Of a stretch of DNA of 64,000 nucleotides, positions 1 through 64,000 are shown one piece after another. How positions within the stretch are numbered: the stretch's first letter is position 1; the number at the start of each line of letters is the position of its first letter. The position numbers and the translations under genes are program-made. Under the pieces are notes generated by a model, which made no database searches, was not told where the DNA came from, and saw only the letters and a program-made list of their open reading frames with translations. Origin of the DNA: an uncultured bacterium (GTDB taxonomy: Bacteria; Fidelibacterota; Marinisomatia; Marinisomatales; UBA1611); NCBI GenBank assembly GCA_965660855.1, contig CBFIBM010000005.1, positions 65,056-129,055 on the forward strand. The letters run 5' to 3'.

Positions 1-277
1 CATAATAAGAAATAAAAAATTCTACAGCATTGTTTGGAAATAATTGCTTGAATTCACCATATAATTGAGCAGCAAGTGTTTTATTATGAGACATTATGAG
101 GGTGGGCTTTTGAACTTGCTCAATGACATTTGCCATTGTAAAAGTTTTTCCAGAACCTGTAACACCCATTAAAGTTTGATATTTTTCATTGTTGTTAATA
201 CCTAATACCAATTCATTAATTGCTGCTGGTTGGTCTCCTTCAGGGTTAAAGCTTGAGGTGATTTTTAAGTCTGCCAT
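1..277 (-). CDS. uvrB: Excinuclease ABC subunit B, N-terminal part (runs off the left edge of the window)
   Basis: Not in the ORF track. Manual translation from ATG at 277 gives [23 protein letters not shown]...[19 protein letters not shown]...[30 protein letters not shown], with the Uvr[13 protein letters not shown] and NKTLAAQL motifs. Confidence 0.96.
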
Positions 278-335
278 AATGTCTAAAATTACATGTATTC
301 AGTTTCAGAATCCAGTTAGATAGTGATATAAAATA

Positions 336-2174
336 TTATACATTAGTAGTTTTTTTTGACAGATTAATTATTTCAGAACAGAGACTAATCGGGATACCTG
401 TTTTTTGATGAATATCTAGTTTATTTAACTTCCGTAATTCCTTTGGGCCATCATATGTTTGCATTAATAGTTTTATTCTTTTTTTACCGAGGCCTTTAAT
501 ACTAGAAAAAATAGAGTTAATTATCGTTTTATTTCTTTTTTCTCTCTGAAAAGTTATTGCGAACCTATGTGCCTCATCTCTTATTCTCCTTAATAGTATC
601 AAGCCTGAACTTTGTTTATTAATCGATTGGGGATCTGAATAACCTGGCAAAAACACTTCCTCCAATCGTTTAGCAAGACCAATAATGGGAATAAAGTTAA
701 GATTTAAACTTTTCAGTACTTCAACTGAGGTATTTAATTGGCCCTTACCACCATCAATCAATATTAAATCGGGTAATTTTTTATTTTCTTTTTTTAGCCT
801 TTTATATCTTCTAGAAACGACTTCATTCATCGATGCGAAATCATCAATCTTATTAACATTTTTAATATTATATTTTCGATATTCATTTTTTTTCGGTTTT
901 GCATCAACAAAACATACCATTGAAGCTACAGTATTTGTTCCTCCCAAGTGAGATACATCGAAAGCTTCTATTCTTCTTGGAGCTACGCTTAAATTTAAAT
1001 CTTCTTGTAATTGTTGTAATATTTTTGGTACGAGGTCTTTTCTCTTTTCTTTATTTATTTTCCATTCACCAAGTAAAAGTTTAGCATTTTGCAATGTAAT
1101 TCTAATTTCTTTTGCTTTTTCACCCTTTTTAGGATAAATAAATCTAACAGGACCTTTTCTTTTTTTCTTTAACAATTCTAAAAGGCCTTTTTCATTTTCT
1201 GGATTATTTTGAAGTGATAATTCTCTAGGAATAAAGTCGCTATCAAAATAAAACCTTGTAATTATATTTTTTAAGTTTGTACCCTCACTGGCATCTAACT
1301 TACTGATTGATAATTTATCTCTACTAAAAATTCTACCATTTCTAATCCTTAAAATAACTGCGATACCGAAATCATCCTCTTTTGAAAGAGCAATTACATC
1401 ACGCTCAATAAAATCTGTCGCAACTAATCTTTGTTTATTTTTAAATTCGGTTATCGACTCCAGTTGATCTCTATAAATTGTAGCATCTTCATAATTTTGA
1501 TGATCGGATGCCTTCTTCATCAACTTCAATATATGACCTTCAGTTGGTTTAGTTTTTCCCTTCATAAAATCTTCAATCCTACTTATCATCTGCGAATAAT
1601 TTCTTTTACTAACTAGGCCTTCGCAGGGCCCTTCACACTTTTTAATATGATAATCAAGACAGACAGATATTTTTTTTTCTTCGATTACTTTGTGATCAAT
1701 AAAATATGTACAACTTCTAATGGGAAATACCCTATTAAGAGCTTTAAGTGTTTTTCTTAAATGCCTAACATCAGTAAATGGTCCAAAATATTTTGATCCA
1801 TCTTTAACTACTTCCCTAGTCAAAAATACTTGAGGATATGGTTCATTCGTAATTCTAATAAAAGGATAACTTTTATCATCTCTTAAATCAATATTATACT
1901 TGGGTTTATGTCTTTTAATTAAATTTGCTTCAGTCATTAATGCTTCAACCTCACTTCTAACAATTATCCATTCTATATTCACTACGTGTCTGAGCATAGT
2001 AGTGTTTTTTGGAGACAGCGAAGCTTTATTTTGAAAATAAGACCTAACACGATTTTTTAAATTTTTTGCCTTTCCAATGTAAATAATTTGATTATCATTG
2101 TTATAAAAAGTATAAACACCAGGATTTCTAGGAAGTTGTAATAGTTTGGTTTTAATTGATTCTTGAATATCCAT
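336..2174 (-). CDS. uvrC: Excinuclease ABC subunit C
   Basis: GIY-YIG N-terminus (PGVY...IYIGKAKNLKNRVRSYF), RIEAFDVSH, LILIDGGKGQ, RDEAHRFA, and a C-terminal HhH. Confidence 0.97.
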   Translation of the reverse strand: MDIQESIKTKLLQLPRNPGVYTFYNNDNQIIYIGKAKNLKNRVRSYFQNKASLSPKNTTMLRHVVNIEWIIVRSEVEALMTEANLIKRHKPKYNIDLRDDKSYPFIRITNEPYPQVFLTREVVKDGSKYFGPFTDVRHLRKTLKALNRVFPIRSCTYFIDHKVIEEKKISVCLDYHIKKCEGPCEGLVSKRNYSQMISRIEDFMKGKTKPTEGHILKLMKKASDHQNYEDATIYRDQLESITEFKNKQRLVATDFIERDVIALSKEDDFGIAVILRIRNGRIFSRDKLSISKLDASEGTNLKNIITRFYFDSDFIPRELSLQNNPENEKGLLELLKKKRKGPVRFIYPKKGEKAKEIRITLQNAKLLLGEWKINKEKRKDLVPKILQQLQEDLNLSVAPRRIEAFDVSHLGGTNTVASMVCFVDAKPKKNEYRKYNIKNVNKIDDFASMNEVVSRRYKRLKKENKKLPDLILIDGGKGQLNTSVEVLKSLNLNFIPIIGLAKRLEEVFLPGYSDPQSINKQSSGLILLRRIRDEAHRFAITFQREKRNKTIINSIFSSIKGLGKKRIKLLMQTYDGPKELRKLNKLDIHQKTGIPISLCSEIINLSKKTTNV

Positions 2175-2345
2175 ATATAGAATCTAATTATATCACCCTA
2201 AATAAATCTTTAAAGAAAAAACTAAAATAAAAAATATGTTTGTCAATTCTTATTTTAATTAGTTAATAATAAATATAAATTAGTAGGCTTTAAATATTAC
2301 TTTAAATAAATTGTAATTAATAAACATAACTATAAAAATTAAACA

Positions 2346-3821
2346 ATGTGTAGATCTAAATATTTCAAAAGCTTAGCTTTAATTTCAGTTTTTTCTTTTT
2401 TAGTCGGACAAAATACTTCCAATGATAAAAAAAGAAAAGTTTACAGAACCCAATCTGGATCAATTATAGAAGCACCTAAACCACTTTTAGATAGGGTAAT
2501 TAAAAAGACTAAATCAACTGTAAAGTCAAAAAAAGAAGATAAAAAAGCAAAAGCATTGGCACGCACGAAGATTGTTGAGACAACATATAGAAATGAATTA
2601 GATAGCTTAAAATCATCAGTCTCAGCTCTTCTAAAAGAATCTAAGTTGTTAAAAGAAAATTATGAACAAAAATTAGCTGAAAAACTCACTGACACCATAT
2701 TTGTATACACAACATTATATGATACAACTAGATCACTAGATACTACATATATATATACAAATGCAACGACTACTGTTTATGATACAACTGTAGTCATTGA
2801 TAGTATATACATAAATAACTATGATACTACCACGATTGTTCAGGCTTCATATGATACTGTCTATGTAATGGATACGACGGTTGTTGTAAATTATGATACA
2901 ACTATTATGAGAGACACCATATGGGCATTTGCTTATGATACTACAACTATTTACGATACAACTTGGGTATATGCGCATGATACAACAGTCATTAGGGATT
3001 CAATTTGGTTATTTGCAGTTGACTCCGTAAAGTCTTTTGATACTCTTGTAGTTTCAAATAATGATACGGTTACTATCCATACCTATTCAAGTAGGTTTCC
3101 TGAAAATTTTTCGCCAGATATGATAAGTGAGAATCAAAGTGCATTCCCAAAATATAAAACATTAGCCGACGCATTAAGAGCCCGGGATACAGGAGATAAA
3201 TCTGCTCAAGGTTGGATAAATCAAGCTCTAAATGCAGCAGGCGGAGACTGGAATAAAGCTGAAAAAGAATATAAAAAGTTACAAGAAGTCTACTCAACAG
3301 CTATGGTAAGAGCAATAACAAGAACTCCTAAAAACCAAAATTTTATTGGTCCTGATTTAAAATACAAAACTGTAATATTTGATACCTTAAAAATTTTGAC
3401 ATTTGATACTACACTTATTCAAGATACAGTCAAAAATTTAGTTAAACAGACTTATGTAAAATATGATACATCTATTGTGGATAAGAGAAGAGAAGTTATT
3501 GCTAACACCACCCCTCCAGGTCATGAACTCATTATTAAATATCACAGGAATGGTAGAGTTAAAGAAAGAGGGCTAATGAAAAGTAATAAAAGAAATGGCG
3601 AATGGATCCAGTATGATTTTAAGGGCATACCTCTCAGAAAATCAGTTTATGATATGGGAAGAATGACTCAAGATGAGTTAATTGTGACATCTGAAGAAAA
3701 TAATCAATCAAATCCTATGAAAAATGAATCTGATGATATAAAAAAGAAAAATAAGAAAAATAAATCCAAAGCAAAGAAAGCAAGTAACATTTTTAAATTA
3801 CCTAAATTTGGAAAAGATTAA
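2346..3821 (+). CDS. Putative secreted protein with a D-(T/S)-rich repeat region and a C-terminal MORN-variant/YwqK-like segment
   Basis: Signal-peptide-like N-terminus; repeated YDTT..DT motifs at residues ~116-242; YHRNGRVKERG...RNGEWIQYDFKG near the C-terminus; Lys-rich tail. Confidence 0.7.
   Translation: MCRSKYFKSLALISVFSFLVGQNTSNDKKRKVYRTQSGSIIEAPKPLLDRVIKKTKSTVKSKKEDKKAKALARTKIVETTYRNELDSLKSSVSALLKESKLLKENYEQKLAEKLTDTIFVYTTLYDTTRSLDTTYIYTNATTTVYDTTVVIDSIYINNYDTTTIVQASYDTVYVMDTTVVVNYDTTIMRDTIWAFAYDTTTIYDTTWVYAHDTTVIRDSIWLFAVDSVKSFDTLVVSNNDTVTIHTYSSRFPENFSPDMISENQSAFPKYKTLADALRARDTGDKSAQGWINQALNAAGGDWNKAEKEYKKLQEVYSTAMVRAITRTPKNQNFIGPDLKYKTVIFDTLKILTFDTTLIQDTVKNLVKQTYVKYDTSIVDKRREVIANTTPPGHELIIKYHRNGRVKERGLMKSNKRNGEWIQYDFKGIPLRKSVYDMGRMTQDELIVTSEENNQSNPMKNESDDIKKKNKKNKSKAKKASNIFKLPKFGKD
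2691..3071 (+). repeat. Imperfect protein-level repeat (~14 aa unit, YDTTxxxDTxxxxx) inside the 491-aa ORF
   Basis: Units include YDTTVVIDSIYINN, YDTVYVMDTTVVVN, YDTTIMRDTIWAFA, YDTTTIYDTTWVYA, HDTTVIRDSIWLFA and VDSVKSFDTLVVSN. The DNA shows recurring (t)atgatac. Confidence 0.85.
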
Positions 3822-4222
3822 ACTTTCTGAGCTAATTCTACCAATACACCTCCAGTAGAAGATGGGTGTAGGAAGATTATTTTATAACCCTCCGCTCCAA
3901 TATTATAACTAGATCCAATAATATTAATATTTTTTGATTTAAGCTCTAATATAGCTTCCTCAATATCTTCAATTTCAAAACACACATGGTGTAGGCCAGG
4001 GCCATTCTTTTTTAAAAATTTAGATATAGGGCTATTAGGTGATTTTTCCTTAATAAGTTCAATCCTACTATTTTTTATTTTATATATATCGGCTATAACT
4101 CCTTGGTTGGGAATTTCTTCTTGTTTTTTGAATTCTAGTCCCATTATGTCTTTCCAAAAGTTAGAACCCTTTTTAAGACTTTCAACAGCGATCGCTATAT
4201 GTTCAATGCTCAGTATTTTCAT
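3818..4222 (-). CDS. mce: Methylmalonyl-CoA epimerase (VOC family)
   Basis: IEHIAIAV, IELI, SPISKFLKKNGPGLHHVCFE, FLHPSSTGGVLVELAQ. Confidence 0.9.
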   Translation of the reverse strand: MKILSIEHIAIAVESLKKGSNFWKDIMGLEFKKQEEIPNQGVIADIYKIKNSRIELIKEKSPNSPISKFLKKNGPGLHHVCFEIEDIEEAILELKSKNINIIGSSYNIGAEGYKIIFLHPSSTGGVLVELAQKV

Positions 4223-5253
4223 TTTAATAATTCTTTATATTTATTCTTTAACACAGCTCCAATTCCAGGGTTCAAACTTCCTTTCAAAACCCCATTTTCA
4301 ACTATTACCCCCTTAAAAGGGTCGTTTTCTATTAAAAGATTTCCATCTAAGTCAAGAAAATCTGCCTCCCCAGAAATTTGATACATTGCAGATATTGCTG
4401 CAGAAGTTTCTATCATACACCCCAACATAATTTTCATATTATAATCTTTTGCTATTTTTATCATATCTATAGCTTCAAAAAGAGAACCACATTTCATTAA
4501 TTTAATATTTACACCATCAAATGCGGTATGTATTTTTAATATATCAAATTTATTACAACTATTTTCATCAGCAATTATATCAATTGATGATTCATTTTTT
4601 AATAGTTTTGTATTTTCAACCTCATGAGCAGGAAAAGGTTGTTCAATTAATTCAATATTATAATCTTCCAGCCACCTACAAAGATCTAACCCCTCTTCAA
4701 AAGTCCATCCTTCGTTTGCATCAACTCTAATTTTTTTATCTGTATACTTTCTTATTTCTCTAATTATATTTTTATCTTGGCCTTTGGTTCCCAACTTAAC
4801 TTTTAATATTTTAAAAGCTTTAGCATCTTGAATTTTGTTTTTAATTTGACTGATTTTACCAATTGAAATAGTATAACTAGTAAAATTTGATTTTGTATCT
4901 TTAATATTTAATAGATTGCACAATGGAATTTTATTTAATTTTCCAAAATAATCCAATAAAGCCATACTGATTGCTGCTTCCAAGGATTTAAGACCTTTTA
5001 ATTTAGGTAAAAGATAATCCCAAATAGATTCATAATCATTAAGCATATCTGGAATTAAAATATTGGTTTTTAAAACATCTTCAATTAATTCTACTGTTTC
5101 TCCATATCTAATTGATGGAGCTGCTTCACCAACACCGTAAATATTTTTATGTTTTATAAAAAGTAGAATTCGATCGTACCAATCATTTCTCTCCCTAGAA
5201 ATACCAAAAGTGTATTTTAAATTAACACGATATTTTTTATATAAAATTTCCAA
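4219..5253 (-). CDS. Dipeptide epimerase (L-Ala-D/L-Glu epimerase family, enolase superfamily)
   Basis: GVGEAAP, KxK motif (LKVKLG), RVDANEGW, IEQP, ADE, NIKLMKCG, GCMIE and DLDG. Confidence 0.88.
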   Translation of the reverse strand: MEILYKKYRVNLKYTFGISRERNDWYDRILLFIKHKNIYGVGEAAPSIRYGETVELIEDVLKTNILIPDMLNDYESIWDYLLPKLKGLKSLEAAISMALLDYFGKLNKIPLCNLLNIKDTKSNFTSYTISIGKISQIKNKIQDAKAFKILKVKLGTKGQDKNIIREIRKYTDKKIRVDANEGWTFEEGLDLCRWLEDYNIELIEQPFPAHEVENTKLLKNESSIDIIADENSCNKFDILKIHTAFDGVNIKLMKCGSLFEAIDMIKIAKDYNMKIMLGCMIETSAAISAMYQISGEADFLDLDGNLLIENDPFKGVIVENGVLKGSLNPGIGAVLKNKYKELLK

Positions 5254-5274
5254 AGAATAATATTAAACTCTAAT

Positions 5275-6045
5275 TTAGAATATAGGATTTCTTTTATTTA
5301 TAAAAGCATCAATACCCTCTTTGGTTTCATCCGTTAAAATCCTTTCTGAGAAACATTCTGCTTCTAATTTGAGACCATCATCAAGTGATAAAGTGAACGA
5401 CTTTTGTATACATTTAATTGAGTCTTTGACAGCACCTGGTCCATTTAATAAAATTTTATCAACTATATTCAATACATTTTTCATTAAAGTCTTTTGAGGA
5501 AAAACGGCATTCACTAAACCAATATTCAAAGCTTTTTCAGAATTAATAATATTTCCCAATAAAATCATTTCAGTAGCTCTTGCAATTCCAATTATTTTTG
5601 GTAACCGTTGAGTTCCTCCCCAACCAGGAATCAAACCTAATTTAACTTCTGGTTGAGAAAAAGTTGCGTTTCCACTCGCAAACCTTAAATGACAGGCTAA
5701 ACTTATTTCACATCCACCTCCAAAAGCATATCCATTTATTGCAGCAATAATCGGCTTAGATGATTGCTCAATCCTATTTGTAACTTCTTGTCCTAATTTT
5801 GAAAAATCATACGCAGCTTTTTTATCCAAATTTTTCATGATTTTTATATCAGCACCTGCAATAAATGATTTTCCCCCTGACCCAGTTATAATTACAGCTC
5901 TAATATTATTATTTCCAATCAAAGTTTTTAATTCTAAATCTAATTCATTTAAAACATTATAATTCATAGCATTGAGTGCTTCTTCCCTATTTATTTCTAG
6001 GATAGCAATTTTATTCTTCAATGAAGTTTTAACGAATTTTTGCAT
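5275..6045 (-). CDS. Enoyl-CoA hydratase/isomerase (crotonase family)
   Basis: FIAGADI, AAINGYAFGGGCE, QPEVKLGLIPGWGGTQRLP. Confidence 0.92.
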   Translation of the reverse strand: MQKFVKTSLKNKIAILEINREEALNAMNYNVLNELDLELKTLIGNNNIRAVIITGSGGKSFIAGADIKIMKNLDKKAAYDFSKLGQEVTNRIEQSSKPIIAAINGYAFGGGCEISLACHLRFASGNATFSQPEVKLGLIPGWGGTQRLPKIIGIARATEMILLGNIINSEKALNIGLVNAVFPQKTLMKNVLNIVDKILLNGPGAVKDSIKCIQKSFTLSLDDGLKLEAECFSERILTDETKEGIDAFINKRNPIF

Positions 6046-6049
6046 TTAA

Positions 6050-7519
6050 CTATTTCCAATATGTTCTACTAAAAAGTACCATCACAGTAAATATTTCAAG
6101 TCTACCCAGTAACATACAAAAAGATAATAGCCATTTCCCTTGGCTGGGTAATAAAGCATAATTATCAGTTGGACCAAATTTTCCTAATCCTGGACCTATA
6201 TTGCCCATTGCGGATGCTGCAGCACCAATTGAAGATTCTATATCAATTCCCATGGTAGATAGGAGAATAGTTGTAATAATAAAAGCGGACATAAAAAATA
6301 AAAAGAAACCTAAAGTATTTCTAACAACATCCTCTTTGATTGATTGTCTACCAATTTTAACAGGTATTAATGCTCTAGAATGTAACATTCGACGAGTCTC
6401 TAATGCAGCATATTTTACTAATAATAAAATTCGTATTACCTTCATTCCCCCTGTGGTAGAACCACCCATACCTCCAACAAACATTAAAATTAGTAAAATT
6501 GCTTGAACCGCTACAGGCCAGAGCTCATAATCAGCAGAACCATAACCTGTTGTTGTTAAAATTGAAATAGAGGTAAAAAGAGATTCTCTAAAATTAAGGA
6601 GTGTAAAGTCCAGATTGTTAATAGATACAAAAATAAAGATTAATACTGTAATAATTAAAGTCACTAAGAAGTATACGGCAAATTCTTTATCTTTAATATA
6701 TGCTTTAAAATCGCCATTTATTGCTCTAAAATGAAGTGAGAAATTAACTCCTGCTAGAAACATAAAAAAAATAATAATATAGTGAATAGTTGAACTATCA
6801 TAATGACCTATACTCGCATTTTTTGTAGAAAAACCACCAGTAGGCATTGTCGTAAATGCATGGCAAATAGAATCAAATGTCCCCATTCCTGCAACAGAAA
6901 GTGCTAAGAATTGGGCTAAAGTAATACCAACATAAACTATCCAAAGAAATTTTGCAGTTTCTCTTACTCTAGGTTTAATTTTATCAGCCACAGGTCCTGG
7001 AACCTCAGCTTTAAATAATTGTACCCCACCAACGCCCAATAAAGGTAAAATTGCAATATAAAATACTATTATACCCATTCCACCAATCCATTGTATAAAT
7101 GAACGCCAGAATAAAACACCATGTGGAAGACTTTCTATACCATTCTTTAGATTAGGAAGAGTATTTATATTGCCAAGAATAGAGGCACCAGTGGTAGTTA
7201 CTCCAGACATTGATTCAAAAAAAGCGTCAGTAATATTTGGGATAGCGCCAGAAAAATAAAAAGGAAGCGCACCAGCGATGGCTGTAAAAATCCATGAAAA
7301 AGTTACAATTGCAAAGCCATCTTTATTTGTAAGTGTTTTATTATGGCGTGTGAAAATCCAAATTGGAAGCCCCAAACCAATACATGAACTTGATGATAAG
7401 AGAAAACCTTTTAAATCATTGCCACCATAAAAATATGAAATAAAAATAGGTAATATCATAGTCAAGCCAATTATCACTAATAACCCACCTATCACATTCA
7501 ATAATATTTTTAATCTCAT
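6050..7519 (-). CDS. trkH: Trk potassium uptake membrane protein
   Basis: FFESMSGVTTTGAS, QWIGGMGII, TGGFS, GSTTGGMK, GNIGPG and LGRLE motifs; multiple TM segments. Confidence 0.95.
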   Translation of the reverse strand: MRLKILLNVIGGLLVIIGLTMILPIFISYFYGGNDLKGFLLSSSSCIGLGLPIWIFTRHNKTLTNKDGFAIVTFSWIFTAIAGALPFYFSGAIPNITDAFFESMSGVTTTGASILGNINTLPNLKNGIESLPHGVLFWRSFIQWIGGMGIIVFYIAILPLLGVGGVQLFKAEVPGPVADKIKPRVRETAKFLWIVYVGITLAQFLALSVAGMGTFDSICHAFTTMPTGGFSTKNASIGHYDSSTIHYIIIFFMFLAGVNFSLHFRAINGDFKAYIKDKEFAVYFLVTLIITVLIFIFVSINNLDFTLLNFRESLFTSISILTTTGYGSADYELWPVAVQAILLILMFVGGMGGSTTGGMKVIRILLLVKYAALETRRMLHSRALIPVKIGRQSIKEDVVRNTLGFFLFFMSAFIITTILLSTMGIDIESSIGAAASAMGNIGPGLGKFGPTDNYALLPSQGKWLLSFCMLLGRLEIFTVMVLFSRTYWK

Positions 7520-8868
7520 GATGAAAATAGTTTTCTTACTTTTTTAATTTCTTTTGGTTTTGCGAAAACCAATACAGTATCATCCTCAGTCAAAATGGAA
7601 GTTCCATGGGCAATTCTTATTTTACCATGGTGATTTATCATTCCGACTATACAATCAACAGGAAAATTCACCTCCTTTAGCGGACGTAAAGTAACCGGAC
7701 TACCTGGCTCTGGTTGAAACTCTACAACATCTACCTCAATCTCATCAAATGACAAAACTGGTTTTTCTGTTACATCTGAATGTAATTCTTTTAATATTGC
7801 ATTTACGGTAGATAAATTTTTGCTAAAAACTGCACCTGCTTTTATCTCATGGATAGCAGGTATATACTCTGTAGTCGAAACATGAATGATGCTCTGCCTT
7901 GCACCTAAATGATTAGCTAAAAGACCTGCTATTAAATTAGTTTTTTCACTTTCAGTTACCGAAATAAAGCTATCAATATCTTGAATGTTTTCTGATTTTA
8001 AAAATTCAATATCGGTTCCATCGCCGTAAAGTATCATTGATTGATCTATAATATGTGAAATTTTACCAGCTTTAGGTCTGTTTTTTTCTACCAACCTAAC
8101 ATTTAATGAATCATCTGGTAATTGTTTTGCTAAAGTTCGCCCAATTTTTGATCCACCAATGATCATCACCCTATTCGTATACGTTATTTCTTTATTTAAA
8201 AGAACCATCAAATTTTCTAAATCTTCTGCTTTAATAAGAAAATATCCAATATCTCCTTCTTCAAACTCAAACTCAGCCCATGGAACAATGGTTTCTTGCC
8301 CTCTAAGAACAGCAATCACACCAAATCTAAAATGGCTATTATTTTTTGCTATTTTCCCCAGGTGTTTATTAAAAATATTCGATGATTCATTCTCAATTAA
8401 CAAACCGAGCATTTTTAATCTACCCGCTTCAAAATCAACTGCTTGAACCGCATATGGGTGTTTAACTAATCTCATGATTTCTTCACATGCAGCTTTTTCA
8501 GGGTGAATTACAACATCAACTCCAAATTTTTCTGGTCTAATTATAGAATCCTGTGCCGTGTATTGCTGATTTCTTAGACGTGCAATAATTTTATTTGCTC
8601 CAAGCTTATGAGCTTGTTGTGAAGCAATTAGATTAACCTCATCTACTCGGGTTAAACATAATACATAGTCAGCTTCACCAACGCTTGCTTCATTTAATAT
8701 TTTAGGACTTGCCCCATTACCTTCTACAACTATTACATCTAGGTTTTCTGACGCTCTTCTACATTTGGAAGGGTCAATATCAACAACTGTTATATCATAG
8801 TCTTCTTCACTAAGTGCTTTTGCAACATGAAAACCAACTTCTCCTCCACCAATAATTACAACTTTCAT
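7516..8868 (-). CDS. trkA: Trk system NAD-binding subunit (tandem RCK domains)
   Basis: Two GxGxxG-like motifs (GGGEVG, GGSKIG); 450 aa; overlaps trkH by 4 nt. Confidence 0.95.
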   Translation of the reverse strand: MKVVIIGGGEVGFHVAKALSEEDYDITVVDIDPSKCRRASENLDVIVVEGNGASPKILNEASVGEADYVLCLTRVDEVNLIASQQAHKLGANKIIARLRNQQYTAQDSIIRPEKFGVDVVIHPEKAACEEIMRLVKHPYAVQAVDFEAGRLKMLGLLIENESSNIFNKHLGKIAKNNSHFRFGVIAVLRGQETIVPWAEFEFEEGDIGYFLIKAEDLENLMVLLNKEITYTNRVMIIGGSKIGRTLAKQLPDDSLNVRLVEKNRPKAGKISHIIDQSMILYGDGTDIEFLKSENIQDIDSFISVTESEKTNLIAGLLANHLGARQSIIHVSTTEYIPAIHEIKAGAVFSKNLSTVNAILKELHSDVTEKPVLSFDEIEVDVVEFQPEPGSPVTLRPLKEVNFPVDCIVGMINHHGKIRIAHGTSILTEDDTVLVFAKPKEIKKVRKLFSS

Positions 8869-8944
8869 TTATAATTCCAACCTTATTTATTTTTGCAGAA
8901 AAATTTATATAACTATATAATTTAATAGTTAGTCATAAGACCCA

Positions 8945-10192
8945 CTATTCTCTGAAAATATTTGCACCTAAAGATCTAAATTTTTTCTCAATCATTTCAT
9001 AACCTCTATCAATATGATAAATTCGACTAACGGTAGTTTTTCCTCTTGCCATAAGTCCAGCAATAATTAAAGAAGCACTTGCTCTAATATCTGTAGACAT
9101 TACTGGAGCACCAACTAATTCTTTGACTCCTCTAATGAACGCTGTATTTTTATCGACCTTTATATTTGCTCCAAACCTATTCAATTCAGGAACATGACTA
9201 AACCTATCATGATATACAGTATCCTTTACAATAGAAGATCCATTAGCAATAGTCATTAAAGCAATCCACTGAGCTTGAAGATCCGTAGCAAACCCAGGAT
9301 AAACATCAGTTGTCATATCAACAGATTTTATAGATTCTGTAGGTGAAATAGTAATTGATTGATCATTTGTTTTTATTACGCACCCTGATTCATAAAGTTT
9401 TGATGTAATACTGTCTAAATGGTTAGGAATTATATTATTTAAAGTAATCTCTCCTAAAGAGGCTCCAGCAACCAAAAATGTTCCCGCTTCTATTCTATCA
9501 GGTATTATAGTTATATCTGCAGGTTTTAAAGAATCTACTCCTTCAATGATTAGTGTATGAGTTCCAATACCGCTAATATTTGCACCCATTAAATTTAAGA
9601 ATTCACATAATTGAACAATCTCAGGTTCCCTTGCTGCATTTTCTATTTTAGTTATACCTAGTGCTGTGGTTGCTGCCATTAAAATATTTCCAGTTGCTCC
9701 CACTGATGGATATTCAAAAGATATATTATTGCCTTTTAATTTTTTTGCTTCTGCTAAAATATATCCACTTTCCAAAGTTATTTTTGCACCCAATTTTTCC
9801 AGAGCACTCAAATGATAATTAACTGGCCTTGGTCCCCATGCACATCCACCTGGAAGTGATACTTTCACATAACCAAATCTTGCAATAAGAGGTCCCAGAA
9901 CATAAAATGAAGCTCTCATAGTTTTTACTAGATCATAAGGTGCCTCGGGGTTTACTACTTTTTCAGCGTTAATTTTTAGAGATCCGTTTTTAAAAGTACA
10001 TCTTGCTCCTGTAATTTCAAGCAATTTTATCATCGTACGAGTATCTCTTAAATCAGGAACATTTTTTAAGTTAGAACTTCCATTTCCCATTAAAGCTGCT
10101 GTCATTATTGGAAGAACTGCATTCTTAGCTCCACTTATCTCTACTTCCCCAGAAAGTTTTGCTTTACCTTGTATAACTATTTTTTCCATCAA
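8945..10192 (-). CDS. murA: UDP-N-acetylglucosamine 1-carboxyvinyltransferase
   Basis: ISGAKNAVLP, MRASFYVLGPL, LPGGCAWGPRP, PDRIEAGT, HIDRGYE. Confidence 0.97.
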   Translation of the reverse strand: MMEKIVIQGKAKLSGEVEISGAKNAVLPIMTAALMGNGSSNLKNVPDLRDTRTMIKLLEITGARCTFKNGSLKINAEKVVNPEAPYDLVKTMRASFYVLGPLIARFGYVKVSLPGGCAWGPRPVNYHLSALEKLGAKITLESGYILAEAKKLKGNNISFEYPSVGATGNILMAATTALGITKIENAAREPEIVQLCEFLNLMGANISGIGTHTLIIEGVDSLKPADITIIPDRIEAGTFLVAGASLGEITLNNIIPNHLDSITSKLYESGCVIKTNDQSITISPTESIKSVDMTTDVYPGFATDLQAQWIALMTIANGSSIVKDTVYHDRFSHVPELNRFGANIKVDKNTAFIRGVKELVGAPVMSTDIRASASLIIAGLMARGKTTVSRIYHIDRGYEMIEKKFRSLGANIFRE

Positions 10193-10200
10193 TTTCTCCG

Positions 10201-11787
10201 TTAATCTGCCTGAAATAATTCTTTAATAATCTTCATACGGTCAGCATCATTTATATATTTATAATTTACAAAAGTATTCTTATTCTGAATATATTTTTCA
10301 ATATGTAAATGATGATCAGCTTTGAGAGCAATCTGGGGTAAATGAGAAATACAAATTACTTGTTTGTTTTTTGACAATTGCAATAAGTGCGATGCCACTT
10401 TGGATGCAGATTTACCTGAAATACCTGAATCTATTTCATCAAAGACAAGTGTTTCTGCTGGATCTATATTTTCAAAAACCGTTTTAATGGCAAGCATGAC
10501 TCTTGATATTTCACCCCCTGAAGCAATAAGAGACAGAGGTTTCAGAGGCTCACCTGGATTTGTAGTGAAATAGAATTCAACATTATCAATACCTTTATTA
10601 TTATGAGAATACTTATTACCATCATAATTAACAAAATTATCATTTTTTATATAGTTTGTAATCTTAATTTCAAACTGAGCATTTTGCATATTCAAACTTT
10701 TCATTACATTTGCAATTTTTATTGAAAGCTCTGATCCAATTTTTTTTCTAGTTCTATGTAATTCAATAGCAATTTGACTAAATTTCTTTTCCAATTCAAA
10801 AATTTTATTTCTTATTTTTTCTTTTTGTTTTTCTGGATTTTTAAAATCTTTTAATTCTTGTTGAATTTCAGCTCTTTTGATAGAAATACATTCTAGTGAT
10901 CCTCCATACTTTCTTTTTAATGTTTCAATTGCGCTTAGCCTTTCTTCGATTATATGAACCTCATGAGCATCAAAATCTAAGTTTGACAGCTGATCATTTA
11001 TTTCATTTTGTGCTTCTTGAATATTAATAATAGATTGATCAATCAGTGTTAAAATTATATTGATACTTTTATCATACTTTTCTATTGATGCTATTTTATT
11101 CTTCATATATTCAACTTGAGGAAGAATAGATTCATTTTTTTCAGAAATGGCATAATTAGAATCTTGAAGAGTTTCAATAATCTCTTTTAAATGGGTAAGT
11201 TTTTTATATTTTTCATGAAGATCGATATCTTCATTTTCTAAAATATTTAATGAATCAATTTCATTGGCTTGGAAGTTTAATAATTCTAGTTTTTCTTTTA
11301 ATTCTGTGGTGCTTTTTACAATATTAATTAAACTGTCATTAAGATGCTGTAATTCTTTGAAAATATTTTTCAAAAAATCAACTTTGTTTTCATGACCACA
11401 ATACTCATCTAAATATTCTATATGTTTAATTGGATCTAAAATTATTTGCTGATCATTTTGACCATGAAATTCAATTTTAACTAATTTATGATTCTTCAGA
11501 CTATTAAGAGTTATCAATTCACCATTAAAAAATGATTTCGTTTTACCATTTTTTAATATTATTCTTTCAAAATTTAAATTATTAAAATTTGTATTGATGG
11601 TTGCTTTTTCCTCTCCATTTCTGACCATGATTTTATCTGCTTTAAATCCTAAGGAGGCTCTTAACGCATCTAGAATTAGAGTTTTACCTGATCCTGTCTC
11701 ACCAGTGATAACAGTAAGTCCTTTTTTAAATGGTATATTAAGATCTTTTATAATTGCAAAATTATTTATTGTCAGGCTTTGTATCAT
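10201..11787 (-). CDS. recN: DNA repair protein RecN
   Basis: Walker A GETGSGKT, HGQ, coiled coil, ASGGEISRVMLA, FDEIDSG, ISHLPQ. Confidence 0.95.
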   Translation of the reverse strand: MIQSLTINNFAIIKDLNIPFKKGLTVITGETGSGKTLILDALRASLGFKADKIMVRNGEEKATINTNFNNLNFERIILKNGKTKSFFNGELITLNSLKNHKLVKIEFHGQNDQQIILDPIKHIEYLDEYCGHENKVDFLKNIFKELQHLNDSLINIVKSTTELKEKLELLNFQANEIDSLNILENEDIDLHEKYKKLTHLKEIIETLQDSNYAISEKNESILPQVEYMKNKIASIEKYDKSINIILTLIDQSIINIQEAQNEINDQLSNLDFDAHEVHIIEERLSAIETLKRKYGGSLECISIKRAEIQQELKDFKNPEKQKEKIRNKIFELEKKFSQIAIELHRTRKKIGSELSIKIANVMKSLNMQNAQFEIKITNYIKNDNFVNYDGNKYSHNNKGIDNVEFYFTTNPGEPLKPLSLIASGGEISRVMLAIKTVFENIDPAETLVFDEIDSGISGKSASKVASHLLQLSKNKQVICISHLPQIALKADHHLHIEKYIQNKNTFVNYKYINDADRMKIIKELFQAD

Positions 11788-12131
11788 TTTTTTGATAGAG
11801 AGAAAGATTTAAAAGAAAATGAAATAAAACATATACCCAAAAAATCTGCAATAACATCATATATACTTGAATCTCTACCAGGAATGAAAGATTGCCAGAG
11901 TTCATCAAAAATACCAAAAGTCAAACCAAATATTAGGGTGAAAAGATAAGTAGATTTAAAAAGTTTAAGTTTTGTTCTTAAACAAATGAAACCTAAAAAT
12001 GAATATTCAATAAAATGAATAACTTTATCAAATCCAAAATTTAATTTTCCAGGTACTGAATCACCTGGGATACTAGAAATCAAAATAATAAATAATGAAA
12101 AAAGGAAAAGATGTAATCTTCTACTATTCAT
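11784..12131 (-). CDS. VanZ-family membrane protein
   Basis: DKVIHFIEY, DELWQSFIPGR.S..DVIADFLG. Confidence 0.85.
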   Translation of the reverse strand: MNSRRLHLFLFSLFIILISSIPGDSVPGKLNFGFDKVIHFIEYSFLGFICLRTKLKLFKSTYLFTLIFGLTFGIFDELWQSFIPGRDSSIYDVIADFLGICFISFSFKSFSLSKK

Positions 12132-12140
12132 AAATAGATA

Positions 12141-12524
12141 TCAATCTAAAGTATAAATTGAAAACGCAGTAGCGTATTTTCTAATATGGGAGATAGAGAC
12201 TTTAAAATTCCCTTTATGTTCAAAATGTATTTTGACTAGCGGTGCACCATCTCTTGAGTTAATTATCTCAATCATGTTTAAAGGTATAGAGTTTTTATAT
12301 CCTGATGATTTTAAAGCTTTAATGATAGATTCTTTTGCAGCAAATCTTCCCGCAAAATGTATAGAAGGATTGTCAAATTGATTGCAATATTCTTGTTCTT
12401 TTAAAGTATAAATTTTATCAAGGAAACGTTTTCCATTTTTAATAAGAGAAGATCTTATTCGACCAACTTCAATAATGTCTGTTCCTATGAATGTATTATC
12501 CAAACGTAGAATTATGCTCATCAA
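12141..12524 (-). CDS. acpS: Holo-[acyl-carrier-protein] synthase (true start may be a few codons downstream)
   Basis: IGTDIIE, AGRFAAKES..KAL, VSISH. Confidence 0.92.
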   Translation of the reverse strand: MMSIILRLDNTFIGTDIIEVGRIRSSLIKNGKRFLDKIYTLKEQEYCNQFDNPSIHFAGRFAAKESIIKALKSSGYKNSIPLNMIEIINSRDGAPLVKIHFEHKGNFKVSISHIRKYATAFSIYTLD

Positions 12525-13197
12525 TTATCATAACTAATTGATAAATATCATTTAAATCCCAATTTGCGCCGGATTGAGTAGTTCCAAAAGTATCTCCGTA
12601 CTGAGCAAAAGCGGTATACATGCCAATTTTTTTTGCACCTACAACATCTCTATCCGGCCAATCTCCAACCATAATGGTTTCATCAGGGTTAAGCCCTAAT
12701 TTTTCAAGCGACATTTTAAATGGTTTTTCAGAAGGTTTCCTTTCGCCCGTATCATCAAAAGTTACTACAACATCAAAAAAATGATATAAGTTAAGGTAAT
12801 AAATCCGCATCCATGCTTCTCTGCTTGGAGCGTCTGAGACTACACCAAGTTTAATACCTGATTTAGCAAGAGACATTAACGTTTTATTTACATTTGGATA
12901 AACCATTAAGTTTGCTTCCCTAGCTCTGCGATATGCAACTATTCCTGCTGCTAAAAATTTATGTTCCACTCTTCCTATTTGTTTTTCAATAAAAACATCA
13001 AATACTTTTTGATTCTCCCAACCAAACTCACCATAAATGGCAATAATTTCATCATAAGATTGTTTTTCATCAACAAGTAAACCTGCCTCAATCATTCCTT
13101 TGATAGCAGCTTTAACAGCAAACTCTTTCATTTTCATAAAATCGAGAAGAGTGTTGTCTAGGTCAAAGATAACGCCTTTTATAAGAGGTTTTCCCAC
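12496..13197 (-). CDS. HAD-superfamily hydrolase (subfamily IA)
   Basis: IFDLDNTL motif I, VVSD, KP, MVGD..DRDVVGA motif IV. Confidence 0.88.
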   Translation of the reverse strand: MGKPLIKGVIFDLDNTLLDFMKMKEFAVKAAIKGMIEAGLLVDEKQSYDEIIAIYGEFGWENQKVFDVFIEKQIGRVEHKFLAAGIVAYRRAREANLMVYPNVNKTLMSLAKSGIKLGVVSDAPSREAWMRIYYLNLYHFFDVVVTFDDTGERKPSEKPFKMSLEKLGLNPDETIMVGDWPDRDVVGAKKIGMYTAFAQYGDTFGTTQSGANWDLNDIYQLVMIIDEHNSTFG

Positions 13198-13200
13198 TTT

Positions 13201-14499
13201 TTACTTTTCGTATTTTGCAGGGTTGTTTATTTCATCAATTTTACGCTCTGCCATTTTTCTCCAATCTCTATCTTTTCTTGCTTCTTCAAAATATTTTTTG
13301 GCCCTTGTATTATTTTTCTTACCTTTTTCAGCTATTCCTAATTCAAGCCATCCTCCACCAAATTTATTTTTCAAATCCACGCAAGATTGAGCAGCTCTAG
13401 AAGCCTCAATATAATTTTCTAGGTGATTATAAGCAGAGGCTAAATTAAAATACTTATTGTAATCCTTTTCATCAATTTCTGTAGAAATTTTTAAATTTTC
13501 TGCTGCCTCTTTAAATTTTTCTTGTAAGATAAATAATAAACCAAGGCGCATAAATCCATCTGCATAATCCGGGTCAATCTGTGTTATAGTTTTGAGAATA
13601 TCTTCAGCTTCCTTATAATTATTTTTATCAGTATATAATTTGCCCAAATTCCCATAGGCCTTTGAATACCCAGGATTAATTTCGATTGCTTTAGTGTAGT
13701 GCTCAATTGCTTGATCAACTTTCCCATCAGATTCATAAGCAGTTCCTAATGTAAACCATGTTTTATCATGATCAGGCTTAATTTCAAGGACTTTACCCAA
13801 GGTATTTATTGCCATAGAAGACTTACCTTGTTTTTTTTGTAAAACACCAAGTTGAAAATATGCTAGATAAAATGCTGGATCAAATGACAATGCTTTTTCA
13901 TAATAGCTTGAAGCTTTTGATAGATCACCGCGTTTATATGCTTTATTTCCGGCGTTTAAAAACTGTTTTGTAACATTATCTAATCCTTTTCTAGCTTTGG
14001 TATGATCTGGGTAAATTTTCAATGCATTACTAAAATGTTCCGCTGCACCTTCAATATTCTTTTGTCTAAATCGTGTTAAGCCCTTGTAAAACTCTGCTTC
14101 CGGATAATATGGATGCTCACTTAATATAACATCATAAGCCTTAATAGCTTCCTCAAATAGCCCTTGTTGTACATTCCTATTCCCATTCTGTATATATTCA
14201 GAAATTTTAGATATTTTATTTGACCATTCTCTAAAATCTTCATCTGCTTGTACGGCTTGTATAGCATACTCATTAGCTTTTTTTAAATCGCCTTTATGAA
14301 GATATAATTTTGATAGACCTTGAAGTGAAGGTGCAAAGGAAGGATCAATTTTAAGAGATTCTCTAAGTGCATTTTCTGCATTATTAATTTCTGTTTTTTC
14401 TAACATATTCAATCCTTGATTGTACAAAAATTCAGGATCTTTTGAAAAAATTGCAGAAACTATGGTTATTAGAAAAAGTGGTTTACATATCTGTGACAT
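13201..14499 (-). CDS. Secreted tetratricopeptide-repeat protein
   Basis: Signal peptide followed by many TPR units (e.g. AYFQLGV, TWFTLGTAY, AYGNLGKLY). Confidence 0.88.
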   Translation of the reverse strand: MSQICKPLFLITIVSAIFSKDPEFLYNQGLNMLEKTEINNAENALRESLKIDPSFAPSLQGLSKLYLHKGDLKKANEYAIQAVQADEDFREWSNKISKISEYIQNGNRNVQQGLFEEAIKAYDVILSEHPYYPEAEFYKGLTRFRQKNIEGAAEHFSNALKIYPDHTKARKGLDNVTKQFLNAGNKAYKRGDLSKASSYYEKALSFDPAFYLAYFQLGVLQKKQGKSSMAINTLGKVLEIKPDHDKTWFTLGTAYESDGKVDQAIEHYTKAIEINPGYSKAYGNLGKLYTDKNNYKEAEDILKTITQIDPDYADGFMRLGLLFILQEKFKEAAENLKISTEIDEKDYNKYFNLASAYNHLENYIEASRAAQSCVDLKNKFGGGWLELGIAEKGKKNNTRAKKYFEEARKDRDWRKMAERKIDEINNPAKYEK

Positions 14500-14567
14500 C
14501 TATCTCTCTTTAGTTTTTTTATATACTTATTATTTGATATTATAAATTTAGAAAAATTTTATCTGAA

Positions 14568-15719
14568 TTACTTTTCATTAATTGGTAGAGTATCAATTTT
14601 TTTATCCATTGATATTATTTTTGAGTCCATTTTTGTTATAGAAATATTTATATCTTTTATGGAGCTCTCTAATTTAATTAACATACTATTTAAACTATTA
14701 ACAACATCATCTATTTTAGAAATTTTTTCATTAGAAACTTTTAAATCACGTGATATATCTTGTAATTTTGTATCAAGTATTAATATATCATTCTTAAGGT
14801 CGCCTAAATCTGCATTAAATTTTTCATGATCTTTTATATTTTTTTTATCAATATCATTGATTTTTTTATCTAATATTTCATTTTTATTATTCAAACTTAT
14901 TACAAGTTGATTTAATTGGATTTCAATATCACTAGTCTTGAGATCAATTTTATTATTTGTACCTTTTATGGTGTTTTTATTTTCTTCAATTGCATTTTCA
15001 ATAGCACTAAAACTACTTTGAACTCTATTTACTTCTTGAATTTGATTTGCTACCGCTCCAGACATCATATCAATCTGATCTCTCTGAAGTTTTTGATTTT
15101 CTCTGTTAACTTGGATATCCTTCTTAATATTAGAAAGGTTTCCTGTTAAAAGGTAAGATTGGTTAGAAGTAACATCTAATTTTTGTTTTACCTTAATAAT
15201 ATCATTATTGATTGTAGAGACCGTATCTTTTAGCATTCCCATACCCTGTCGATTTTCTGATATACTGACTCTATGGTTTACAAGATCATCCTGAACATAT
15301 TCCATTTTTTTCTTTTGGGTTGTCGATTCGCTATATAGCCTCAGAAGATCTATTTCGAATTCATTTTGTAATACTTCAAGGTTTTTAAATAATTCATTCA
15401 AATTATCGAAAACTGTTTTCAATGAATCATTCCAATGGGTTACTTTTCCTGTTAAATGCGTGACATTCCCTTGTAAATAATCTATCTTCTCAGACATAAA
15501 GGTGAGGTCACCTTTTTTTGCAGAATCCTCTCTTCCTATAACATCCAAAGGTAAAATTTTTATTGTTCCTTGTTCGGTTTTTAAAAATATTCTATGTTGA
15601 TTTTCATTAACGACTTTTCCTTGAATAATAGATCCATCTTTTAAAAAAAATATAGAAGTACTCTGTGCAAGACATACCTTAAAACTGAAGAAAATTAATA
15701 ATAATGTTAGTTTATGCAT
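14568..15719 (-). CDS. Hypothetical secreted protein: small beta-rich N-domain plus long coiled coil
   Basis: Signal peptide; IFFLKDGSIIQGKVV beta motif; heptad-like pattern over roughly the last 300 aa. Confidence 0.65.
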   Translation of the reverse strand: MHKLTLLLIFFSFKVCLAQSTSIFFLKDGSIIQGKVVNENQHRIFLKTEQGTIKILPLDVIGREDSAKKGDLTFMSEKIDYLQGNVTHLTGKVTHWNDSLKTVFDNLNELFKNLEVLQNEFEIDLLRLYSESTTQKKKMEYVQDDLVNHRVSISENRQGMGMLKDTVSTINNDIIKVKQKLDVTSNQSYLLTGNLSNIKKDIQVNRENQKLQRDQIDMMSGAVANQIQEVNRVQSSFSAIENAIEENKNTIKGTNNKIDLKTSDIEIQLNQLVISLNNKNEILDKKINDIDKKNIKDHEKFNADLGDLKNDILILDTKLQDISRDLKVSNEKISKIDDVVNSLNSMLIKLESSIKDINISITKMDSKIISMDKKIDTLPINEK

Positions 15720-15819
15720 AACTCATGGTTTCAATAATATATAAAATATAAACTAATGTTCTGATTAGAACAACATAATGCAGATGGTATATTGATCAAC
15801 TAATTTATATAATTTTTTG

Positions 15820-15903
15820 TACCGAAGGCCGGACTCGAACCGGCACAAGGATAACCTTACTAGCCCCTCAAGCTAGCGCGTCTACCAATTCCGCCACTTC
15901 GGC
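15820..15903 (-). tRNA. tRNA-Leu (GAG)
   Basis: Reverse complement GCCGAAGTGGCGGAATTGGTAGACGCGCTAGCTTGAGGGGCTAGTAAGGTTATCCTTGTGCCGGTTCGAGTCCGGCCTTCGGTA. Acceptor stem GCCGAAG/CTTCGGT, anticodon stem CTAGC/GCTAG around GAG, long variable arm, GTTCGA T-loop. CCA is not encoded. Confidence 0.96.
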
Positions 15904-16168
15904 ATATAAAATAAGTTTCAAAATAACTCATATCACAACTCTGATCTTGTATGAATTTAAAATTTTAGAAAAAACTTTCTTAATACTTTGATTAGAACTT
16001 TTAAAGAAGTTTTAAAAAATAAATGCTTTATTAAAGAAAATAAGCTAATGCCAACAACTTGATTGATTATATTTTTAAATTGAGTCTTATTTAGTTTAAT
16101 GAAATTATAGATATATATAAAAATTTGCGTTAGTAGTAAAAGTGCAAATAAATATATGTAAATCAATT

Positions 16169-16396
16169 TTATTTAAATGATTTATTTTTAATTAATTGTT
16201 GTATATCTTCGAGTTTATTTACAACCAATTTTATTTGAATTTTAAATTTTTTTATATTCTCTTTATCTCCACTTTCTTCTAATTGTCTTAAAATTTTTGG
16301 CGCAGATTTTGCCCATTCAACTAATGTATTATATGCCTCTTTATCTAGGTTTTTGAGATCCATTGAGTCATTCAATTTATCTTTATCCTTAGGCAT
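16169..16396 (-). CDS. Small hypothetical protein (75 aa)
   Basis: ATG start, protein-like charged helical composition, co-oriented just downstream of secG. Confidence 0.55.
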   Translation of the reverse strand: MPKDKDKLNDSMDLKNLDKEAYNTLVEWAKSAPKILRQLEESGDKENIKKFKIQIKLVVNKLEDIQQLIKNKSFK

Positions 16397-16441
16397 TTTT
16401 AATTTAAATCGAACAGAATAAAATATTAAAGGATACTTATA

Positions 16442-16786
16442 TTATTCGCCACCCAAATCAAGCACTTCATCAGTAGGGGCACTTAAGACTTCTTCCATTT
16501 CCTGAATGGGATTATTATCTGCTTCTTGTTTAATTAAAGATGATGATGATGAATCATCTGGACCGGTTAAAACACTAATAATTACCGCTAAGGATAGGAA
16601 CAAAGTTGCTAACCATGTAGTAATTTTACTTAAAACGTTCCCAGCATTATTGCCTCCTAAAACAGAGCTAGCCGTATTACCTCCAAATGTACCAGATAGA
16701 CCTCCACCTTGACTAGCTTGCATGAGTATCATACCTATTAAGAAAACACTTACGAGTGTGTGTATTACAATTAAAAAACTAACCAT
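16442..16786 (-). CDS. secG: Preprotein translocase subunit SecG
   Basis: Two TM helices with ILMQASQGGGLSGTFGG and LSKIT. Start moved from 16816 to the ATG at 16786, which has a GGAG SD upstream. Confidence 0.92.
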   Translation of the reverse strand: MVSFLIVIHTLVSVFLIGMILMQASQGGGLSGTFGGNTASSVLGGNNAGNVLSKITTWLATLFLSLAVIISVLTGPDDSSSSSLIKQEADNNPIQEMEEVLSAPTDEVLDLGGE

Positions 16787-17543
16787 TATTATTTTTCTCC
16801 TGATTGGTTTCAACAATTTTAATTATGGATGCAAAGGTGTCAACATCTAAACTAGCACCACCTATAAGAAAACCGTCTACACCAGGAACATTAATTAGTT
16901 CCTTAGCGTTATTTGAATTTACTGAACCACCATACAATATTTGGATATCATCTATGGAATTAAATATCCCCTTTACAACATTCTTGATATATGAATGAGC
17001 CTCTTCTATCTGCTCAATAGTTGCGGTCATTCCTGTTCCTATCGCCCATACTGGTTCGTAAGCTATTATTATTTCATTTAGTGTGTCAATATCTTTCAGC
17101 CCCTCACTTATCTGGTAATTCAAAATTTCTTTAGTCTTTCCAGATTCTCTTTGTTCATAAGTTTCACCAACACAAAAAATTGGTTTCAAATTTTCTTTAA
17201 GGATTGCTATATTTTTTTTATTTACAATCTCATCAGTATCACCAAAAAACTCTCTTCGCTCTGAGTGTCCAGAGATAGCATACTCTGCTCCACTAGACTT
17301 AATCATTGAGGTTGAAATTTCACCGGTAAAGGCTCCTTTTTCTTCCCAATGACAATTCTGCGCTGATTTAAAAAAAGGTGATTGAACTTTAATTTGAAAT
17401 AAAGCTGTAAATGGCGGACAGAAAATAACAGTTACATTGTCGATTTTTGAAGACTTTGTTTGTACATTTTCTACAAAATTAACTCCTTCTAAAGTTTCTT
17501 TATGCATTTTCCAATTTCCTGCAACGATAGGTTTTTTTACCAT
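16779..17543 (-). CDS. tpiA: Triosephosphate isomerase
   Basis: AGNWKM, GAFTGE, GHSERR, AYEPVWAIGTG, LYGGSV, LIGGASL. Confidence 0.98.
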   Translation of the reverse strand: MVKKPIVAGNWKMHKETLEGVNFVENVQTKSSKIDNVTVIFCPPFTALFQIKVQSPFFKSAQNCHWEEKGAFTGEISTSMIKSSGAEYAISGHSERREFFGDTDEIVNKKNIAILKENLKPIFCVGETYEQRESGKTKEILNYQISEGLKDIDTLNEIIIAYEPVWAIGTGMTATIEQIEEAHSYIKNVVKGIFNSIDDIQILYGGSVNSNNAKELINVPGVDGFLIGGASLDVDTFASIIKIVETNQEKNNNG

Positions 17544-17544
17544 A

Positions 17545-18732
17545 TTAATTCTCCAATACTTTTAATGCCGGTAATTGGTTACCACTTAATAATTCTAGAG
17601 ATGCTCCGCCACCGGTTGAAACATGAGTCATCTCATCCAATAAATTAAAATCTTCTAATGCAGAGGCAGTATCACCTCCACCTACAATAACTTTAGATCC
17701 ATTTGCTATACAACTGACAAGGTGAATTCCCATTTCTCTTGTCCCACTTTCAAATCCTTGTTTCTCAAAAACTCCCATTGGACCGTTCCAAACTATAGTT
17801 TTAGATTTGCCAAGAATACCATTATATCTAGCTAATGTGTCAGGTCCTATATCAAGACCCATGAGGTCTTTTGGTACAGAGTTAATTTTATAAGGACCCT
17901 TGGGATTATTATCCTCGAGGCATTGACCACAGATAACATCTTCTGGTAATAGTAATTTCACATTTTGCACTCTCGCTTTATTAATAATATTTTTTGCAGT
18001 TTGAATCATGCTTTCATCAACCAATGATCCGCCGATCTCTTTTCCTTTAGCTTTCAGAAATGTAAATGCCATACCACCACCAATAATGATGTAATCAGCC
18101 TTAGATAAAAATTGATCAATTAAACCTAATTTTGTATCTATTTTTGCACCTCCAAGTATGAGTGTGAGAGGTTTCTTGGGATTGGTCATAAATCTTTGTA
18201 AAAAATTTAATTCTTTATCCATTAACCAACCTATACCATAATGTTTAAAGGAGCGAACAACCCCAACATTCGAGGCATGTGCTCTATGGGCGGTACCAAA
18301 TGCATCATTTATATAGATTTGTCCGTGCCTGGCTAATTGGGTAGAGAATATTGGATCATTCGATTTTTCAGCAGAGTTAAATCTTAGATTTTCTAAAAGA
18401 TGAATTTCTCCAGGCTTTAAACTTAAGGAAGTATCAATCGAATCGGTCGAGATTGGATCATTTGAAAATTTGATTGGCATTTCTAATAAACTTGCAAGTT
18501 CTTCACCAACTGCCATCAAGCTAAGATTTTCATTCTTTATTCCAGTAGGTCTCCCCAAATGAGACATTAAAGTAATAGATGCACCTGACTCTATACATGT
18601 TAATATTGTTGGCAATGCAGATTTAATTCTAAAGTTATTTGTGACCTTCTGATTCGCAACCGGTACATTGAAATCAACGCGCATCAGAATATTTTTTCCT
18701 TCTAAATCAAATGCTTTTAATGTTTTTATCAT
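17545..18732 (-). CDS. pgk: Phosphoglycerate kinase
   Basis: RVDFNVP, SHLGRP, LLENLRF, NDAFGTAHRAHAS, WNGPMGVFE, HVSTGGGASLE. Confidence 0.98.
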   Translation of the reverse strand: MIKTLKAFDLEGKNILMRVDFNVPVANQKVTNNFRIKSALPTILTCIESGASITLMSHLGRPTGIKNENLSLMAVGEELASLLEMPIKFSNDPISTDSIDTSLSLKPGEIHLLENLRFNSAEKSNDPIFSTQLARHGQIYINDAFGTAHRAHASNVGVVRSFKHYGIGWLMDKELNFLQRFMTNPKKPLTLILGGAKIDTKLGLIDQFLSKADYIIIGGGMAFTFLKAKGKEIGGSLVDESMIQTAKNIINKARVQNVKLLLPEDVICGQCLEDNNPKGPYKINSVPKDLMGLDIGPDTLARYNGILGKSKTIVWNGPMGVFEKQGFESGTREMGIHLVSCIANGSKVIVGGGDTASALEDFNLLDEMTHVSTGGGASLELLSGNQLPALKVLEN

Positions 18733-18890
18733 ATATTAAAAAGTTTAAAAACGTATCATACGTTTAAAATGGTTTCTTCTTTAGCTTTTAAATTTAATAG
18801 ATTTTTACTTTAGATTTCAAAAAAAAAGCAAACTCGAACTTTAATGTAAGTAGAAGTTCTATATTATTTAGCACAATTGTATATTTACAT

Positions 18891-21860
18891 ATGGCAGATT
18901 TTTTTTTAGGAAATAAACATAAAATTGACTTTCAAGACCTCATGCCAAATCGAGTTCATGAGATTCTTCTGGTTGCGAGCCCGTATGATGCTTTTATTCT
19001 TGAGGAGGATGGTCATTTAACTGAACAGATTTTATCCGAATATATTGGTATGAATTTGAATTATGCACCTAGAGCAACTAGAGTCTCAAATGGTCAAGAT
19101 GCATTAGAAATTATCAAAAAAAAGAAATTTGATCTCATTATTGTAATGCTAAGAATTGAAGATCAAGATCCCATAACTTTAGGTGCTGCTATAAAAGAAA
19201 TTTATCCAAAAAAACCTGTGGTTCTTTTAGTTTTTGATGAAACTGAACTAAAACAATTACCTAATCTTATATCTCCAAAATCAATAGATCGTATATTTAT
19301 TTGGTCTGGAGATGCCAGCGTTTTCCCTGCGATAATTAAATATGTTGAAGATAGAAAGAATGCAAAACAAGATATCTTAAAAGGTGATGTTCGTTCTATT
19401 TTACTTGTTGAAGATTCTCCAAGAATGTATTCAATCTTGCTTCCTTTAATTTACAGAGAAATTATGTACCAAACTAAAAATCTTATAAATAGAAGTTTGA
19501 GTGAATCAAGTAGACTGCTTCATCTTCGGGCAAGACCCAAAATTTTACTTACTCCAAATTATGAGACCGCTCAAAACTTTTTTAAAAAATATAAGCAAAA
19601 TATGGTTGGTATCATCTCTGATGTACGTTTTCCTAAAAATGGTATTAAAAATGCCAATGCAGGTCATGAATTAGCCGAATGGATTCGAAAGAGTGATCCT
19701 TCTATTCCGATCCTCTTACAATCAACTGATATGAAAAATAAAGCACTCGCAAGCAAAAATTCTACAGATTTTTTACACAAGAACTCACCAACCCTTCTTA
19801 ATGATTTAAGGCAATACATAATTGAAAATTTTGGTTTTGGAGATTTTATTTTTCGAACTAAAAAAACAAAAGAAATTGATCGAGCTTCAAATATTAAAGA
19901 ATTGATACGGTTAATAGAAACTGTTCCCGAAGAATCTCTTTTCTTTCACGCAAAAAGACATCATTTTTCTAATTGGCTAGCTGCTAGAACAGAATTTGAC
20001 TATGCGTCAAAACTAAGACCTATCTTAGTAGAAAATTTTCAAGAAGGTGCGGTATTGAGAAAATATTTACTAGATAAAATCAAAAAAAATCCTCATTCAT
20101 CTTTTAATAATATCGTAAGATATAATTCACATGATAATCAACCCGAGGAACCTAATTTTATACGATTATGTGGAGGGTCATTAGGTGGAAAAGCAAGAGG
20201 CTTAGGATTCGCTACTTCTCTTATAAGTAATTCAAAATTAGCTAACAAGTTTCATAACACGTTGATAAAAGTTCCAAAATTTTCAGTTATTGCAACAGAT
20301 GAATTTGATCGATTTATGAAGGATAATGTGCTCTGGGAAAAAGCGCTTTCAATAAAAGATGATAAAAAACTAGAAAAAATTTTTATCAAAGGAAACTTAT
20401 CTATTGATTTAATGCTAAAACTTGAATCTTTTATTGAGGAAAATAAAAATCCTCTTGCTGTCAGGTCATCTAGTTTATTAGAGGATTCTCAATATCAACC
20501 ACTAGCAGGAACATATGAAACATATATGCTTCCAAATAATTCAAGATCAAAAAAGAAGAGATTTAATGATTTGATAAAATCAATCAAACTTGTTTATGCA
20601 TCCACATTTAAAGGAGAAGCAAAATCACTGTTGAGTAATACAGCACATAGGATTGAAGAAGAAAAAATGGCTGTTATTCTACAAGAAATATCAGGGAAAA
20701 CTTATAACAAAGAAAGATTCTACCCTACATTTAGTGGAGTTTTAAAAAGTATCAATTATTACCCAGTTTCGTATATGAAGCGTGAAGAAGGAGTTGCATA
20801 TTTATCATTGGGATTTGGTCGTACGATCGTAGATGGAGAAAAATGTTTAAGGATATCACCCAAATATCCTTCTATACTGCCTCAATTTTACTCTATCAAA
20901 GCTACGAAGGAAAATACACAAAATCACTTTTATGGTCTTTCATTAAATGCAAAAAAGAAGCTGGATGACGACCTCCAGCATTATTCATTAAAAGTTGCTG
21001 AGATCGATGGAGCATTAAAATGGGTAGGAAGTGTTATTTCTCAGGAAGATAGTATTCTTAAAGACACATTGAACATAAATGGGACTCGAATTATTTCATT
21101 TGCACCTGTTTTAAAATGGAATTCAATTCAACTAAGTGAGATCGCAAATGAGATGTTAAAAATTGGAAAAAAAGCATTGGGGTGCCCTGTTGAAATTGAA
21201 TTTGCTGTTAATCTGAATAAAAAAAGATTGCATGAATTCTGTTTATTACAAATTAAGCCCATTGTACTAACTGGTTTACATAAAAATTCTTCAAAGAAGA
21301 GTTATGAAAATATATTTTGTAAGAGCTCGATAACTCTCGGTGATGGTAATATTACTAACATAAATAATTTCATTATTGTTAGACCAACCACTTTTGATAT
21401 ATCAAAAACAAAAGAAATATCAAAAGAAGTCAATGAAATAAATAGTCAATTTTCTATCAATGAGAATTATATTATATGTGGGCCTGGTAGATGGGGTTCT
21501 GCTGATCCATGGCTTGGTATTCCAGTAAATTGGAAACAAATTTCTCAAGCAAAAGCTATCATTGAGATAGGAAGGGATGATCTTCCTATAGACCCCTCTT
21601 TTGGAAGTCATTTTTTTCAAAATATTACAAGCTTACATGTTGCATATTTTACTATTAATAATAAGAATAAAGATGACTTACTTGACTTACATTGGCTTCA
21701 AGAAAAAAATCTCTATAAAAGAATGAAGTTTATTGATTGGTATCAATTTGAAGAGGAATTCACCATAAACTTAGATGGAATGTCAGGTTTTGGAATAATA
21801 CAAAAACCAGAAAAACCAAAAATTGAGATTATGGATGAGGAGGAATCATCAGGAATTTAA
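18891..21860 (+). CDS. Receiver-domain / PEP-synthase (PPDK N-terminal ATP-grasp)-like fusion protein
   Basis: Two receiver-like domains (second: ILLVEDS...IISDVRFP), then GSLGGKARGL, LAVRSSSLLEDS..AG.YET and PVEIEFA, and C-terminal GPGRWGS..PWLGIPV / PSFGSHFFQN. Confidence 0.85.
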   Translation: MADFFLGNKHKIDFQDLMPNRVHEILLVASPYDAFILEEDGHLTEQILSEYIGMNLNYAPRATRVSNGQDALEIIKKKKFDLIIVMLRIEDQDPITLGAAIKEIYPKKPVVLLVFDETELKQLPNLISPKSIDRIFIWSGDASVFPAIIKYVEDRKNAKQDILKGDVRSILLVEDSPRMYSILLPLIYREIMYQTKNLINRSLSESSRLLHLRARPKILLTPNYETAQNFFKKYKQNMVGIISDVRFPKNGIKNANAGHELAEWIRKSDPSIPILLQSTDMKNKALASKNSTDFLHKNSPTLLNDLRQYIIENFGFGDFIFRTKKTKEIDRASNIKELIRLIETVPEESLFFHAKRHHFSNWLAARTEFDYASKLRPILVENFQEGAVLRKYLLDKIKKNPHSSFNNIVRYNSHDNQPEEPNFIRLCGGSLGGKARGLGFATSLISNSKLANKFHNTLIKVPKFSVIATDEFDRFMKDNVLWEKALSIKDDKKLEKIFIKGNLSIDLMLKLESFIEENKNPLAVRSSSLLEDSQYQPLAGTYETYMLPNNSRSKKKRFNDLIKSIKLVYASTFKGEAKSLLSNTAHRIEEEKMAVILQEISGKTYNKERFYPTFSGVLKSINYYPVSYMKREEGVAYLSLGFGRTIVDGEKCLRISPKYPSILPQFYSIKATKENTQNHFYGLSLNAKKKLDDDLQHYSLKVAEIDGALKWVGSVISQEDSILKDTLNINGTRIISFAPVLKWNSIQLSEIANEMLKIGKKALGCPVEIEFAVNLNKKRLHEFCLLQIKPIVLTGLHKNSSKKSYENIFCKSSITLGDGNITNINNFIIVRPTTFDISKTKEISKEVNEINSQFSINENYIICGPGRWGSADPWLGIPVNWKQISQAKAIIEIGRDDLPIDPSFGSHFFQNITSLHVAYFTINNKNKDDLLDLHWLQEKNLYKRMKFIDWYQFEEEFTINLDGMSGFGIIQKPEKPKIEIMDEEESSGI

Positions 21861-21900
21861 ATTTTAATAGCATTCAAAGAAAATTTTAATTAGGTTATTT

Positions 21901-23274
<1,374 letters not shown>

Positions 23275-23510
23275 CTACTAAACCAGATTTCATTTGTAAT
23301 AGAAAAATTAATTTGTTTAAAAAATTTTATTTTATCAAGTTTACTTTTCATTGAAATATACTTTTAAAAAGAACTATTAAAACATGATTTAAATACCTAT
23401 ATTTTTTTTTATACACTAGTTGTTATCTTATTTTTTTCATATAATTCGTATTAATTTATCGCGTTGTATTTTTTACTTTTTTGATTTATTCAAAAAAAAT
23501 AAATTCTTAT

Positions 23511-23584
23511 GGCGGAGTAGCTCAGCTGGTTAGAGCACCGGAATCATAATCCGGGTGTCGGGAGTTCAAGTCTCTCCTCCGCTA
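23511..23584 (+). tRNA. tRNA with CAT anticodon (probably elongator tRNA-Met)
   Basis: GGCGGAGTAGCTCAGCTGGTTAGAGCACCGGAATCATAATCCGGGTGTCGGGAGTTCAAGTCTCTCCTCCGCTA. The 1-72 positions pair and there is no GGG/CCC anticodon stem, so it is not the initiator. Ile2 cannot be fully excluded by eye. Confidence 0.93.
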
Positions 23585-23602
23585 CGCAAATTTATCGATG
23601 AG

Positions 23603-23628
23603 AAACCCGTTATTTTGACGGGTTTTTT
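23603..23628 (+). terminator. Intrinsic terminator after the tRNA
   Basis: AAACCCGTTA-TTT-TGACGGGTTT hairpin ending in a T-run. It may also serve the convergent 88-aa gene. Confidence 0.8.
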
Positions 23629-23636
23629 GTCACCCT

Positions 23637-23903
23637 CTATTTTTTCTTTTTATATTTTTTCTTTAAATCTTTTAATCGAACTTTATAAGATTTTCTCAAT
23701 ATTTTTTTTTCTTTCTTAAACTTAGTTTTTAGATCATTTAATTCTTCATTGTATTTATTCTTAAGTACATCTATCTCCATCTGAAATTCGGGGTTATCAA
23801 CCTTAATCTCGAGAAATTTAGCTTCTTTTTGAAATTTTTGGCTAATTTGCTGTGCTTGAACAGTCACAAATATTGTTATTAAAGCTATTATTTTACATTT
23901 CAT
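23637..23903 (-). CDS. Small basic secreted hypothetical protein
   Basis: Signal peptide ending VQA|Q; Lys-rich helical mature part. Confidence 0.6.
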   Translation of the reverse strand: MKCKIIALITIFVTVQAQQISQKFQKEAKFLEIKVDNPEFQMEIDVLKNKYNEELNDLKTKFKKEKKILRKSYKVRLKDLKKKYKKKK

Positions 23904-23990
23904 TAAAATCCCTTTTTAATTATTTATATGGAGAAAATTATTTATCATCTTTAAACTTTGTCTGTAGATTTATTAGGTAAAAATACTATA

Positions 23991-26450
23991 ATGTTAAAAA
24001 AATACCTTACTCTTTTTCTTTTTATTCTCTGTCATTCATGTGCTCCTGATATGCCAGAAGATGGTGATTTTATTAAGTGGACGACTACTTTAGATATTCC
24101 ACTCATAAATACGGATATAACTCTTAAAACCTTAGCGGATGATTCTTTAGTTACTGTGGAAAGTATTTCTGATTTTTTCCAAAATGGTAACGTTGATGAC
24201 TCTATTTATGTTTTTAATAAAAATATTAAAATAAGTAGTATTGAAGTGGGTGATAAATTAACGATGGACCCTATCACCAGTTCTTTTAGTCAAAATATTG
24301 ATGATATATCAGTAGAAAATATTGAAAAAAATATTTTATCAAGTGTAGGCACTATATCTCTAACCGATATTGAACCAGCAAACACTGATCCTTTTATTTT
24401 TAGTGAGATTTATCCAGAAATAAATGATGCTCCAAATGATAATATGATTGCTATTCCTAGTTTTCAAATTTTACCTATTATAAAACAATTTATATTTGAT
24501 GACTTTGATCAAGTAGAGTTTTCAGAAGGCATACTTGAACTCTCAATTACAAATAATATGATAATACCACTAGGTGCTCCGTTACTAATTGAGCTTCTAA
24601 AAGTTGAAATGAATGATACTGTAAGTATTGAAGGTCTAACTTTTCAGTTTGAGGATGTTATTAATGCAAATAACGGTAATGCATTGAAGATGATTGATCT
24701 GGCTAATATTTCTTTACCAGGTGAAATTCTTGTAAGAGTCTCAGGCAATTGCCAAGGAACTGCAGGGGTTGAAGTACTTATTAATGAGGAGTCAAAAAAC
24801 TCTAATTTTATTGTATCAATTAGTGCGAGAGATATAAAAGCAAATTCAGCTATTGCAAAAATTCCAGAGCAATCAATACAAGAGAACAGCTTTATTGAGC
24901 TACAGCCGGATTCGAATAAAGTTGTAAGTGCTTTAATCAAATCTGGAAGGTTGTTAATTGAAATTAATAATTATATGAACTTATCAAGTTCTTTGAATAT
25001 TCTTATTCCCTCCTTAAAGAATCCATCAGGAGAATCATTTACGACCTCTATCGAAATAAATTCAAATACAATTGGAATTACAGATACAAGAGACATAGAA
25101 TATTATTTATTGACCTTAGACCCAGAAGATCAAACTGTTTTATATTCCTATGACATTATGACTAATGATTCAGGAGATGATTTTATAGAAATAAATTCTG
25201 AAGATAGTATTGGAGTTAAAATAAAAATTGAAGGGGAGAATCAGGAATCAGGTCTTACTTTTTCTGAATTTACAGGTTACCTCAATCAAGATGCTATGAT
25301 TGATTCTAATACCATCAATATTGAGACTGCAACCAAAGTCGATGAGGCGATACTTAATTCAGGAAAATTAGAATTATCTATACTAAATGAAATTGGAATA
25401 AATGCAGTTGTAAATTTCTCGATAAATGAAATCACAAAAGATGGAAATTATTTAGATACTTCTTTTACTATTTCAAATCAGCCGATGGATATAATGATTG
25501 ATTTAAAAAATTATAATCTAAACTTGAATCTGGATTCTAACCCACAATTTTTGACTTACACTTCTTCAATTGATATACCCACTGAAAACCTAATATCTTT
25601 AGCTTTTGATAATTCAATTTCTATTGATGTCTATCTTGATAGTATTTCTTTTTCACAGGTTAGTGGCTATATAGATCCAGTTGATGTTATAATTGACAGC
25701 ATTCAAAAAAATATCGATCTTCCAAATCAGTTAGAAAACCTTGATTTTTCAACAATTAAAATGGATTTTTCTTTCAATTCTAATTTAAACCTACCTATTC
25801 ATTTAGATTTAGAACTCTTATCAAGTAATGATGTAACAGGAGAAATATTTTCAAAGACAATTAATACTGTAAATATCACTGAAACTCCTGAGTTCTCAGT
25901 TCAAGGATTAGAAGAATTAATTAATATTAAGCCTAACAAAATTATAGCGTTTGGATCTGCTAAAATTGGATCAATTGATGATTTTGGATCAATTTCAATT
26001 TCTGATTCATTAAATGGCTCTATAAATATTCTTGCACCTTTTTCATTTGAAATAAAAGAAGATAGTAATATTAAACTCGAACATGAAAAGCTAGATGCAA
26101 TTAATATTGACGATTTAGTTAAGGCTAAGGTTTTTGTCGATTATGAAAATAATTTAGATTTAGGTGCAAACATTATTGTTTTAACTGCAACAGATACTAC
26201 TCTATTTGAAAATTTTATGGCCGATACACTTCTAGAGTTTACCCTAGAGCCTTCCAAAGCCAGTAAAGATAGTATCATACTTGATAAGTCATCGTTAGAG
26301 CTTTTATCAAAAGATAATAATTATATTGAATCTAACTTTAAACTATTAAGCCTTGATGATGAACCCTCTCGTTTTTTATCGACAGATACAATAAAATGTT
26401 CAATATATCTCAATACTGAAATTCTATTAGATCTCAATTCAGAAGAATGA
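23991..26450 (+). CDS. Large acidic beta-rich lipoprotein, unknown function
   Basis: Likely start at ATG 23991 (MLKKYLTLFLFILCHSC, lipobox-like). Rich in I/N/S/D with beta-strand patterning; overlaps the next gene by ATGA. Confidence 0.7.
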   Translation: MLKKYLTLFLFILCHSCAPDMPEDGDFIKWTTTLDIPLINTDITLKTLADDSLVTVESISDFFQNGNVDDSIYVFNKNIKISSIEVGDKLTMDPITSSFSQNIDDISVENIEKNILSSVGTISLTDIEPANTDPFIFSEIYPEINDAPNDNMIAIPSFQILPIIKQFIFDDFDQVEFSEGILELSITNNMIIPLGAPLLIELLKVEMNDTVSIEGLTFQFEDVINANNGNALKMIDLANISLPGEILVRVSGNCQGTAGVEVLINEESKNSNFIVSISARDIKANSAIAKIPEQSIQENSFIELQPDSNKVVSALIKSGRLLIEINNYMNLSSSLNILIPSLKNPSGESFTTSIEINSNTIGITDTRDIEYYLLTLDPEDQTVLYSYDIMTNDSGDDFIEINSEDSIGVKIKIEGENQESGLTFSEFTGYLNQDAMIDSNTINIETATKVDEAILNSGKLELSILNEIGINAVVNFSINEITKDGNYLDTSFTISNQPMDIMIDLKNYNLNLNLDSNPQFLTYTSSIDIPTENLISLAFDNSISIDVYLDSISFSQVSGYIDPVDVIIDSIQKNIDLPNQLENLDFSTIKMDFSFNSNLNLPIHLDLELLSSNDVTGEIFSKTINTVNITETPEFSVQGLEELINIKPNKIIAFGSAKIGSIDDFGSISISDSLNGSINILAPFSFEIKEDSNIKLEHEKLDAINIDDLVKAKVFVDYENNLDLGANIIVLTATDTTLFENFMADTLLEFTLEPSKASKDSIILDKSSLELLSKDNNYIESNFKLLSLDDEPSRFLSTDTIKCSIYLNTEILLDLNSEE

Positions 26451-28279
26451 TTATTCGTAACAAATACCTTTATTTAAGTTTTTTACTTTCAACTATTATT
26501 TATAGTCAACAATTTATATCATCGCCAACTGAGCTTGCAACTTCTGGAGCATTTCTTGGAGGAAGACTAGGTACTAATGCAATACATTCAAACCCTGCAC
26601 TCCTTGGAGTTAAAACAGGTGACTTAGTTGAACGATCTCTAATAGATACATTTAGTGTATCATATAGTGTAAAACTTGCAATTTCTGATAAAAAATCTGA
26701 TTTGAAAATTCTACGTGACGTTCTTATCAAGAAAGAGTTTTATGAAGAATATAAAATTTCTAAAAAAGATTCTTTATTTATACTGAAAGCAAACGGATTT
26801 AATACTTCAATAGCCGCATACAATTTTTCGATTAAATTACCTGTTGATATACCATTAAAAGTAATTATATCTGATACAACATGGGAAATAATCGAGAAAC
26901 CCTTAGTTAAATATAGAATAAAGTTATTTTCCACATTAGAAAAAGACACAGTAAAGTTTTATAAGAAAGTATTAAAGGAAAAACTAAAAGATTATGAGAG
27001 CAGTATAATCAAAACAGACTCCCTTTATCAGTACTTTTTGAATGTATCTAATTCAGAAGAAGAAGCAATCATATTAAAAAATAGCCCTACAATTCAAAGC
27101 ATGTTTCAGAACCCTTCAGTAGACTTTTTCTACAATTCTATTCCAGAAGGATTTTCTCCCGACTTAAGTATAACATTTCCATTACGATTTTCGATCGGTG
27201 TTGAAAATAATCATGTCAATACAAATTGGTTCAATAAATATATCAGCGCTGATATGGTTGAAAATCCATCAATTAAAAGCAATTTTATAAAAAATATACC
27301 TTCTTCAGGAATAAGTGGATCTTTGTATACAAATACTTCAGCATTGGAACTGACTTATCACAATTTTGGTATGTCTTTGTTTAATGTTCATACATTTTAT
27401 AAAATGAATCTACCAAAAGAATTGTCGAAGATTATTTTTGAGGGTGTTCAATTTGACGAACCAAAAGATATCTCAAATTTTGATGCAAGAGCTTTAGTTT
27501 ACAACGAGACTGTTTTTTCTTATGGAAAAAAGGTTTCCTTTAAAAAAATCCCGTTTAATACATATTTAGGTATTGGAGTTCGATATTACAGTGGGCTTTT
27601 TTCTTATACAGAATCTTATACAGGTATTATCAGTACAAAACAAGATAGCATAAATATTTATTCAGACATAAATATAATATTAAATAAACCCAATAATATC
27701 GCTTCTGGTCTAGGTTTAGATTTAGGAATTTATAGTAAAATAAATGGAAAGTTTTCAGCGCAGGTAAGCTTAATTGGACTTGGGAGTACTTTAAAAAGTA
27801 AAAAGGTTGATAATATAAAAAATATAAATAATATTTCTATTTCTAATAATGACATAAGTGAAATTATCGATTATAATTCTACCCAAAATGATTCAATAAC
27901 AAATAGTTTTTCAATTCTTGATACTACCGAAATTATTAGAAACATATCAATAGATCTCCCTACTAGTTTGAATATTGCAACTAGCTATATTTTATCTAAT
28001 AATTTTCATATGAAAGCAGCATACAAACATATTGTAAGAACAAATTTTGCAGGTCAAATAAACCCTGAAATTTCATTAGGAGTAGAAATATATCCCAATA
28101 AACCTTACCCATTATTAACCGGAATCTCGTTTGGAGGTGTAAATAAAATAACTTTTGGAGCAGGATTTGGATTAAATATTAAAAGACTATTTTTTAATTT
28201 TTCAATAAATCAGTATGGTGGCCTTTTTAATTATGCGAAAGGATTTAATGTCGCATCAGAATTTCAATTCCTTTTTTAA
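26447..28279 (+). CDS. Putative outer-membrane beta-barrel (DUF5723/FadL-like) with an N-terminal inserted region
   Basis: Signal peptide; LATSGAF...AIHSNPALLG motif; GLGLDLG and GIGVRYYSG amphipathic strands; terminal EFQFLF (BAM-type Phe). Confidence 0.65.
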   Translation: MIIRNKYLYLSFLLSTIIYSQQFISSPTELATSGAFLGGRLGTNAIHSNPALLGVKTGDLVERSLIDTFSVSYSVKLAISDKKSDLKILRDVLIKKEFYEEYKISKKDSLFILKANGFNTSIAAYNFSIKLPVDIPLKVIISDTTWEIIEKPLVKYRIKLFSTLEKDTVKFYKKVLKEKLKDYESSIIKTDSLYQYFLNVSNSEEEAIILKNSPTIQSMFQNPSVDFFYNSIPEGFSPDLSITFPLRFSIGVENNHVNTNWFNKYISADMVENPSIKSNFIKNIPSSGISGSLYTNTSALELTYHNFGMSLFNVHTFYKMNLPKELSKIIFEGVQFDEPKDISNFDARALVYNETVFSYGKKVSFKKIPFNTYLGIGVRYYSGLFSYTESYTGIISTKQDSINIYSDINIILNKPNNIASGLGLDLGIYSKINGKFSAQVSLIGLGSTLKSKKVDNIKNINNISISNNDISEIIDYNSTQNDSITNSFSILDTTEIIRNISIDLPTSLNIATSYILSNNFHMKAAYKHIVRTNFAGQINPEISLGVEIYPNKPYPLLTGISFGGVNKITFGAGFGLNIKRLFFNFSINQYGGLFNYAKGFNVASEFQFLF

Positions 28280-28320
28280 TATTCTCCAATCATCATCCAT
28301 TATCAATCTTTTCTATTCAT

Positions 28321-28659
28321 TCAGCCAATCGCCTCTTTACCCTTTTCCCCAGTCCTTATTCTTATACATTCTTCAATTGGTAAAATAAAAATTTTACCCC
28401 TACCACCGTCTTTTTTTGCGACATTTGTAATTGCTTCAATTGCAGCATCTACATATTCGTCATTTAAGGCTATTTCTAATTTCACCTTTTTTAGTAATGT
28501 TACTTGATGGGATACACCTCGGTAAACTTCATTAATTGGAATCTCTCTTCCTTGTCCTCTAGCACTAGAGATAGTGAATTTGTAAATTTTTCTTTTTAAT
28601 AACTCTTCCTTTATCTCAGGAAGTTCTTCAGGTTGAATTACTGCCATAATTAATTTCAT
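28321..28659 (-). CDS. glnK: PII nitrogen regulatory protein (GlnK-like, next to amtB)
   Basis: 112 aa; G.GR, YRG T-loop, KVKLEI, GKIFILP, IRIRTGE.G.EAI. Confidence 0.9.
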   Translation of the reverse strand: MKLIMAVIQPEELPEIKEELLKRKIYKFTISSARGQGREIPINEVYRGVSHQVTLLKKVKLEIALNDEYVDAAIEAITNVAKKDGGRGKIFILPIEECIRIRTGEKGKEAIG

Positions 28660-28696
28660 TTTTACCTCTTTAAGTTTTATTTGTTTTGAAAGTCCA

Positions 28697-28729
28697 AATC
28701 TCCGATAAATGTATAATTTATCGGAGATT
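28697..28729. terminator. Perfect 14-bp inverted repeat between amtB and the PII gene
   Basis: AATCTCCGATAAAT-gtata-ATTTATCGGAGATT. It is followed by ATTTTTT on the + strand and only a weak T-tract on the - strand. Confidence 0.65.
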
Positions 28730-28753
28730 ATTTTTTCATGACCTTTCTTTTAA

Positions 28754-30049
28754 TTATTCTACTGTTGTTACTTCAAAGCCAGCATAAGACTCCATCTCAT
28801 GCTCACTTAAGTCTAGACCTTTAAGCTCATCCTGCTCAGATACTCTAAGTAAATCAAATGATTTAAGAGTATAAAAGACACCAAACATGGTTACAAATGC
28901 CCAGATAGGAATTATTAGACTACCTATTATTTGAGCATCCATTGGGTGTCCACCAAAAATACCAGTGGCAATTCCACCCCAGATACCACACAAACCATGA
29001 ACTGGCCATGCTCCAACAGGATCGTCAATTTTATATTTATCCAATATCATGATTCCTAGTACAACTAAAATACCTGCAAAAGAACCTATGATTATAGCCT
29101 CGTAATTTGTAACGGAATCACAGTTAGCTGTAATTCCAACTAATCCCGCCAAAGCCCCATTCAGAGCCATTGTTAAATCTGGCTTACTGAAAAGCACCCA
29201 TGCAAAAATCATTGCAAAAACAGCTCCTGCTGCTGCTGAAAGTGTTGTATTAGCAGCAATTAACATTACAGCATGAACATTTGTTGCTCCTGAAATTAAT
29301 AACTGACTCCCTGGATTAAAACCATACCATCCAACCCATAATATGAATACACCAAGTGCAGATATAGCAAGATTGGATCCAGGCATTGCGTTTGAAGAAC
29401 CATCTTTATTAAATCTACCAACTCTTGGTCCCAAAACAATTGCTCCAGCCAAGCCAGCAAACCCACCAACAGCATGAACAACTAAAGAACCCGCAAAGTC
29501 ATAGAATCCCATTGCATCTAAAAATCCGCCCCCCCATTTCCATGCGCCACTGATTGGATAAATAAAACCAGTAAGAACTACAGTGTAGACTAAATAGCCT
29601 ATAAACTTCATTCTTCCGGCAACTGCCCCAGAAACTATTGTTGCAGCCGTAGCGGCGAAAGCAACTTGGAATAACCAATCAACTTGAGGATCAAGTGCTC
29701 CAGGAGCAATGCTTGTACCTTCTTGGCTTACACCAATGCCTGCAAATCCGAAGTAACCATTAAAGTCACCTGGATACATTATTCCATACCCAAAAATATA
29801 ATAGAGCAAAACGCCTAGTCCTAAATCCATAATATTTTTAAATAATATATTTACTGTATTTTTAGTAGCGTTTAATCCAGCCTCAAGCATTGAAAATCCT
29901 GCTTGCATAAATAGAACCAGTACAGCGCAGAAAAATAAAAACATATTATCTATAGCAAATGCATTTTCATTTACAGTTAATCCGTCTGCTGATAATGTAG
30001 TTGTTAATGATAGAAATGATAGAAATAATAAAAATAGTTTGAATTTCAT
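28754..30049 (-). CDS. amtB: Ammonium transporter
   Basis: MQAGFSMLEAG, FQVAFAATAATIVSGA, DFAGSLVVH, WYGFNPGS, DDPVGAWPVHG (both pore histidines present), GLDLSEH. Confidence 0.97.
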   Translation of the reverse strand: MKFKLFLLFLSFLSLTTTLSADGLTVNENAFAIDNMFLFFCAVLVLFMQAGFSMLEAGLNATKNTVNILFKNIMDLGLGVLLYYIFGYGIMYPGDFNGYFGFAGIGVSQEGTSIAPGALDPQVDWLFQVAFAATAATIVSGAVAGRMKFIGYLVYTVVLTGFIYPISGAWKWGGGFLDAMGFYDFAGSLVVHAVGGFAGLAGAIVLGPRVGRFNKDGSSNAMPGSNLAISALGVFILWVGWYGFNPGSQLLISGATNVHAVMLIAANTTLSAAAGAVFAMIFAWVLFSKPDLTMALNGALAGLVGITANCDSVTNYEAIIIGSFAGILVVLGIMILDKYKIDDPVGAWPVHGLCGIWGGIATGIFGGHPMDAQIIGSLIIPIWAFVTMFGVFYTLKSFDLLRVSEQDELKGLDLSEHEMESYAGFEVTTVE

Positions 30050-30061
30050 TGAAAGGCTCCT

Positions 30062-30685
30062 TTATAAACTCATTCCAACAACGAGAAATGCATTTCCGCT
30101 ATCAGGGTTTAAAATCCAGGAACAACTAAATTTATCATTACGTCCTGTTACTCCAATTTCAATTGGTGCAAATTCACCATCAGATGAATAGCCACCATCA
30201 CCAAAACCTAATAAAAACGGACCATATGTGAACCCTAAATATTTTGATAAAGGTGCTTTATCAGTATCAAATACTCCATAAAAACCAGGTTCATATAGAA
30301 ACATTCCAGTGGTTATACCAATACCTGAGATTGATGCGCCTAATGAAATTTCTATGTTATGAGCACCCGTATCTTTTGCAGTTGAATTAAAATCAGTACC
30401 AGGAAAATAATAATCTGTGATGGTTAATGAAAAATCCCCTACTGAATATGTTGCATACAGATCATTTTCCGAGCCAGTTCCACTATGTTGCCAAGCACTC
30501 CAAGCACCTATTGTTAATGGACCAGTTGTATAGGATAATCCGGGTTGAATTGATGCACTATTTCCAAAATCGGTTCCTCTCCATACATATCTACTATATA
30601 TATCACAGGTAACATCAATTTGTGAAAAAGCAATATTTGAGAAAGATATTAAATAGATAAGTAAAATTAATACTTTTTTAAGCAT
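30062..30685 (-). CDS. Putative outer-membrane porin (TorF/Gcw_chp-like) upstream of amtB
   Basis: Signal peptide; D.YSRYVWRG motif, IQPGLSY, GAW, E.DLY..Y, TDYYFP. Confidence 0.75.
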   Translation of the reverse strand: MLKKVLILLIYLISFSNIAFSQIDVTCDIYSRYVWRGTDFGNSASIQPGLSYTTGPLTIGAWSAWQHSGTGSENDLYATYSVGDFSLTITDYYFPGTDFNSTAKDTGAHNIEISLGASISGIGITTGMFLYEPGFYGVFDTDKAPLSKYLGFTYGPFLLGFGDGGYSSDGEFAPIEIGVTGRNDKFSCSWILNPDSGNAFLVVGMSL

Positions 30686-30899
30686 CTTAGCCTCTTTTTG
30701 TTTATTAAATTAAGAATTAGTTGTATTTTAATTAATAATTTTAATTAATAATTAAAATATCTGCTTTAATTCTAAACCATAGATACAAAAATTGCAAGTC
30801 TTATTATTTAAAGCTTATTATCTATATTTATTTAAAATAAAATAAATTTATTTATATTATGTTAATATATTTAAGTATATGCGAGTTATATATAAATTA

Positions 30900-33800
30900 T
30901 CATTCATTAAGTAAAACATTAATTCTATCAGAAGTTTGCAAGCTGTAAATTTCATCAAGGTTTATAATATCCATTGCTTTAGGTTTAATTTTTTTAAAGT
31001 TATCTTTCTCAAAATTCCAGTTATTGATCACCTTTTTACCAAGGCTAGAATCAGTATGAAAAACGTGATTTCTTAAAAACCTTAGTATTAAGTTTTTATC
31101 TTTTAATTTTAATTCATCTTCATAAACAAAATTATAATTTAATTGATTTTTCAGGCTTTTATTTTTTGAATAAATATAAGAGATTCCACCCGTCATACCA
31201 GCTCCAAAATTCTTTCCAATATTTCCTAAAATAATTATAGTACCCTGTGTCATGTATTCACACCCATGATTTCCAATACCTTCAATTACTCCACAAGCAC
31301 CACTGTTTCTAACACCAAATCTTTCTCCAGCCTGTCCAGCTATATATACATTACCACCTGTGGCTCCATATAAGGCCACATTTCCAATTACAGTATGATC
31401 TTTATTCTGCTTTCTAATTTTATCGGGCATTCTTATTGTTATCAAACCCGAGGACATGCCTTTCCCAACGTAATCATTAGCAACACCCTTCAGTCTAAGT
31501 TCAATATTATTTCCCAAATATGCACCAAAACTTTGTCCCGCAGTACCAAAAAGCCTACATTGTATACTACCCTTAAAATTTTGTTTACCAAATAAAAAGG
31601 CTATTTCTCCAGATAAACGAGTACCTATAGATCTATTTGTATTGTTAATATTTTTATAAACCACACCATGTCCATGTGTTAATATTTCAGACCTTATTTC
31701 TGTAAAAATTTCTTCATCAATGCTAGATGTTCTTCTCTGTTTACTGAATCTTACTTTTAACTCTGATTTAAGAGGCAAACCATTTTTAGCATTTGGATTT
31801 AATATGTTATTCAAATTTATATTTTGATTTTTTATATAGTTTTTAAAATCTTTATTAATTTTCAATAAATCACTTCTTCCAATAACACTTTGAATCTCTT
31901 TATACCCTAGACTTGCCAAATCCATTTGAATGTCTTTAGCTATATTTTCTAAATATTTACTTAAATTTTCTGAACTCCCTTTATACTTTTCAAGATATTT
32001 TTCATCCTGAGTTGCTATTCCTTTAGGACAATTATTTAAATGACATTTTCTTGCCATCACACACCCCAGTGCAACAAGAGCTGAAGTACCAAAGTCAAAT
32101 TCTTCAGCACCTAACATAGCAGCTACCAAAATGTCTTTAGACCACTTTAAACCACCATCAACACGTAATGTGACTTGATCACGTAAATCATTAGCTGTTA
32201 AAACTTGATGAGTTTCAGCTAGGCCATATTCCCAAGGAAAACCAGCATGTTTTAATGAACCTAGGGGACTAGCTCCTGTTCCTCCATCATAACCAGAGAT
32301 TAAAATGATATCAGCACCAGCTTTTACCACACCTGATGCTACTGTTCCAATACCCGGTTGAGCGACTAATTTTACACTAACTTTTGCACGAGAATTTGCT
32401 TCTTTTAAATCATATATCAGTTGTTTGATATCTTCAATACTGTATATATCATGATGTGGAGGAGGTGAAATTAAAGGCATTCCAGGAGTTGAAGACCTAG
32501 CAGATGCAATTAAATTTGTTACTTTATAACCTGGCAATTGCCCGCCCTCTCCTGGCTTAGCACCTTGCGCCATTTTTATCTGCAACTCTCCGGCTGCAGA
32601 TAAATAATCAATAGTTACACCAAATCTTCCACTAGCTATTTGTTTAACAAATGAATTAACAGTTTTATCTGGGTTTGACAAACTATACCTATCTTCAAGC
32701 TCACCACCTTCACCAGTATTACTTCGAGCTCCAACGAGTGAAAATCCTTTTGCTAAATCTCTATGAGATTGTTCTGATATTGCACCAAATGACACACCCC
32801 CAGATCCGAAACGTTTTAGAATATTTTTTGTTTTTTCAATTTTATCAACTTTTAGTGGCTGCCTTAAGCTTTTGAAATCAAATAAATCTCTAATGTAAAC
32901 AATATTTTGAATATCCTTATTATTTGATAGATTAATTGTTTTATTTTTTTGTATCAATTGAAATACTTTAGGGTTATATCCATGAGATTCACCGCTTTTT
33001 AAAAACCTAAATAAACCAATATCAGAAATTTTATCTTTTTCTTTATTGTAAGCTTTATTATTCCGACCTATAATTATGTTATTTAAATGATCAATTTCAA
33101 TTCCTCCAAAAAAGCTAGGTATTGAGGGAAAATATTTTTTTGAAAACTTTTCACCAAGACCAATTGAATGCATTAACATACTTCCACTATAACTACTAAT
33201 GGTTGAGATACCCATTTTTGACATGATTTTTAACAAACCTTTTTCTAGAGCATATCTATAGTTACTCATTTTTTCCATCCAGTCATCTTTAATAAATACA
33301 TCTTTTATAGTATCATACGCTATATGTGGATAAACAGCGCTTGCACCAAGGGATAATAAAACTGCAACATCATGGTCTTCGATAACATCTCCTGCCAAAC
33401 ATATTATTGATACTCTATTTCTTACTTGCTTATCAACCAAATAATGATGGACTAAAGATGTTACTAATGCCATTGGAATAGGTAATTTATCTTTACTTAT
33501 AAATTCGTCTGATAGAAATATTAATTTTGCTCCATTATCAACTGCCTCTTTAGATTTACTCTTTATATGATTTAATCGAGACTCAAGACTTGTGTTTTTT
33601 TTGTAATGACATGAAATTTTCTTATTTTTAAACCAGTTATCATAACTAAATAGTTCATCAATTTCTTTTGGAGAGAGGATAGGGCTTGAAATTCGAATTG
33701 CATCATTAAATCTCGTTCCTTTTTGCACAAAGTCATCTTCACTACCTAAATATTTATGAAGGCTCATAACATCTCTTTCTCTTATTGGATCAATAGGTGG

Positions 33801-35369
33801 ATTAGTTACTTGAGCAAACCATTGCTTAAAATAGTCATAAAAACTTCTTTCTTTTTTTGACAACATAGAAATCGGAGTATCATCGCCCATCGAGCCTATT
33901 GCTTCCCTACTATTCGTAGCCATTGGGATAATAAATTTGTTTATGTCTTCTTGAGTAAGACCTCTAGAAATTTTTGTTTTAATAGTTTCATAATTATAAA
34001 AATTTTTATGATTTCTAAATTCGCTTACGTAATCTTTCCTTTCAATATAATGAAGATTTTCATTTAAAATTTTTCCATACTCTTGCTGTTCAGAAATATT
34101 TTTTTTTATAAGATCATTTGTGAAAATCTTTCCACTGTTTAAATCTATTCCAAATATCTCTTCTGATTTCATGTGATGATGTAATACCAACTTATCTTCG
34201 GGAATTTCTAAGATACCTGCTTCTGATGCAACTATAACTAAATTATCTTTTGTAATGGAATAACGTAATGGCCTTAATCCATTTCTATCCATTTTTGCAC
34301 CTATCACATCCCCATCAGTAAATACAACAGCAGCAGGACCATCCCATGGTTCCATTAAATTTTCATTATAAATAAAATAATCTCTTAATCTCTTTTTCAT
34401 GGTTTGGTTTTTTGTATATGAATCAGGAACCATTATCATTATTGAATCATAAATATTTCTACCACTCCTCACTAGAAATTCTAATGCGCTATTAAAACTC
34501 TGTGAATCACTTCCTTCATAATTAATTATTGGCGTTATATACTCTTTATGTTTTGACCAATATTTTAAGGCTATATCAGTTTCTCTTGTTTTCATCCATA
34601 GTCGGTTTCCTTTAATGGTATTGAACTCACCATTATGAGCAATAAAATTAAAAGGTTGAGCCATAGACCAAGTAGAATTTGTATTTGTTGAGAATCTCTC
34701 ATGAAAAAGAGCAAATTTCACAACGTATGAGTCTTTTGATAGATCAATATAAAAATGGTCTAATATATCAGAAGTTAATAAACCTTTATATATAATGGTC
34801 TTTGATGATAGTGAACAAACATAACTTTTCTTTTTGAGTGTAAAAATATGTTTTTGTATAATTTTTCTTAATAAAAATAAATTATGTTCCAATTTAGCCT
34901 TTGATATTTCAGAAGAAATTATGAACTGGACAATAGTAGGTTTAGTATTATAAGCACTTTTTCCAAGTACTTTTTCATTTACTGGAACATCTCTTGAAAC
35001 TAAAAAGTTCATTCCAAATCTTTTTACCTCTTTTCTAAAAATACCTTCAATCCATTTTTTCTCATATGAAGTAGTAAAAACCATTCCGACTGCAATTTTA
35101 CTTTTAGAACTAAGTTTTATATTGAAGGTATTTTTTAATATCAATTTAAAAAACTTCACTGGTAAGTCTGTCATTATTCCAGATCCATCTCCAGACTTAT
35201 TATCTGATGATGCAGCACCTCTATGTGATAATTTCTTCAGAGATTTTAATGCAAGTGAAAGGATTCGTTTATCAGGTTGACCAGACTTTGATACAATAAA
35301 CCCAGTGCCACATGCATCGTGAAAAATTTTGGGATCATATAATGGAAATTTTCTATTTTTAGATTTCAT
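30900..35369 (-). CDS. gltB: Glutamate synthase large subunit
   Basis: DA|CG.G amidotransferase start, HERFSTNT, HNGEFNT, PWDGPA, FAQVTNPPID, KMAQGAKPGEGGQLPG, CVMARKCHLNNC 3Fe-4S motif, GXGXG C-domain. Confidence 0.97.
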   Translation of the reverse strand: MKSKNRKFPLYDPKIFHDACGTGFIVSKSGQPDKRILSLALKSLKKLSHRGAASSDNKSGDGSGIMTDLPVKFFKLILKNTFNIKLSSKSKIAVGMVFTTSYEKKWIEGIFRKEVKRFGMNFLVSRDVPVNEKVLGKSAYNTKPTIVQFIISSEISKAKLEHNLFLLRKIIQKHIFTLKKKSYVCSLSSKTIIYKGLLTSDILDHFYIDLSKDSYVVKFALFHERFSTNTNSTWSMAQPFNFIAHNGEFNTIKGNRLWMKTRETDIALKYWSKHKEYITPIINYEGSDSQSFNSALEFLVRSGRNIYDSIMIMVPDSYTKNQTMKKRLRDYFIYNENLMEPWDGPAAVVFTDGDVIGAKMDRNGLRPLRYSITKDNLVIVASEAGILEIPEDKLVLHHHMKSEEIFGIDLNSGKIFTNDLIKKNISEQQEYGKILNENLHYIERKDYVSEFRNHKNFYNYETIKTKISRGLTQEDINKFIIPMATNSREAIGSMGDDTPISMLSKKERSFYDYFKQWFAQVTNPPIDPIRERDVMSLHKYLGSEDDFVQKGTRFNDAIRISSPILSPKEIDELFSYDNWFKNKKISCHYKKNTSLESRLNHIKSKSKEAVDNGAKLIFLSDEFISKDKLPIPMALVTSLVHHYLVDKQVRNRVSIICLAGDVIEDHDVAVLLSLGASAVYPHIAYDTIKDVFIKDDWMEKMSNYRYALEKGLLKIMSKMGISTISSYSGSMLMHSIGLGEKFSKKYFPSIPSFFGGIEIDHLNNIIIGRNNKAYNKEKDKISDIGLFRFLKSGESHGYNPKVFQLIQKNKTINLSNNKDIQNIVYIRDLFDFKSLRQPLKVDKIEKTKNILKRFGSGGVSFGAISEQSHRDLAKGFSLVGARSNTGEGGELEDRYSLSNPDKTVNSFVKQIASGRFGVTIDYLSAAGELQIKMAQGAKPGEGGQLPGYKVTNLIASARSSTPGMPLISPPPHHDIYSIEDIKQLIYDLKEANSRAKVSVKLVAQPGIGTVASGVVKAGADIILISGYDGGTGASPLGSLKHAGFPWEYGLAETHQVLTANDLRDQVTLRVDGGLKWSKDILVAAMLGAEEFDFGTSALVALGCVMARKCHLNNCPKGIATQDEKYLEKYKGSSENLSKYLENIAKDIQMDLASLGYKEIQSVIGRSDLLKINKDFKNYIKNQNINLNNILNPNAKNGLPLKSELKVRFSKQRRTSSIDEEIFTEIRSEILTHGHGVVYKNINNTNRSIGTRLSGEIAFLFGKQNFKGSIQCRLFGTAGQSFGAYLGNNIELRLKGVANDYVGKGMSSGLITIRMPDKIRKQNKDHTVIGNVALYGATGGNVYIAGQAGERFGVRNSGACGVIEGIGNHGCEYMTQGTIIILGNIGKNFGAGMTGGISYIYSKNKSLKNQLNYNFVYEDELKLKDKNLILRFLRNHVFHTDSSLGKKVINNWNFEKDNFKKIKPKAMDIINLDEIYSLQTSDRINVLLNE

Positions 35370-35378
35370 GTTACTTAC

Positions 35379-36977
35379 TTAATTAGATTTAGTCTTTTTC
35401 TCATTTAAAACTGCAAGCTTATAATTCAAACTATCACTGAGTGCCTGACGACTAGCCTCAATTATATTTTCAGAAACTCCAACAGTAGACCATGAAAGTT
35501 TCCCATCTGTATTTTCAATTATCACTCTGACTTTTGCAGAAGTTCCAGCTTGTTCATTCAATACCCTAACTTTATAATCTTTCAATTTTACTACAGCTAG
35601 CTCTGGATAAAACCTTATCAAAGCCTTCATTAATGCTTTATTAAGAGCATCTACTGGCCCTTGACCATCAGAAGCAGTATGTTCAATTTCACTATCAACA
35701 AAGACTTTTAATCTCGCATCCGCTTTTCCGCGACCAGCATCATCGTAACTAACTTGAACATTCGAGTCAAGAATTCTAAAAAATGGAGAAAAAGTACCTG
35801 AAATTTCTCTGAAGATTAATTCAAGTGAAGCTTCTGCTGCTTCATATTGATATCCTTGATATTCTAATTCTTTTATTTTTTTTACAATTAATTCTGAAAT
35901 ATTATTATTTGCTATTGAATTAACATTTAGCTCTTTAGCTTTAAAATTAATATTACTTTTACCGGATAGATCTGAGACTAAAACACGTTGCTTATTTCCA
36001 ACAAGATTTGGATCAATATGCTCATACATTCTACTGTTTTTCATTACTGCACTGACATGAATACCACCTTTATGAGCAAAAGCAGATTTTCCAATAAATG
36101 GTGCTTGTGAATCAGGCTGAAGATTCATCACATCATAAACAAACTGTACAAGCGAAGATAATTTATTCAATTGGATAGACGATTTAGGTCTTAATCCCAT
36201 TTTCAAAATAATATTCGGAATAACTGTTGCAAGGCTTACATTTCCACATCTTTCTCCAACACCATTAATCGTTCCTTGAACATGTCTTGCTCCAGCCTCA
36301 ACTGCCATTAAGGTATTTGCAGCTGCCAGACCACTATCATTATGAGCATGAATTCCTATTACCACTTCATCGCCAAACTTTTCTTTTACATGGGATGTTG
36401 CTTTGTAAATAAAATGAGGAAGAGAACCTCCATTAGTATCACAAAGAACTACAGTATCAGCGCCACCATTTATTGCAGACTCTATCATACTTAATGAAAA
36501 ATCTGATGAATCACGATAACCATCAAAAAAATGTTCAGCATCAAATATAACTCTTTTATTCTTTTTGACAAGAAAGCTCACTGAATCATAAATTAACTTG
36601 TAATTCTCTACTTCACTCAAACCCAAACCTTTTTCAGAATGAAGTCTCCAAGTTTTTCCAAAAATTGTTACGACTTTTGTTTTTGCATTAATTAATTCAT
36701 TTAAGTTTTTATCATTTTCTATTTGATCTAAATTTCTAGCTGTTGAACCAAAAGCCGTTATTTTTGAGTTTTTATAACTTAACTTTGAAGCTTTTTCAAA
36801 AAATTCTTTATCCTTAGGATTACTTCCTGGCCACCCTCCTTCAATTATATCAATTCCAAAATTATCTAATTTTTTGGAAATTTTAATTTTATCTTCGACA
36901 GATACATTAACTCCCTCTCCTTGAGTGCCATCTCTTAAAGTGGTATCAAAAAACTCAATGTGTTTATTGCTTTTCAT
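35379..36977 (-). CDS. cimA: Citramalate synthase
   Basis: DTTLRDGTQGEG, IEGGWPGSNPKD, DAEHFFDGY, AFAHKGGIHVSA, WSTVGVSENII. These are CimA-type motifs, distinct from the LeuA in the same operon. Confidence 0.92.
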   Translation of the reverse strand: MKSNKHIEFFDTTLRDGTQGEGVNVSVEDKIKISKKLDNFGIDIIEGGWPGSNPKDKEFFEKASKLSYKNSKITAFGSTARNLDQIENDKNLNELINAKTKVVTIFGKTWRLHSEKGLGLSEVENYKLIYDSVSFLVKKNKRVIFDAEHFFDGYRDSSDFSLSMIESAINGGADTVVLCDTNGGSLPHFIYKATSHVKEKFGDEVVIGIHAHNDSGLAAANTLMAVEAGARHVQGTINGVGERCGNVSLATVIPNIILKMGLRPKSSIQLNKLSSLVQFVYDVMNLQPDSQAPFIGKSAFAHKGGIHVSAVMKNSRMYEHIDPNLVGNKQRVLVSDLSGKSNINFKAKELNVNSIANNNISELIVKKIKELEYQGYQYEAAEASLELIFREISGTFSPFFRILDSNVQVSYDDAGRGKADARLKVFVDSEIEHTASDGQGPVDALNKALMKALIRFYPELAVVKLKDYKVRVLNEQAGTSAKVRVIIENTDGKLSWSTVGVSENIIEASRQALSDSLNYKLAVLNEKKTKSN

Positions 36978-36986
36978 TTAATTACC

Positions 36987-37652
36987 TTAACTAGAATTAA
37001 ATAGCCATGGGAAGTTTTGCTTTCTATCTTTTTCAAATTCTTTAATTTCAGCTAAATATTGTAAAGTCTGTCCAATTTCATCTAAACCTTTTAAAAGAAT
37101 TCTTTTTCGATAATCATCAATATCAAACCTATATGCATGAATTTCATCGTATTCTATATATTGATTTTCCAAATCAATCGTAAGCGTAAAATCATCAATA
37201 TCTTTTTCAAGTTTGAAAAGATTTTTAATTTCTTTTTTAGGTAATTGAATGGGTAAGATGCCATTTTTCGTACAATTGTTGTAAAAAATATCTGCAAAAC
37301 TCTCTGCAATTATCGATTTAAACCCATAATCTGCAAAAGCCCACGCTGCATGTTCTCTACTAGATCCACATCCAAAATTCTCGCGAGTTAATAAAATTGA
37401 AGATTCTTTATATTTTGTAAGATTTAAAACGAACTCTTTGTTTAAGTCTCTTTTATTACAATCATCTCCAGGTTCTCCTCTATCTGTGTACCTCCACTCG
37501 TCAAATAAAAAATCTCCAAACCCTGTTTTTTTTATTGATTTTAAATATTGCTTTGGTATTATAGCATCTGTATCGACATTAGATTTATTTAGAGGCGCTA
37601 CTTTACCCTTGAATTTTTTAAATGGATTCATTTTTGTCTGTTTTTTTATCAT
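36987..37652 (-). CDS. leuD: 3-isopropylmalate dehydratase small subunit (start may be ATG 37631)
   Basis: [42 protein letters not shown]. Confidence 0.96.
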
Positions 37653-39024
37653 TTATATCTATGAAATGACCATTTATAGCAGCTGCAGCCGCCATACTAG
37701 GACTTACCAAGTGTGTTCGTCCACCTTGTCCTTGTCTACCTTCAAAATTTCTATTAGACGTTGAAGCACAACGTTCACCCTTTTCTAGTTTATCAGCGTT
37801 CATTGCTAAACACATAGAACATCCCGGCTCTCTCCATTCAAAACCAGCTTGTTTAAATATTTTGTCAAGACCTTCTTTTTCAGCTTGTTTCTTAACAGGT
37901 GCTGATCCAGGAACAATCATTGCTAATTTTATAGATTTAGCTATTTTTTTACCTTTTACTAAACTAGATGCAATTCTAAGGTCTTCAATTCTTGAATTAG
38001 TGCATGATCCAATAAATATTTTATCTAATTTTATTTCTTTTATTGGTGTGCCTGGCTTCAATCCCATATAGTCTAATGCAGCTAATTCTGATGGATTTTT
38101 AGTCTTAGGGACAATATTGTTGATATCCGTAACCATCTGAGGCGATGTACCCCATGTAACCATTGGCTTGACATCGGATGCATTTATTTTTATTGTTTTA
38201 TCAAATTTTGCTTTATCATCAGAGACATAATCCTTCCAGTTTTCTACTGCGGATTCCCATTGGTCACCATTTGGAGAGAAAGACCTATTCTTCAAATAAT
38301 CAACTGTAATCTGATCAACACCAATAATTCCAGATCTTGCTCCTGCTTCAATAGCCATATTACATATTGTCATCCTTCCCTCCATTGATAGTGATTTAAT
38401 AACTTCACCACCAAATTCAATAGCATACCCAGTTCCTCCTGCAGTACCAATCAAACCAATGATATACAATATTAAATCTTTTGCCGTTATGCCTTTATTG
38501 AGACCTCCCTCAATCGAAATCAACATAGTTTTTGATTTCTTCTGCATCAAACATTGAGTTGCTAATACATGCTCAACTTCAGATGTACCTATCCCAAAAG
38601 CCAATGTACCAAATGCACCATGAGTTGAAGTGTGTGAATCACCGCATACAATGGTCATTCCTGGTAAAGTAAGACCTTGCTCAGGTCCAATAACATGTAC
38701 TATTCCTTGGTTAGGATGATCCATTCCAAATTCTCGGATATCATGAGATTTACAATTTTCATCAAGTGTTTCAACTTGAATTTTTGAAATAGGATCTGAT
38801 ATACCTAGATCTCTATCTTTAGTGGGAATGTTATGATCGGGAACAGCTATATTTGAATTAACCCTCCATGGCTTTCTTCCAGCTAAATTTAAGCCCTCAA
38901 AAGCTTGCGGTGATGTAACTTCATGAATATAATGTCTATCAATATAAATTAGATCAAATCCATTGATATTCGACTTAATAAGGTGAGATTCCCATAATTT
39001 ATCATATAGTGTTTTGAAGTTCAT
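37618..39024 (-). CDS. leuC: 3-isopropylmalate dehydratase large subunit
   Basis: [57 protein letters not shown]. Confidence 0.98.
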
Positions 39025-40598
39025 TATATGGACCCTATCTTTTTCTTATTCAAACTTTTTTTGTTAAATTCATAATTATTTAGCGAATCTAGATAGGCCA
39101 TTGCACTTGCATTGATTGTATCTGTTGAGACACCTTTACCAACAAAAATTTTATCACCCATTCTTAACCTTATCGTCACTTCTCCCAAAGCGTCTTTCCC
39201 ACTGGTAATTGAACGTACTTGGTAATGGTCTAAAACAATATTATTTGCAAGCTTCAGAGCCTTTTTTATGGATCTAAAAGTCGCAGAAACTGGCCCATCT
39301 CCAATTGCTGATTCTTCAAAATTTTTTCCATCAGCGCAAATTTTAACTGTAGCAGTTGGAACTATAGAAGTTCCAACATTAACACTCAAATATTCCAAAT
39401 TGTAAAATTTATTTTTTCCAGAAATACTATCTCCCATTAGACATCTAAGATCTTCATCAAATATTTCTTTTTTCTTATCGGCTAACTCTATAAAAAGCGG
39501 ATATATTTTATCCATTCTTGATTCAGATAATTCATACCCAAGACTCGTGAGCCTTGCATATAAACCATGTCGCCCTGAGTGCCTGCCTAGGACTATCTTA
39601 TTATTTGTTATTCCAATAGTTTCAGGAGTCATTATTTCGTATGTATTTCTATTTTTTAATACTCCATCTTGATGGATACCGGATTCATGAGAAAATGCAT
39701 TATCTCCTATGATTGCTTTGTTTGGCTGAACTATAATGCCAGTAAAATTTGAGACCATCTTACTTGTATTATAGATTTCTTCAGTTTTTACATCTGTATG
39801 AAAATTCCACAGATCTTTTCTAACCTCTAAGGCCATCACAATTTCTTCAAGAGATGCATTACCTGCTCTTTCACCAATTCCATTTATAGTACATTCTACC
39901 TGCCTTGCACCATTTGATATTGCACTTAAAGAATTTGCGACTGCCAGTCCTAAATCATCATGACAATGTACACTAATAATACAATCATCAATATTTGGTA
40001 CAATATTATGAATTATTCTTATTTTTTCACCTAGCTCAGTAGGCATTGTATACCCGGTTGTGTCTGGTATATTTATTGTCTGAGCACCAGCTTCAATAAC
40101 AGCTTCAATGATATCGCATAAAAATTCAATATCTGTTCTACCTGCATCTTCAGGAGAAAATTCAACATCTTTTGAATATGTTTTTGCAAGCCTCACAGCG
40201 TCAACTGCCATTTTTAAAACTGACTTTCTTTTTTCGTTTAAATTGGAACCATATTTTTTATTACTAAATTTTCCAAGTATATGAATATCTGATGTACCAA
40301 TAAATGTGTGTATTCTACTTTTATTTGAGTACCTTAAAGCTTTATAAGCAACTTTGATATCTAGATCTATGGCTCTAGCTAAAGCTGCAACTGTAGGCCC
40401 CTCAATCGAATCTACAATTCTTTCTACGCTCTCAAACTGTACTTTTGATGAAATAGGAAAACCTGCTTCAATAATATCTACATTTAATTTAGATAACTGT
40501 TTTGCGATTTCTACTTTTTCAATTATGGATAAAGAGGCTCCAGGAGATTGTTCACCATCTCTTAGAGTAGTATCAAAAATTTTTATTTTTTCTTTCAT
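39024..40598 (-). CDS. leuA: 2-isopropylmalate synthase
   Basis: [41 protein letters not shown], and a C-terminal regulatory domain (GDGPV). Confidence 0.96.
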
Positions 40599-40608
40599 TT
40601 TAAAAAAA

Positions 40609-41682
40609 TTATTTAGTAAGCGCTATTATTTGCTCTAGGATTTTAGAAGTCATTGCTGAAGTGGAGAGAACTTTAGAATTTTTACCCGCTATTTCTATGG
40701 TTCTAAAACCATTTTCCAGGGTAATATCTATTCCATCAATAATTATTTTTGCGACATCAGGTAATTTAAATGTATGCTCAAACATCATTGCTACAGAGGC
40801 AATAGATGCAATTGGATTCGCTATATTTTTTCCAGTCATATCAGGAGCTGATCCATGAACTGGCTCGTACATCTGATGTTTTCTACCGATAGAGGCGGAG
40901 GGTAACATTCCTAAGCTTCCAGTTATCATTGCAGAAATATCACTCAGTATATCACCAAATAGGTTTTGGGTAACAATTACATCAAATTGATTAGGATCTC
41001 TTATTAATTGCATTGCAGCATTATCTACATACATATTATCAAGTCTAACATTCAAAAAATCTCTATGAACTTCATCAACAGTATTCTTCCAAAATTGTGA
41101 ACTTTCTAAAACATTAGATTTGTGAACAGAAGTTAAATGACAACCCCTATTTTCAGCCAACTTAAATGCAACCTCTGCAATTCGTCGAACTTCTTCTTTT
41201 TTATAGATTAAGGTATTCCAACCTTTTTCTGAATCCTGTCCTCTAGGTTCGCCAAAATATATTCCGCCAGTTAATTCTCTTACTACTATTAAATCTGCAC
41301 CTTTTAAAATACCTGCTTTTAATGAAGAGGCATCTAGTAAAGAATCATAGACTTTTGCAGGTCTTAAATTTGAAAAAAGATCCAATTCTTTTCTTAGCTT
41401 TAAAAGTGCTTTTTCAGGTTTTAAATGGTGAGGTAAATCATCCCATAAAGGTCCACCAACAGCCCCTAAAAAAACTGCATCTGCATTTAAGCAATCATCA
41501 ATTACTTCGTTTGTTATTGGCTTTTGATGAGCTTCATATGATATTCCACCAATTAATCGGCTTTCAATATCAATGTTTAAACCATAAATTTCACCTACAG
41601 ACTTCAGCACATCCATTGCAGCGTCTACTACTTCAGGTCCAATTCCATCTCCAGGAAGGGTCATAATCCTATAATTTTTCAC
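40609..41682 (-). CDS. leuB: 3-isopropylmalate dehydrogenase
   Basis: PGDGIGPEV, GAVGGP, NLRP, RELTGGIYFG, NLFGDILSD, EPVHGSAPD. Confidence 0.97.
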   Translation of the reverse strand: MKNYRIMTLPGDGIGPEVVDAAMDVLKSVGEIYGLNIDIESRLIGGISYEAHQKPITNEVIDDCLNADAVFLGAVGGPLWDDLPHHLKPEKALLKLRKELDLFSNLRPAKVYDSLLDASSLKAGILKGADLIVVRELTGGIYFGEPRGQDSEKGWNTLIYKKEEVRRIAEVAFKLAENRGCHLTSVHKSNVLESSQFWKNTVDEVHRDFLNVRLDNMYVDNAAMQLIRDPNQFDVIVTQNLFGDILSDISAMITGSLGMLPSASIGRKHQMYEPVHGSAPDMTGKNIANPIASIASVAMMFEHTFKLPDVAKIIIDGIDITLENGFRTIEIAGKNSKVLSTSAMTSKILEQIIALTK

Positions 41683-41693
41683 TATTAGATTTC

Positions 41694-42737
41694 CTAAAGA
41701 TTTTCTGGTCTAAGTGGTCTTAGTTGTTTTCCAGCAATCCACATCTCTTGATTATTTATTTCTTGAAGTTCTTGCTCTAATTTTTTCCTATAATCAGATT
41801 TTGAATTTGACTTTATAGAAATTCGAGCCTCTTCACCGCTTACTACTTTTTCATAACAGTTTTCAATAACAGGCTTCAATACATTTTTAAATTTTGGTGC
41901 CCAGTCTAGTGCACCCCTCTGGGCTGTTGTGGAACAGTTACTATACATCCAGTCCATGCCTTTTTCAGATATTAGAGGATACAAACTCTGCAATGCCTCT
42001 TCAATAGTTTCATTATACGCCTCTGAAGGTGAATGCCCTTTTTCTCTCAAAACCTCATACTGAGCTAAGAATGCTCCTTGAAGCAATCCCATTAACACAC
42101 ATCGCTCTCCTGTTAAATCACTGTGAACTTCTTTTTTAAATGTAGTTTCAAATAGATGCCCAGAACCAATCGCAAAAGCGATAGCAATACATCTATCTTT
42201 ACCTCTTCCTGTAAAATCTTGATGAACCGCAAAAGAAGAATTAATACCACGTCCTTCCTTAAAATGATTTCGCACTGTTAAGCCACTACCTTTAGGTGCA
42301 ACTAAAATAACATCTATGTTTTTGGGTGGGATTATTTTAGTATCCTCGTGAAAAACAATACCAAAACCATGGGAGAAGTATAATGCATCCCCCTCATTTA
42401 GCCTGGATTTGACCTCTGGCCATGCTTGAATTTGACCAGCGTCTGATAAAAGGAATTGAATAATAGTGCCTCTTTCTGTTGCTTCATTTATTGAAAATAA
42501 AGTTTCACCTTCGACCCAACCATCAGCTATCGCTTTGTCCCAACTTGATCCTTTTCTTAGACCAATGATCACATTAAAACCTTGATCTCTCATATTTAGA
42601 CTTTGTCCTCTACCTTGAGGGCCATATCCTAGAATAGCTGTTACTTCTCTATTTAGAATTTTTTTACACTCATCTATTGGATAATCAGACCTTTCAAAAA
42701 TAGATTCTCTATAACCATTTATATTTAATTCTTTCAT
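41694..42737 (-). CDS. ilvC: Ketol-acid reductoisomerase (Bacteroidota/fungal Ilv5-like type)
   Basis: GYGPQG, LLSDAGQ, FSHGF, APKGSG, SDLTGER..LMG, CSTTAQRGALDW. Confidence 0.96.
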   Translation of the reverse strand: MKELNINGYRESIFERSDYPIDECKKILNREVTAILGYGPQGRGQSLNMRDQGFNVIIGLRKGSSWDKAIADGWVEGETLFSINEATERGTIIQFLLSDAGQIQAWPEVKSRLNEGDALYFSHGFGIVFHEDTKIIPPKNIDVILVAPKGSGLTVRNHFKEGRGINSSFAVHQDFTGRGKDRCIAIAFAIGSGHLFETTFKKEVHSDLTGERCVLMGLLQGAFLAQYEVLREKGHSPSEAYNETIEEALQSLYPLISEKGMDWMYSNCSTTAQRGALDWAPKFKNVLKPVIENCYEKVVSGEEARISIKSNSKSDYRKKLEQELQEINNQEMWIAGKQLRPLRPENL

Positions 42738-42751
42738 CTTTTATTTCCTAC

Positions 42752-43303
42752 TTAATATGATTCCAAAAGTCTCTGCGTTGCCCAATTTGGATCGGATTTA
42801 ACAAGTTTAGGTTTGTTCTCTTCATTATCTCCTGAAACCATTGCCATTTTTCCAGATCTCATGAGCTCTAAAATATTATGCTTTTTAAGTATTTCAATTG
42901 CATTCTCCACATTAGTCTCATTTCCAGACAATTCAATCAGCATTGCATTATCATCTTGATCTAAAATTCTAAAATGGCCTTTCAAAACAAGTTTGTTTAT
43001 ATCTTCTTGATACGTTTTGTTTACTGAAATTTTAACCAAGGCATATTCACGAATATGACATTTGACTTCTGTTACATCTACAACATCATAAACATCAATA
43101 AGAGCCTTTAAATTATTAACAACTTGCTTCTGTTTAGTTTTATCAGGCTCATTCAATACAAGAGTCATTCTTGTTATGCCTTTTTGCTCGGTTCTACCTG
43201 CAACTAAGCTCACAATATTAAAATTCCTTCTTCTTATCATACTTGCTACTCTATTCAAAACACCTGGTTCATCTTGAACAAAGACTATTAAAGTTTGCTT
43301 CAT
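42752..43303 (-). CDS. ilvH: Acetolactate synthase small (regulatory) subunit
   Basis: ACT domain V.DEPGVLNRV..M.RRRNFNI.SL; RE.ALVK; E.MRSG..AM. Confidence 0.93.
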   Translation of the reverse strand: MKQTLIVFVQDEPGVLNRVASMIRRRNFNIVSLVAGRTEQKGITRMTLVLNEPDKTKQKQVVNNLKALIDVYDVVDVTEVKCHIREYALVKISVNKTYQEDINKLVLKGHFRILDQDDNAMLIELSGNETNVENAIEILKKHNILELMRSGKMAMVSGDNEENKPKLVKSDPNWATQRLLESY

Positions 43304-43318
43304 AAAATTTCCATATCC

Positions 43319-45046
43319 TTACATTTCTGATTCCTGAAATTGATCATGCACTGGTCGGCTTATCATGTCATTTAGATCTGCTCCAGTTGCAACCATTGGA
43401 TAAACCATATCATGTTGTTCAACAATAAATTCAACTAATACGGGTCCATCAATATTTTGAGCTGTTGATATCGCACTCGGAATTTCGCTTCTTCTTTTTA
43501 CACGTAAACCTTTTAAGCCATATGCTTCTGAGAGTTTTAAATAATCAGGACTGCTTATAGGAGTTTCCTTATATCTCTCATCATAAAATAATTGTTGCCA
43601 TTGACGAACCATTCCTAGATAACCATTATTAATTATAGCTATATTAATATTCGCATTTTCTTGAACTGCAGTTGCAAGTTCAGTTATGGTCATTTGTATA
43701 CTACCATCACCAACTATAACCCAAATGTCTTTATCTTTTCTGTAAAAACTAGCGCCAATCGCTGCAGGTAGGCTAAAACCCATTGTACCTAATCCTCCAG
43801 ATGTTAACAAAGTATTTGGTTCATCATGTTTATAGTACTGAGCCTCTAACATTTGATGTTGTCCAACATCTGAAACAATAATTGCTTCTCCTTTTGTCTC
43901 AACCCAAATGTCATGAACTGCTTGAGCTGCGTAAAGAGTTTTTGATTGAATATTTATAATATCTCGCAGCGAAGATTGTTTTTGCCATTCTAATAAAGAT
44001 TTAATCCAATTGATATTTGTTTTTTTCGATAACATTGGATTTAACTGAATTAAAGTTGTTTTCAAATCAGCGACGATCGAAAGATCAACTTTAATATTTT
44101 TATTTATTTCTGATGGGTCAACTTCAATGTGTATTTTTTTTGAGTTAGGAGAATATGTTGCAGCATTTCCAGTAACTCTATCATCAAACCTCATTCCACA
44201 AGCAATTAGTAGATCCGCTTCTTGAATTGCATTATTCACAGAAAATTCACCATGCATTCCCATCATACCCATATTTAATGGATGACTTGATGGAACGGAA
44301 CCAGAACCCAGCAAAGTCCATCCTATTGGAATATTTGCAATTTCAGCTAGCTCAACAACTTCATTCGTAGCACCTGAAATAAGAATACCATGTCCTGCTA
44401 ATATAACTGGTTTCTTTGCTTCCATGATTAGTTTTGCTGCAATCTTAAGATCTGATTTTATTGGGTTTTTTTCAAGTGGTAGCCCAGGAATTAATACTGG
44501 TCCCTCTGGATAATCGAATTCAATTGTTTGCGATTGTATATCCTTAGGAATATCTACTAAAACCGGACCAGGTCTACCTGATCTTGCAATAGCAAAAGCT
44601 TCTTTAATTATTTTAGGTATTTCATTTACATCCATCACTAAATAACTATGCTTTGTAACTGGAATTACAGCACCAGAAATATCCATTTCTTGAAATGCAT
44701 CGCTTCCTATAGCCGCGCTAGGAACTTGACCTGTTATGCATACTATAGGAGACGAATCCATCATCGCAGTTGCTAAGCCTGTCACCATATTTGCAGCACC
44801 CGGTCCCGATGTTGCAATTGCAACACCCACTTTTCCACTTGCTCTAGCGTAGCCATCAGCCATATGAGTAGCACCTTGCTCATGCCTGACTAAAACGTGA
44901 TGAATTCTATCACTGTAATTATTTAACGCATCATAGGCCGGTAAAATAGCTCCTCCAGGATATCCAAAAACCGTATCGACTTCCTCTTTGATAAGACATT
45001 CCCAGATGATTTCTGCTCCCGTTAATCTTTTCTTTGTATTTCCCAT
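43319..45046 (-). CDS. ilvB: Acetolactate synthase large subunit, biosynthetic type
   Basis: FGYPGGAILP, RHEQGA.HMADGYAR, RFDDRVTG, DVGQHQM, GDGSIQM TPP motif, GMVRQWQ. Confidence 0.96.
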   Translation of the reverse strand: MGNTKKRLTGAEIIWECLIKEEVDTVFGYPGGAILPAYDALNNYSDRIHHVLVRHEQGATHMADGYARASGKVGVAIATSGPGAANMVTGLATAMMDSSPIVCITGQVPSAAIGSDAFQEMDISGAVIPVTKHSYLVMDVNEIPKIIKEAFAIARSGRPGPVLVDIPKDIQSQTIEFDYPEGPVLIPGLPLEKNPIKSDLKIAAKLIMEAKKPVILAGHGILISGATNEVVELAEIANIPIGWTLLGSGSVPSSHPLNMGMMGMHGEFSVNNAIQEADLLIACGMRFDDRVTGNAATYSPNSKKIHIEVDPSEINKNIKVDLSIVADLKTTLIQLNPMLSKKTNINWIKSLLEWQKQSSLRDIINIQSKTLYAAQAVHDIWVETKGEAIIVSDVGQHQMLEAQYYKHDEPNTLLTSGGLGTMGFSLPAAIGASFYRKDKDIWVIVGDGSIQMTITELATAVQENANINIAIINNGYLGMVRQWQQLFYDERYKETPISSPDYLKLSEAYGLKGLRVKRRSEIPSAISTAQNIDGPVLVEFIVEQHDMVYPMVATGADLNDMISRPVHDQFQESEM

Positions 45047-45056
45047 TTTTAATATT

Positions 45057-46730
45057 TTATTTTAGAACTGCGCCTTTATTTGCAGACGTAACCATTTTAG
45101 AATATCTCCCTAAATATCCTTTTTTAATCTTTAGCTCAAATTTTGGTAACTTGCTTAAACGATTTTCTATTTCTGCTTCAGATACAAGGAGATTTATATT
45201 TTTATTTTGAATATCAATTTCGATCAAATCTCCATTTTTTATTATCGCAATTGGCCCCCCAGATGCCGCTTCAGGTGATATATGTCCAATACAAGCACCT
45301 CTTGTTCCGCCAGAAAAACGACCGTCGGTAATAAGTGCAACAGAAGAACCTAATCCCATTCCCATTATGGCACTCGTTGGTGATAACATTTCAGGCATGC
45401 CAGGACCTCCCTTGGGACCTTCATATCTTATGACAACAACATCTCCTGACTTGACTTCATTATTTAGAATACTCTTAACCGCTTGATCTTGTGATTCATA
45501 AATCTTGGCGGGACCTGTATGTTTTAGCATTTTTGGATTAACAGCTCCTGTTTTAACTATTGATCCTTCAGGTGCTATATTTCCAAACAAGACTGCCAAT
45601 CCACCCTCAAATGAAAATGGATTTTCTATAGACCGAATGACACCAGGGCTTCTATTCATTGAACCTTTTATATTTTCTCCAAGTGTATTCATTGTTACAG
45701 TTATTCTACTTAGATCAAGTAAATTATTGATTTTAGACAATTCATTTAAGATTGCAGATATTCCACCTGCATTATGGACATCTTCCATATGGACATTAGG
45801 AATAGCAGGACTAACCTTGCACAAATAAGGGGTTTTTCTACTCAATAGATTTAACTCTTTTAAATCAAAGTCTAAATCAGCTTCAATCGCAGCAGCAATT
45901 GTATGCAAAACAGTGTTTGTGCTCCCACCCATTGCCATATCTAAAATAAAGGCATTACGAATTGAATTTTTGTTGACTATATCACGTGGCTTCAAATCGT
46001 TCGCTACTAGTTGTACAATTGTTTTTCCAGCTTTCTTAACAAGATCAAGCCTTGCGGGATCAACTGCAAGAATCGATCCATTCCCAGGCAATGCTAAACC
46101 AAGTACCTCCATTAAACAGTTCATGGAGTTAGCTGTAAACATACCAGAACAGGATCCACATGTAGGGCATCCATTATCTTCAAGATCATTTAATTCACTT
46201 TCATTAATCTTTCCTGATTTAAATTTTGCTACACCTTCAAACACTGACACTAGGTCAATTTTTTCACCAGCTTGATTTACACCTGCTTTCATTGGACCAC
46301 CAGAAATAAAAATGGTAGGAATATTAATTCTCAAGGCAGCCATGAGCATACCAGGTACTATTTTATCACAATTCGATATACATATTAAACCGTCTAAGCG
46401 ATGAGCTTCAGCTACCGTTTCTACGCTATCAGCAATTAATTCTCTGCTAGCTAAAGAATAGCGCATTCCTATATGCCCCATTGCAATACCGTCATCAACT
46501 CCAATCGTATTGAATTCAAATGGAACGGCTCCAGCATTTCTTATGGAGTCTTTTGCAATTTTTCCAAATTGTTGTAAATGAACATGCCCTGGAATTAAAT
46601 CTATATAAGAATTAGCTACGCCAATAAATGGTTTATCAAAATCATTTTCTGATTTAATTAAACCTGTTGCTTTTAAAAGACTCCTATGTGGAGCTCTTTC
46701 AAAACCTTTCTTTATTTCATCAGATCTCAT
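45057..46730 (-). CDS. ilvD: Dihydroxy-acid dehydratase
   Basis: [55 protein letters not shown] upstream. Confidence 0.97.
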
Positions 46731-46767
46731 ACAACCTCATACTAAAAAACAATATTTATATGCTTAA

Positions 46768-46847
46768 TCTGGTGACAAGAATTAGGTGGGGTTAAGAAGT
46801 CTTTGATTTCACTTTTCTTTCTACCCCTGAGATTCTAGGCAGCCAGA
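46768..46847 (-). promoter_or_regulatory. Long imperfect stem-loop in the ilvD leader, overlapping the 3' end of the leader ORF (candidate attenuator structure)
   Basis: Nested pairings on the - strand: TCTGG/CCAGA, AGAAT/ATTCT, GGGGT/ACCCC and AAG..AAGT/ACTTCTT. The segment is locally GC-richer than its flanks. Confidence 0.55.
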
Positions 46848-46951
46848 AAAGCGATAGTAATAATAATAAAATATATAATAGTTATAATATTAGAAATATC
46901 GGTCGAAGTGACTTTGATTACTTTTGAATTGATTTTATTTGAATTTTTCAA
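46835..46951 (-). CDS. Putative Ile-rich leader peptide of the ilv-leu-cimA operon (38 aa)
   Basis: TTG-started ORF MKNSNKINSKVIKVTSTDISNIITIIYFIIITIAFLAA*. It has 11 Ile, 8 of them in codons 22-33, and ends about 105 nt upstream of ilvD. Confidence 0.6.
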   Translation of the reverse strand: MKNSNKINSKVIKVTSTDISNIITIIYFIIITIAFLAA

Positions 46952-46987
46952 TTTATTTACTAATATTTATAAAATAAACTACCTAAT

Positions 46988-47016
46988 GTTATAATATCAT
47001 TAATTATCTACATCAA
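46988..47016 (-). promoter_or_regulatory. Possible sigma70-type promoter for the ilv leader
   Basis: TTGATG-N17-TATAAC on the - strand, about 37 nt upstream of the leader start. Weak evidence given the AT-rich context. Confidence 0.3.
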
Positions 47017-47067
47017 AATTAAAATTTTTATCTTTTTAAGTCAATTAATAAAATATTTTAAATTAAA

Positions 47068-48651
47068 CTATTCTTTATAACCGGTTAATTCCCTTGCTGA
47101 GGGGTCGTTAATATTTGACCAGTTAGGTAACCAAAAATGCGGAATTAGATCATCACACCCATCATAAAATTTCTTAAATATTTTTCTGTAGTAATAACTT
47201 TCTTTTAGCTTAGGTTTGCAATGATTTATTTTTGAAACTTCTCTTTGAAATTCATGGTCATTAATGATTTCATCAACATAAGTTTGTATAATTTTATGCC
47301 AGGATTTTGATTTTGAACTTACACCGTCGGAAAAAGCAACTTTCCTTCTCCACAAGACCTCATCAGGAATAAGCCCTTCATTCTCAAAAGCTTTTCTTAG
47401 TAAAAATTTTTCTAATCTTTTATTTCCATCAAATTTTTTCAATTTAGGAGGAATAGACAAATAATATTTTACAAATTCTTTATCAAGAAAGGGCGTTCGA
47501 GGCTCAAGTCCATTTGAGCTTATACTTCTATCAGACCTTAAAACATCAAAATAATGTAATTCTTCTATTAATTTTTCGCTTTCTTTCTGCAAATCTTTAT
47601 CTGTTGGAGCATTTTTTAAATAGATATAACCACAACATACTTCATCACTTCCATCCCCATTAAATATTACTTTACAATTAGTATTATCTTTTATGTATTT
47701 AGAAACTAGATAATTTCCAACACTGGCTCTTACAGTAGTTGTATCATAAGATTCAATATTATAGATCACTTTCTCGATAGTATTTAAGAATTCATCTTCA
47801 GAAATTTCTACTTGATGATGCTTTGTTTTCAGGTACTGCGCAACCTTCTCTGCGTATAAAAGATCTACACTTCCCTCCATCCCAATTGAAAAAGTATTTA
47901 GCTCTGGTCCATTATAATATTTTGAAACCAAACCAGTAATTAAGCTTGAGTCCAAACCCCCAGAGAGAAGACATCCTATTTCTCTTTCAGACATCAATCT
48001 CTTCTTTACGGCTTCAGTTAAAAGGTATCCTATTTTAGAAGAAATTATATCTTCATCTTTAATTTTTAATTGCTCATTTTTATAAAAAAAATATCTATTA
48101 TATAATTTTGGTGAAGATGAGGAGAACCATGTTCCAGGAGGAAATGGCTTAATATTTTCAGAGATGCCAATAAGTGATTTTGCTTCAGAAGCGATTGCTA
48201 TATTAGCTTTATCTAAAGACACAAATCCAGGCCGAACTCCCATAGGATCTCTTGAAGCTATTAACTCCTTTTTTAATGAATCATATATGACAAACATAAA
48301 TACACCATCAAGCTCATGAAGTGTTCTTGCTATACCAAATTTTTCATACATGAAAAGGATAACCTCACAATCGGACCCTGTAGTTAACTTAAATTGATAC
48401 TTATCAGCAAGTTGCAAATAATTGTAAATCTCACCATTACAAATCAAATTTAAACTATGATTTTCAGGATGTATCATCGGCTGATCACCCTTTTTATCTG
48501 TACCAATTATTGATAATCTGTGGAAGCCAAAAAACATTAAATCATCAAGATATAATTTTTGGGTATTATCTGGTCCACGATATTTTATGGTATCTAAATG
48601 AGTATTTAAATTTTTATTTGTCTTACCAAAATATGAAAAAATCCCACACAT
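47068..48651 (-). CDS. asnB: Asparagine synthetase (glutamine-hydrolysing)
   Basis: M-CGIF Ntn start (second Met), RGPD, GFHRLSI, CNGEIYNY, LLSGGLDSS, G.GSDE, R.PFLD, DPSAR. Confidence 0.96.
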   Translation of the reverse strand: MCGIFSYFGKTNKNLNTHLDTIKYRGPDNTQKLYLDDLMFFGFHRLSIIGTDKKGDQPMIHPENHSLNLICNGEIYNYLQLADKYQFKLTTGSDCEVILFMYEKFGIARTLHELDGVFMFVIYDSLKKELIASRDPMGVRPGFVSLDKANIAIASEAKSLIGISENIKPFPPGTWFSSSSPKLYNRYFFYKNEQLKIKDEDIISSKIGYLLTEAVKKRLMSEREIGCLLSGGLDSSLITGLVSKYYNGPELNTFSIGMEGSVDLLYAEKVAQYLKTKHHQVEISEDEFLNTIEKVIYNIESYDTTTVRASVGNYLVSKYIKDNTNCKVIFNGDGSDEVCCGYIYLKNAPTDKDLQKESEKLIEELHYFDVLRSDRSISSNGLEPRTPFLDKEFVKYYLSIPPKLKKFDGNKRLEKFLLRKAFENEGLIPDEVLWRRKVAFSDGVSSKSKSWHKIIQTYVDEIINDHEFQREVSKINHCKPKLKESYYYRKIFKKFYDGCDDLIPHFWLPNWSNINDPSARELTGYKE

Positions 48652-48940
48652 CATTCAAAATTCCTTAAAGTAGCATAACACTATAAATTATAAAAAATAA
48701 ACCACAAAGTTTAATTTTTTTTAAACTTTTCATTTAATAAATTAGCTTTTTAAAATATAAAACTAAATATATTTAATTTATTGCATTTATAGCTTTTGAT
48801 AATTAAAAAATAATAAAAAAAATGATAATTAATTATTGTTTGTTTGATTTGAATAAAAAAAAGTTATAATGTAAGACTTCAGAGTTTTATAAAATTATTG
48901 AAATAACTAATGAAAATTAATCTACAAATAATACTATAAT

Positions 48941-49207
48941 ATGAAAAAAAATAAACTCTTAGATGAGCATCGCCATAAAATTAATTTGATTGATTATGAA
49001 ATAGTATCACTTATTGATGAAAGAATGAATATCGCATCAAATATTGGAAAAATTAAACAAAAAGATAATATCCGTATTTTTAATAAAAATAGAGAGAGAG
49101 AAATTCTTAATAATCTTAAACAAAAATCTAAATATTTATCTTACAACGAAATTGAAAAAATATATGAAATAATTTTTGAAATTTCAAAAAAAAATCAATT
49201 AAAATAA
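48941..49207 (+). CDS. Monofunctional chorismate mutase (AroQ/CM_2 type)
   Basis: L.EHR.KIN.ID.EIV.LIDER...A..IGKIK, RE.EIL, I...IFEISK..Q; adjacent to the aromatic operon. Confidence 0.88.
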   Translation: MKKNKLLDEHRHKINLIDYEIVSLIDERMNIASNIGKIKQKDNIRIFNKNREREILNNLKQKSKYLSYNEIEKIYEIIFEISKKNQLK

Positions 49208-49249
49208 TTATATTGTAGCCAAATAAGATTATTTTCATTAATATTTTAT

Positions 49250-49321
49250 ATGTATCCAAGGAAAAATTTAAATATTTATATAAGCTGGTTTTGGTATTAT
49301 AACCTAAAGGGGGCTCTTTAG
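49250..49321 (+). CDS. Aromatic-amino-acid leader peptide (23 aa, MYPRKNLNIYISWFWYYNLKGAL)
   Basis: Not in the ORF track. ATG at 49250, TGG TTT TGG TAT TAT at 49286-49300, TAG ending at 49321. It lies directly upstream of a terminator and trpE. Confidence 0.88.
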   Translation: MYPRKNLNIYISWFWYYNLKGAL

Positions 49322-49361
49322 GATAGTATTAAAATATACTTGAATAAAATTTACGAACCCC
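49303..49361 (+). promoter_or_regulatory. Attenuator switch: protector hairpin and alternative antiterminator pairing
   Basis: Perfect 7-bp stem CCTAAAG (49303-49309)/CTTTAGG (49316-49322). The enclosed GGGGCTC can alternatively pair with GAACCCC (49355-49361), the 5' arm of the terminator. Confidence 0.75.
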
Positions 49362-49384
49362 GAATCATTTCGGGGTTTTTTTTT
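49356..49384 (+). terminator. Attenuator terminator upstream of trpE
   Basis: AACCCCGAA-TCAT-TTCGGGGTT, with a continuous T9 run (49376-49384) ending 3 nt before the trpE ATG. Confidence 0.92.
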
Positions 49385-49387
49385 ATT

Positions 49388-50872
49388 ATGAATAAAAATC
49401 AATTAACATTTAAAAAATTTAAAGAATTAGCTAAAAAGCACAAGATAGTTCCTGTTTTCAAGCAAGTACTTTCAGATTTGCTTACTCCTGTTGCCGCTTG
49501 GGCACATCTTTGCAATCATTCTAAATATGGATTTATTTTGGAGTCTGTTGAAAAAGGAAATAATTATTCAAGGTTCTCTTATTTAGGTATTGATCCAAAA
49601 ACAATTATTAAGTTGGAGAATAATGTAACATTAATTGAAACAAATGGTAACCAATCAATAATAAAGGAACCGTTCATAGAGGTTATCGATAAAATTCAAA
49701 AAGAATATCAATATAAAAAGATAGAAGACCTACCTCCTTTTACAGGAGGATTAATTGGATATTTAAATTATGAAATGGTTGAACACTTCGATAATATTCC
49801 AATAAATAGTAAATCTGAATTAAACCTCCCAAAATCATTATTTATGCTTTTTGAGGATATTATAATTTTTGATCATTTAAAAGGGACTTCTATCATTTTA
49901 TCAAATATAATAATAGATAAAAAAGAAACATTATTAAATCAGTACGACCATGCCCATGAAAAGATTGATAGAATTGGTGAAAAGCTTCATTCCAGGATTG
50001 AATATCAAACACCTCGATATAACTCTAATCAAGAACTAAGTACCAACCTAAATGAAAAAGATTTTAAAAATATAGTTTTAAAAGCTAAATCATACATTGA
50101 AGAAGGGGAAATTTTTCAAGTTGTTCTTAGTAGAAAGTTTAAACAAAAAATTAACTCAGAACCTGTTACTATTTACCGTGCTCTTCGAACAATCAATCCA
50201 TCTCCCTACATGTTTCATTTGAAAGTAAATGATTTCGATATAATTGGAGCATCTCCAGAACTTATGGTCAAGATAAAGGATAGTGATATTGAGATTAGAC
50301 CTATTGCTGGGACTAGACCAAGAGGTAAGAATAAAAAGGAAGACGATTTGCTAAGTAAACAATTAATTTCAGATAAAAAAGAATTAGCTGAGCATTTAAT
50401 GTTATTAGATCTAGGTCGTAATGATGTTGGTAAAGTTTCTGAATTTGGATCTGTTAAAGTAACTGAATCAATGAAAATTGAAAAATATTCACATGTAATG
50501 CATATTGTATCTAGTATAAAAGGAAAGTTAGATAAAGATATTAGATCCTTAGATGCTCTTATCAGTGGTTTCCCAGCTGGAACTGTAACTGGTGCTCCAA
50601 AAATAAGAGCTATGGAGATTATCAATGAATTAGAGAATGAAACACGTGATATTTACTCTGGTGCTGTATGTTTTATTGATTTTAACAATAATATTAATTC
50701 TTGTATCGCAATAAGGACACTAATAATAAAAGATAAGAATGCTCACTTTCAAGCTGGAGCTGGTATAGTTTATGACTCAGATCCTTCATCAGAATATGAA
50801 GAGACACTGAATAAAGCAAAAGCAATTATCAATGCAATTAAATTTGCAGAAAATGGTTTAAGTAAAAAATGA
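49388..50872 (+). CDS. trpE: Anthranilate synthase component I
   Basis: DLLTPV, ILES, NPSPYM, GASPE, PIAGTRPRG, AEHLMLLDLGRND, GAPKIRAM. Start moved to ATG 49388 because the TTG at 49340 would read through the terminator. Confidence 0.96.
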   Translation: MNKNQLTFKKFKELAKKHKIVPVFKQVLSDLLTPVAAWAHLCNHSKYGFILESVEKGNNYSRFSYLGIDPKTIIKLENNVTLIETNGNQSIIKEPFIEVIDKIQKEYQYKKIEDLPPFTGGLIGYLNYEMVEHFDNIPINSKSELNLPKSLFMLFEDIIIFDHLKGTSIILSNIIIDKKETLLNQYDHAHEKIDRIGEKLHSRIEYQTPRYNSNQELSTNLNEKDFKNIVLKAKSYIEEGEIFQVVLSRKFKQKINSEPVTIYRALRTINPSPYMFHLKVNDFDIIGASPELMVKIKDSDIEIRPIAGTRPRGKNKKEDDLLSKQLISDKKELAEHLMLLDLGRNDVGKVSEFGSVKVTESMKIEKYSHVMHIVSSIKGKLDKDIRSLDALISGFPAGTVTGAPKIRAMEIINELENETRDIYSGAVCFIDFNNNINSCIAIRTLIIKDKNAHFQAGAGIVYDSDPSSEYEETLNKAKAIINAIKFAENGLSKK

Positions 50873-51447
50873 TTTTGATAATAGATAACTACGATTCTTT
50901 TACATATAATATTGTCCAATATGTTGGTGTAATTGACCAAAATTTATTAGTGAAGAAGAATGATAAAATTTCATGTAATGATATTAACACATTAAAACCA
51001 ACTCATATTATTATTTCACCTGGTCCTGGAAAACCTGAGAGCGCTGGAATAGCAATAGAATTAATTATTAAGTTTGGAAATCAGATTCCAATTTTTGGTA
51101 TATGCCTTGGGCATCAAGCAATAACTGTTGCCTATGGTGGAGTAGTCAAAAAATCAAATGAAATTGTCCATGGGAAAGTATCTACTATTTTTCATAATAA
51201 TTCTTCTAAAATCTATGATGGAATAAAAACAAAATTCATGGCAACAAGGTATCATTCACTCATAGCTGAAAAAGAGACCTTACCGGAAAATTTAATAATT
51301 TCATCTCATTTAAAAGATGGAACTATAATGGGAATTGAGCATCAAGATCACCCCGTATATGGAGTCCAATTTCACCCAGAATCATTTTCTACTAAAATTG
51401 GATTTCAACTTATAAAAAACTTTCTAAGTTTAAAAAAAATAAAATGA
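50869..51447 (+). CDS. trpG: Anthranilate synthase component II (glutamine amidotransferase)
   Basis: IDNYDSFTYN, SPGPG.P, GICLGHQ, RYHSL, QFHPES. Confidence 0.96.
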   Translation: MILIIDNYDSFTYNIVQYVGVIDQNLLVKKNDKISCNDINTLKPTHIIISPGPGKPESAGIAIELIIKFGNQIPIFGICLGHQAITVAYGGVVKKSNEIVHGKVSTIFHNNSSKIYDGIKTKFMATRYHSLIAEKETLPENLIISSHLKDGTIMGIEHQDHPVYGVQFHPESFSTKIGFQLIKNFLSLKKIK

Positions 51448-52439
51448 AATACTTTTTAGAAAAAATTTTACAACATCAGGATTTAACAATGTCAGAATCT
51501 TATAAATTGATGTTTTCTTTAATGTCAGGGAATAATGATGATATTGAGATTGCTTCCTTTTTAGTTGCATTTCGATCAAAAGGTGAAACCGTTGATGAGA
51601 TAACTGGTTTTGTTAGAGCTATGAGAGAAAAAATGATAAAACTTCATACCCATTCTCCAGCTATTGATATGTGTGGTACTGGTGGGGATGCCTCAGGGAC
51701 TTTTAATATCTCTACGGCTGCATCATTTATTACTGCTGGTGCTGGAGTAAAAGTAGCAAAACATGGAAACCGTTCAATGTCATCAAAGTCAGGTTCAGCT
51801 GATGTGCTTCAAGCCTTAGGAATAAGTATAAATCTTGATAAAGAAACTACATCAAGAAATATTGAAGAAATTGGCCTAGGCTTTATCTTTGCTCCTGATT
51901 ACCATCCCGCAATGAGATATGCAATAAAAGCGAGAAAATCATTAGGAATTCGCACAGTGTTTAACTTGTTGGGGCCTTTATGCAACCCTGCCGAAGTTCA
52001 ATCTCAAGCGACTGGTATTTTCAATCCAAAAATGACAAACAAAGTTGCATTAGTATTGAAGAAGTTAGGTTCGAAAAATATTATGGTTTTCTCTGGACTA
52101 GATGGACTAGATGAGATTTCAACCATTGAAGAAACAAAAATAAGTGAAATGAAAAATAGAGGTGAAATATTAACTTATAATTTTTCTTATAAAGAGCTAC
52201 GATTAAAACAATCAAAAATCAAAGATCTCATCGGTGGGTCACCTAAAAAAAATGCAACAATAATTAAGAATATACTTGAAGGTGAAAAAGGTCCGAAACG
52301 AGACATTACCTTGTTAAATGCTGCAGCAGGAATTTTTGTTGGGGAAAAAAATATCAGCTTTGAAGAAGCATTCCATAAGGCAATTGATTCATTGGATTCT
52401 TTATCTGCATTAAGTGTATTAAAGAGATTACAGTCATGA
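51444..52439 (+). CDS. trpD: Anthranilate phosphoribosyltransferase
   Basis: D.CGTGGD, NIST, KHGNRS.SS.SGSAD, RTVFNLLGPL.NPA, GLDE. Confidence 0.97.
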   Translation: MKYFLEKILQHQDLTMSESYKLMFSLMSGNNDDIEIASFLVAFRSKGETVDEITGFVRAMREKMIKLHTHSPAIDMCGTGGDASGTFNISTAASFITAGAGVKVAKHGNRSMSSKSGSADVLQALGISINLDKETTSRNIEEIGLGFIFAPDYHPAMRYAIKARKSLGIRTVFNLLGPLCNPAEVQSQATGIFNPKMTNKVALVLKKLGSKNIMVFSGLDGLDEISTIEETKISEMKNRGEILTYNFSYKELRLKQSKIKDLIGGSPKKNATIIKNILEGEKGPKRDITLLNAAAGIFVGEKNISFEEAFHKAIDSLDSLSALSVLKRLQS

Positions 52440-53197
52440 ATATTTTAGAAGAAATTATTGAAAATAAAAAAATAGAAATACAAAAATCTAGATTAGAAAT
52501 TTTACAAAAAAGAACTGATTACCGATCTCTATGTAACGCATTATTAAAATATGAATTAACTATAATAGCTGAAATCAAAATTAAATCTCCTAGTGAGGGT
52601 ATAATTAATAGTTCATTAGACCTTATCCAAATTGCAAAAGATTATGAGTCTGCTGGCGCTGATGCTTTGTCCATATTAACCGATAAGAAGTATTTTGGAG
52701 GTTCAATAGAAGTTTTAAAAGAAATAAGAGAATCGATAAACATTCCCGTTTTAAGAAAAGATTTTATAATAGATAAAAAACAAATAATTGAAGCATCTAA
52801 TGTTGGTGCTGATGCTTTCTTACTTATTGCTGATGCTCTTCCAATCGATAAAACTATAGAACTTTATAATTTTGGTATAAAGATTGGTTTAGATGTTCTT
52901 TTAGAGTTTCATAATAGAAGAAATTTAAAAAAAATTTTAAAATTACAACCTAGTATTATTGGTGTTAATTCCAGAAATTTAAGTAAAATGACTACCAGCA
53001 AGAAACACTTCAATAAAATGATTAACCTCCTTCCAACTGGATTAATAAAAGTCGCTGAGAGCGGAATAAAAACAACGGAGGATTTAAGGTATATTTCAAA
53101 ATTAGGTTATAACTCTGCATTAATTGGTACATCTCTAATGAAAACAGATAGTCCGGGTAAAGCTTTAGAAAAGTTAATAAGGTTCAGTAGGTCATGA
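52436..53197 (+). CDS. trpC: Indole-3-glycerol phosphate synthase
   Basis: IIAEIK.KSPSEG, LSILTD..YFGG, LRKDFI, GVNSRNL, VAESGI, LIGTSLM. Confidence 0.96.
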   Translation: MNILEEIIENKKIEIQKSRLEILQKRTDYRSLCNALLKYELTIIAEIKIKSPSEGIINSSLDLIQIAKDYESAGADALSILTDKKYFGGSIEVLKEIRESINIPVLRKDFIIDKKQIIEASNVGADAFLLIADALPIDKTIELYNFGIKIGLDVLLEFHNRRNLKKILKLQPSIIGVNSRNLSKMTTSKKHFNKMINLLPTGLIKVAESGIKTTEDLRYISKLGYNSALIGTSLMKTDSPGKALEKLIRFSRS

Positions 53198-53832
53198 TAC
53201 CAGTTAAGATTTGTGGAATCAAAAATATTAAGGATGCTGAAGCAGCAGTAAAACATGGTGCTAAAGCAATTGGGTTTATTTTTTTCAACAAAAGTCCCAG
53301 GTTTATATCCATTAATAATTCTATTTCAATAGCAAATTCTTTACCTAAGTCAATTAAAAAAATTGGTGTTTTTGTTAATTCTCCTCAGGACATTATTAAT
53401 TCTATTATTAAAAAAGTTAATTTGGATCTAATTCAATTACATGGAGATGAACCTGATGAATTTTGCAATTTTTTCGATATTCCAGTTATTAAAGCTTTCC
53501 AAGTTAAATCAATAAAAGATTTACAAAAAATTAAGTTATATAAAAACATCTCAGCCATATTATTGGATAATCATAATGAAAATCTTTATGGTGGGACTGG
53601 TAAAAGCTTTGACTGGAAACTATTGAATAATGTTGAATTTAAATTTCCAATTATCCTATCAGGCGGGCTAAACTCTTCAAACATCAATAATGCAATAAAT
53701 CTTGTAAAACCTAATGCAGTTGATGTTAATAGTGGAGTAGAAAATAGCCCTGGAATTAAATCTCCAAAAAAAATTAAATCTCTTTTTGACAAATTACTAT
53801 TAACTAAAACAACTGGATATTATTTTGAATAA
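53194..53832 (+). CDS. trpF: Phosphoribosylanthranilate isomerase
   Basis: [44 protein letters not shown]. Confidence 0.96.
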
Positions 53833-55033
53833 TTTTTTTGAAAAATATAATTTCCCCGATGAAAAAGGACATTTTGAAAAATATGGTGGGAAATACGTAC
53901 CTGAGACTCTTATTCCAGTTTTAAATGAACTTGAAAGTGAATATTTAAAAGCAAAAAAAGATATTTCTTTCAAAATTGAGCTTGCAGATTTATTAAAAAA
54001 CTATAGTGGCAGAAAAACGCCATTATATTTTGCTAAAAATATAAGCACGGAATTAGGGTTTAACATTTGGCTAAAAAGAGAAGATCTTAACCATACAGGT
54101 GCGCACAAAATTAATAGTTCATTAGGACAAATATTGCTCGCAAAAAGAATGAATAAGAAACGAATTATAGCAGAAACAGGAGCTGGGCAACATGGAGTAG
54201 CCACAGCGACAGCCGCAGCTTTATTTGGTTTAAAATGTATTATTTATATGGGAAAAGAAGATATCAAGAGACAAAAACTAAATGTTTTCAGAATGCATAT
54301 TATGGGAGCAGAAATTCGTGAAGTCAATAGCGGGAGTGCAACACTCAAAGATGCAACCAATGAGGCAATTAGAGATTGGGTCAGTAATGCTGATTCTACA
54401 TATTATATTATCGGGTCGACAGTAGGCCCTCATCCCTATCCTATGATTGTTAGAGATTTTCAATCTATTATTGGAGAGGAAACAAAATATCAGTTTCATA
54501 AGCAAACACAATTGAAACTTCCAGATAGATTGATTGCATGTGTTGGCGGTGGATCAAATGCATTAGGTTTATTTTACCCATTTTTGAAAGATAATGTAAA
54601 AATTTGTGGTGTTGAGGCTTCAGGTAAAGGATTAAATACAAATCAACATGCAGCTACATTGACAAAAGGTACCTTTGGGGTTCTTCATGGAGCAGCTAGT
54701 ATAGTTTTACAGAACCATGATGGACAAATTAAATTACCTCACTCTGTATCAGCAGGTCTTGATTATCCTGGTGTTGGTCCAGAACATAGTTTTCTAAAAT
54801 ATAAAAATAGAATTAAATATTATTCCGCAACTGATAGAGAGGCACTTAATGCATTCATCTGGCTCTCAAAAGAAGAAGGAATTATCCCTGCTCTAGAAAC
54901 TTCTCATGCCTTAGCATTTCTCAGAAAACAAAATAATGATATCTCTAGAAATGAAAATGTAATCGTCAATCTGTCTGGTAGAGGCGATAAAGATGTAAAC
55001 ACTGTAGCAAAAGCTTTGGATTTTCAAATATGA
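53825..55033 (+). CDS. trpB: Tryptophan synthase beta chain
   Basis: [53 protein letters not shown]. Confidence 0.98.
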
Positions 55034-55797
55034 ATAGAATCTTAGCATTATTTTCTAGAAAAGAAAAACGTGTAATCCCATTCATAACAGCCGGTTACCC
55101 CAATATAGATAGTACCGTAGATCTTGTTCTTGCAGCTGAAAATGCTGGTGCATCTATGATAGAAATCGGTATGCCATTTTCTGATCCTCAAGCAGATGGA
55201 CCGATTATTCAATATGCCAATGAAGTAGCTCTTGAAAATGGAATTACAATAAAAAAAATATTTAATCAAGTAAAATATATCAGGTTAAAGTCAAACATTC
55301 CTATTGCGCTGATGGGATATTACAATCCTATATTAAGAATGGGGCTTGAAAAATTTACGGAAAATTGTGTTGCTTCTGGAGTAGATGGTTTAATTCTACC
55401 CGATTTACCTTTTGATGAGGCAGGTCCATTTTGCAAAATATTAAAGCAAAATAATATTTGTCCAATTTTATTGGTAGCACCTAACACCTCAAATAAAAGG
55501 ATACTAAAAATATCAAAGTTAGCTGATGGTTTAATTTATGCTGTAAGCATTCTTGGAATTACAGGTGATGCTTTAAATGATAAAACATATTTAAAAACAT
55601 ATTTAAAAAGAATTCGCAAACACAGTTCTTCATCATTCATTGTTGGTTTTGGAATTAAATCAAATGATGATGTTATTTGGTTTAATCAATATTCTGATGG
55701 AGCTGTTGTTGGAAGTGTAATAATGAAAGAATTAAAGAATTCTAAAAATCCAAAAAATACAATCAAGGTATTAATTGAAAATTTAAGGAGAGAATAA
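55030..55797 (+). CDS. trpA: Tryptophan synthase alpha chain
   Basis: [47 protein letters not shown]. Confidence 0.97.
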
Positions 55798-56369
55798 TGA
55801 GAACTATAGGAATTCAAGGAGGTAAAGGAAGTTTTTCTGAAAATGCTGCTCAAAAATTTATTATTGATCATGGATTAAAAGATACAAGCATTAAATATCT
55901 TATTTCCTCTGAAATTGTTTTATCATCAGTTGAAAATGGCTCAGTAGATTTTGGAGTAATTGCTATGGAGAATGCTCAAGGAGGTGTAGTCATTGAAAGT
56001 GTAAAAGCTCTATCTAGGCATAATTGTGATATAATTGAAATGTTTCATATTCCTATAAAACAAAATTTGATAGGGTTAAAAAATACAAAAGTAGGTGATA
56101 TAACAGAGATCCATTCTCATCAACAAGCATTAAAACAATGTAAAGATTATTTAAGTGATAACTTTTGGACAAGACCTCTAATAGAAGAGGATGATACTGC
56201 TGAGGCTGCAAGAAGACTATCTGAAGGCAAGTTTCCAAAAACTGCAGCCGTAATTGCTAATGAATATTGTGCAGAACTTTATGGATTAGAAATACTTCAA
56301 TCTAGTATACACGATCTAAAAAATAACCTTACATTATTTTTAGGTGTTAGGAAGTTGGATTTAACATGA
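55797..56369 (+). CDS. pheA: Prephenate (or arogenate) dehydratase, catalytic domain only
   Basis: IQGGKGSFSE.AA, G...MEN...G.V, SHQQALKQC, DTAEAA, I.D..NN.T.F. The protein stops before any ACT domain. Confidence 0.88.
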   Translation: MRTIGIQGGKGSFSENAAQKFIIDHGLKDTSIKYLISSEIVLSSVENGSVDFGVIAMENAQGGVVIESVKALSRHNCDIIEMFHIPIKQNLIGLKNTKVGDITEIHSHQQALKQCKDYLSDNFWTRPLIEEDDTAEAARRLSEGKFPKTAAVIANEYCAELYGLEILQSSIHDLKNNLTLFLGVRKLDLT

Positions 56370-57112
56370 ATAGTGTTGGTATTATTGGATTTGGAAGGTT
56401 TGGGAAAGTGCTAGCGCATATTTTACAAAAAGGTTTTGAAGTAAATATTTACGATATTAACCATAATGAAAGTTTTGGAAATATTAATTTTGTATCCTCA
56501 AAAAATATAATAAAAGAAAAAACAATTTTTGTATCCGTTCCCATCAGAGAGTTCGAAAAGGTAATAAATGATATTTCACCCAATATTAATGAGGGGACAA
56601 CAATTATTGATGTATGCTCTGTTAAGAAATATCCAATTGATATAATGAAAAAACTTTTGCCAGAAAATATCGGATTCATTGGAACGCACCCAATGTTTGG
56701 TCCAGATTCTTACGAAGTTAATAAAAACTTGAAAATGGTAATGCATAAATCACATGATTATAATTTATGTTATAATTTTTGGAAAACATTTTTTAAGGAT
56801 CAAAATATACAAATTATTGAAATGGAGCCAGATCAGCATGATAGGCTAGCTGCTCAGACTCAAGGTGTCACACATTTTTTAGGTAGAATTTTAGAAGAAT
56901 ATGGCATAAATAAAACAAAAATTGATACTCAAGGTTTTAGAGACCTCTTGGATTTAGTTGATCAAACATGCAATGATTCATGGGAGCTTTATTCAGATTT
57001 ACAGCAATATAACCCATATACTAAAAATATGATATCAAAATTGAAAAAATCTGTTAACCATTTAGAAAAGCAGCTAAAGGATACAAATAGTAATGAAATG
57101 GAAATTAAATAG
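56366..57112 (+). CDS. tyrA: Prephenate/arogenate dehydrogenase (TyrA family)
   Basis: GIIGFGRFG, DVCSVK, THPMFGP, HDRLAA.TQ..TH. Confidence 0.9.
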   Translation: MNSVGIIGFGRFGKVLAHILQKGFEVNIYDINHNESFGNINFVSSKNIIKEKTIFVSVPIREFEKVINDISPNINEGTTIIDVCSVKKYPIDIMKKLLPENIGFIGTHPMFGPDSYEVNKNLKMVMHKSHDYNLCYNFWKTFFKDQNIQIIEMEPDQHDRLAAQTQGVTHFLGRILEEYGINKTKIDTQGFRDLLDLVDQTCNDSWELYSDLQQYNPYTKNMISKLKKSVNHLEKQLKDTNSNEMEIK

Positions 57113-58445
57113 TTGGCGAAATAAAAGAATTAAGCATATGCCCACATACCCAGATAATTCAAAATTATCCATTGTAGAAAAAACATTGAAAACCTTCCCG
57201 CCTTTAGTTTTTGCAGGTGAGGTAAGATCTTTAAAAAAAAAATTGAGTGAAATCTCCGAAGGAAATGGTTTTTTACTCCAAGGTGGAGATTGTGCAGAGA
57301 GCTTTTCAGAATTTAATGCAGATAATATTCGTGATACTTTTAGAGTAACATTACAAATGGCGACTATTTTAACATCTGTAATAAAAATGCCTGTGGTAAA
57401 AATTGGAAGAATAGCTGGTCAATTTGCGAAGCCTAGATCTTCCACACATGAAACTAAAAATGGACATACTTTTCCTAGCTATGCAGGAGATATCATTAAT
57501 GATATAAAATTTGAAAAAGAAAAACGAATACCGGATCCAGAAAGAATGTTAAAAGCTTATTCTCAGGCTGCCTCTACTTTAAATTTATTGAGAGCTTTTG
57601 CAGAAGGTGGCTATGCAGATTTGAAACATGTTCAATCATGGAACATGGGTTTTGTTAAAAATGGTCCTCAGGGTGATCGATACAGACACCTTGCTGAAAA
57701 AATTCAAGAGAATTTAAGTTTTATGGAAGCTCTTGGAATAAATTCAAGTAATACTCCACAATTAAAACAAGTTCAGTATTATACCAGCCACGAATCCCTT
57801 CTTTTACCATATGAAGAAGCATTGACTCGAATAGACTCTACGACTGGTAAGGTTTATAATACGTCTGCACATTTTTTATGGATAGGTGATCGAACTAGGT
57901 TTAAAGGTAGTGCGCATATTGAATTTTGTAAAGGAATCGAAAACCCATTAGGAATTAAATGTGGTCCTACCTTAAAACCAGATGATTTAATTGAATTAAT
58001 AGATATTTTAAACCCAAAAAATGAATCAGGAAAAATTACATTAATAACTCGATTTGGTTCACAAAATATTGATCGTTACTTACCTAAACTTATAAGAAAA
58101 ATTGAAGAGCATGATAAATCAGTTGTCTGGTCTTGCGACCCCATGCATGGCAATACAATAAAAAATAAAAATGGAATTAAGACAAGACCTTTTGAAAATA
58201 TAATTGATGAAGTAATTAAAAATATTCAGATACATAAATCTGAGAATTCTAGAGCAAATGGTATTCATCTTGAAATGACTGGTCAAAATATTACTGAATG
58301 CACAGGTAGTCTTGAAAAAATATCAGACTCCAACTTGTCGGATAGATACAGAACGCATTGCGACCCTCGATTAAATGCCAATCAAGCTATTGAGCTTGCC
58401 TTCTTAATTTCTAATGAACTTAAAAGTAATTTAAATGAAAATTAA
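57093..58445 (+). CDS. Class II (plant/actinobacterial-type) DAHP synthase
   Basis: PPLVFAGE, LLQGGDCAESF, GRIAGQFAKPRS, SHESLLL.YE, WIGDRTR, CDPMHGNT, HLEMTG..ITEC, CDPRLN. Confidence 0.96.
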   Translation: MKWKLNSWRNKRIKHMPTYPDNSKLSIVEKTLKTFPPLVFAGEVRSLKKKLSEISEGNGFLLQGGDCAESFSEFNADNIRDTFRVTLQMATILTSVIKMPVVKIGRIAGQFAKPRSSTHETKNGHTFPSYAGDIINDIKFEKEKRIPDPERMLKAYSQAASTLNLLRAFAEGGYADLKHVQSWNMGFVKNGPQGDRYRHLAEKIQENLSFMEALGINSSNTPQLKQVQYYTSHESLLLPYEEALTRIDSTTGKVYNTSAHFLWIGDRTRFKGSAHIEFCKGIENPLGIKCGPTLKPDDLIELIDILNPKNESGKITLITRFGSQNIDRYLPKLIRKIEEHDKSVVWSCDPMHGNTIKNKNGIKTRPFENIIDEVIKNIQIHKSENSRANGIHLEMTGQNITECTGSLEKISDSNLSDRYRTHCDPRLNANQAIELAFLISNELKSNLNEN

Positions 58446-59685
58446 TGGATCCATTACATTCCCTGGAGATAAATCTATATCTCATAGAGCTATTATTTTT
58501 GCTTCTTTATGTAATGGAAAATCAATCATAAAAAATTTATCAGATGGTAAAGATGTACAATCAACAATTAAATGTTTACAGCAATGTGGAATTAAAATTG
58601 AGCAACATAAAAATATTGGTACAATTGTTTATGGTTCAGAATTAAAAGATCCTAAAGAAAAACTCGATTGCGGAAATTCAGGTACAACAACTAGGTTACT
58701 CATTGGCTTATTGGCTGGGAAAGGAATTAATGCAACATTTATTGGAGATAAATCATTATCCAAAAGACCAATGAATAGAGTGTTAATACCTTTAAAAAAA
58801 ATGGGGCTAAACTACAACTCTAATAATGGAAAATTACCTGTGAAAATTTACAAAAGTATTTTATCCAATGAGAGTCACGTATTAGAAATTTCTAGTGCAC
58901 AAATTAAATCAGCTATTTTACTAGCAAGTTTAAATTCTAAGGGAGTAACTTTAATTTCTGAACCAAATAAATCAAGAGATCACACAGAAATTTTATTGAA
59001 ATATTTTGGTTCAAACATATCTCTAAAGAATCGAAAAATAACTTTTGAAAAAGTTTATGAAAGGTTTAAACCTTTTAATATTAAAATACCTGGAGATCCT
59101 TCCTCTGCATCATTTTTTGGTGCTGCGGCGGCTATTCTTCCAAATTCAAAATTACATTTAAAATCAATTTTACTTAACCCCACAAGAATTGGATTTTTTG
59201 AAATTCTTAGTACTATGGGTGCAAAAGTAAGTATTAAAAAGAAATCAACTATTCTTGGAGAAGTAATTGGAGATATTACAATACAATATTTCCAATTACG
59301 TTCAATAAATATTAGGAAATCACAAATCCCAACTGTTATCGACGAAATTCCAATTCTTGCCCTCATAGCAACCCAAGCAAAAGGTAGAACAGTTGTCTCA
59401 GGAGCTAATGAACTTAGATATAAAGAATGTGACAGAATTCATGCAATCTGCACTAACTTAAAAAATATGGGAGCTAATATTACTGAAAAAGATGATGGTT
59501 TCATCATTATAGGTCCTACAAAATTAAAAGCAACAAATATTAAAACTTATGATGATCATAGAATAGCTATGTCTTTCACCATTGCAAACTTATTATTAGG
59601 TAAACAGAATAAATTAGATAACCTAGATTGCGTTTCGATCTCCTACCCTAACTTTTATAAAATTTTAAATTCAATATCCTCATGA
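58435..59685 (+). CDS. aroA: 3-phosphoshikimate 1-carboxyvinyltransferase (EPSP synthase, class II-like)
   Basis: PGDKSISHRA, DCGNSGTT.R, SAQIKSA, SRDHTE, NPTR, IDEIP, ELR.KE.DRI, DHRIAM. Confidence 0.97.
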   Translation: MKINGSITFPGDKSISHRAIIFASLCNGKSIIKNLSDGKDVQSTIKCLQQCGIKIEQHKNIGTIVYGSELKDPKEKLDCGNSGTTTRLLIGLLAGKGINATFIGDKSLSKRPMNRVLIPLKKMGLNYNSNNGKLPVKIYKSILSNESHVLEISSAQIKSAILLASLNSKGVTLISEPNKSRDHTEILLKYFGSNISLKNRKITFEKVYERFKPFNIKIPGDPSSASFFGAAAAILPNSKLHLKSILLNPTRIGFFEILSTMGAKVSIKKKSTILGEVIGDITIQYFQLRSINIRKSQIPTVIDEIPILALIATQAKGRTVVSGANELRYKECDRIHAICTNLKNMGANITEKDDGFIIIGPTKLKATNIKTYDDHRIAMSFTIANLLLGKQNKLDNLDCVSISYPNFYKILNSISS

Positions 59686-60482
59686 AAAAATATGCCGTAA
59701 TAGGAGATCCAATAGAACATAGCTTAAGTCCGTTTCTTCATAGATATATTTATAAGAAAATTGGAATTAAAGCAGAGTATCAAAGAGTAAACGTCAAATC
59801 TTTAAAACTCGAAGAATTTGTTTTAACCAATTCCTTAAATGGTTTTAATGTAACAATTCCTCATAAAATTCATATTATAAATTATTTGGATGAAATAGAT
59901 GAAACTGCCAAAATACTAAATTCTGTAAATTGTGTTTTTAATAACAAAGGATATAATACAGACTGGCTAGGACTAAAAAGAGCACTTCATAAAAATAACC
60001 TAATTTTAGAAAACAAAGATTGTCTTATCCTTGGCTCTGGAGGGGTTTCTAGAGCAATCATTTATGCATTAATTAAAGAAAATATAAATACTATATCAAT
60101 ATTAAATAGAAATTTAACTCAAAAAGAGGAGTTAGAAATTTGGATCCATAAACTTTTACCTAAAAATAAACCTAATAATAAGCCAAACGTGATTATAAAT
60201 TGTACACCAGTTGGTATGCGGCCAATATCTGATAAAATTCCATTTGATTTAAATATATTTTCAGATGATCAATTAATCATTGATACAATATATAACCCAT
60301 ATGAAACTCAACTTATCAAAACTGCAAAAAATAGTGGTGCTAAAATACTAAATGGATTAGATATGTTTATTTTCCAGGCAATTGAGACTGTGAATATTTG
60401 GATGGGAGAAGATATAACTGAGCAGCTAAACTTTAATAATTTAAAAAAGGAGTTGGAATCGCAATTATGCTTTCAAAATTAA
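59682..60482 (+). CDS. aroE: Shikimate dehydrogenase
   Basis: IGDPIEHSLSP, NVTIPHK, GYNTD, GSGG, INCTPVGM, D.IYNP.ET, GLDMFIFQA. Confidence 0.95.
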   Translation: MKKYAVIGDPIEHSLSPFLHRYIYKKIGIKAEYQRVNVKSLKLEEFVLTNSLNGFNVTIPHKIHIINYLDEIDETAKILNSVNCVFNNKGYNTDWLGLKRALHKNNLILENKDCLILGSGGVSRAIIYALIKENINTISILNRNLTQKEELEIWIHKLLPKNKPNNKPNVIINCTPVGMRPISDKIPFDLNIFSDDQLIIDTIYNPYETQLIKTAKNSGAKILNGLDMFIFQAIETVNIWMGEDITEQLNFNNLKKELESQLCFQN

Positions 60483-61627
60483 CATTTTTAACCTCTGGAG
60501 AATCACATGGAAAAGGACTACTTGGTATAATAGACGGTGTACCATACGGATTAGAATTAACTGAGGACTACATAAGATACCATTTATCAAGAAGACAAAA
60601 GGGTTATGGCCGGGGTGGTCGTATGAAAATTGAAAAAGATTATGCTGAAATCTATTCCGGTATAAGACATGGGTATACCTTAGGCTCCCCAATAGGCTTA
60701 TTAATAAAAAATAAAGACTGGGAGAATTGGAAAAAAAAAATGGCAATAGAAAAACTAGATAGTCCAATTAAAAAAGTTACTTTACCCCGTCCCGGTCATG
60801 CAGATCTTGCAGGAGTTTTAAAATATGGTTTTGATGATATTCGAAATGTACTAGAACGCTCCAGTGCTCGAGAAACTACAATGAGAGTTGCATTGGGGTC
60901 TATCTGTAGGAGGTTGCTCGAAGAATTAGGCATCCATGTTGCTAGTAGAGTCGTACAAATACATGATTTAATTGATGTGAGTGACATCCCTAATGGAATA
61001 TCAACAATAGAATTAAATAAAATTGCTGATAAATCTGAAGTGAGATGTTTAGATAAAGATATTGAGTTAAAAATGATGGAAAAAATTGATGAAGCTAAAT
61101 CATCTGGTGATTCTGTTGGTGGTATTTTTGAAATTATTGCAACTGGGTTACCGTATGGCTTGGGATCATACACCCAATGGGATAAAAAATTGCAGGCGAA
61201 AATTGCAGCACTCTTAATGAGTGTTAATGCTTATAAAGCTTTTGAAATTGGTAGTGGTTTTCATAGTGGTACACAATTTGGAAGTGAAATCCATGATGAA
61301 ATTGGATGGGATGGTAAAAATTTTACGCGCTTCTCAAACAATGCGGGTGGTATTGAAGGTGGAATGTCGAACGCTCAACCTCTAATTTTAAGATTAGCTA
61401 TGAAACCAATACCTACTTTAATAAAATCTCTAAGATCTATAGATATAAAAACTAAAATTCCTAAAGATGCTCACAAAGAACGTACTGATTCATGTGCGGT
61501 TCCAGCTGCCTCAATAATCGCTGAATCAATGCTATGTTTTGTTCTGGCAGATACATTATTAGATAAGTTTGGTGGTGATTCAATTGAACAATTAAAAAAG
61601 CATATGAAAGCAACTGCTACTTATTAA
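60467..61627 (+). CDS. aroC: Chorismate synthase
   Basis: TSGESHG, RRQ.GYGRGGRM, PRPGHAD, LERSSARET, NNAGGIEGG, MKPIPTL. Confidence 0.97.
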   Translation: MLSKLTFLTSGESHGKGLLGIIDGVPYGLELTEDYIRYHLSRRQKGYGRGGRMKIEKDYAEIYSGIRHGYTLGSPIGLLIKNKDWENWKKKMAIEKLDSPIKKVTLPRPGHADLAGVLKYGFDDIRNVLERSSARETTMRVALGSICRRLLEELGIHVASRVVQIHDLIDVSDIPNGISTIELNKIADKSEVRCLDKDIELKMMEKIDEAKSSGDSVGGIFEIIATGLPYGLGSYTQWDKKLQAKIAALLMSVNAYKAFEIGSGFHSGTQFGSEIHDEIGWDGKNFTRFSNNAGGIEGGMSNAQPLILRLAMKPIPTLIKSLRSIDIKTKIPKDAHKERTDSCAVPAASIIAESMLCFVLADTLLDKFGGDSIEQLKKHMKATATY

Positions 61628-61628
61628 A

Positions 61629-62123
61629 ATGTATTATTTGACAGGTATGATGGGGACTGGAAAAACTACAATTGGAGAATTATTAGCTCTGAATCTAAAA
61701 CTTCCATTCACAGATTTAGATAAGAAAATTGAAGAAAAATGTAAAAGAACAATTGCTGATTTATTTTTGACAGAGAATGAAAATTATTTTAGAAAATTGG
61801 AGTCTAATACTTTACATGATTCATCCTTGTCTGGTGTTGTATCTTGCGGAGGTGGTATTTTAGAACTCAAAAGGAATTGTGATTATTTAATGGATGCTGG
61901 TATAGTAATTTTTCTACATACCTCAACTGATGAAATTTATAGAAGGATAATAAAATCTAATAGTAGACCTCTTTTGAATACTGCAAACAAAAAAAAAACT
62001 ATAGAAGCTATTTGGGAAAAAAGAAAAGAAAAGTACAATAAATATTGTCATTATAAAATTAAAACAGATAATAAAACTATTGATGATATAGTTGAAGAGA
62101 TAAAAACACATATAAAAAAATGA
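61629..62123 (+). CDS. aroK: Shikimate kinase
   Basis: GMMGTGKTT, DLD, FR.LE, SCGGG, RPLL. Confidence 0.95.
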   Translation: MYYLTGMMGTGKTTIGELLALNLKLPFTDLDKKIEEKCKRTIADLFLTENENYFRKLESNTLHDSSLSGVVSCGGGILELKRNCDYLMDAGIVIFLHTSTDEIYRRIIKSNSRPLLNTANKKKTIEAIWEKRKEKYNKYCHYKIKTDNKTIDDIVEEIKTHIKK

Positions 62124-63184
62124 AAACTATACATTTACCACTCAAAACAAATTCTTATAATATTTATATTGAAAATAATTTATTAAATAATTTGAAAAAG
62201 GTATTAAGGAACGATCCTATAGATAAAGTCTTAATTATTTCTCAATTTAATATAATGGAATTGTTTGGTTTTAAACTTATAAAATATTTAAAAATTTTAG
62301 AATATAAAGTTGAATATATTACCCTACCAATTGGAGAAGCTGCAAAAAGTATAAATGAATATAATAGAAGTATTGAGCAAATGATTGAACTTGATTGCGA
62401 TAGATCAACATTAATTTTTGCGCTTGGTGGAGGAGTTGTTGGAGATGTCGCAGGGTTTATCGCATCTACATTTATGCGAGGAATTTCATATTATCAAATA
62501 CCAACCACATTACTATCAATGGTGGATTCTTCCGTTGGTGGAAAAACAGGCTTAAATACACCATTAGGTAAAAATTTAATTGGTTCAATTTATCAACCTA
62601 GAGGGGTTATCATCGATCCTACCCTCTTAAATAGTTTACCAAAAGAAGAAATTAATTCAGGTTTAGGTGAAATAATAAAATATGGCGCAATTAGAGATTT
62701 AAATCTTTTAAAAAGCCTAAATTTATGGTTAGATGATATAAAAACTTTACCTTATGAAGAAGCAATCTATGATTGTCTTAAAATTAAAGCTGATATTGTT
62801 GCACAAGATGAAAAAGAAACTAGTATTAGAAAAATATTAAATTTTGGTCATACTATTGGACATGCTTTAGAATCTCATTTTGGATATAATAAATTAAAGC
62901 ATGGTGAAGCAGTCTCATATGGAATGCTTTGCTCAACTAAAATTTCTAAAGACTTAAATTATATATCTAAAAATGACGAACAATTTCTATCAGATTTGAT
63001 AAAAAAATTACCACTTCCTAATATAAATTCTCCAGATATAGAAACCCTATTTCCTTATATACTTAATGATAAGAAGGTCTTTGATGGTAAAATTCATTTT
63101 ATCTTATTAGAAAGATTAGGAAAAGCATTTATAAATACCAATGTGACAAAGGAGATAATAAAAAAATCTTTGAGGGCAATATGA
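62120..63184 (+). CDS. aroB: 3-dehydroquinate synthase
   Basis: GE..K, ALGGGVVGDVAGF, PTTLLSMVDSSVGGKTG, KNLIG, LNFGHTIGHA, HGEAV, DKK. Confidence 0.97.
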   Translation: MKTIHLPLKTNSYNIYIENNLLNNLKKVLRNDPIDKVLIISQFNIMELFGFKLIKYLKILEYKVEYITLPIGEAAKSINEYNRSIEQMIELDCDRSTLIFALGGGVVGDVAGFIASTFMRGISYYQIPTTLLSMVDSSVGGKTGLNTPLGKNLIGSIYQPRGVIIDPTLLNSLPKEEINSGLGEIIKYGAIRDLNLLKSLNLWLDDIKTLPYEEAIYDCLKIKADIVAQDEKETSIRKILNFGHTIGHALESHFGYNKLKHGEAVSYGMLCSTKISKDLNYISKNDEQFLSDLIKKLPLPNINSPDIETLFPYILNDKKVFDGKIHFILLERLGKAFINTNVTKEIIKKSLRAI

Positions 63185-63612
63185 AGAAATACTTAATTAT
63201 TAATGGTCCCAACCTAAATCTCCTAGGATCGAGAAATCCTGAAATATACGGGAGAGAAAGCCTTCAAGATATTGAAAAATGGCTAAATATAAAAATTAAT
63301 AATAAAGATGTAAAAATATATTGGTACCACTCAAATCATGAAGGCAAAATAATCGATAGAATTCAAAGGGCCACTAATGAGAAAATAAATGGTATAATAT
63401 TAAATGCTGGCGCGTTGACTCATTATTCATATGCAATACGTGATGCAATATCAGCTTTTAAATTACCAGTGGTAGAAGTTCACCTGAGCGATATTAATAA
63501 ACGCGAAAAGTTTAGAAGTATTTCAGTGATCAAAGATGTTTGTATCAAACAGATATCTGGGCTAGGAAAGAATAGTTATCTAGAGGGTTTTAAAATACTC
63601 GAATCACTTTAA
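63181..63612 (+). CDS. aroQ: Type II 3-dehydroquinate dehydratase
   Basis: INGPNLNLLG.R.PEIYG, SNHEG, NAGALTHYS, EVHLS...REKFR. Confidence 0.96.
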   Translation: MKKYLIINGPNLNLLGSRNPEIYGRESLQDIEKWLNIKINNKDVKIYWYHSNHEGKIIDRIQRATNEKINGIILNAGALTHYSYAIRDAISAFKLPVVEVHLSDINKREKFRSISVIKDVCIKQISGLGKNSYLEGFKILESL

Positions 63613-64000
63613 AAACAACATCTTCTTTGTTTCACTGGAGTATTCCGTTTTTATAGTATAGAAGTAAATTCCTGTTGAAACATCATCTCCAAATTCATTT
63701 GTCGCATCCCATTGGATTGAATGGCGTCCTGTAGACATACTCTTTCTAGTTAATGACTTTACATAATTACCTTTAAGATCATATATATTGATATTTACAT
63801 ATGAATCTTGAGAAAGTGAATATGAAATATTTGTTACAGGGTTAAATGGATTAGGGTAATTTTGATATAGCATAAATCCAGATGCAAGCAAATGGGAAGG
63901 TTTGGTTGACAATGTAATACATTCACCATTTAAAATTCCAGGAGTTGGGTTCGTAAAACAACCATTGCCATTTTCATCAAAACTCTGAGAAAGGGAAACA
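63604..64000 (-). CDS. C-terminal part of a secreted protein with a T9SS type-A/FlgD-Ig-like sorting domain (gene begins beyond the right edge)
   Basis: The frame stays open to the window edge (VSLSQSFDENGNGCFTNPTPGILNGEC...). It then reads LYQNYPNPFNP.T.I.Y...IYDLKG..V...G.H.I.WDA.N..G..VSTGIYFY...TKKMLFLK. PTPG..N resembles the end of a lamin-tail domain. Confidence 0.85.
   Translation of the reverse strand, partial: VSLSQSFDENGNGCFTNPTPGILNGECITLSTKPSHLLASGFMLYQNYPNPFNPVTNISYSLSQDSYVNINIYDLKGNYVKSLTRKSMSTGRHSIQWDATNEFGDDVSTGIYFYTIKTEYSSETKKMLFLK

Follow-up and report, generated by a model that had tools for sequence, protein, structure and literature searches.

A candidate leader-peptide attenuator with tryptophan, phenylalanine and tyrosine codons upstream of a 16-gene aromatic operon in Fidelibacterota

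Main finding

A short open reading frame with five consecutive aromatic codons, followed by an intrinsic terminator, precedes a 16-gene operon for aromatic amino acid biosynthesis in an uncultured Fidelibacterota bacterium. The sequence of the locus, its conservation in relatives, and models of its folding suggest that this arrangement is probably a ribosome-mediated leader-peptide transcription attenuator of the operon, with an input from Trp and, most likely, from Phe and/or Tyr. The products of the operon are tryptophan, phenylalanine, and tyrosine, plus their common precursor chorismate, and a shortage of aromatic amino acids very probably switches it on, as judged from the same evidence. 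The host phylum is abundant, uncultured, and oceanic. We analyzed a stretch of 64,000 nt of this bacterium (UBA1611; assembly GCA_965660855.1, contig CBFIBM010000005.1, positions 65,056 to 129,055 of the forward strand), hereafter the window, whose relevant features are given in Table 1.

In the proposed mechanism, transcription would start at the leader ATG or immediately upstream of it, from a putative promoter. When charged tRNAs are plentiful, the ribosome would translate to the stop codon and cover the G-run and the bases that follow it; the terminator would then form and RNA polymerase would stop 3-8 nt 5' of trpE. A ribosome held at W13, F14, W15, Y16, or Y17 would leave the G-run free to pair with the CCCC of the terminator 5' arm, in which case no terminator would form and the operon would be transcribed. 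With three different amino acids represented among the stall-site codons, the leader would work as an OR gate: the operon would open when charged tRNA is scarce for Trp or, most likely, for Phe and/or Tyr as well; a response to every one of the three is what we infer. In the window genome only, an extra long stem in the untranslated RNA would also hide the G-run, which would make the permissive range two-edged, from codon 11 to codon 17.

Table 1. Features of the attenuator region and its surroundings in the window.
Feature	Positions	Strand	Basis or remark
Chorismate mutase gene, AroQ type, 88 aa	48941-49207	+	Pfam CM_2, E 3.2e-18; directly upstream, outside the attenuated unit
TAATAT, -10-like box	49239-49244	+	ends 5 nt upstream of the leader ATG
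Leader ORF MYPRKNLNIYISWFWYYNLKGAL	49250-49321	+	ATG 49250, 23 codons, then TAG 49319-49321
Long stem of the untranslated RNA	49269-49353	+	predicted, -21.6 kcal/mol
Regulatory codons TGG TTT TGG TAT TAT (W13 F14 W15 Y16 Y17)	49286-49300	+	sequence
Hairpin CCTAAAG/CTTTAGG	49303-49309/49316-49322	+	-7.0 kcal/mol; tip of the longer stem
G-run	49309-49313	+	sequence
Antiterminator 5' strand: GGGG, TC, TTTA	49310-49313, 49315-49316, 49317-49320	+	constrained folds
Antiterminator 3' strand: TAAA, GAACCCC	49345-49348, 49355-49361	+	folds
Intrinsic terminator GAACCCCGAA-TCAT-TTCGGGGTTT	49355-49378 (arms and loop), element to 49384	+	T9 at 49376-49384
trpE, first structural gene	49388-50872	+	Pfam Chorismate_bind and Anth_synt_I_N
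15 further genes	50869-63612	+	Pfam; mostly overlapping or abutting, spacing -16 to +5 nt

The leader region and the operon

A first-pass annotation of the region had described the 23-codon ORF, its W-F-W-Y-Y run, the CCTAAAG/CTTTAGG hairpin, the G-run, and a T9 terminator ending 3 nt before the ATG of trpE, and all of these are present. The terminator has a 10-bp stem with 5 G:C pairs and a predicted energy of -15.1 kcal/mol. Only 0.2 terminator-like sites are expected in the surrounding 1.1 kb, where we found 2, the second being the same hairpin on the opposite strand. The position of the TAATAT box suggests that the leader mRNA is leaderless or nearly so. A TTG at 16-19 nt upstream of this box is absent in the window. 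Among 88 distinct leaders of the phylum, 54 have a -10-like box (with at most one mismatch) that ends 4-11 nt 5' of an in-frame start, most commonly at 8 nt, whereas such boxes occur at 7.4% of background positions; in 44 leaders there is also a TTGnnn 16-19 nt upstream of the box.

The gene order of the operon is trpEGDCFBA-pheA-tyrA-DAHPS-aroAECKBQ, with all 16 genes assigned by Pfam. Orthologues of trpE are 53-61% identical and the TrpE proteins of relatives align from residue 1; there is no space for a Shine-Dalgarno sequence between the T-run and the ATG at 49388. The DAHP synthase is of class II and the pheA product has 190 aa, with a PDT domain only. Since the PheA of this phylum is without the usual allosteric ACT domain, the attenuator may be a main control point. 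Six RNA-labelled runs each matched small shares of a 3-kb stretch, and the RNA contigs of four of these runs covered parts of the genes for chorismate mutase, TrpE, and TrpG, with positions 49204-49809 uncovered.

Folding as a function of ribosome position

In all folds the ribosome is assumed to cover 12 nt beyond the first A-site base. In the model of the window, the probability that C49358-61 is paired upstream is 0.59, 0.61, 1.00, 1.00, and 0.74 when W13, F14, W15, Y16, and Y17, respectively, occupy the A site. It is 0.08-0.10 at I9 and Y10, and 0.06-0.15 from N18 to the stop codon (0.06 at the stop itself), so that the peak of modelled antiterminator probability coincides exactly with the A-site positions of the cluster. 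This agrees with the earlier proposal that a ribosome at the stop codon would cover GGGG and one held at an aromatic codon would free it.

The 5' strand of the antiterminator lies in the leader ORF, within its final four sense codons and its stop, and the GAACCCC of the 3' strand accounts for 7 nt of the 10-nt terminator 5' arm. The pairing of GGGG with this arm, which the first-pass annotation had put forward, is present in the window and co-varies in relatives (see below); the window's own antiterminator is predicted to be weak, however, and the terminator stronger (-15.1 kcal/mol). More precisely, the window duplex consists mainly of 4 G:C plus 2 other pairs (-8.4 kcal/mol), 74% of the strands from other families bind equally well in the comparison for its 5' strand, and the energy of the stalled state (-11.0) is matched by 18 of 100 shuffles. 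The 153 nt of the region fold better than expected by chance, with a minimum free energy of -38 kcal/mol vs -25.4 +/- 3.4 for 200 shuffles (z -3.7), none of which was as good. In this fold, the CCTAAAG/CTTTAGG hairpin keeps the G-run in and beside its loop, and the long stem of which it is the tip is predicted to act as a lineage-specific anti-antiterminator. The hairpin, which a stalled ribosome had been proposed to melt, is present but particular to this lineage. Of 14 related leaders modelled with no ribosome, 11 fold directly into the antiterminator, and a competing structure displaces it in only three.

Folding with ribosome-occluded segments, recommended earlier for 49290-49390, was also applied to these leaders. 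With a ribosome at the cluster codons, the helix between the G-run region and the terminator 5' arm remains in all 14 leaders of this first set, whereas with a ribosome at the stop codon it is lost in nine and keeps 3-6 paired arm bases in the other five. Over 90 distinct leaders, 95% of the W codons of the clusters, but 12% of the stop codons, are at positions where the antiterminator reaches at least half of its peak probability. The corresponding value for the F and Y codons in the clusters of supraoperon leaders is 79%, and the folds place the F and Y codons 3' of the last W at the edge of the permissive zone. The stop codon always falls within or just past the antiterminator 5' strand in the leaders compared.

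Conservation and co-variation in the phylum

A TrpE match at E <= 1e-100 was found in 102 of 384 genomes of the phylum, and we analyzed 99 loci from 97 genomes. Comparison of the regions upstream of trpE, proposed with the first description of the leader, revealed homologues of the window leader at 92 of the 99 loci: in each, a terminator follows an ORF whose aromatic cluster contains W. The leader is absent before the operon in three genomes of one family (f17; G219, G340, and G192, the operon of the last being cut by a contig end). The clusters of the supraoperon leaders use both synonymous codons of Tyr (TAT 98, TAC 32) and of Phe (TTT 85, TTC 13), which points to selection on the codons and not on an invariant RNA sequence. 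The peptides have no sequence in common beyond the cluster, and their lengths range from 15 to 44 codons; within the cluster, the order of W, F, and Y is free, with 41 distinct clusters among 57 supraoperon leaders. A search for TrpE in a set of genome contigs retrieved only three distant, unrelated genomes (41-45% identity).

The antiterminator co-varies across families when measured by duplex energies with bulges allowed. The 5' and 3' strands of the same leader pair with a mean of -16.4 kcal/mol, compared with -10.3 for strands taken from other families, and none of 40,000 permutations with one sequence per family was as good (44 strand pairs, 17 families). For 41 of 58 leaders, no more than 5 of 100 dinucleotide shuffles reach the energy of the stalled state. 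The co-varying stems to be looked for in relatives were found with energies but not in aligned columns: RNAalifold returned 0 consensus pairs for 34 truncated leaders aligned with MAFFT, because this alignment sets the GGGG and GGGT runs out of register, and a gap-free register on the G- and C-runs gave 4.63 own vs 3.85 cross pairs out of 8, which was not significant (685 of 5000 permutations, one sequence per family). The count of paired terminator-arm bases did not separate real leaders from shuffles, whereas the energies did.

Leader codons and operon content

The codons of the cluster follow the genes of the operon. In operons with any phe, tyr, or aro gene, 56 of 57 leaders have at least two F or Y codons in the cluster, and 52 contain all three of W, F, and Y. 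In trp-only operons, the 13 leaders have at most one such codon, and 10 have none; such counts are inflated by relatedness. On the TrpE tree there are four independent changes of operon class, which the leader follows in 3.9 cases on average and never in the opposite direction, giving a sign test p of 0.125 on these four contrasts only. Among the exceptions are full supraoperons with only two F/Y codons, i.e., the clusters WKWYF (f12), WWWTYF (G162), and FWWY (G121 and G164).

The trp-only family f27 has WWW leaders. Its separate aro/tyr operon is preceded by a leader with F and Y codons and no W in all six genomes for which upstream DNA was available, five of them with a terminator (YFFYYFYF, YFFFYFYF, FYYTLYFYGY, and, twice, YTTYYYF) and one in which no terminator was detected (FYFYYF). 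Among the other trp-only lineages, we found no F/Y leader before the aro operon in three genomes of family f25, nor before those of G169, G372, and G005, where only 338 nt of upstream DNA, occupied by another ORF, were covered. In f25, the first gene of this operon is one for chorismate mutase, a short distance after another ORF.

These data bear on the rival reading in which Trp alone is sensed, through the two TGG codons, and the Phe and Tyr codons next to them are passengers that AT-rich DNA supplies cheaply or that do no more than slow the ribosome. In its favor, one TGG hardly varies across an alignment of 14 leaders, TTT and TAT are frequent in the window (F and Y make up 7.8% and 4.6% of its six-frame codons), the last F/Y codons fall on the border of the permissive zone, and the comparative link amounts to four independent contrasts. 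Tyr was also without effect on the aroR leader of Corynebacterium glutamicum, according to a review (PMC11802643). Against it, F and Y codons beside W are absent or single in trp-only operons, AT-rich relatives included (for example G005, WFWRS); some supraoperons have clusters with one W and five or six F/Y codons (WGFYFYFSY, YYYFWF), F/Y-only leaders precede split-off aro/tyr operons, and both synonymous codons of Phe and of Tyr are used. We consider a Trp-only attenuator unlikely. The comparison gives real support, short of proof, to the view already expressed in the first-pass annotation that the Phe and Tyr codons count besides Trp.

A true three-input OR gate is a possible further step, which we put forward tentatively together with the idea that the leaders of this phylum are modular sensors rebuilt whenever operons fuse or split: WWW before trp-only operons, F/Y-only before aro/tyr operons, and a mixture of W, F, and Y before the 16-gene supraoperon formed by fusion. 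If this were true, the codon make-up of a leader would reveal the amino acids that control its operon, and the window version would add a two-edged permissive range that matches its five aromatic codons. Here one leader seems to combine the supply signals of all the end products of a whole pathway encoded in one operon. The presence of split and fused forms within one phylum provides a natural experiment on the co-evolution of leader peptides and operons, and it may give a simple rule to predict regulation in genomes of bacteria that cannot be cultured.

Other explanations

Another reading dispenses with the sensing ribosome: the ORF would be there by chance and the RNA would be a ligand- or protein-dependent switch, or the terminator would belong to the chorismate mutase gene. 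The best Rfam match is indeed the trpB motif (RF04312; 32.4 bits, E 0.023), whose describers do not decide between riboswitch, protein site, and attenuator (PMC11109978), and translation of the leader is putative. This match is nevertheless under the gathering score of 59, the family has been reported in Firmicutes and Fusobacteria (PMC11109978), and the 20 related leader loci have no match to it, nor to any other Rfam family, at E <= 0.01. Furthermore, the frame from ATG to stop and its aromatic cluster are kept at 92 of 99 loci despite nucleotide variation, the stop codon keeps its place relative to the antiterminator 5' strand, and no gene for TRAP (PF02081), as used in Bacillus-type attenuation, was found in the 84%-complete assembly, with a positive B. 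subtilis control. Altogether, we regard a switch that does not involve ribosome sensing as very improbable. The terminator as the mere end of the chorismate mutase gene was rejected: leader and terminator also precede trpE where that gene sits elsewhere (f12, f22). Finally, aromatic-rich nascent chains can interact with the ribosome exit tunnel, but an aromatic peptide that is itself the product, either a small hydrophobic protein or a TnaC-like arrest peptide sensing a free amino acid, is more improbable still, given that variable lengths, free W/F/Y order, and lack of shared sequence outside the cluster fit codon counting and not a defined peptide.

Comparison with known attenuators

Textbook attenuators of the aromatic pathway each read one amino acid, as do trpL (tandem Trp) and pheL (Phe run) of E. 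coli, and multi-amino-acid leader peptides are an established principle. As in trpL of E. coli and Salmonella, the window has a short ORF with Trp codons 5' of trpE, then a terminator and directly the operon, and an antiterminator that shares bases with the terminator 5' arm; in both, a stalled ribosome would give read-through and a terminating ribosome termination. Unlike in trpL, the stall cluster also has Phe and Tyr codons, the antiterminator 5' strand is inside the ORF, stop codon included, and the operon covers the whole aromatic pathway instead of trp only. A helix of the 1:2 type, for pausing and anti-antitermination, is present in the window and absent in most relatives. The pheL-pheA and pheM-pheST systems of E. 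coli share with the window a run of aromatic (Phe) codons in the leader ORF followed by a terminator, but for one amino acid only. The ilvGMEDA and thr leaders of E. coli contain codons for several end products, and a shortage of any of these relieves termination; C. glutamicum ilvBNC is likewise a multivalent attenuator for branched-chain amino acids (PMC11857589). This is the logic proposed for the window, with other amino acids and another pathway.

Among published leaders, C. glutamicum aroR comes closest (Neshat et al. 2014, as reviewed in PMC11802643); this Phe-Tyr-Phe leader attenuates aroF (DAHP synthase) and reportedly responded to limitation for Phe but not for Tyr. It resembles the window in its mixed aromatic codons and its control of a common-pathway gene, and differs in having no Trp codons, in controlling aroF and not a trp-phe-tyr-aro supraoperon, and in belonging to another phylum; the two are alike in logic only. 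The Bacteroid-trp motif (RF01692; Weinberg et al. 2010, PMC2864571) is a cis-regulatory RNA 5' of trp genes in a related phylum of the FCB group, with no match in the window's 1.1 kb at E <= 10 nor in the 20 related loci at E <= 0.01. None of the 22 Rfam matches at E <= 10 in this 1.1 kb reached its gathering score, among them Trp_leader (RF00513; 19.2 bits, E 0.56, gathering score 41), which speaks against homology of sequence or structure, and Phe_leader (RF01859; 21.7 bits, E 0.7, gathering score 55). The window locus has the defining parts of the attenuator class, i.e., an ORF with codons of end products and a terminator before the first gene, with an antiterminator that co-varies in relatives and is present, if weak, in the window, and a stall/stop geometry seen in model folds (0.59-1.00 at codons 13-17, 0.06 at the stop).

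We know of no three-way aromatic leader, and neither did the first-pass annotation. Our searches of the available literature turned up no description of a W/F/Y leader. What is new here is the mix of W, F, and Y before a whole aromatic operon, the principle of mixed-codon leaders being already known.

Chance occurrence and uniqueness in the genome

An aromatic run by itself is not rare in this AT-rich DNA; it is the context and conservation that set the window leader above chance. The six frames of the window contain 20 runs of at least five W/F/Y codons. Six of these have at least two W, compared with 0-1 per mononucleotide shuffle (20 shuffles), and the five other than the leader lie inside stop-to-stop frames of 15-34 codons. 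We also scanned the 2.09-Mb assembly (84% complete) for short ORFs with at least four aromatic codons in six and a strong terminator. This genome-wide scan gave 29 candidates and no second aromatic leader of this kind. Six of the candidates are outside any stop-to-stop frame of more than 150 codons; one has an unsearched 103-codon frame 135 nt downstream, and the window leader is the only one of the six with a recognizable gene directly 3'.

The trpE leader and its operon

The leader, a short ORF ahead of trpE with a cluster of Trp, Phe and Tyr (W/F/Y) codons, is very likely part of a genuine and conserved leader-peptide attenuator, judging from sequence comparisons and modelled folds. The 153-nt leader region has an MFE of -38 kcal/mol, against -25.4 kcal/mol in shuffles (z -3.7), and is more stable than 200/200 of them. 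By Pfam, a chorismate mutase gene lies just 5' of the leader and 16 genes, mostly overlapping, lie 3' of it: trpE, G, D, C, F, B and A, followed by prephenate dehydratase, prephenate dehydrogenase, class II DAHP synthase, aroA, aroE, aroC, aroK, aroB and aroQ. Since these genes cover the trp, phe/tyr and common aro steps, the leader stands ahead of the entire aromatic pathway.

The prephenate dehydratase has 190 aa filled by the PDT domain and no ACT regulatory domain, so that the enzyme itself may lack feedback control by Phe. A TAATAT box precedes the leader, and such a box stands 4-11 nt ahead of a start codon in 54 of 88 leaders (background 7.4%); the mRNA from which the leader ORF is read may thus be leaderless. 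The trpE gene of the window has no space for a Shine-Dalgarno sequence.

Features of the window discussed in the text
Feature	Position	Remarks
TAATAT box	49239-49244	ends 5 nt 5' of the leader ATG
Leader ORF MYPRKNLNIYISWFWYYNLKGAL	49250-49321	23 codons
Long stem	49269-49353	-21.6 kcal/mol
Cluster TGG TTT TGG TAT TAT	49286-49300	leader codons 13-17
Inverted repeat CCTAAAG/CTTTAGG	49303-49309 / 49316-49322	3' of cluster
Run of five G	49309-49313	3' of cluster
Intrinsic terminator GAACCCCGAA-TCAT-TTCGGGGTTT	49355-49378	strong; T9 runs to 49384
trpE ATG	49388	
Prephenate dehydratase	55797-56369	
DAHP synthase	57093-58445	
ORF running off the window end	63604-63999	minus strand

By itself, the aromatic codon run is not more than chance might give: stretches of five or more aromatic codons that include two or more Trp occur 6 times in the window's six frames, against 0-1 in shuffles. 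The five others (18085, 46311, 28964, 21821 and 6842 (minus strand)) lie in stop-to-stop frames of 15-34 codons and lack the setting of the leader. What is unique is the context. When short aromatic ORFs with a strong terminator were sought across the 2.09-Mb assembly, 29 candidates emerged. Six lie outside long reading frames, and among these 6 only the trpE leader directly precedes a recognisable gene.

Conservation across the phylum

We surveyed 384 genomes of the phylum, each at least 70% complete, and found a TrpE match (E <= 1e-100) in 102. Five of these were left out for a cut or partial match (G017, G201, G377, G119 and G043), and the other 97 provided 99 loci. At 92/99 trpE loci there is a short ORF whose aromatic cluster includes Trp, with a terminator no more than 110 nt downstream, so that both ORF and cluster, first noticed in a single sequence, are conserved in relatives. 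Among the 99 loci, the leader is absent in three f17 genomes of one genus, where trpE directly follows another gene (cation-efflux-like, by eye) with neither leader nor terminator (L097 in G219, L159 in G340, L098 in G192); unlike them, the sister genomes G121 and G164 retain a leader (FWWY). Two further loci without a call had less than 120 nt of upstream DNA, and no leader was called in two f18 genomes, in one of which (G065) a 12-codon ORF with F-N-Y-W is visible by eye. Both synonyms of the Tyr and Phe codons are in use in the clusters, and 57 leaders of operons that extend beyond trp genes hold 41 different cluster sequences, a pattern suggesting that selection acts on which codons the leader has and not on a fixed sequence.

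The predicted switch

Folds were constrained by a ribosome taken to cover the 12 nt after the first base of its A site, on transcripts ending 5' of the terminator's 3' arm. With the ribosome on the cluster, the region of the G-run pairs with the 5' arm of the terminator (the antiterminator) in 14/14 leaders of a first set; moving the ribosome to the stop codon abolishes this helix in 9/14 and leaves 3-6 arm bases paired in the other 5. The energy of the stalled state is reached by at most 5/100 dinucleotide shuffles in 41/58 leaders. In every leader compared, the stop codon falls inside the antiterminator 5' strand or a few bases past its end, so that a terminating ribosome would have to cover this strand. 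The strands co-vary: with its own partner the 5' strand pairs at -16.4 kcal/mol on average, versus -10.3 kcal/mol for partners from other families, a result matched by 0/40000 one-per-family permutations. This covariation among relatives comes from duplex energies; RNAalifold on a MAFFT alignment of the leaders gave no pairs, and in a gap-free register test of antiterminator pairing 685/5000 permutations were as good.

The window's own antiterminator (GGGG:CCCC, UC:GA and a UUUA:UAAA extension) is the weakest of the set: 74% of foreign partners do at least as well as its duplex of -8.4 kcal/mol, and its stalled-state energy is reached by 18/100 shuffles. Despite this, the modelled stall geometry is striking. 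The probability that C49358-61 pair upstream is 0.08 and 0.10 with the A site at I9 and Y10, 0.67 and 0.57 at I11 and S12, 0.59 and 0.61 at W13 and F14, 1.00 at both W15 and Y16, 0.74 at Y17, and 0.06-0.15 from N18 to the stop, in line with the stalling scheme of the first-pass annotation. The upstream edge of this permissive zone is predicted to arise from the long stem, whose tip is the CCTAAAG/CTTTAGG hairpin. That hairpin had been proposed as the element melted by a stalled ribosome; it is present, with the G-run in and next to its loop, but a general role is not borne out, as the stem is, in the models, confined to the window's lineage and 11/14 relatives fold directly into the antiterminator when no ribosome is present.

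Phenylalanine and tyrosine codons

The attenuator probably reads Phe and/or Tyr besides Trp, as codon counts and folds suggest. Operon content was scored by tblastn with the window's proteins; loci with any phe, tyr or aro gene following on the same strand were classed as supraoperons, the others as trp-only, and 22 loci truncated at a contig end were excluded. Supraoperon leaders have at least two F or Y codons in the cluster in 56/57 cases (W, F and Y all present in 52/57), whereas trp-only leaders have at most one in 13/13 and none in 10 (WWW or WW). These counts come from related rows: the TrpE tree has 4 independent changes of operon class, which the leader follows in 3.9/4 on average and never opposes, and with 4 contrasts a sign test reaches only p 0.125. 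A separate line of support comes from the trp-only family f27 (WWW leaders), where the separate aro/tyr operon has its own leader with F/Y codons and no W, such as YFFYYFYF, in 6/6 genomes with upstream DNA examined (L184 in G049, L189 in G161, L181 in G071, L182 in G086, L194 in G111, L183 in G089); a terminator follows in five and none was detected in one. No F/Y-only leader was found ahead of the aro operon in f25, f19 or G005. Across 90 distinct leaders, model folds place 79% of cluster F/Y codons at permissive positions, versus 95% of W codons, and F/Y codons after the last W sit at the edge of the permissive zone. Some operons keep common aro genes with no pheA or tyrA by tblastn, and their leaders still have F/Y codons (L172 in G290; L165 and L180 in G306; L131, L101 and L135 of f26; leaders YYNWNWCF, WWYNY and YWFWWRY).

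Comparison with known systems

The logic is that of the trpL and pheL leaders, and of the multivalent ilv and thr leaders. It is shared by the multivalent leader of C. glutamicum ilvBNC (PMC11857589). The nearest published aromatic case that we found is C. glutamicum aroR (Phe-Tyr-Phe, upstream of aroF), which, according to a review (PMC11802643), responds to Phe and not to Tyr; this tells against the sensing of all three amino acids put forward initially. No Rfam family matches the leader; the best sub-threshold match is the trpB motif, an undefined hairpin-plus-terminator candidate of Firmicutes and Fusobacteria (PMC11109978). A search of the genome gave no TRAP gene. In the literature covered, from which older comparative work is largely absent, we found no description of a Trp/Phe/Tyr leader, nor of any attenuator in this phylum.

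Other observations

In the window and close relatives the enzyme in the DAHP synthase slot is of class II; in many other families it is a ~340-aa enzyme resembling class I-beta (judged by eye, without Pfam, in the stretch that separates tyrA or trpA from aroA in L090, L091, L131 and L140). The supraoperons of L090 (G084) and L086 (G032) contain unrelated ORFs (453 aa and 369 aa) between DAHP synthase and aroA. The minus-strand ORF at the end of the window finishes in a stretch that looks like the C-terminal sorting domain of type IX secretion.

Follow-up and report, generated by a model that had tools for sequence, protein, structure and literature searches.

The Bacillus subtilis aro/trp supraoperon has 12 genes and several promoters, with its trp part under the RNA-binding protein TRAP. 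As described by Song et al. (2005, PMC1173090), its trp operon lies within a six-gene aro operon. Table 7 of the same article gives another aromatic supraoperon, in which Phe, Tyr, Trp and common-pathway genes form one run with a predicted attenuator at its head; as tabulated there, it has a partial common pathway with alternative first two steps, a chorismate mutase fused to pheA, and the trp genes last. Among leader-peptide attenuators, the E. coli trpL-trpEDCBA and pheL-pheA systems consist of a short ORF with tandem end-product codons, a terminator and a competing antiterminator, and each leader senses one amino acid and controls one branch. The aroR leader peptide (Phe-Tyr-Phe) of Corynebacterium glutamicum lies upstream of aroF (DAHP synthase) and acts by attenuation, according to PMC11802643 (citing Neshat et al., 2014). 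It has no Trp codon and heads a small operon, and the trp operon of that species has a separate trpL.

Aromatic supraoperons and leader-peptide attenuators are both already known, and the locus described here, from a marine Marinimicrobia (SAR406-type) bacterium, is a more complete version. Like the B. subtilis supraoperon as described in PMC1173090, it joins trp genes with common-pathway genes, tyrA and further aromatic genes, all on the same strand and in overlapping units; unlike it, it has 16 genes (17 with chorismate mutase) covering all seven shikimate steps, places the trp genes first, and has a ribosome-read leader peptide as its candidate control. It shares with the Table 7 supraoperon of PMC1173090 the single run and the predicted attenuator, and differs from that entry in its complete classical seven steps, a free-standing chorismate mutase ahead of the attenuator, and the leading position of the trp genes. 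Its leader resembles those of E. coli in layout, the mechanism here being proposed, whereas its mixed Trp, Phe and Tyr codons head three branches and the common pathway; mixed aromatic codons and a controlled common-pathway gene are also features of aroR as presented in PMC11802643.

As far as our literature searches show, this is the most complete aromatic supraoperon described: one leader heads genes for seven shikimate steps together with seven trp genes, pheA and tyrA, and chorismate mutase is encoded just upstream. The operon leaves the understanding of attenuation and supraoperons unchanged. It offers the entire aromatic pathway as a compact natural cassette of 14 kb, and a ready marker of aromatic amino acid prototrophy versus auxotrophy in SAR406-type bacteria, which are abundant in the dark ocean.

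A tightly packed block of 16 aromatic pathway genes

The window, the whole 64,000-nucleotide stretch of DNA that was analysed, belongs to a draft assembly (81 contigs, 84% complete), and its contig ends 388 nt past aroQ. Between positions 49388 and 63612, the + strand carries 16 ORFs, each matching a named family, in the order trpE-G-D-C-F-B-A, pheA, tyrA, class II DAHP synthase, aroA-E-C-K-B-Q:

49388..50872, + strand: trpE, anthranilate synthase component I (TIGR00564, 561 bits against a cut-off of 517.7)
50869..51447, + strand: trpG, glutamine amidotransferase component II (TIGR00566, PF00117)
51444..52439, + strand: trpD, anthranilate phosphoribosyltransferase (TIGR01245, 380 bits)
52436..53197, + strand: trpC, indole-3-glycerol phosphate synthase (PF00218, 237 bits)
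53194..53832, + strand: trpF, phosphoribosylanthranilate isomerase (NF002298, 245 bits against a cut-off of 215)
53825..55033, + strand: trpB, tryptophan synthase beta, TTG start (TIGR00263, 604 bits)
55030..55797, + strand: trpA, tryptophan synthase alpha (TIGR00262, 236 bits)
55797..56369, + strand: pheA, prephenate dehydratase (PDT), 190 aa (PF00800 only, residues 4-186)
56366..57112, + strand: tyrA-family prephenate/arogenate dehydrogenase, 248 aa (PF02153, 63.9 bits)
57093..58445, + strand: class II DAHP synthase (TIGR01358, 645 bits against a cut-off of 614.7; PF01474)
58435..59685, + strand: aroA, EPSP synthase (TIGR01356, 397 bits)
59682..60482, + strand: aroE, shikimate dehydrogenase (TIGR00507, 207.5 bits against a cut-off of 200.2)
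60467..61627, + strand: aroC, chorismate synthase (TIGR00033, 392 bits)
61629..62123, + strand: aroK, shikimate kinase (PF01202, 144 bits)
62120..63184, + strand: aroB, 3-dehydroquinate synthase (TIGR01357, 359 bits)
63181..63612, + strand: aroQ, type II 3-dehydroquinate dehydratase, the last gene (TIGR01088, 172 bits)

PheA consists of the catalytic PDT domain alone, with neither an ACT nor a chorismate mutase domain, and scores under the cut-offs of the full-length NCBIfam PheA models; the TyrA-family protein likewise scores under the cut-offs of the NCBIfam prephenate dehydrogenase models. The end of aroQ and the stop of a convergent gene, whose protein has a T9SS sorting tail, overlap by 9 nt.

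Nine of the 15 junctions have a gap of -4 (ATGA) and the others gaps of -1, -8, -20, -11, -16 and +1, the sole non-overlapping junction being the 1-nt gap of aroC>aroK. The -8 junction follows from the TTG start of trpB, which is supported by the TrpB proteins of relatives aligning from residue 1. A gap of at most 1 nt, found at all 15 junctions of the block, occurs in no more than 404 of the 1147 pairs of neighbouring long ORFs on the same strand outside it (35%, an upper bound), and the tight packing of the block is more than chance.

Family matches and ORF positions agree with the preliminary description on the 16 named genes and their shared strand, and the recomputed gaps match its 14 overlaps and one 1-nt gap exactly. 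Its statement that no intergenic space is left for promoters is right for every junction and ignores promoters inside coding sequence. Its inventory of all seven shikimate steps plus the branch enzymes stands for the seven steps and fails for chorismate mutase, which is encoded outside the 16 genes, upstream of the attenuator; its claim that only an aromatic aminotransferase was missing is therefore incorrect.

A leader ORF and terminator abutting trpE

Five further features lie upstream of trpE:

48655..48940, + strand: AT-rich spacer from a divergent asnB-like gene to the chorismate mutase gene, the likely place of a promoter
48941..49207, + strand: chorismate mutase (AroQ/CM_2), 88 aa (PF01817, 3.2e-18)
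49250..49321, + strand: leader ORF of 23 codons, MYPRKNLNIYISWFWYYNLKGAL and stop (..S-W-F-W-Y-Y..), with the putative regulatory codons W-F-W-Y-Y at 49286-49300
49309..49313, + strand: GGGGG at the 3' end of the leader ORF, proposed 5' strand of an antiterminator, pairing with CCCC at 49358-49361
49355..49384, + strand: intrinsic terminator, a 10-bp stem (49355-49364/49369-49378) and a T9 run

The chorismate mutase gene, just upstream of the leader ORF and terminator, is the single PF01817 match in assembly G000 and hence its only chorismate mutase. Its stop codon precedes the leader ATG by 42 nt, and 19 of 23 loci have a CM_2 gene 11-59 nt before the leader ORF; in locus L097, leader and terminator are upstream of chorismate mutase. 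Since the T-run ends 3 nt ahead of the trpE ATG (the hairpin 10 nt ahead), transcription entering from upstream must pass the terminator.

Another 31 related loci have homologous leader ORFs, whose aromatic codons show synonymous changes. All 23 aligned leaders keep a G+C-rich stem followed by 6-9 T, the distance from terminator to trpE being at most 30 nt in 16 of 23, and the consensus structure of the terminator has compensatory changes in five of eight pairs (23 sequences). A GGG is nearly invariant at the 3' end of the same 23 leaders, and in locus L105 the three strands read GAGG, CCUC and GAGG.

We folded the leader with a mask in place of the ribosome. In the window, a ribosome at any of codons 11-17 (I-S-W-F-W-Y-Y) is predicted to let GGGG capture the 5' arm of the terminator (-11.0 kcal/mol; -7.1 at Y17), and with the ribosome at codon 18 or later, or at the stop codon, the arm is predicted to stay uncaptured. 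This antiterminator is weaker than the terminator (-15.4), and without a ribosome a hairpin of -14.6 would sequester the leader codon region. Stalling on the codon that opens the aromatic run gives capture in 23 of 23 loci, a count to be read against capture of at least 4 nt in 56% of shuffled spacers; with the ribosome at the stop codon, capture is predicted in 3 of 23. Folding energies fall below the shuffle means in all 23 loci. Counted column by column, 74.4% of the antiterminator positions are paired, a level reached by 22 of 500 shuffles and exceeded by a register slid by -1 (77.8%). Support for the antiterminator from these predicted structures is moderate.

The leader is not a member of the Rfam families Trp_leader (RF00513; 19.2 bits against a threshold of 41) or Phe_leader (RF01859; 21.7 against 55), and neither family has a gathering-level match in the window or in 5 related loci. 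A covariance-model search for T-boxes gave no match at the gathering score, and no TRAP-type element was found. The trpB motif (RF04312), described in PMC11109978 for Firmicutes and Fusobacteria, scored 32.4 bits against 59, mostly over the terminator.

Conservation of the block and its leader codons

Conservation of the block extends across this class of the phylum, as a synteny comparison proposed in the preliminary description now confirms through trpA>pheA adjacency and gene orders. Adjacency of trpA and pheA is found in 29 of the 40 genomes of the same order that have trpA, in 19 of 23 trpA-bearing genomes from other orders of the class, and in none of the 13 genomes of other classes for which both places are listed. 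About 17 of 41 relatives are without the entire pathway. The aroC>aroK spacer measures 22-317 nt in 14 of 24 measured related loci, and in some relatives inserted genes separate aroG2 from aroA or aroA from aroE.

Leader codons follow the gene content of the operon. Where the operon includes trp genes, Trp codons occur in all 23 leaders (22 complete, one cut); they occur in none of seven leaders of operons without trp genes, which sit directly before pheA; after two fresh trp deletions, the leaders still keep their Trp codons. No trpA was found anywhere in G013, G018, G007, G040, G025 or G035 with the trpA query used. Phe and Tyr codons are both present in 22 of 23 leaders ahead of trpE, and in the window they lie 6.4 kb upstream of pheA and tyrA. 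Only G034 (99% complete) lacks pheA; it encodes no PDT at all, and its leader is free of Phe codons. On a four-protein tree, the operon switched between having and lacking trp genes at least five times on starred branches. Of 5 independent pairs, four show the Trp-codon state changing in the same direction and none in the opposite direction, a result that is not significant (sign test, p = 0.125) because the pairs are too few. The tracking of gene content by leader codons favours a single attenuated unit that is read from the leader, and a multi-input leader whose codon content follows its genes across several independent losses is rare comparative evidence of tuning.

One attenuated unit or several

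We conclude that the block is probably a single, lineage-conserved aromatic amino acid operon behind an attenuating leader, for which the promoter, ribosome stalling, read-through and single transcript are all predicted. Among the listed contigs, those of four RNA runs bridge six of the 15 junctions; they are short and unstranded, and DNA carry-over is possible. One RNA-library contig likewise links aroQ to the convergent gene that follows it, and bridging is therefore no proof of co-transcription. The preliminary description had read the block as one transcript with terminal branches first, matching a three-amino-acid leader: the placement of the terminator, the Phe and Tyr codons and the codon-content match in relatives strengthen that reading, and internal promoters are conceivable.

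It is unlikely, in our assessment, that the block is a co-linear cluster rather than one regulatory unit, with promoters within coding sequence (in trpA, tyrA or aroC, for example) freeing the phe/tyr and common-pathway genes from the leader and leaving the attenuator mainly to the trp genes. A sigma-70-type promoter scan was uninformative (90 sites found against 94 expected) and is compatible with such promoters, as are the aroC>aroK spacers and the gene insertions tolerated in relatives; coverage by RNA contigs is no lower over the aro half than over the trp half, although contig depth cannot rank genes. The absence of a spacer from the window junctions argues against independent expression, as do the Phe and Tyr codons of leaders before trpE and the Trp-codon-free leaders directly before pheA at the seven loci where trp genes are absent. 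The Phe-codon-free leader of the sole genome without pheA completes a pattern that would be pointless unless the leader controls pheA, tyrA and the aro genes. An artefact of assembly or binning of this metagenome-derived genome might be suspected from its draft state and from the contig end shortly after aroQ, but the conserved synteny rules it out: the same order stands on independent contigs of dozens of genomes, single-contig genomes included, which also answers the mis-assembly that the preliminary description had named as a possible refutation, and four DNA runs contain 84-97% of the words sampled from this stretch.

The leader itself could act mainly on translation, its hairpin hindering ribosome entry at trpE and ribosomes from chorismate mutase or the leader ORF reinitiating downstream. 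We judge this improbable as the main mode, and the two modes are compatible with each other. Hairpin and T-run do abut the trpE start, the spacing from the chorismate mutase stop to the leader ATG would suit reinitiation here and across the 19 loci with chorismate mutase upstream, and no Shine-Dalgarno-like sequence was seen by eye before the leader ATG; a G+C-rich stem with its T-run is, however, the signature of an intrinsic terminator, and the alternative GGGG:CCCC pairing would remove the terminator stem as in classical attenuators. Far less probable still is a plain terminator of a monocistronic chorismate mutase gene, with a fortuitous WFWYY ORF and a block transcribed from its own unrecognised promoter. 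The terminator is indeed 3' of chorismate mutase and no Rfam leader family reaches threshold, but the 3 nt between T-run and trpE are too little for a promoter, an aromatic-codon ORF recurs in this position at 32 loci throughout the class, its codon make-up tracks operon gene content, and leader and terminator precede chorismate mutase in L097.

Under the preferred reading of one attenuated operon, transcription would most likely start upstream of the chorismate mutase gene and run through it and the 23-codon leader to the terminator abutting trpE. With charged Trp-, Phe- and Tyr-tRNA plentiful, a ribosome at the leader stop codon would cover GGGGG, the terminator would form and the 16 genes would stay untranscribed. 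Scarcity of any one of the three tRNAs would stall the ribosome on W-F-W-Y-Y and leave GGGGG free to pair with CCCC of the terminator 5' arm, and the polymerase could then enter trpEGDCFBA-pheA-tyrA-DAHP synthase-aroAECKBQ. The read-through mRNA would presumably be translated as one unit, overlapping stop and start codons passing ribosomes from gene to gene.

A broader reading, which we hold to be possible rather than probable, would make the whole aromatic pathway in this Marinimicrobia class one detachable module under a single three-input leader peptide, in which Trp, Phe or Tyr starvation opens one terminator for 16 genes and chorismate mutase is deliberately placed before the switch. The branch enzymes would have shed their allosteric domains (PheA being PDT-only and TyrA short), leaving attenuation over feedback inhibition as the main control, and the sensor would have been re-tuned as the module shrank, Trp codons going after trp deletion and Phe codons with pheA. 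If true, this would be a replicated natural experiment in attenuators tracking their cargo.

Fate of chorismate

In keeping with a single aromatic amino acid operon, the assembly encodes no chorismate-binding-family enzyme other than TrpE, and neither MqnA nor UbiC was found there; chorismate in this assembly therefore seems, from its gene content, to feed only Trp, Phe and Tyr.

Organization of the aromatic block

The preliminary description placed 16 back-to-back genes on one strand, and all 16 ORFs were recovered, on the + strand. NCBIfam and Pfam models identify them, in order, as TrpE, TrpG, TrpD, TrpC, TrpF, TrpB, TrpA, prephenate dehydratase, a TyrA-family dehydrogenase, class II DAHP synthase, AroA, AroE, AroC, AroK, AroB and type II dehydroquinase (aroQ).

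Features of the region (window positions)
48941-49207: 88-aa ORF, the sole CM_2 (chorismate mutase, CM) gene of the assembly
49250-49321: leader ORF MYPRKNLNIYISWFWYYNLKGAL, 23 codons, beginning 42 nt past the CM stop codon
49286-49300: W-F-W-Y-Y codons of the leader
49355-49378: 10-bp G+C-rich hairpin, then a T9 run, with 3 nt between its end and the trpE ATG
49388-63612, + strand: block of 16 genes, trpE to aroQ
57093-58445: class II DAHP synthase gene of the block, between tyrA and aroA
63604-63612: 9-nt overlap between the 3' ends of aroQ and a convergent gene for a T9SS-sorting-tail protein

The measured junctions also agree with that description, which counted 14 overlaps and one 1-nt gap among 15 junctions. 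Nine are ATGA overlaps, one is a TAATG overlap, four are overlaps of 8, 20, 11 and 16 nt, and the one 1-nt gap is aroC>aroK. The 8-nt overlap depends on a TTG start codon for trpB, which is supported because TrpB proteins of relatives align from residue 1. Gaps of at most 1 nt are found at 15/15 junctions in the block versus at most 404/1147 (35%) of same-strand neighbouring long ORF pairs outside it, where use of the longest ORF makes the latter figure an upper bound; the compaction of the block exceeds the genome background. The assembly (2.09 Mb, 81 contigs, 84% complete) has one copy each of the CM gene and the 16 genes of the block. No terminator-like hairpin closing the operon was found after aroQ (63604-63612 end region), and the contig, like the window, ends 388 nt past this gene.

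A candidate attenuator ahead of trpE

The "three-amino-acid leader" to which the preliminary description alluded is the ORF at 49250-49321 together with the terminator that follows it. In an unconstrained fold, the codon region pairs with downstream sequence and the terminator forms. We then masked the ribosome-covered RNA and folded the transcript as far as the terminator loop.

Predicted pairing of the terminator 5' arm by ribosome position
Codons 11-17 (I-S-W-F-W-Y-Y): GGGGG (49309-49313) pairs with CCCC of the terminator 5' arm, -11.0 kcal/mol (-7.1 at Y17)
Codon 18 or later, or stop codon: GGGGG:CCCC pairing absent

The terminator is the consensus structure of 23 aligned leaders, with compensatory changes in 5 of 8 pairs. 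The GGG and CCC are near-invariant in the same alignment while the peptide is variable, and in one related locus (L105) the three strands read GAGG / CCUC / GAGG. Across the 23 loci, the 5' arm is captured in 22 when the ribosome stalls at the first regulatory codon, in 17 when it stalls at the last, and in 3 when it sits at the stop codon. Shuffled spacers captured the arm in 56% of trials, and the real energies lie below the shuffle means in 23/23 loci. The column-wise pair count of the antiterminator is no better than that of a register slid by one; column-wise covariation is a weak test here because G and C runs permit slippage. The predicted folds fit a classical attenuation model well, and our confidence in the candidate antiterminator is moderate.

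A riboswitch, T-box or known leader family was considered, and no Rfam match reached the gathering score in the window and five related loci; sub-threshold matches, such as trpB motif, Phe_leader and Trp_leader, rest chiefly on the terminator. A crude scan of the genome for further leader-peptide attenuators, requiring an amino-acid run in a short ORF and a terminator after it, returned only the aromatic leader and three unconvincing matches.

Aromatic supraoperons are well described, and trpL and pheL are leader-peptide attenuators with aromatic codons. We found no description in the literature of the present arrangement in Marinimicrobia/SAR406; the block with its leader is an unusually complete version of an already known aromatic supraoperon arrangement. 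In Corynebacterium glutamicum, aroR is described as a leader-peptide attenuator with Phe-Tyr-Phe codons (PMC11802643).

Leader codons follow operon content

Operons with and without trp genes occur among the relatives, and the Trp codons of the leader were compared between them.

Trp codons in the leader by operon content
Operon with trp genes, 23 loci (22 complete, one truncated where its contig ends): one or more Trp codons in 23/23, alongside Phe and Tyr codons
Operon without trp genes, no remnant, 7 loci: Trp codons in 0/7
Recent trp deletion, 2 loci (L081, L087): two Trp codons, retained

Both loci with retained Trp codons still have stubs, 110-150 nt from the start of trpE and 64-95 nt from the end of trpA, left by clean deletions that run from early trpE to late trpA (L081:2855-2967; L087:about 3180-3422). 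The breakpoints differ, and the two deletions are separate and recent. Neither trpA nor a true trpB was found elsewhere in the two genomes (95% and 92% complete), and trpA was not found with this query anywhere in six trp-less genomes, including the remnant genomes G013 and G007. A seventh trp-less genome, G037 (locus L104, G037:C1:168500-179500), has a separate, distant trp operon (33-52% identity), ahead of which an ORF that by eye resembles a Trp-repressor family protein stands in place of a leader peptide.

Phe codons were also compared with gene content. In one genome (G034, 99% complete) prephenate dehydratase is absent throughout, and every leader except that of G034 (W2, F0, Y4) has a Phe codon; another genome (G031) has a truncated pheA and still has Phe codons in its leader.

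A quick-search tree of AroC, AroA, AroB and PheA had 27 rows; for two of them, L085 and L094, the leader sits on a different contig from the same genome. On well-supported branches of this tree, the trp state of the operon (genes present or absent) changed at least five times. Among five independent pairs, the Trp-codon state differed in the same direction in four, did not differ in one (a remnant) and differed in the opposite direction in none; with pairs this few, a sign test gives p = 0.125.

A proposed single transcript and possible internal promoters

The preliminary description proposed that the block is one transcript. The match between leader codons and cargo would be hard to explain unless the leader controls genes far downstream, and it is the best available support for a single transcript. 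Internal promoters are possible because many relatives have an aroC>aroK spacer and inserted genes.

Six metatranscriptome runs contain part of the stretch, and four were examined, as short unstranded contigs. They cover 28, 29, 20 and 27 of 30 bins, and among the contigs listed, beyond which there are 138 further pieces, at least 6 of 15 junctions are bridged (tyrA/DAHPS, aroA/aroE, aroE/aroC, aroC/aroK, aroK/aroB and aroB/aroQ). One contig spans aroQ and its convergent neighbour, and DNA carry-over is possible in these libraries; the contigs show the presence of the block in RNA libraries, no more. The bin at 49207-49713 is nearly without coverage in 4/4 runs. Contigs of three runs match as far as 49209, just past the CM stop codon, and then continue into a common unrelated sequence; the region after CM may differ among related strains.

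Distribution and rearrangement of the block

Among named genomes, those of Candidatus Neomarinimicrobiota carry the nearest DAHP synthase genes (68-74% identity). The 41 relatives, a count that includes the window's own genome, comprise 18 with class II DAHP synthase, 24 with AroC and about 18 with true TrpB. All three were absent from 17/41, 7 of which are at least 92% complete, where absence means that the queries used had no match in a draft genome. Within the limits of the queries, the aromatic pathway is thus present or absent as a whole. The synteny check that the preliminary description suggested supports the block as a trait of the lineage, with three forms in related loci.

Forms of the block
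Full form: [CM]-leader-trpEGDCFBA-pheA-tyrA-DAHPS-aroAECKBQ
Form without trp genes: [CM]-leader-pheA-tyrA-DAHPS-aroAECKBQ
Permuted form (family with 0.7-1.1 Mb genomes): trpEGDCFBA-CM-DAHPS-aroAECKBQ-pheA-tyrA, also in a trp-less version

In 19/23 loci, a CM_2 gene precedes the leader at a distance of 11-59 nt. Permuted loci L121, L122 and L097 come from the order's smallest genomes and keep the block whole; the permuted-form leader has a GTG start and W-K-W-Y-F, and that of a trp-less sister genome reads F-F-D-Y-Y-Y-F.

We compared the places of trpA and pheA in a phylum sample of 301 genomes, with 40 pheA matches beyond those listed. Among the matches listed, trpA has pheA as its neighbour in 29 of the 40 own-order genomes that carry trpA (plus four with the permuted form) and in 19 of 23 genomes with trpA from other orders of the class; adjacency was seen in 0/13 other-class genomes with both places among the matches listed. 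In a locus from another class of the phylum (L124, G041:C42), the trp operon runs on into CM and class I-beta DAHP synthase genes and is headed by a leader with ..F-N-Y-S-F-N-Y-W-W-Y-Y.., pheA being on a different contig; mixed aromatic leaders therefore reach beyond the class with the full block.

Two relatives (L082 and L083) have genes inserted inside the operon (L082:11504-12601, L083:7343-8449 and L083:4536-4874). A Fic-domain gene separates the DAHP synthase gene from aroA in both, and one of the two also has a PemK/MazF-type toxin gene between aroE and aroC; the inserts look like selfish genes within a biosynthetic operon.

TrpE is the sole chorismate-binding-family protein in the 84%-complete assembly, where PabB, MenF and EntC homologues, MqnA and chorismate lyase were not found and no further pathway that uses chorismate can be seen. 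Trp, Phe and Tyr therefore appear to be the only products drawn from chorismate; one sensor for all three amino acids would then make sense for the common pathway, and it would be explained how relatives can drop the whole block.

Enzymes outside the block or apparently exchanged within it

The block lacks an aromatic aminotransferase, as the preliminary description stated; it is not the only missing enzyme, since CM is likewise absent from the 16 genes. Aminotransferase candidates elsewhere in the assembly include HisC, above its NCBIfam cut-off, an AspC-like enzyme and others. In one family (L093:8593-9741, L096:6111-7256), the operon includes a class I/II aminotransferase gene (382 aa) between aroA and aroE, supplying a step that is unlinked in the window's genome; no close counterpart was found in the latter, the best match being 28% identical.

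PheA (190 aa) consists of the PDT domain alone, without CM or ACT domains, and TyrA has 248 aa; neither has an ACT domain, which suggests weak feedback at the branch level. In mycobacteria, a small CM forms a regulatory complex with class II DAHP synthase, and a complex of this kind was considered for the two enzymes here. In an alignment, the 88-aa CM retains the canonical AroQ residues R11, R28, K39, R51, E52 and Q86, and the same CM is kept in relatives with class I-beta DAHP synthase. A search for a second DAHP synthase gave a single PF00793 match in the assembly, a 270-aa ORF taken, by size alone, for a putative KDO8P synthase.

The window and loci L099-L102, L118-L120, L125 and L116 illustrate that the slot between tyrA and aroA differs among relatives. 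In the window and many loci it holds class II DAHP synthase; elsewhere the enzyme is of class I-beta and carries an N-terminal ferredoxin-like domain, and in L116 the slot has no DAHP synthase. It looks as though non-homologous enzymes have been exchanged in place. Beyond the phylum, the closest class II sequences come from Alphaproteobacteria, Pelagibacteraceae among them (57-63% identity).
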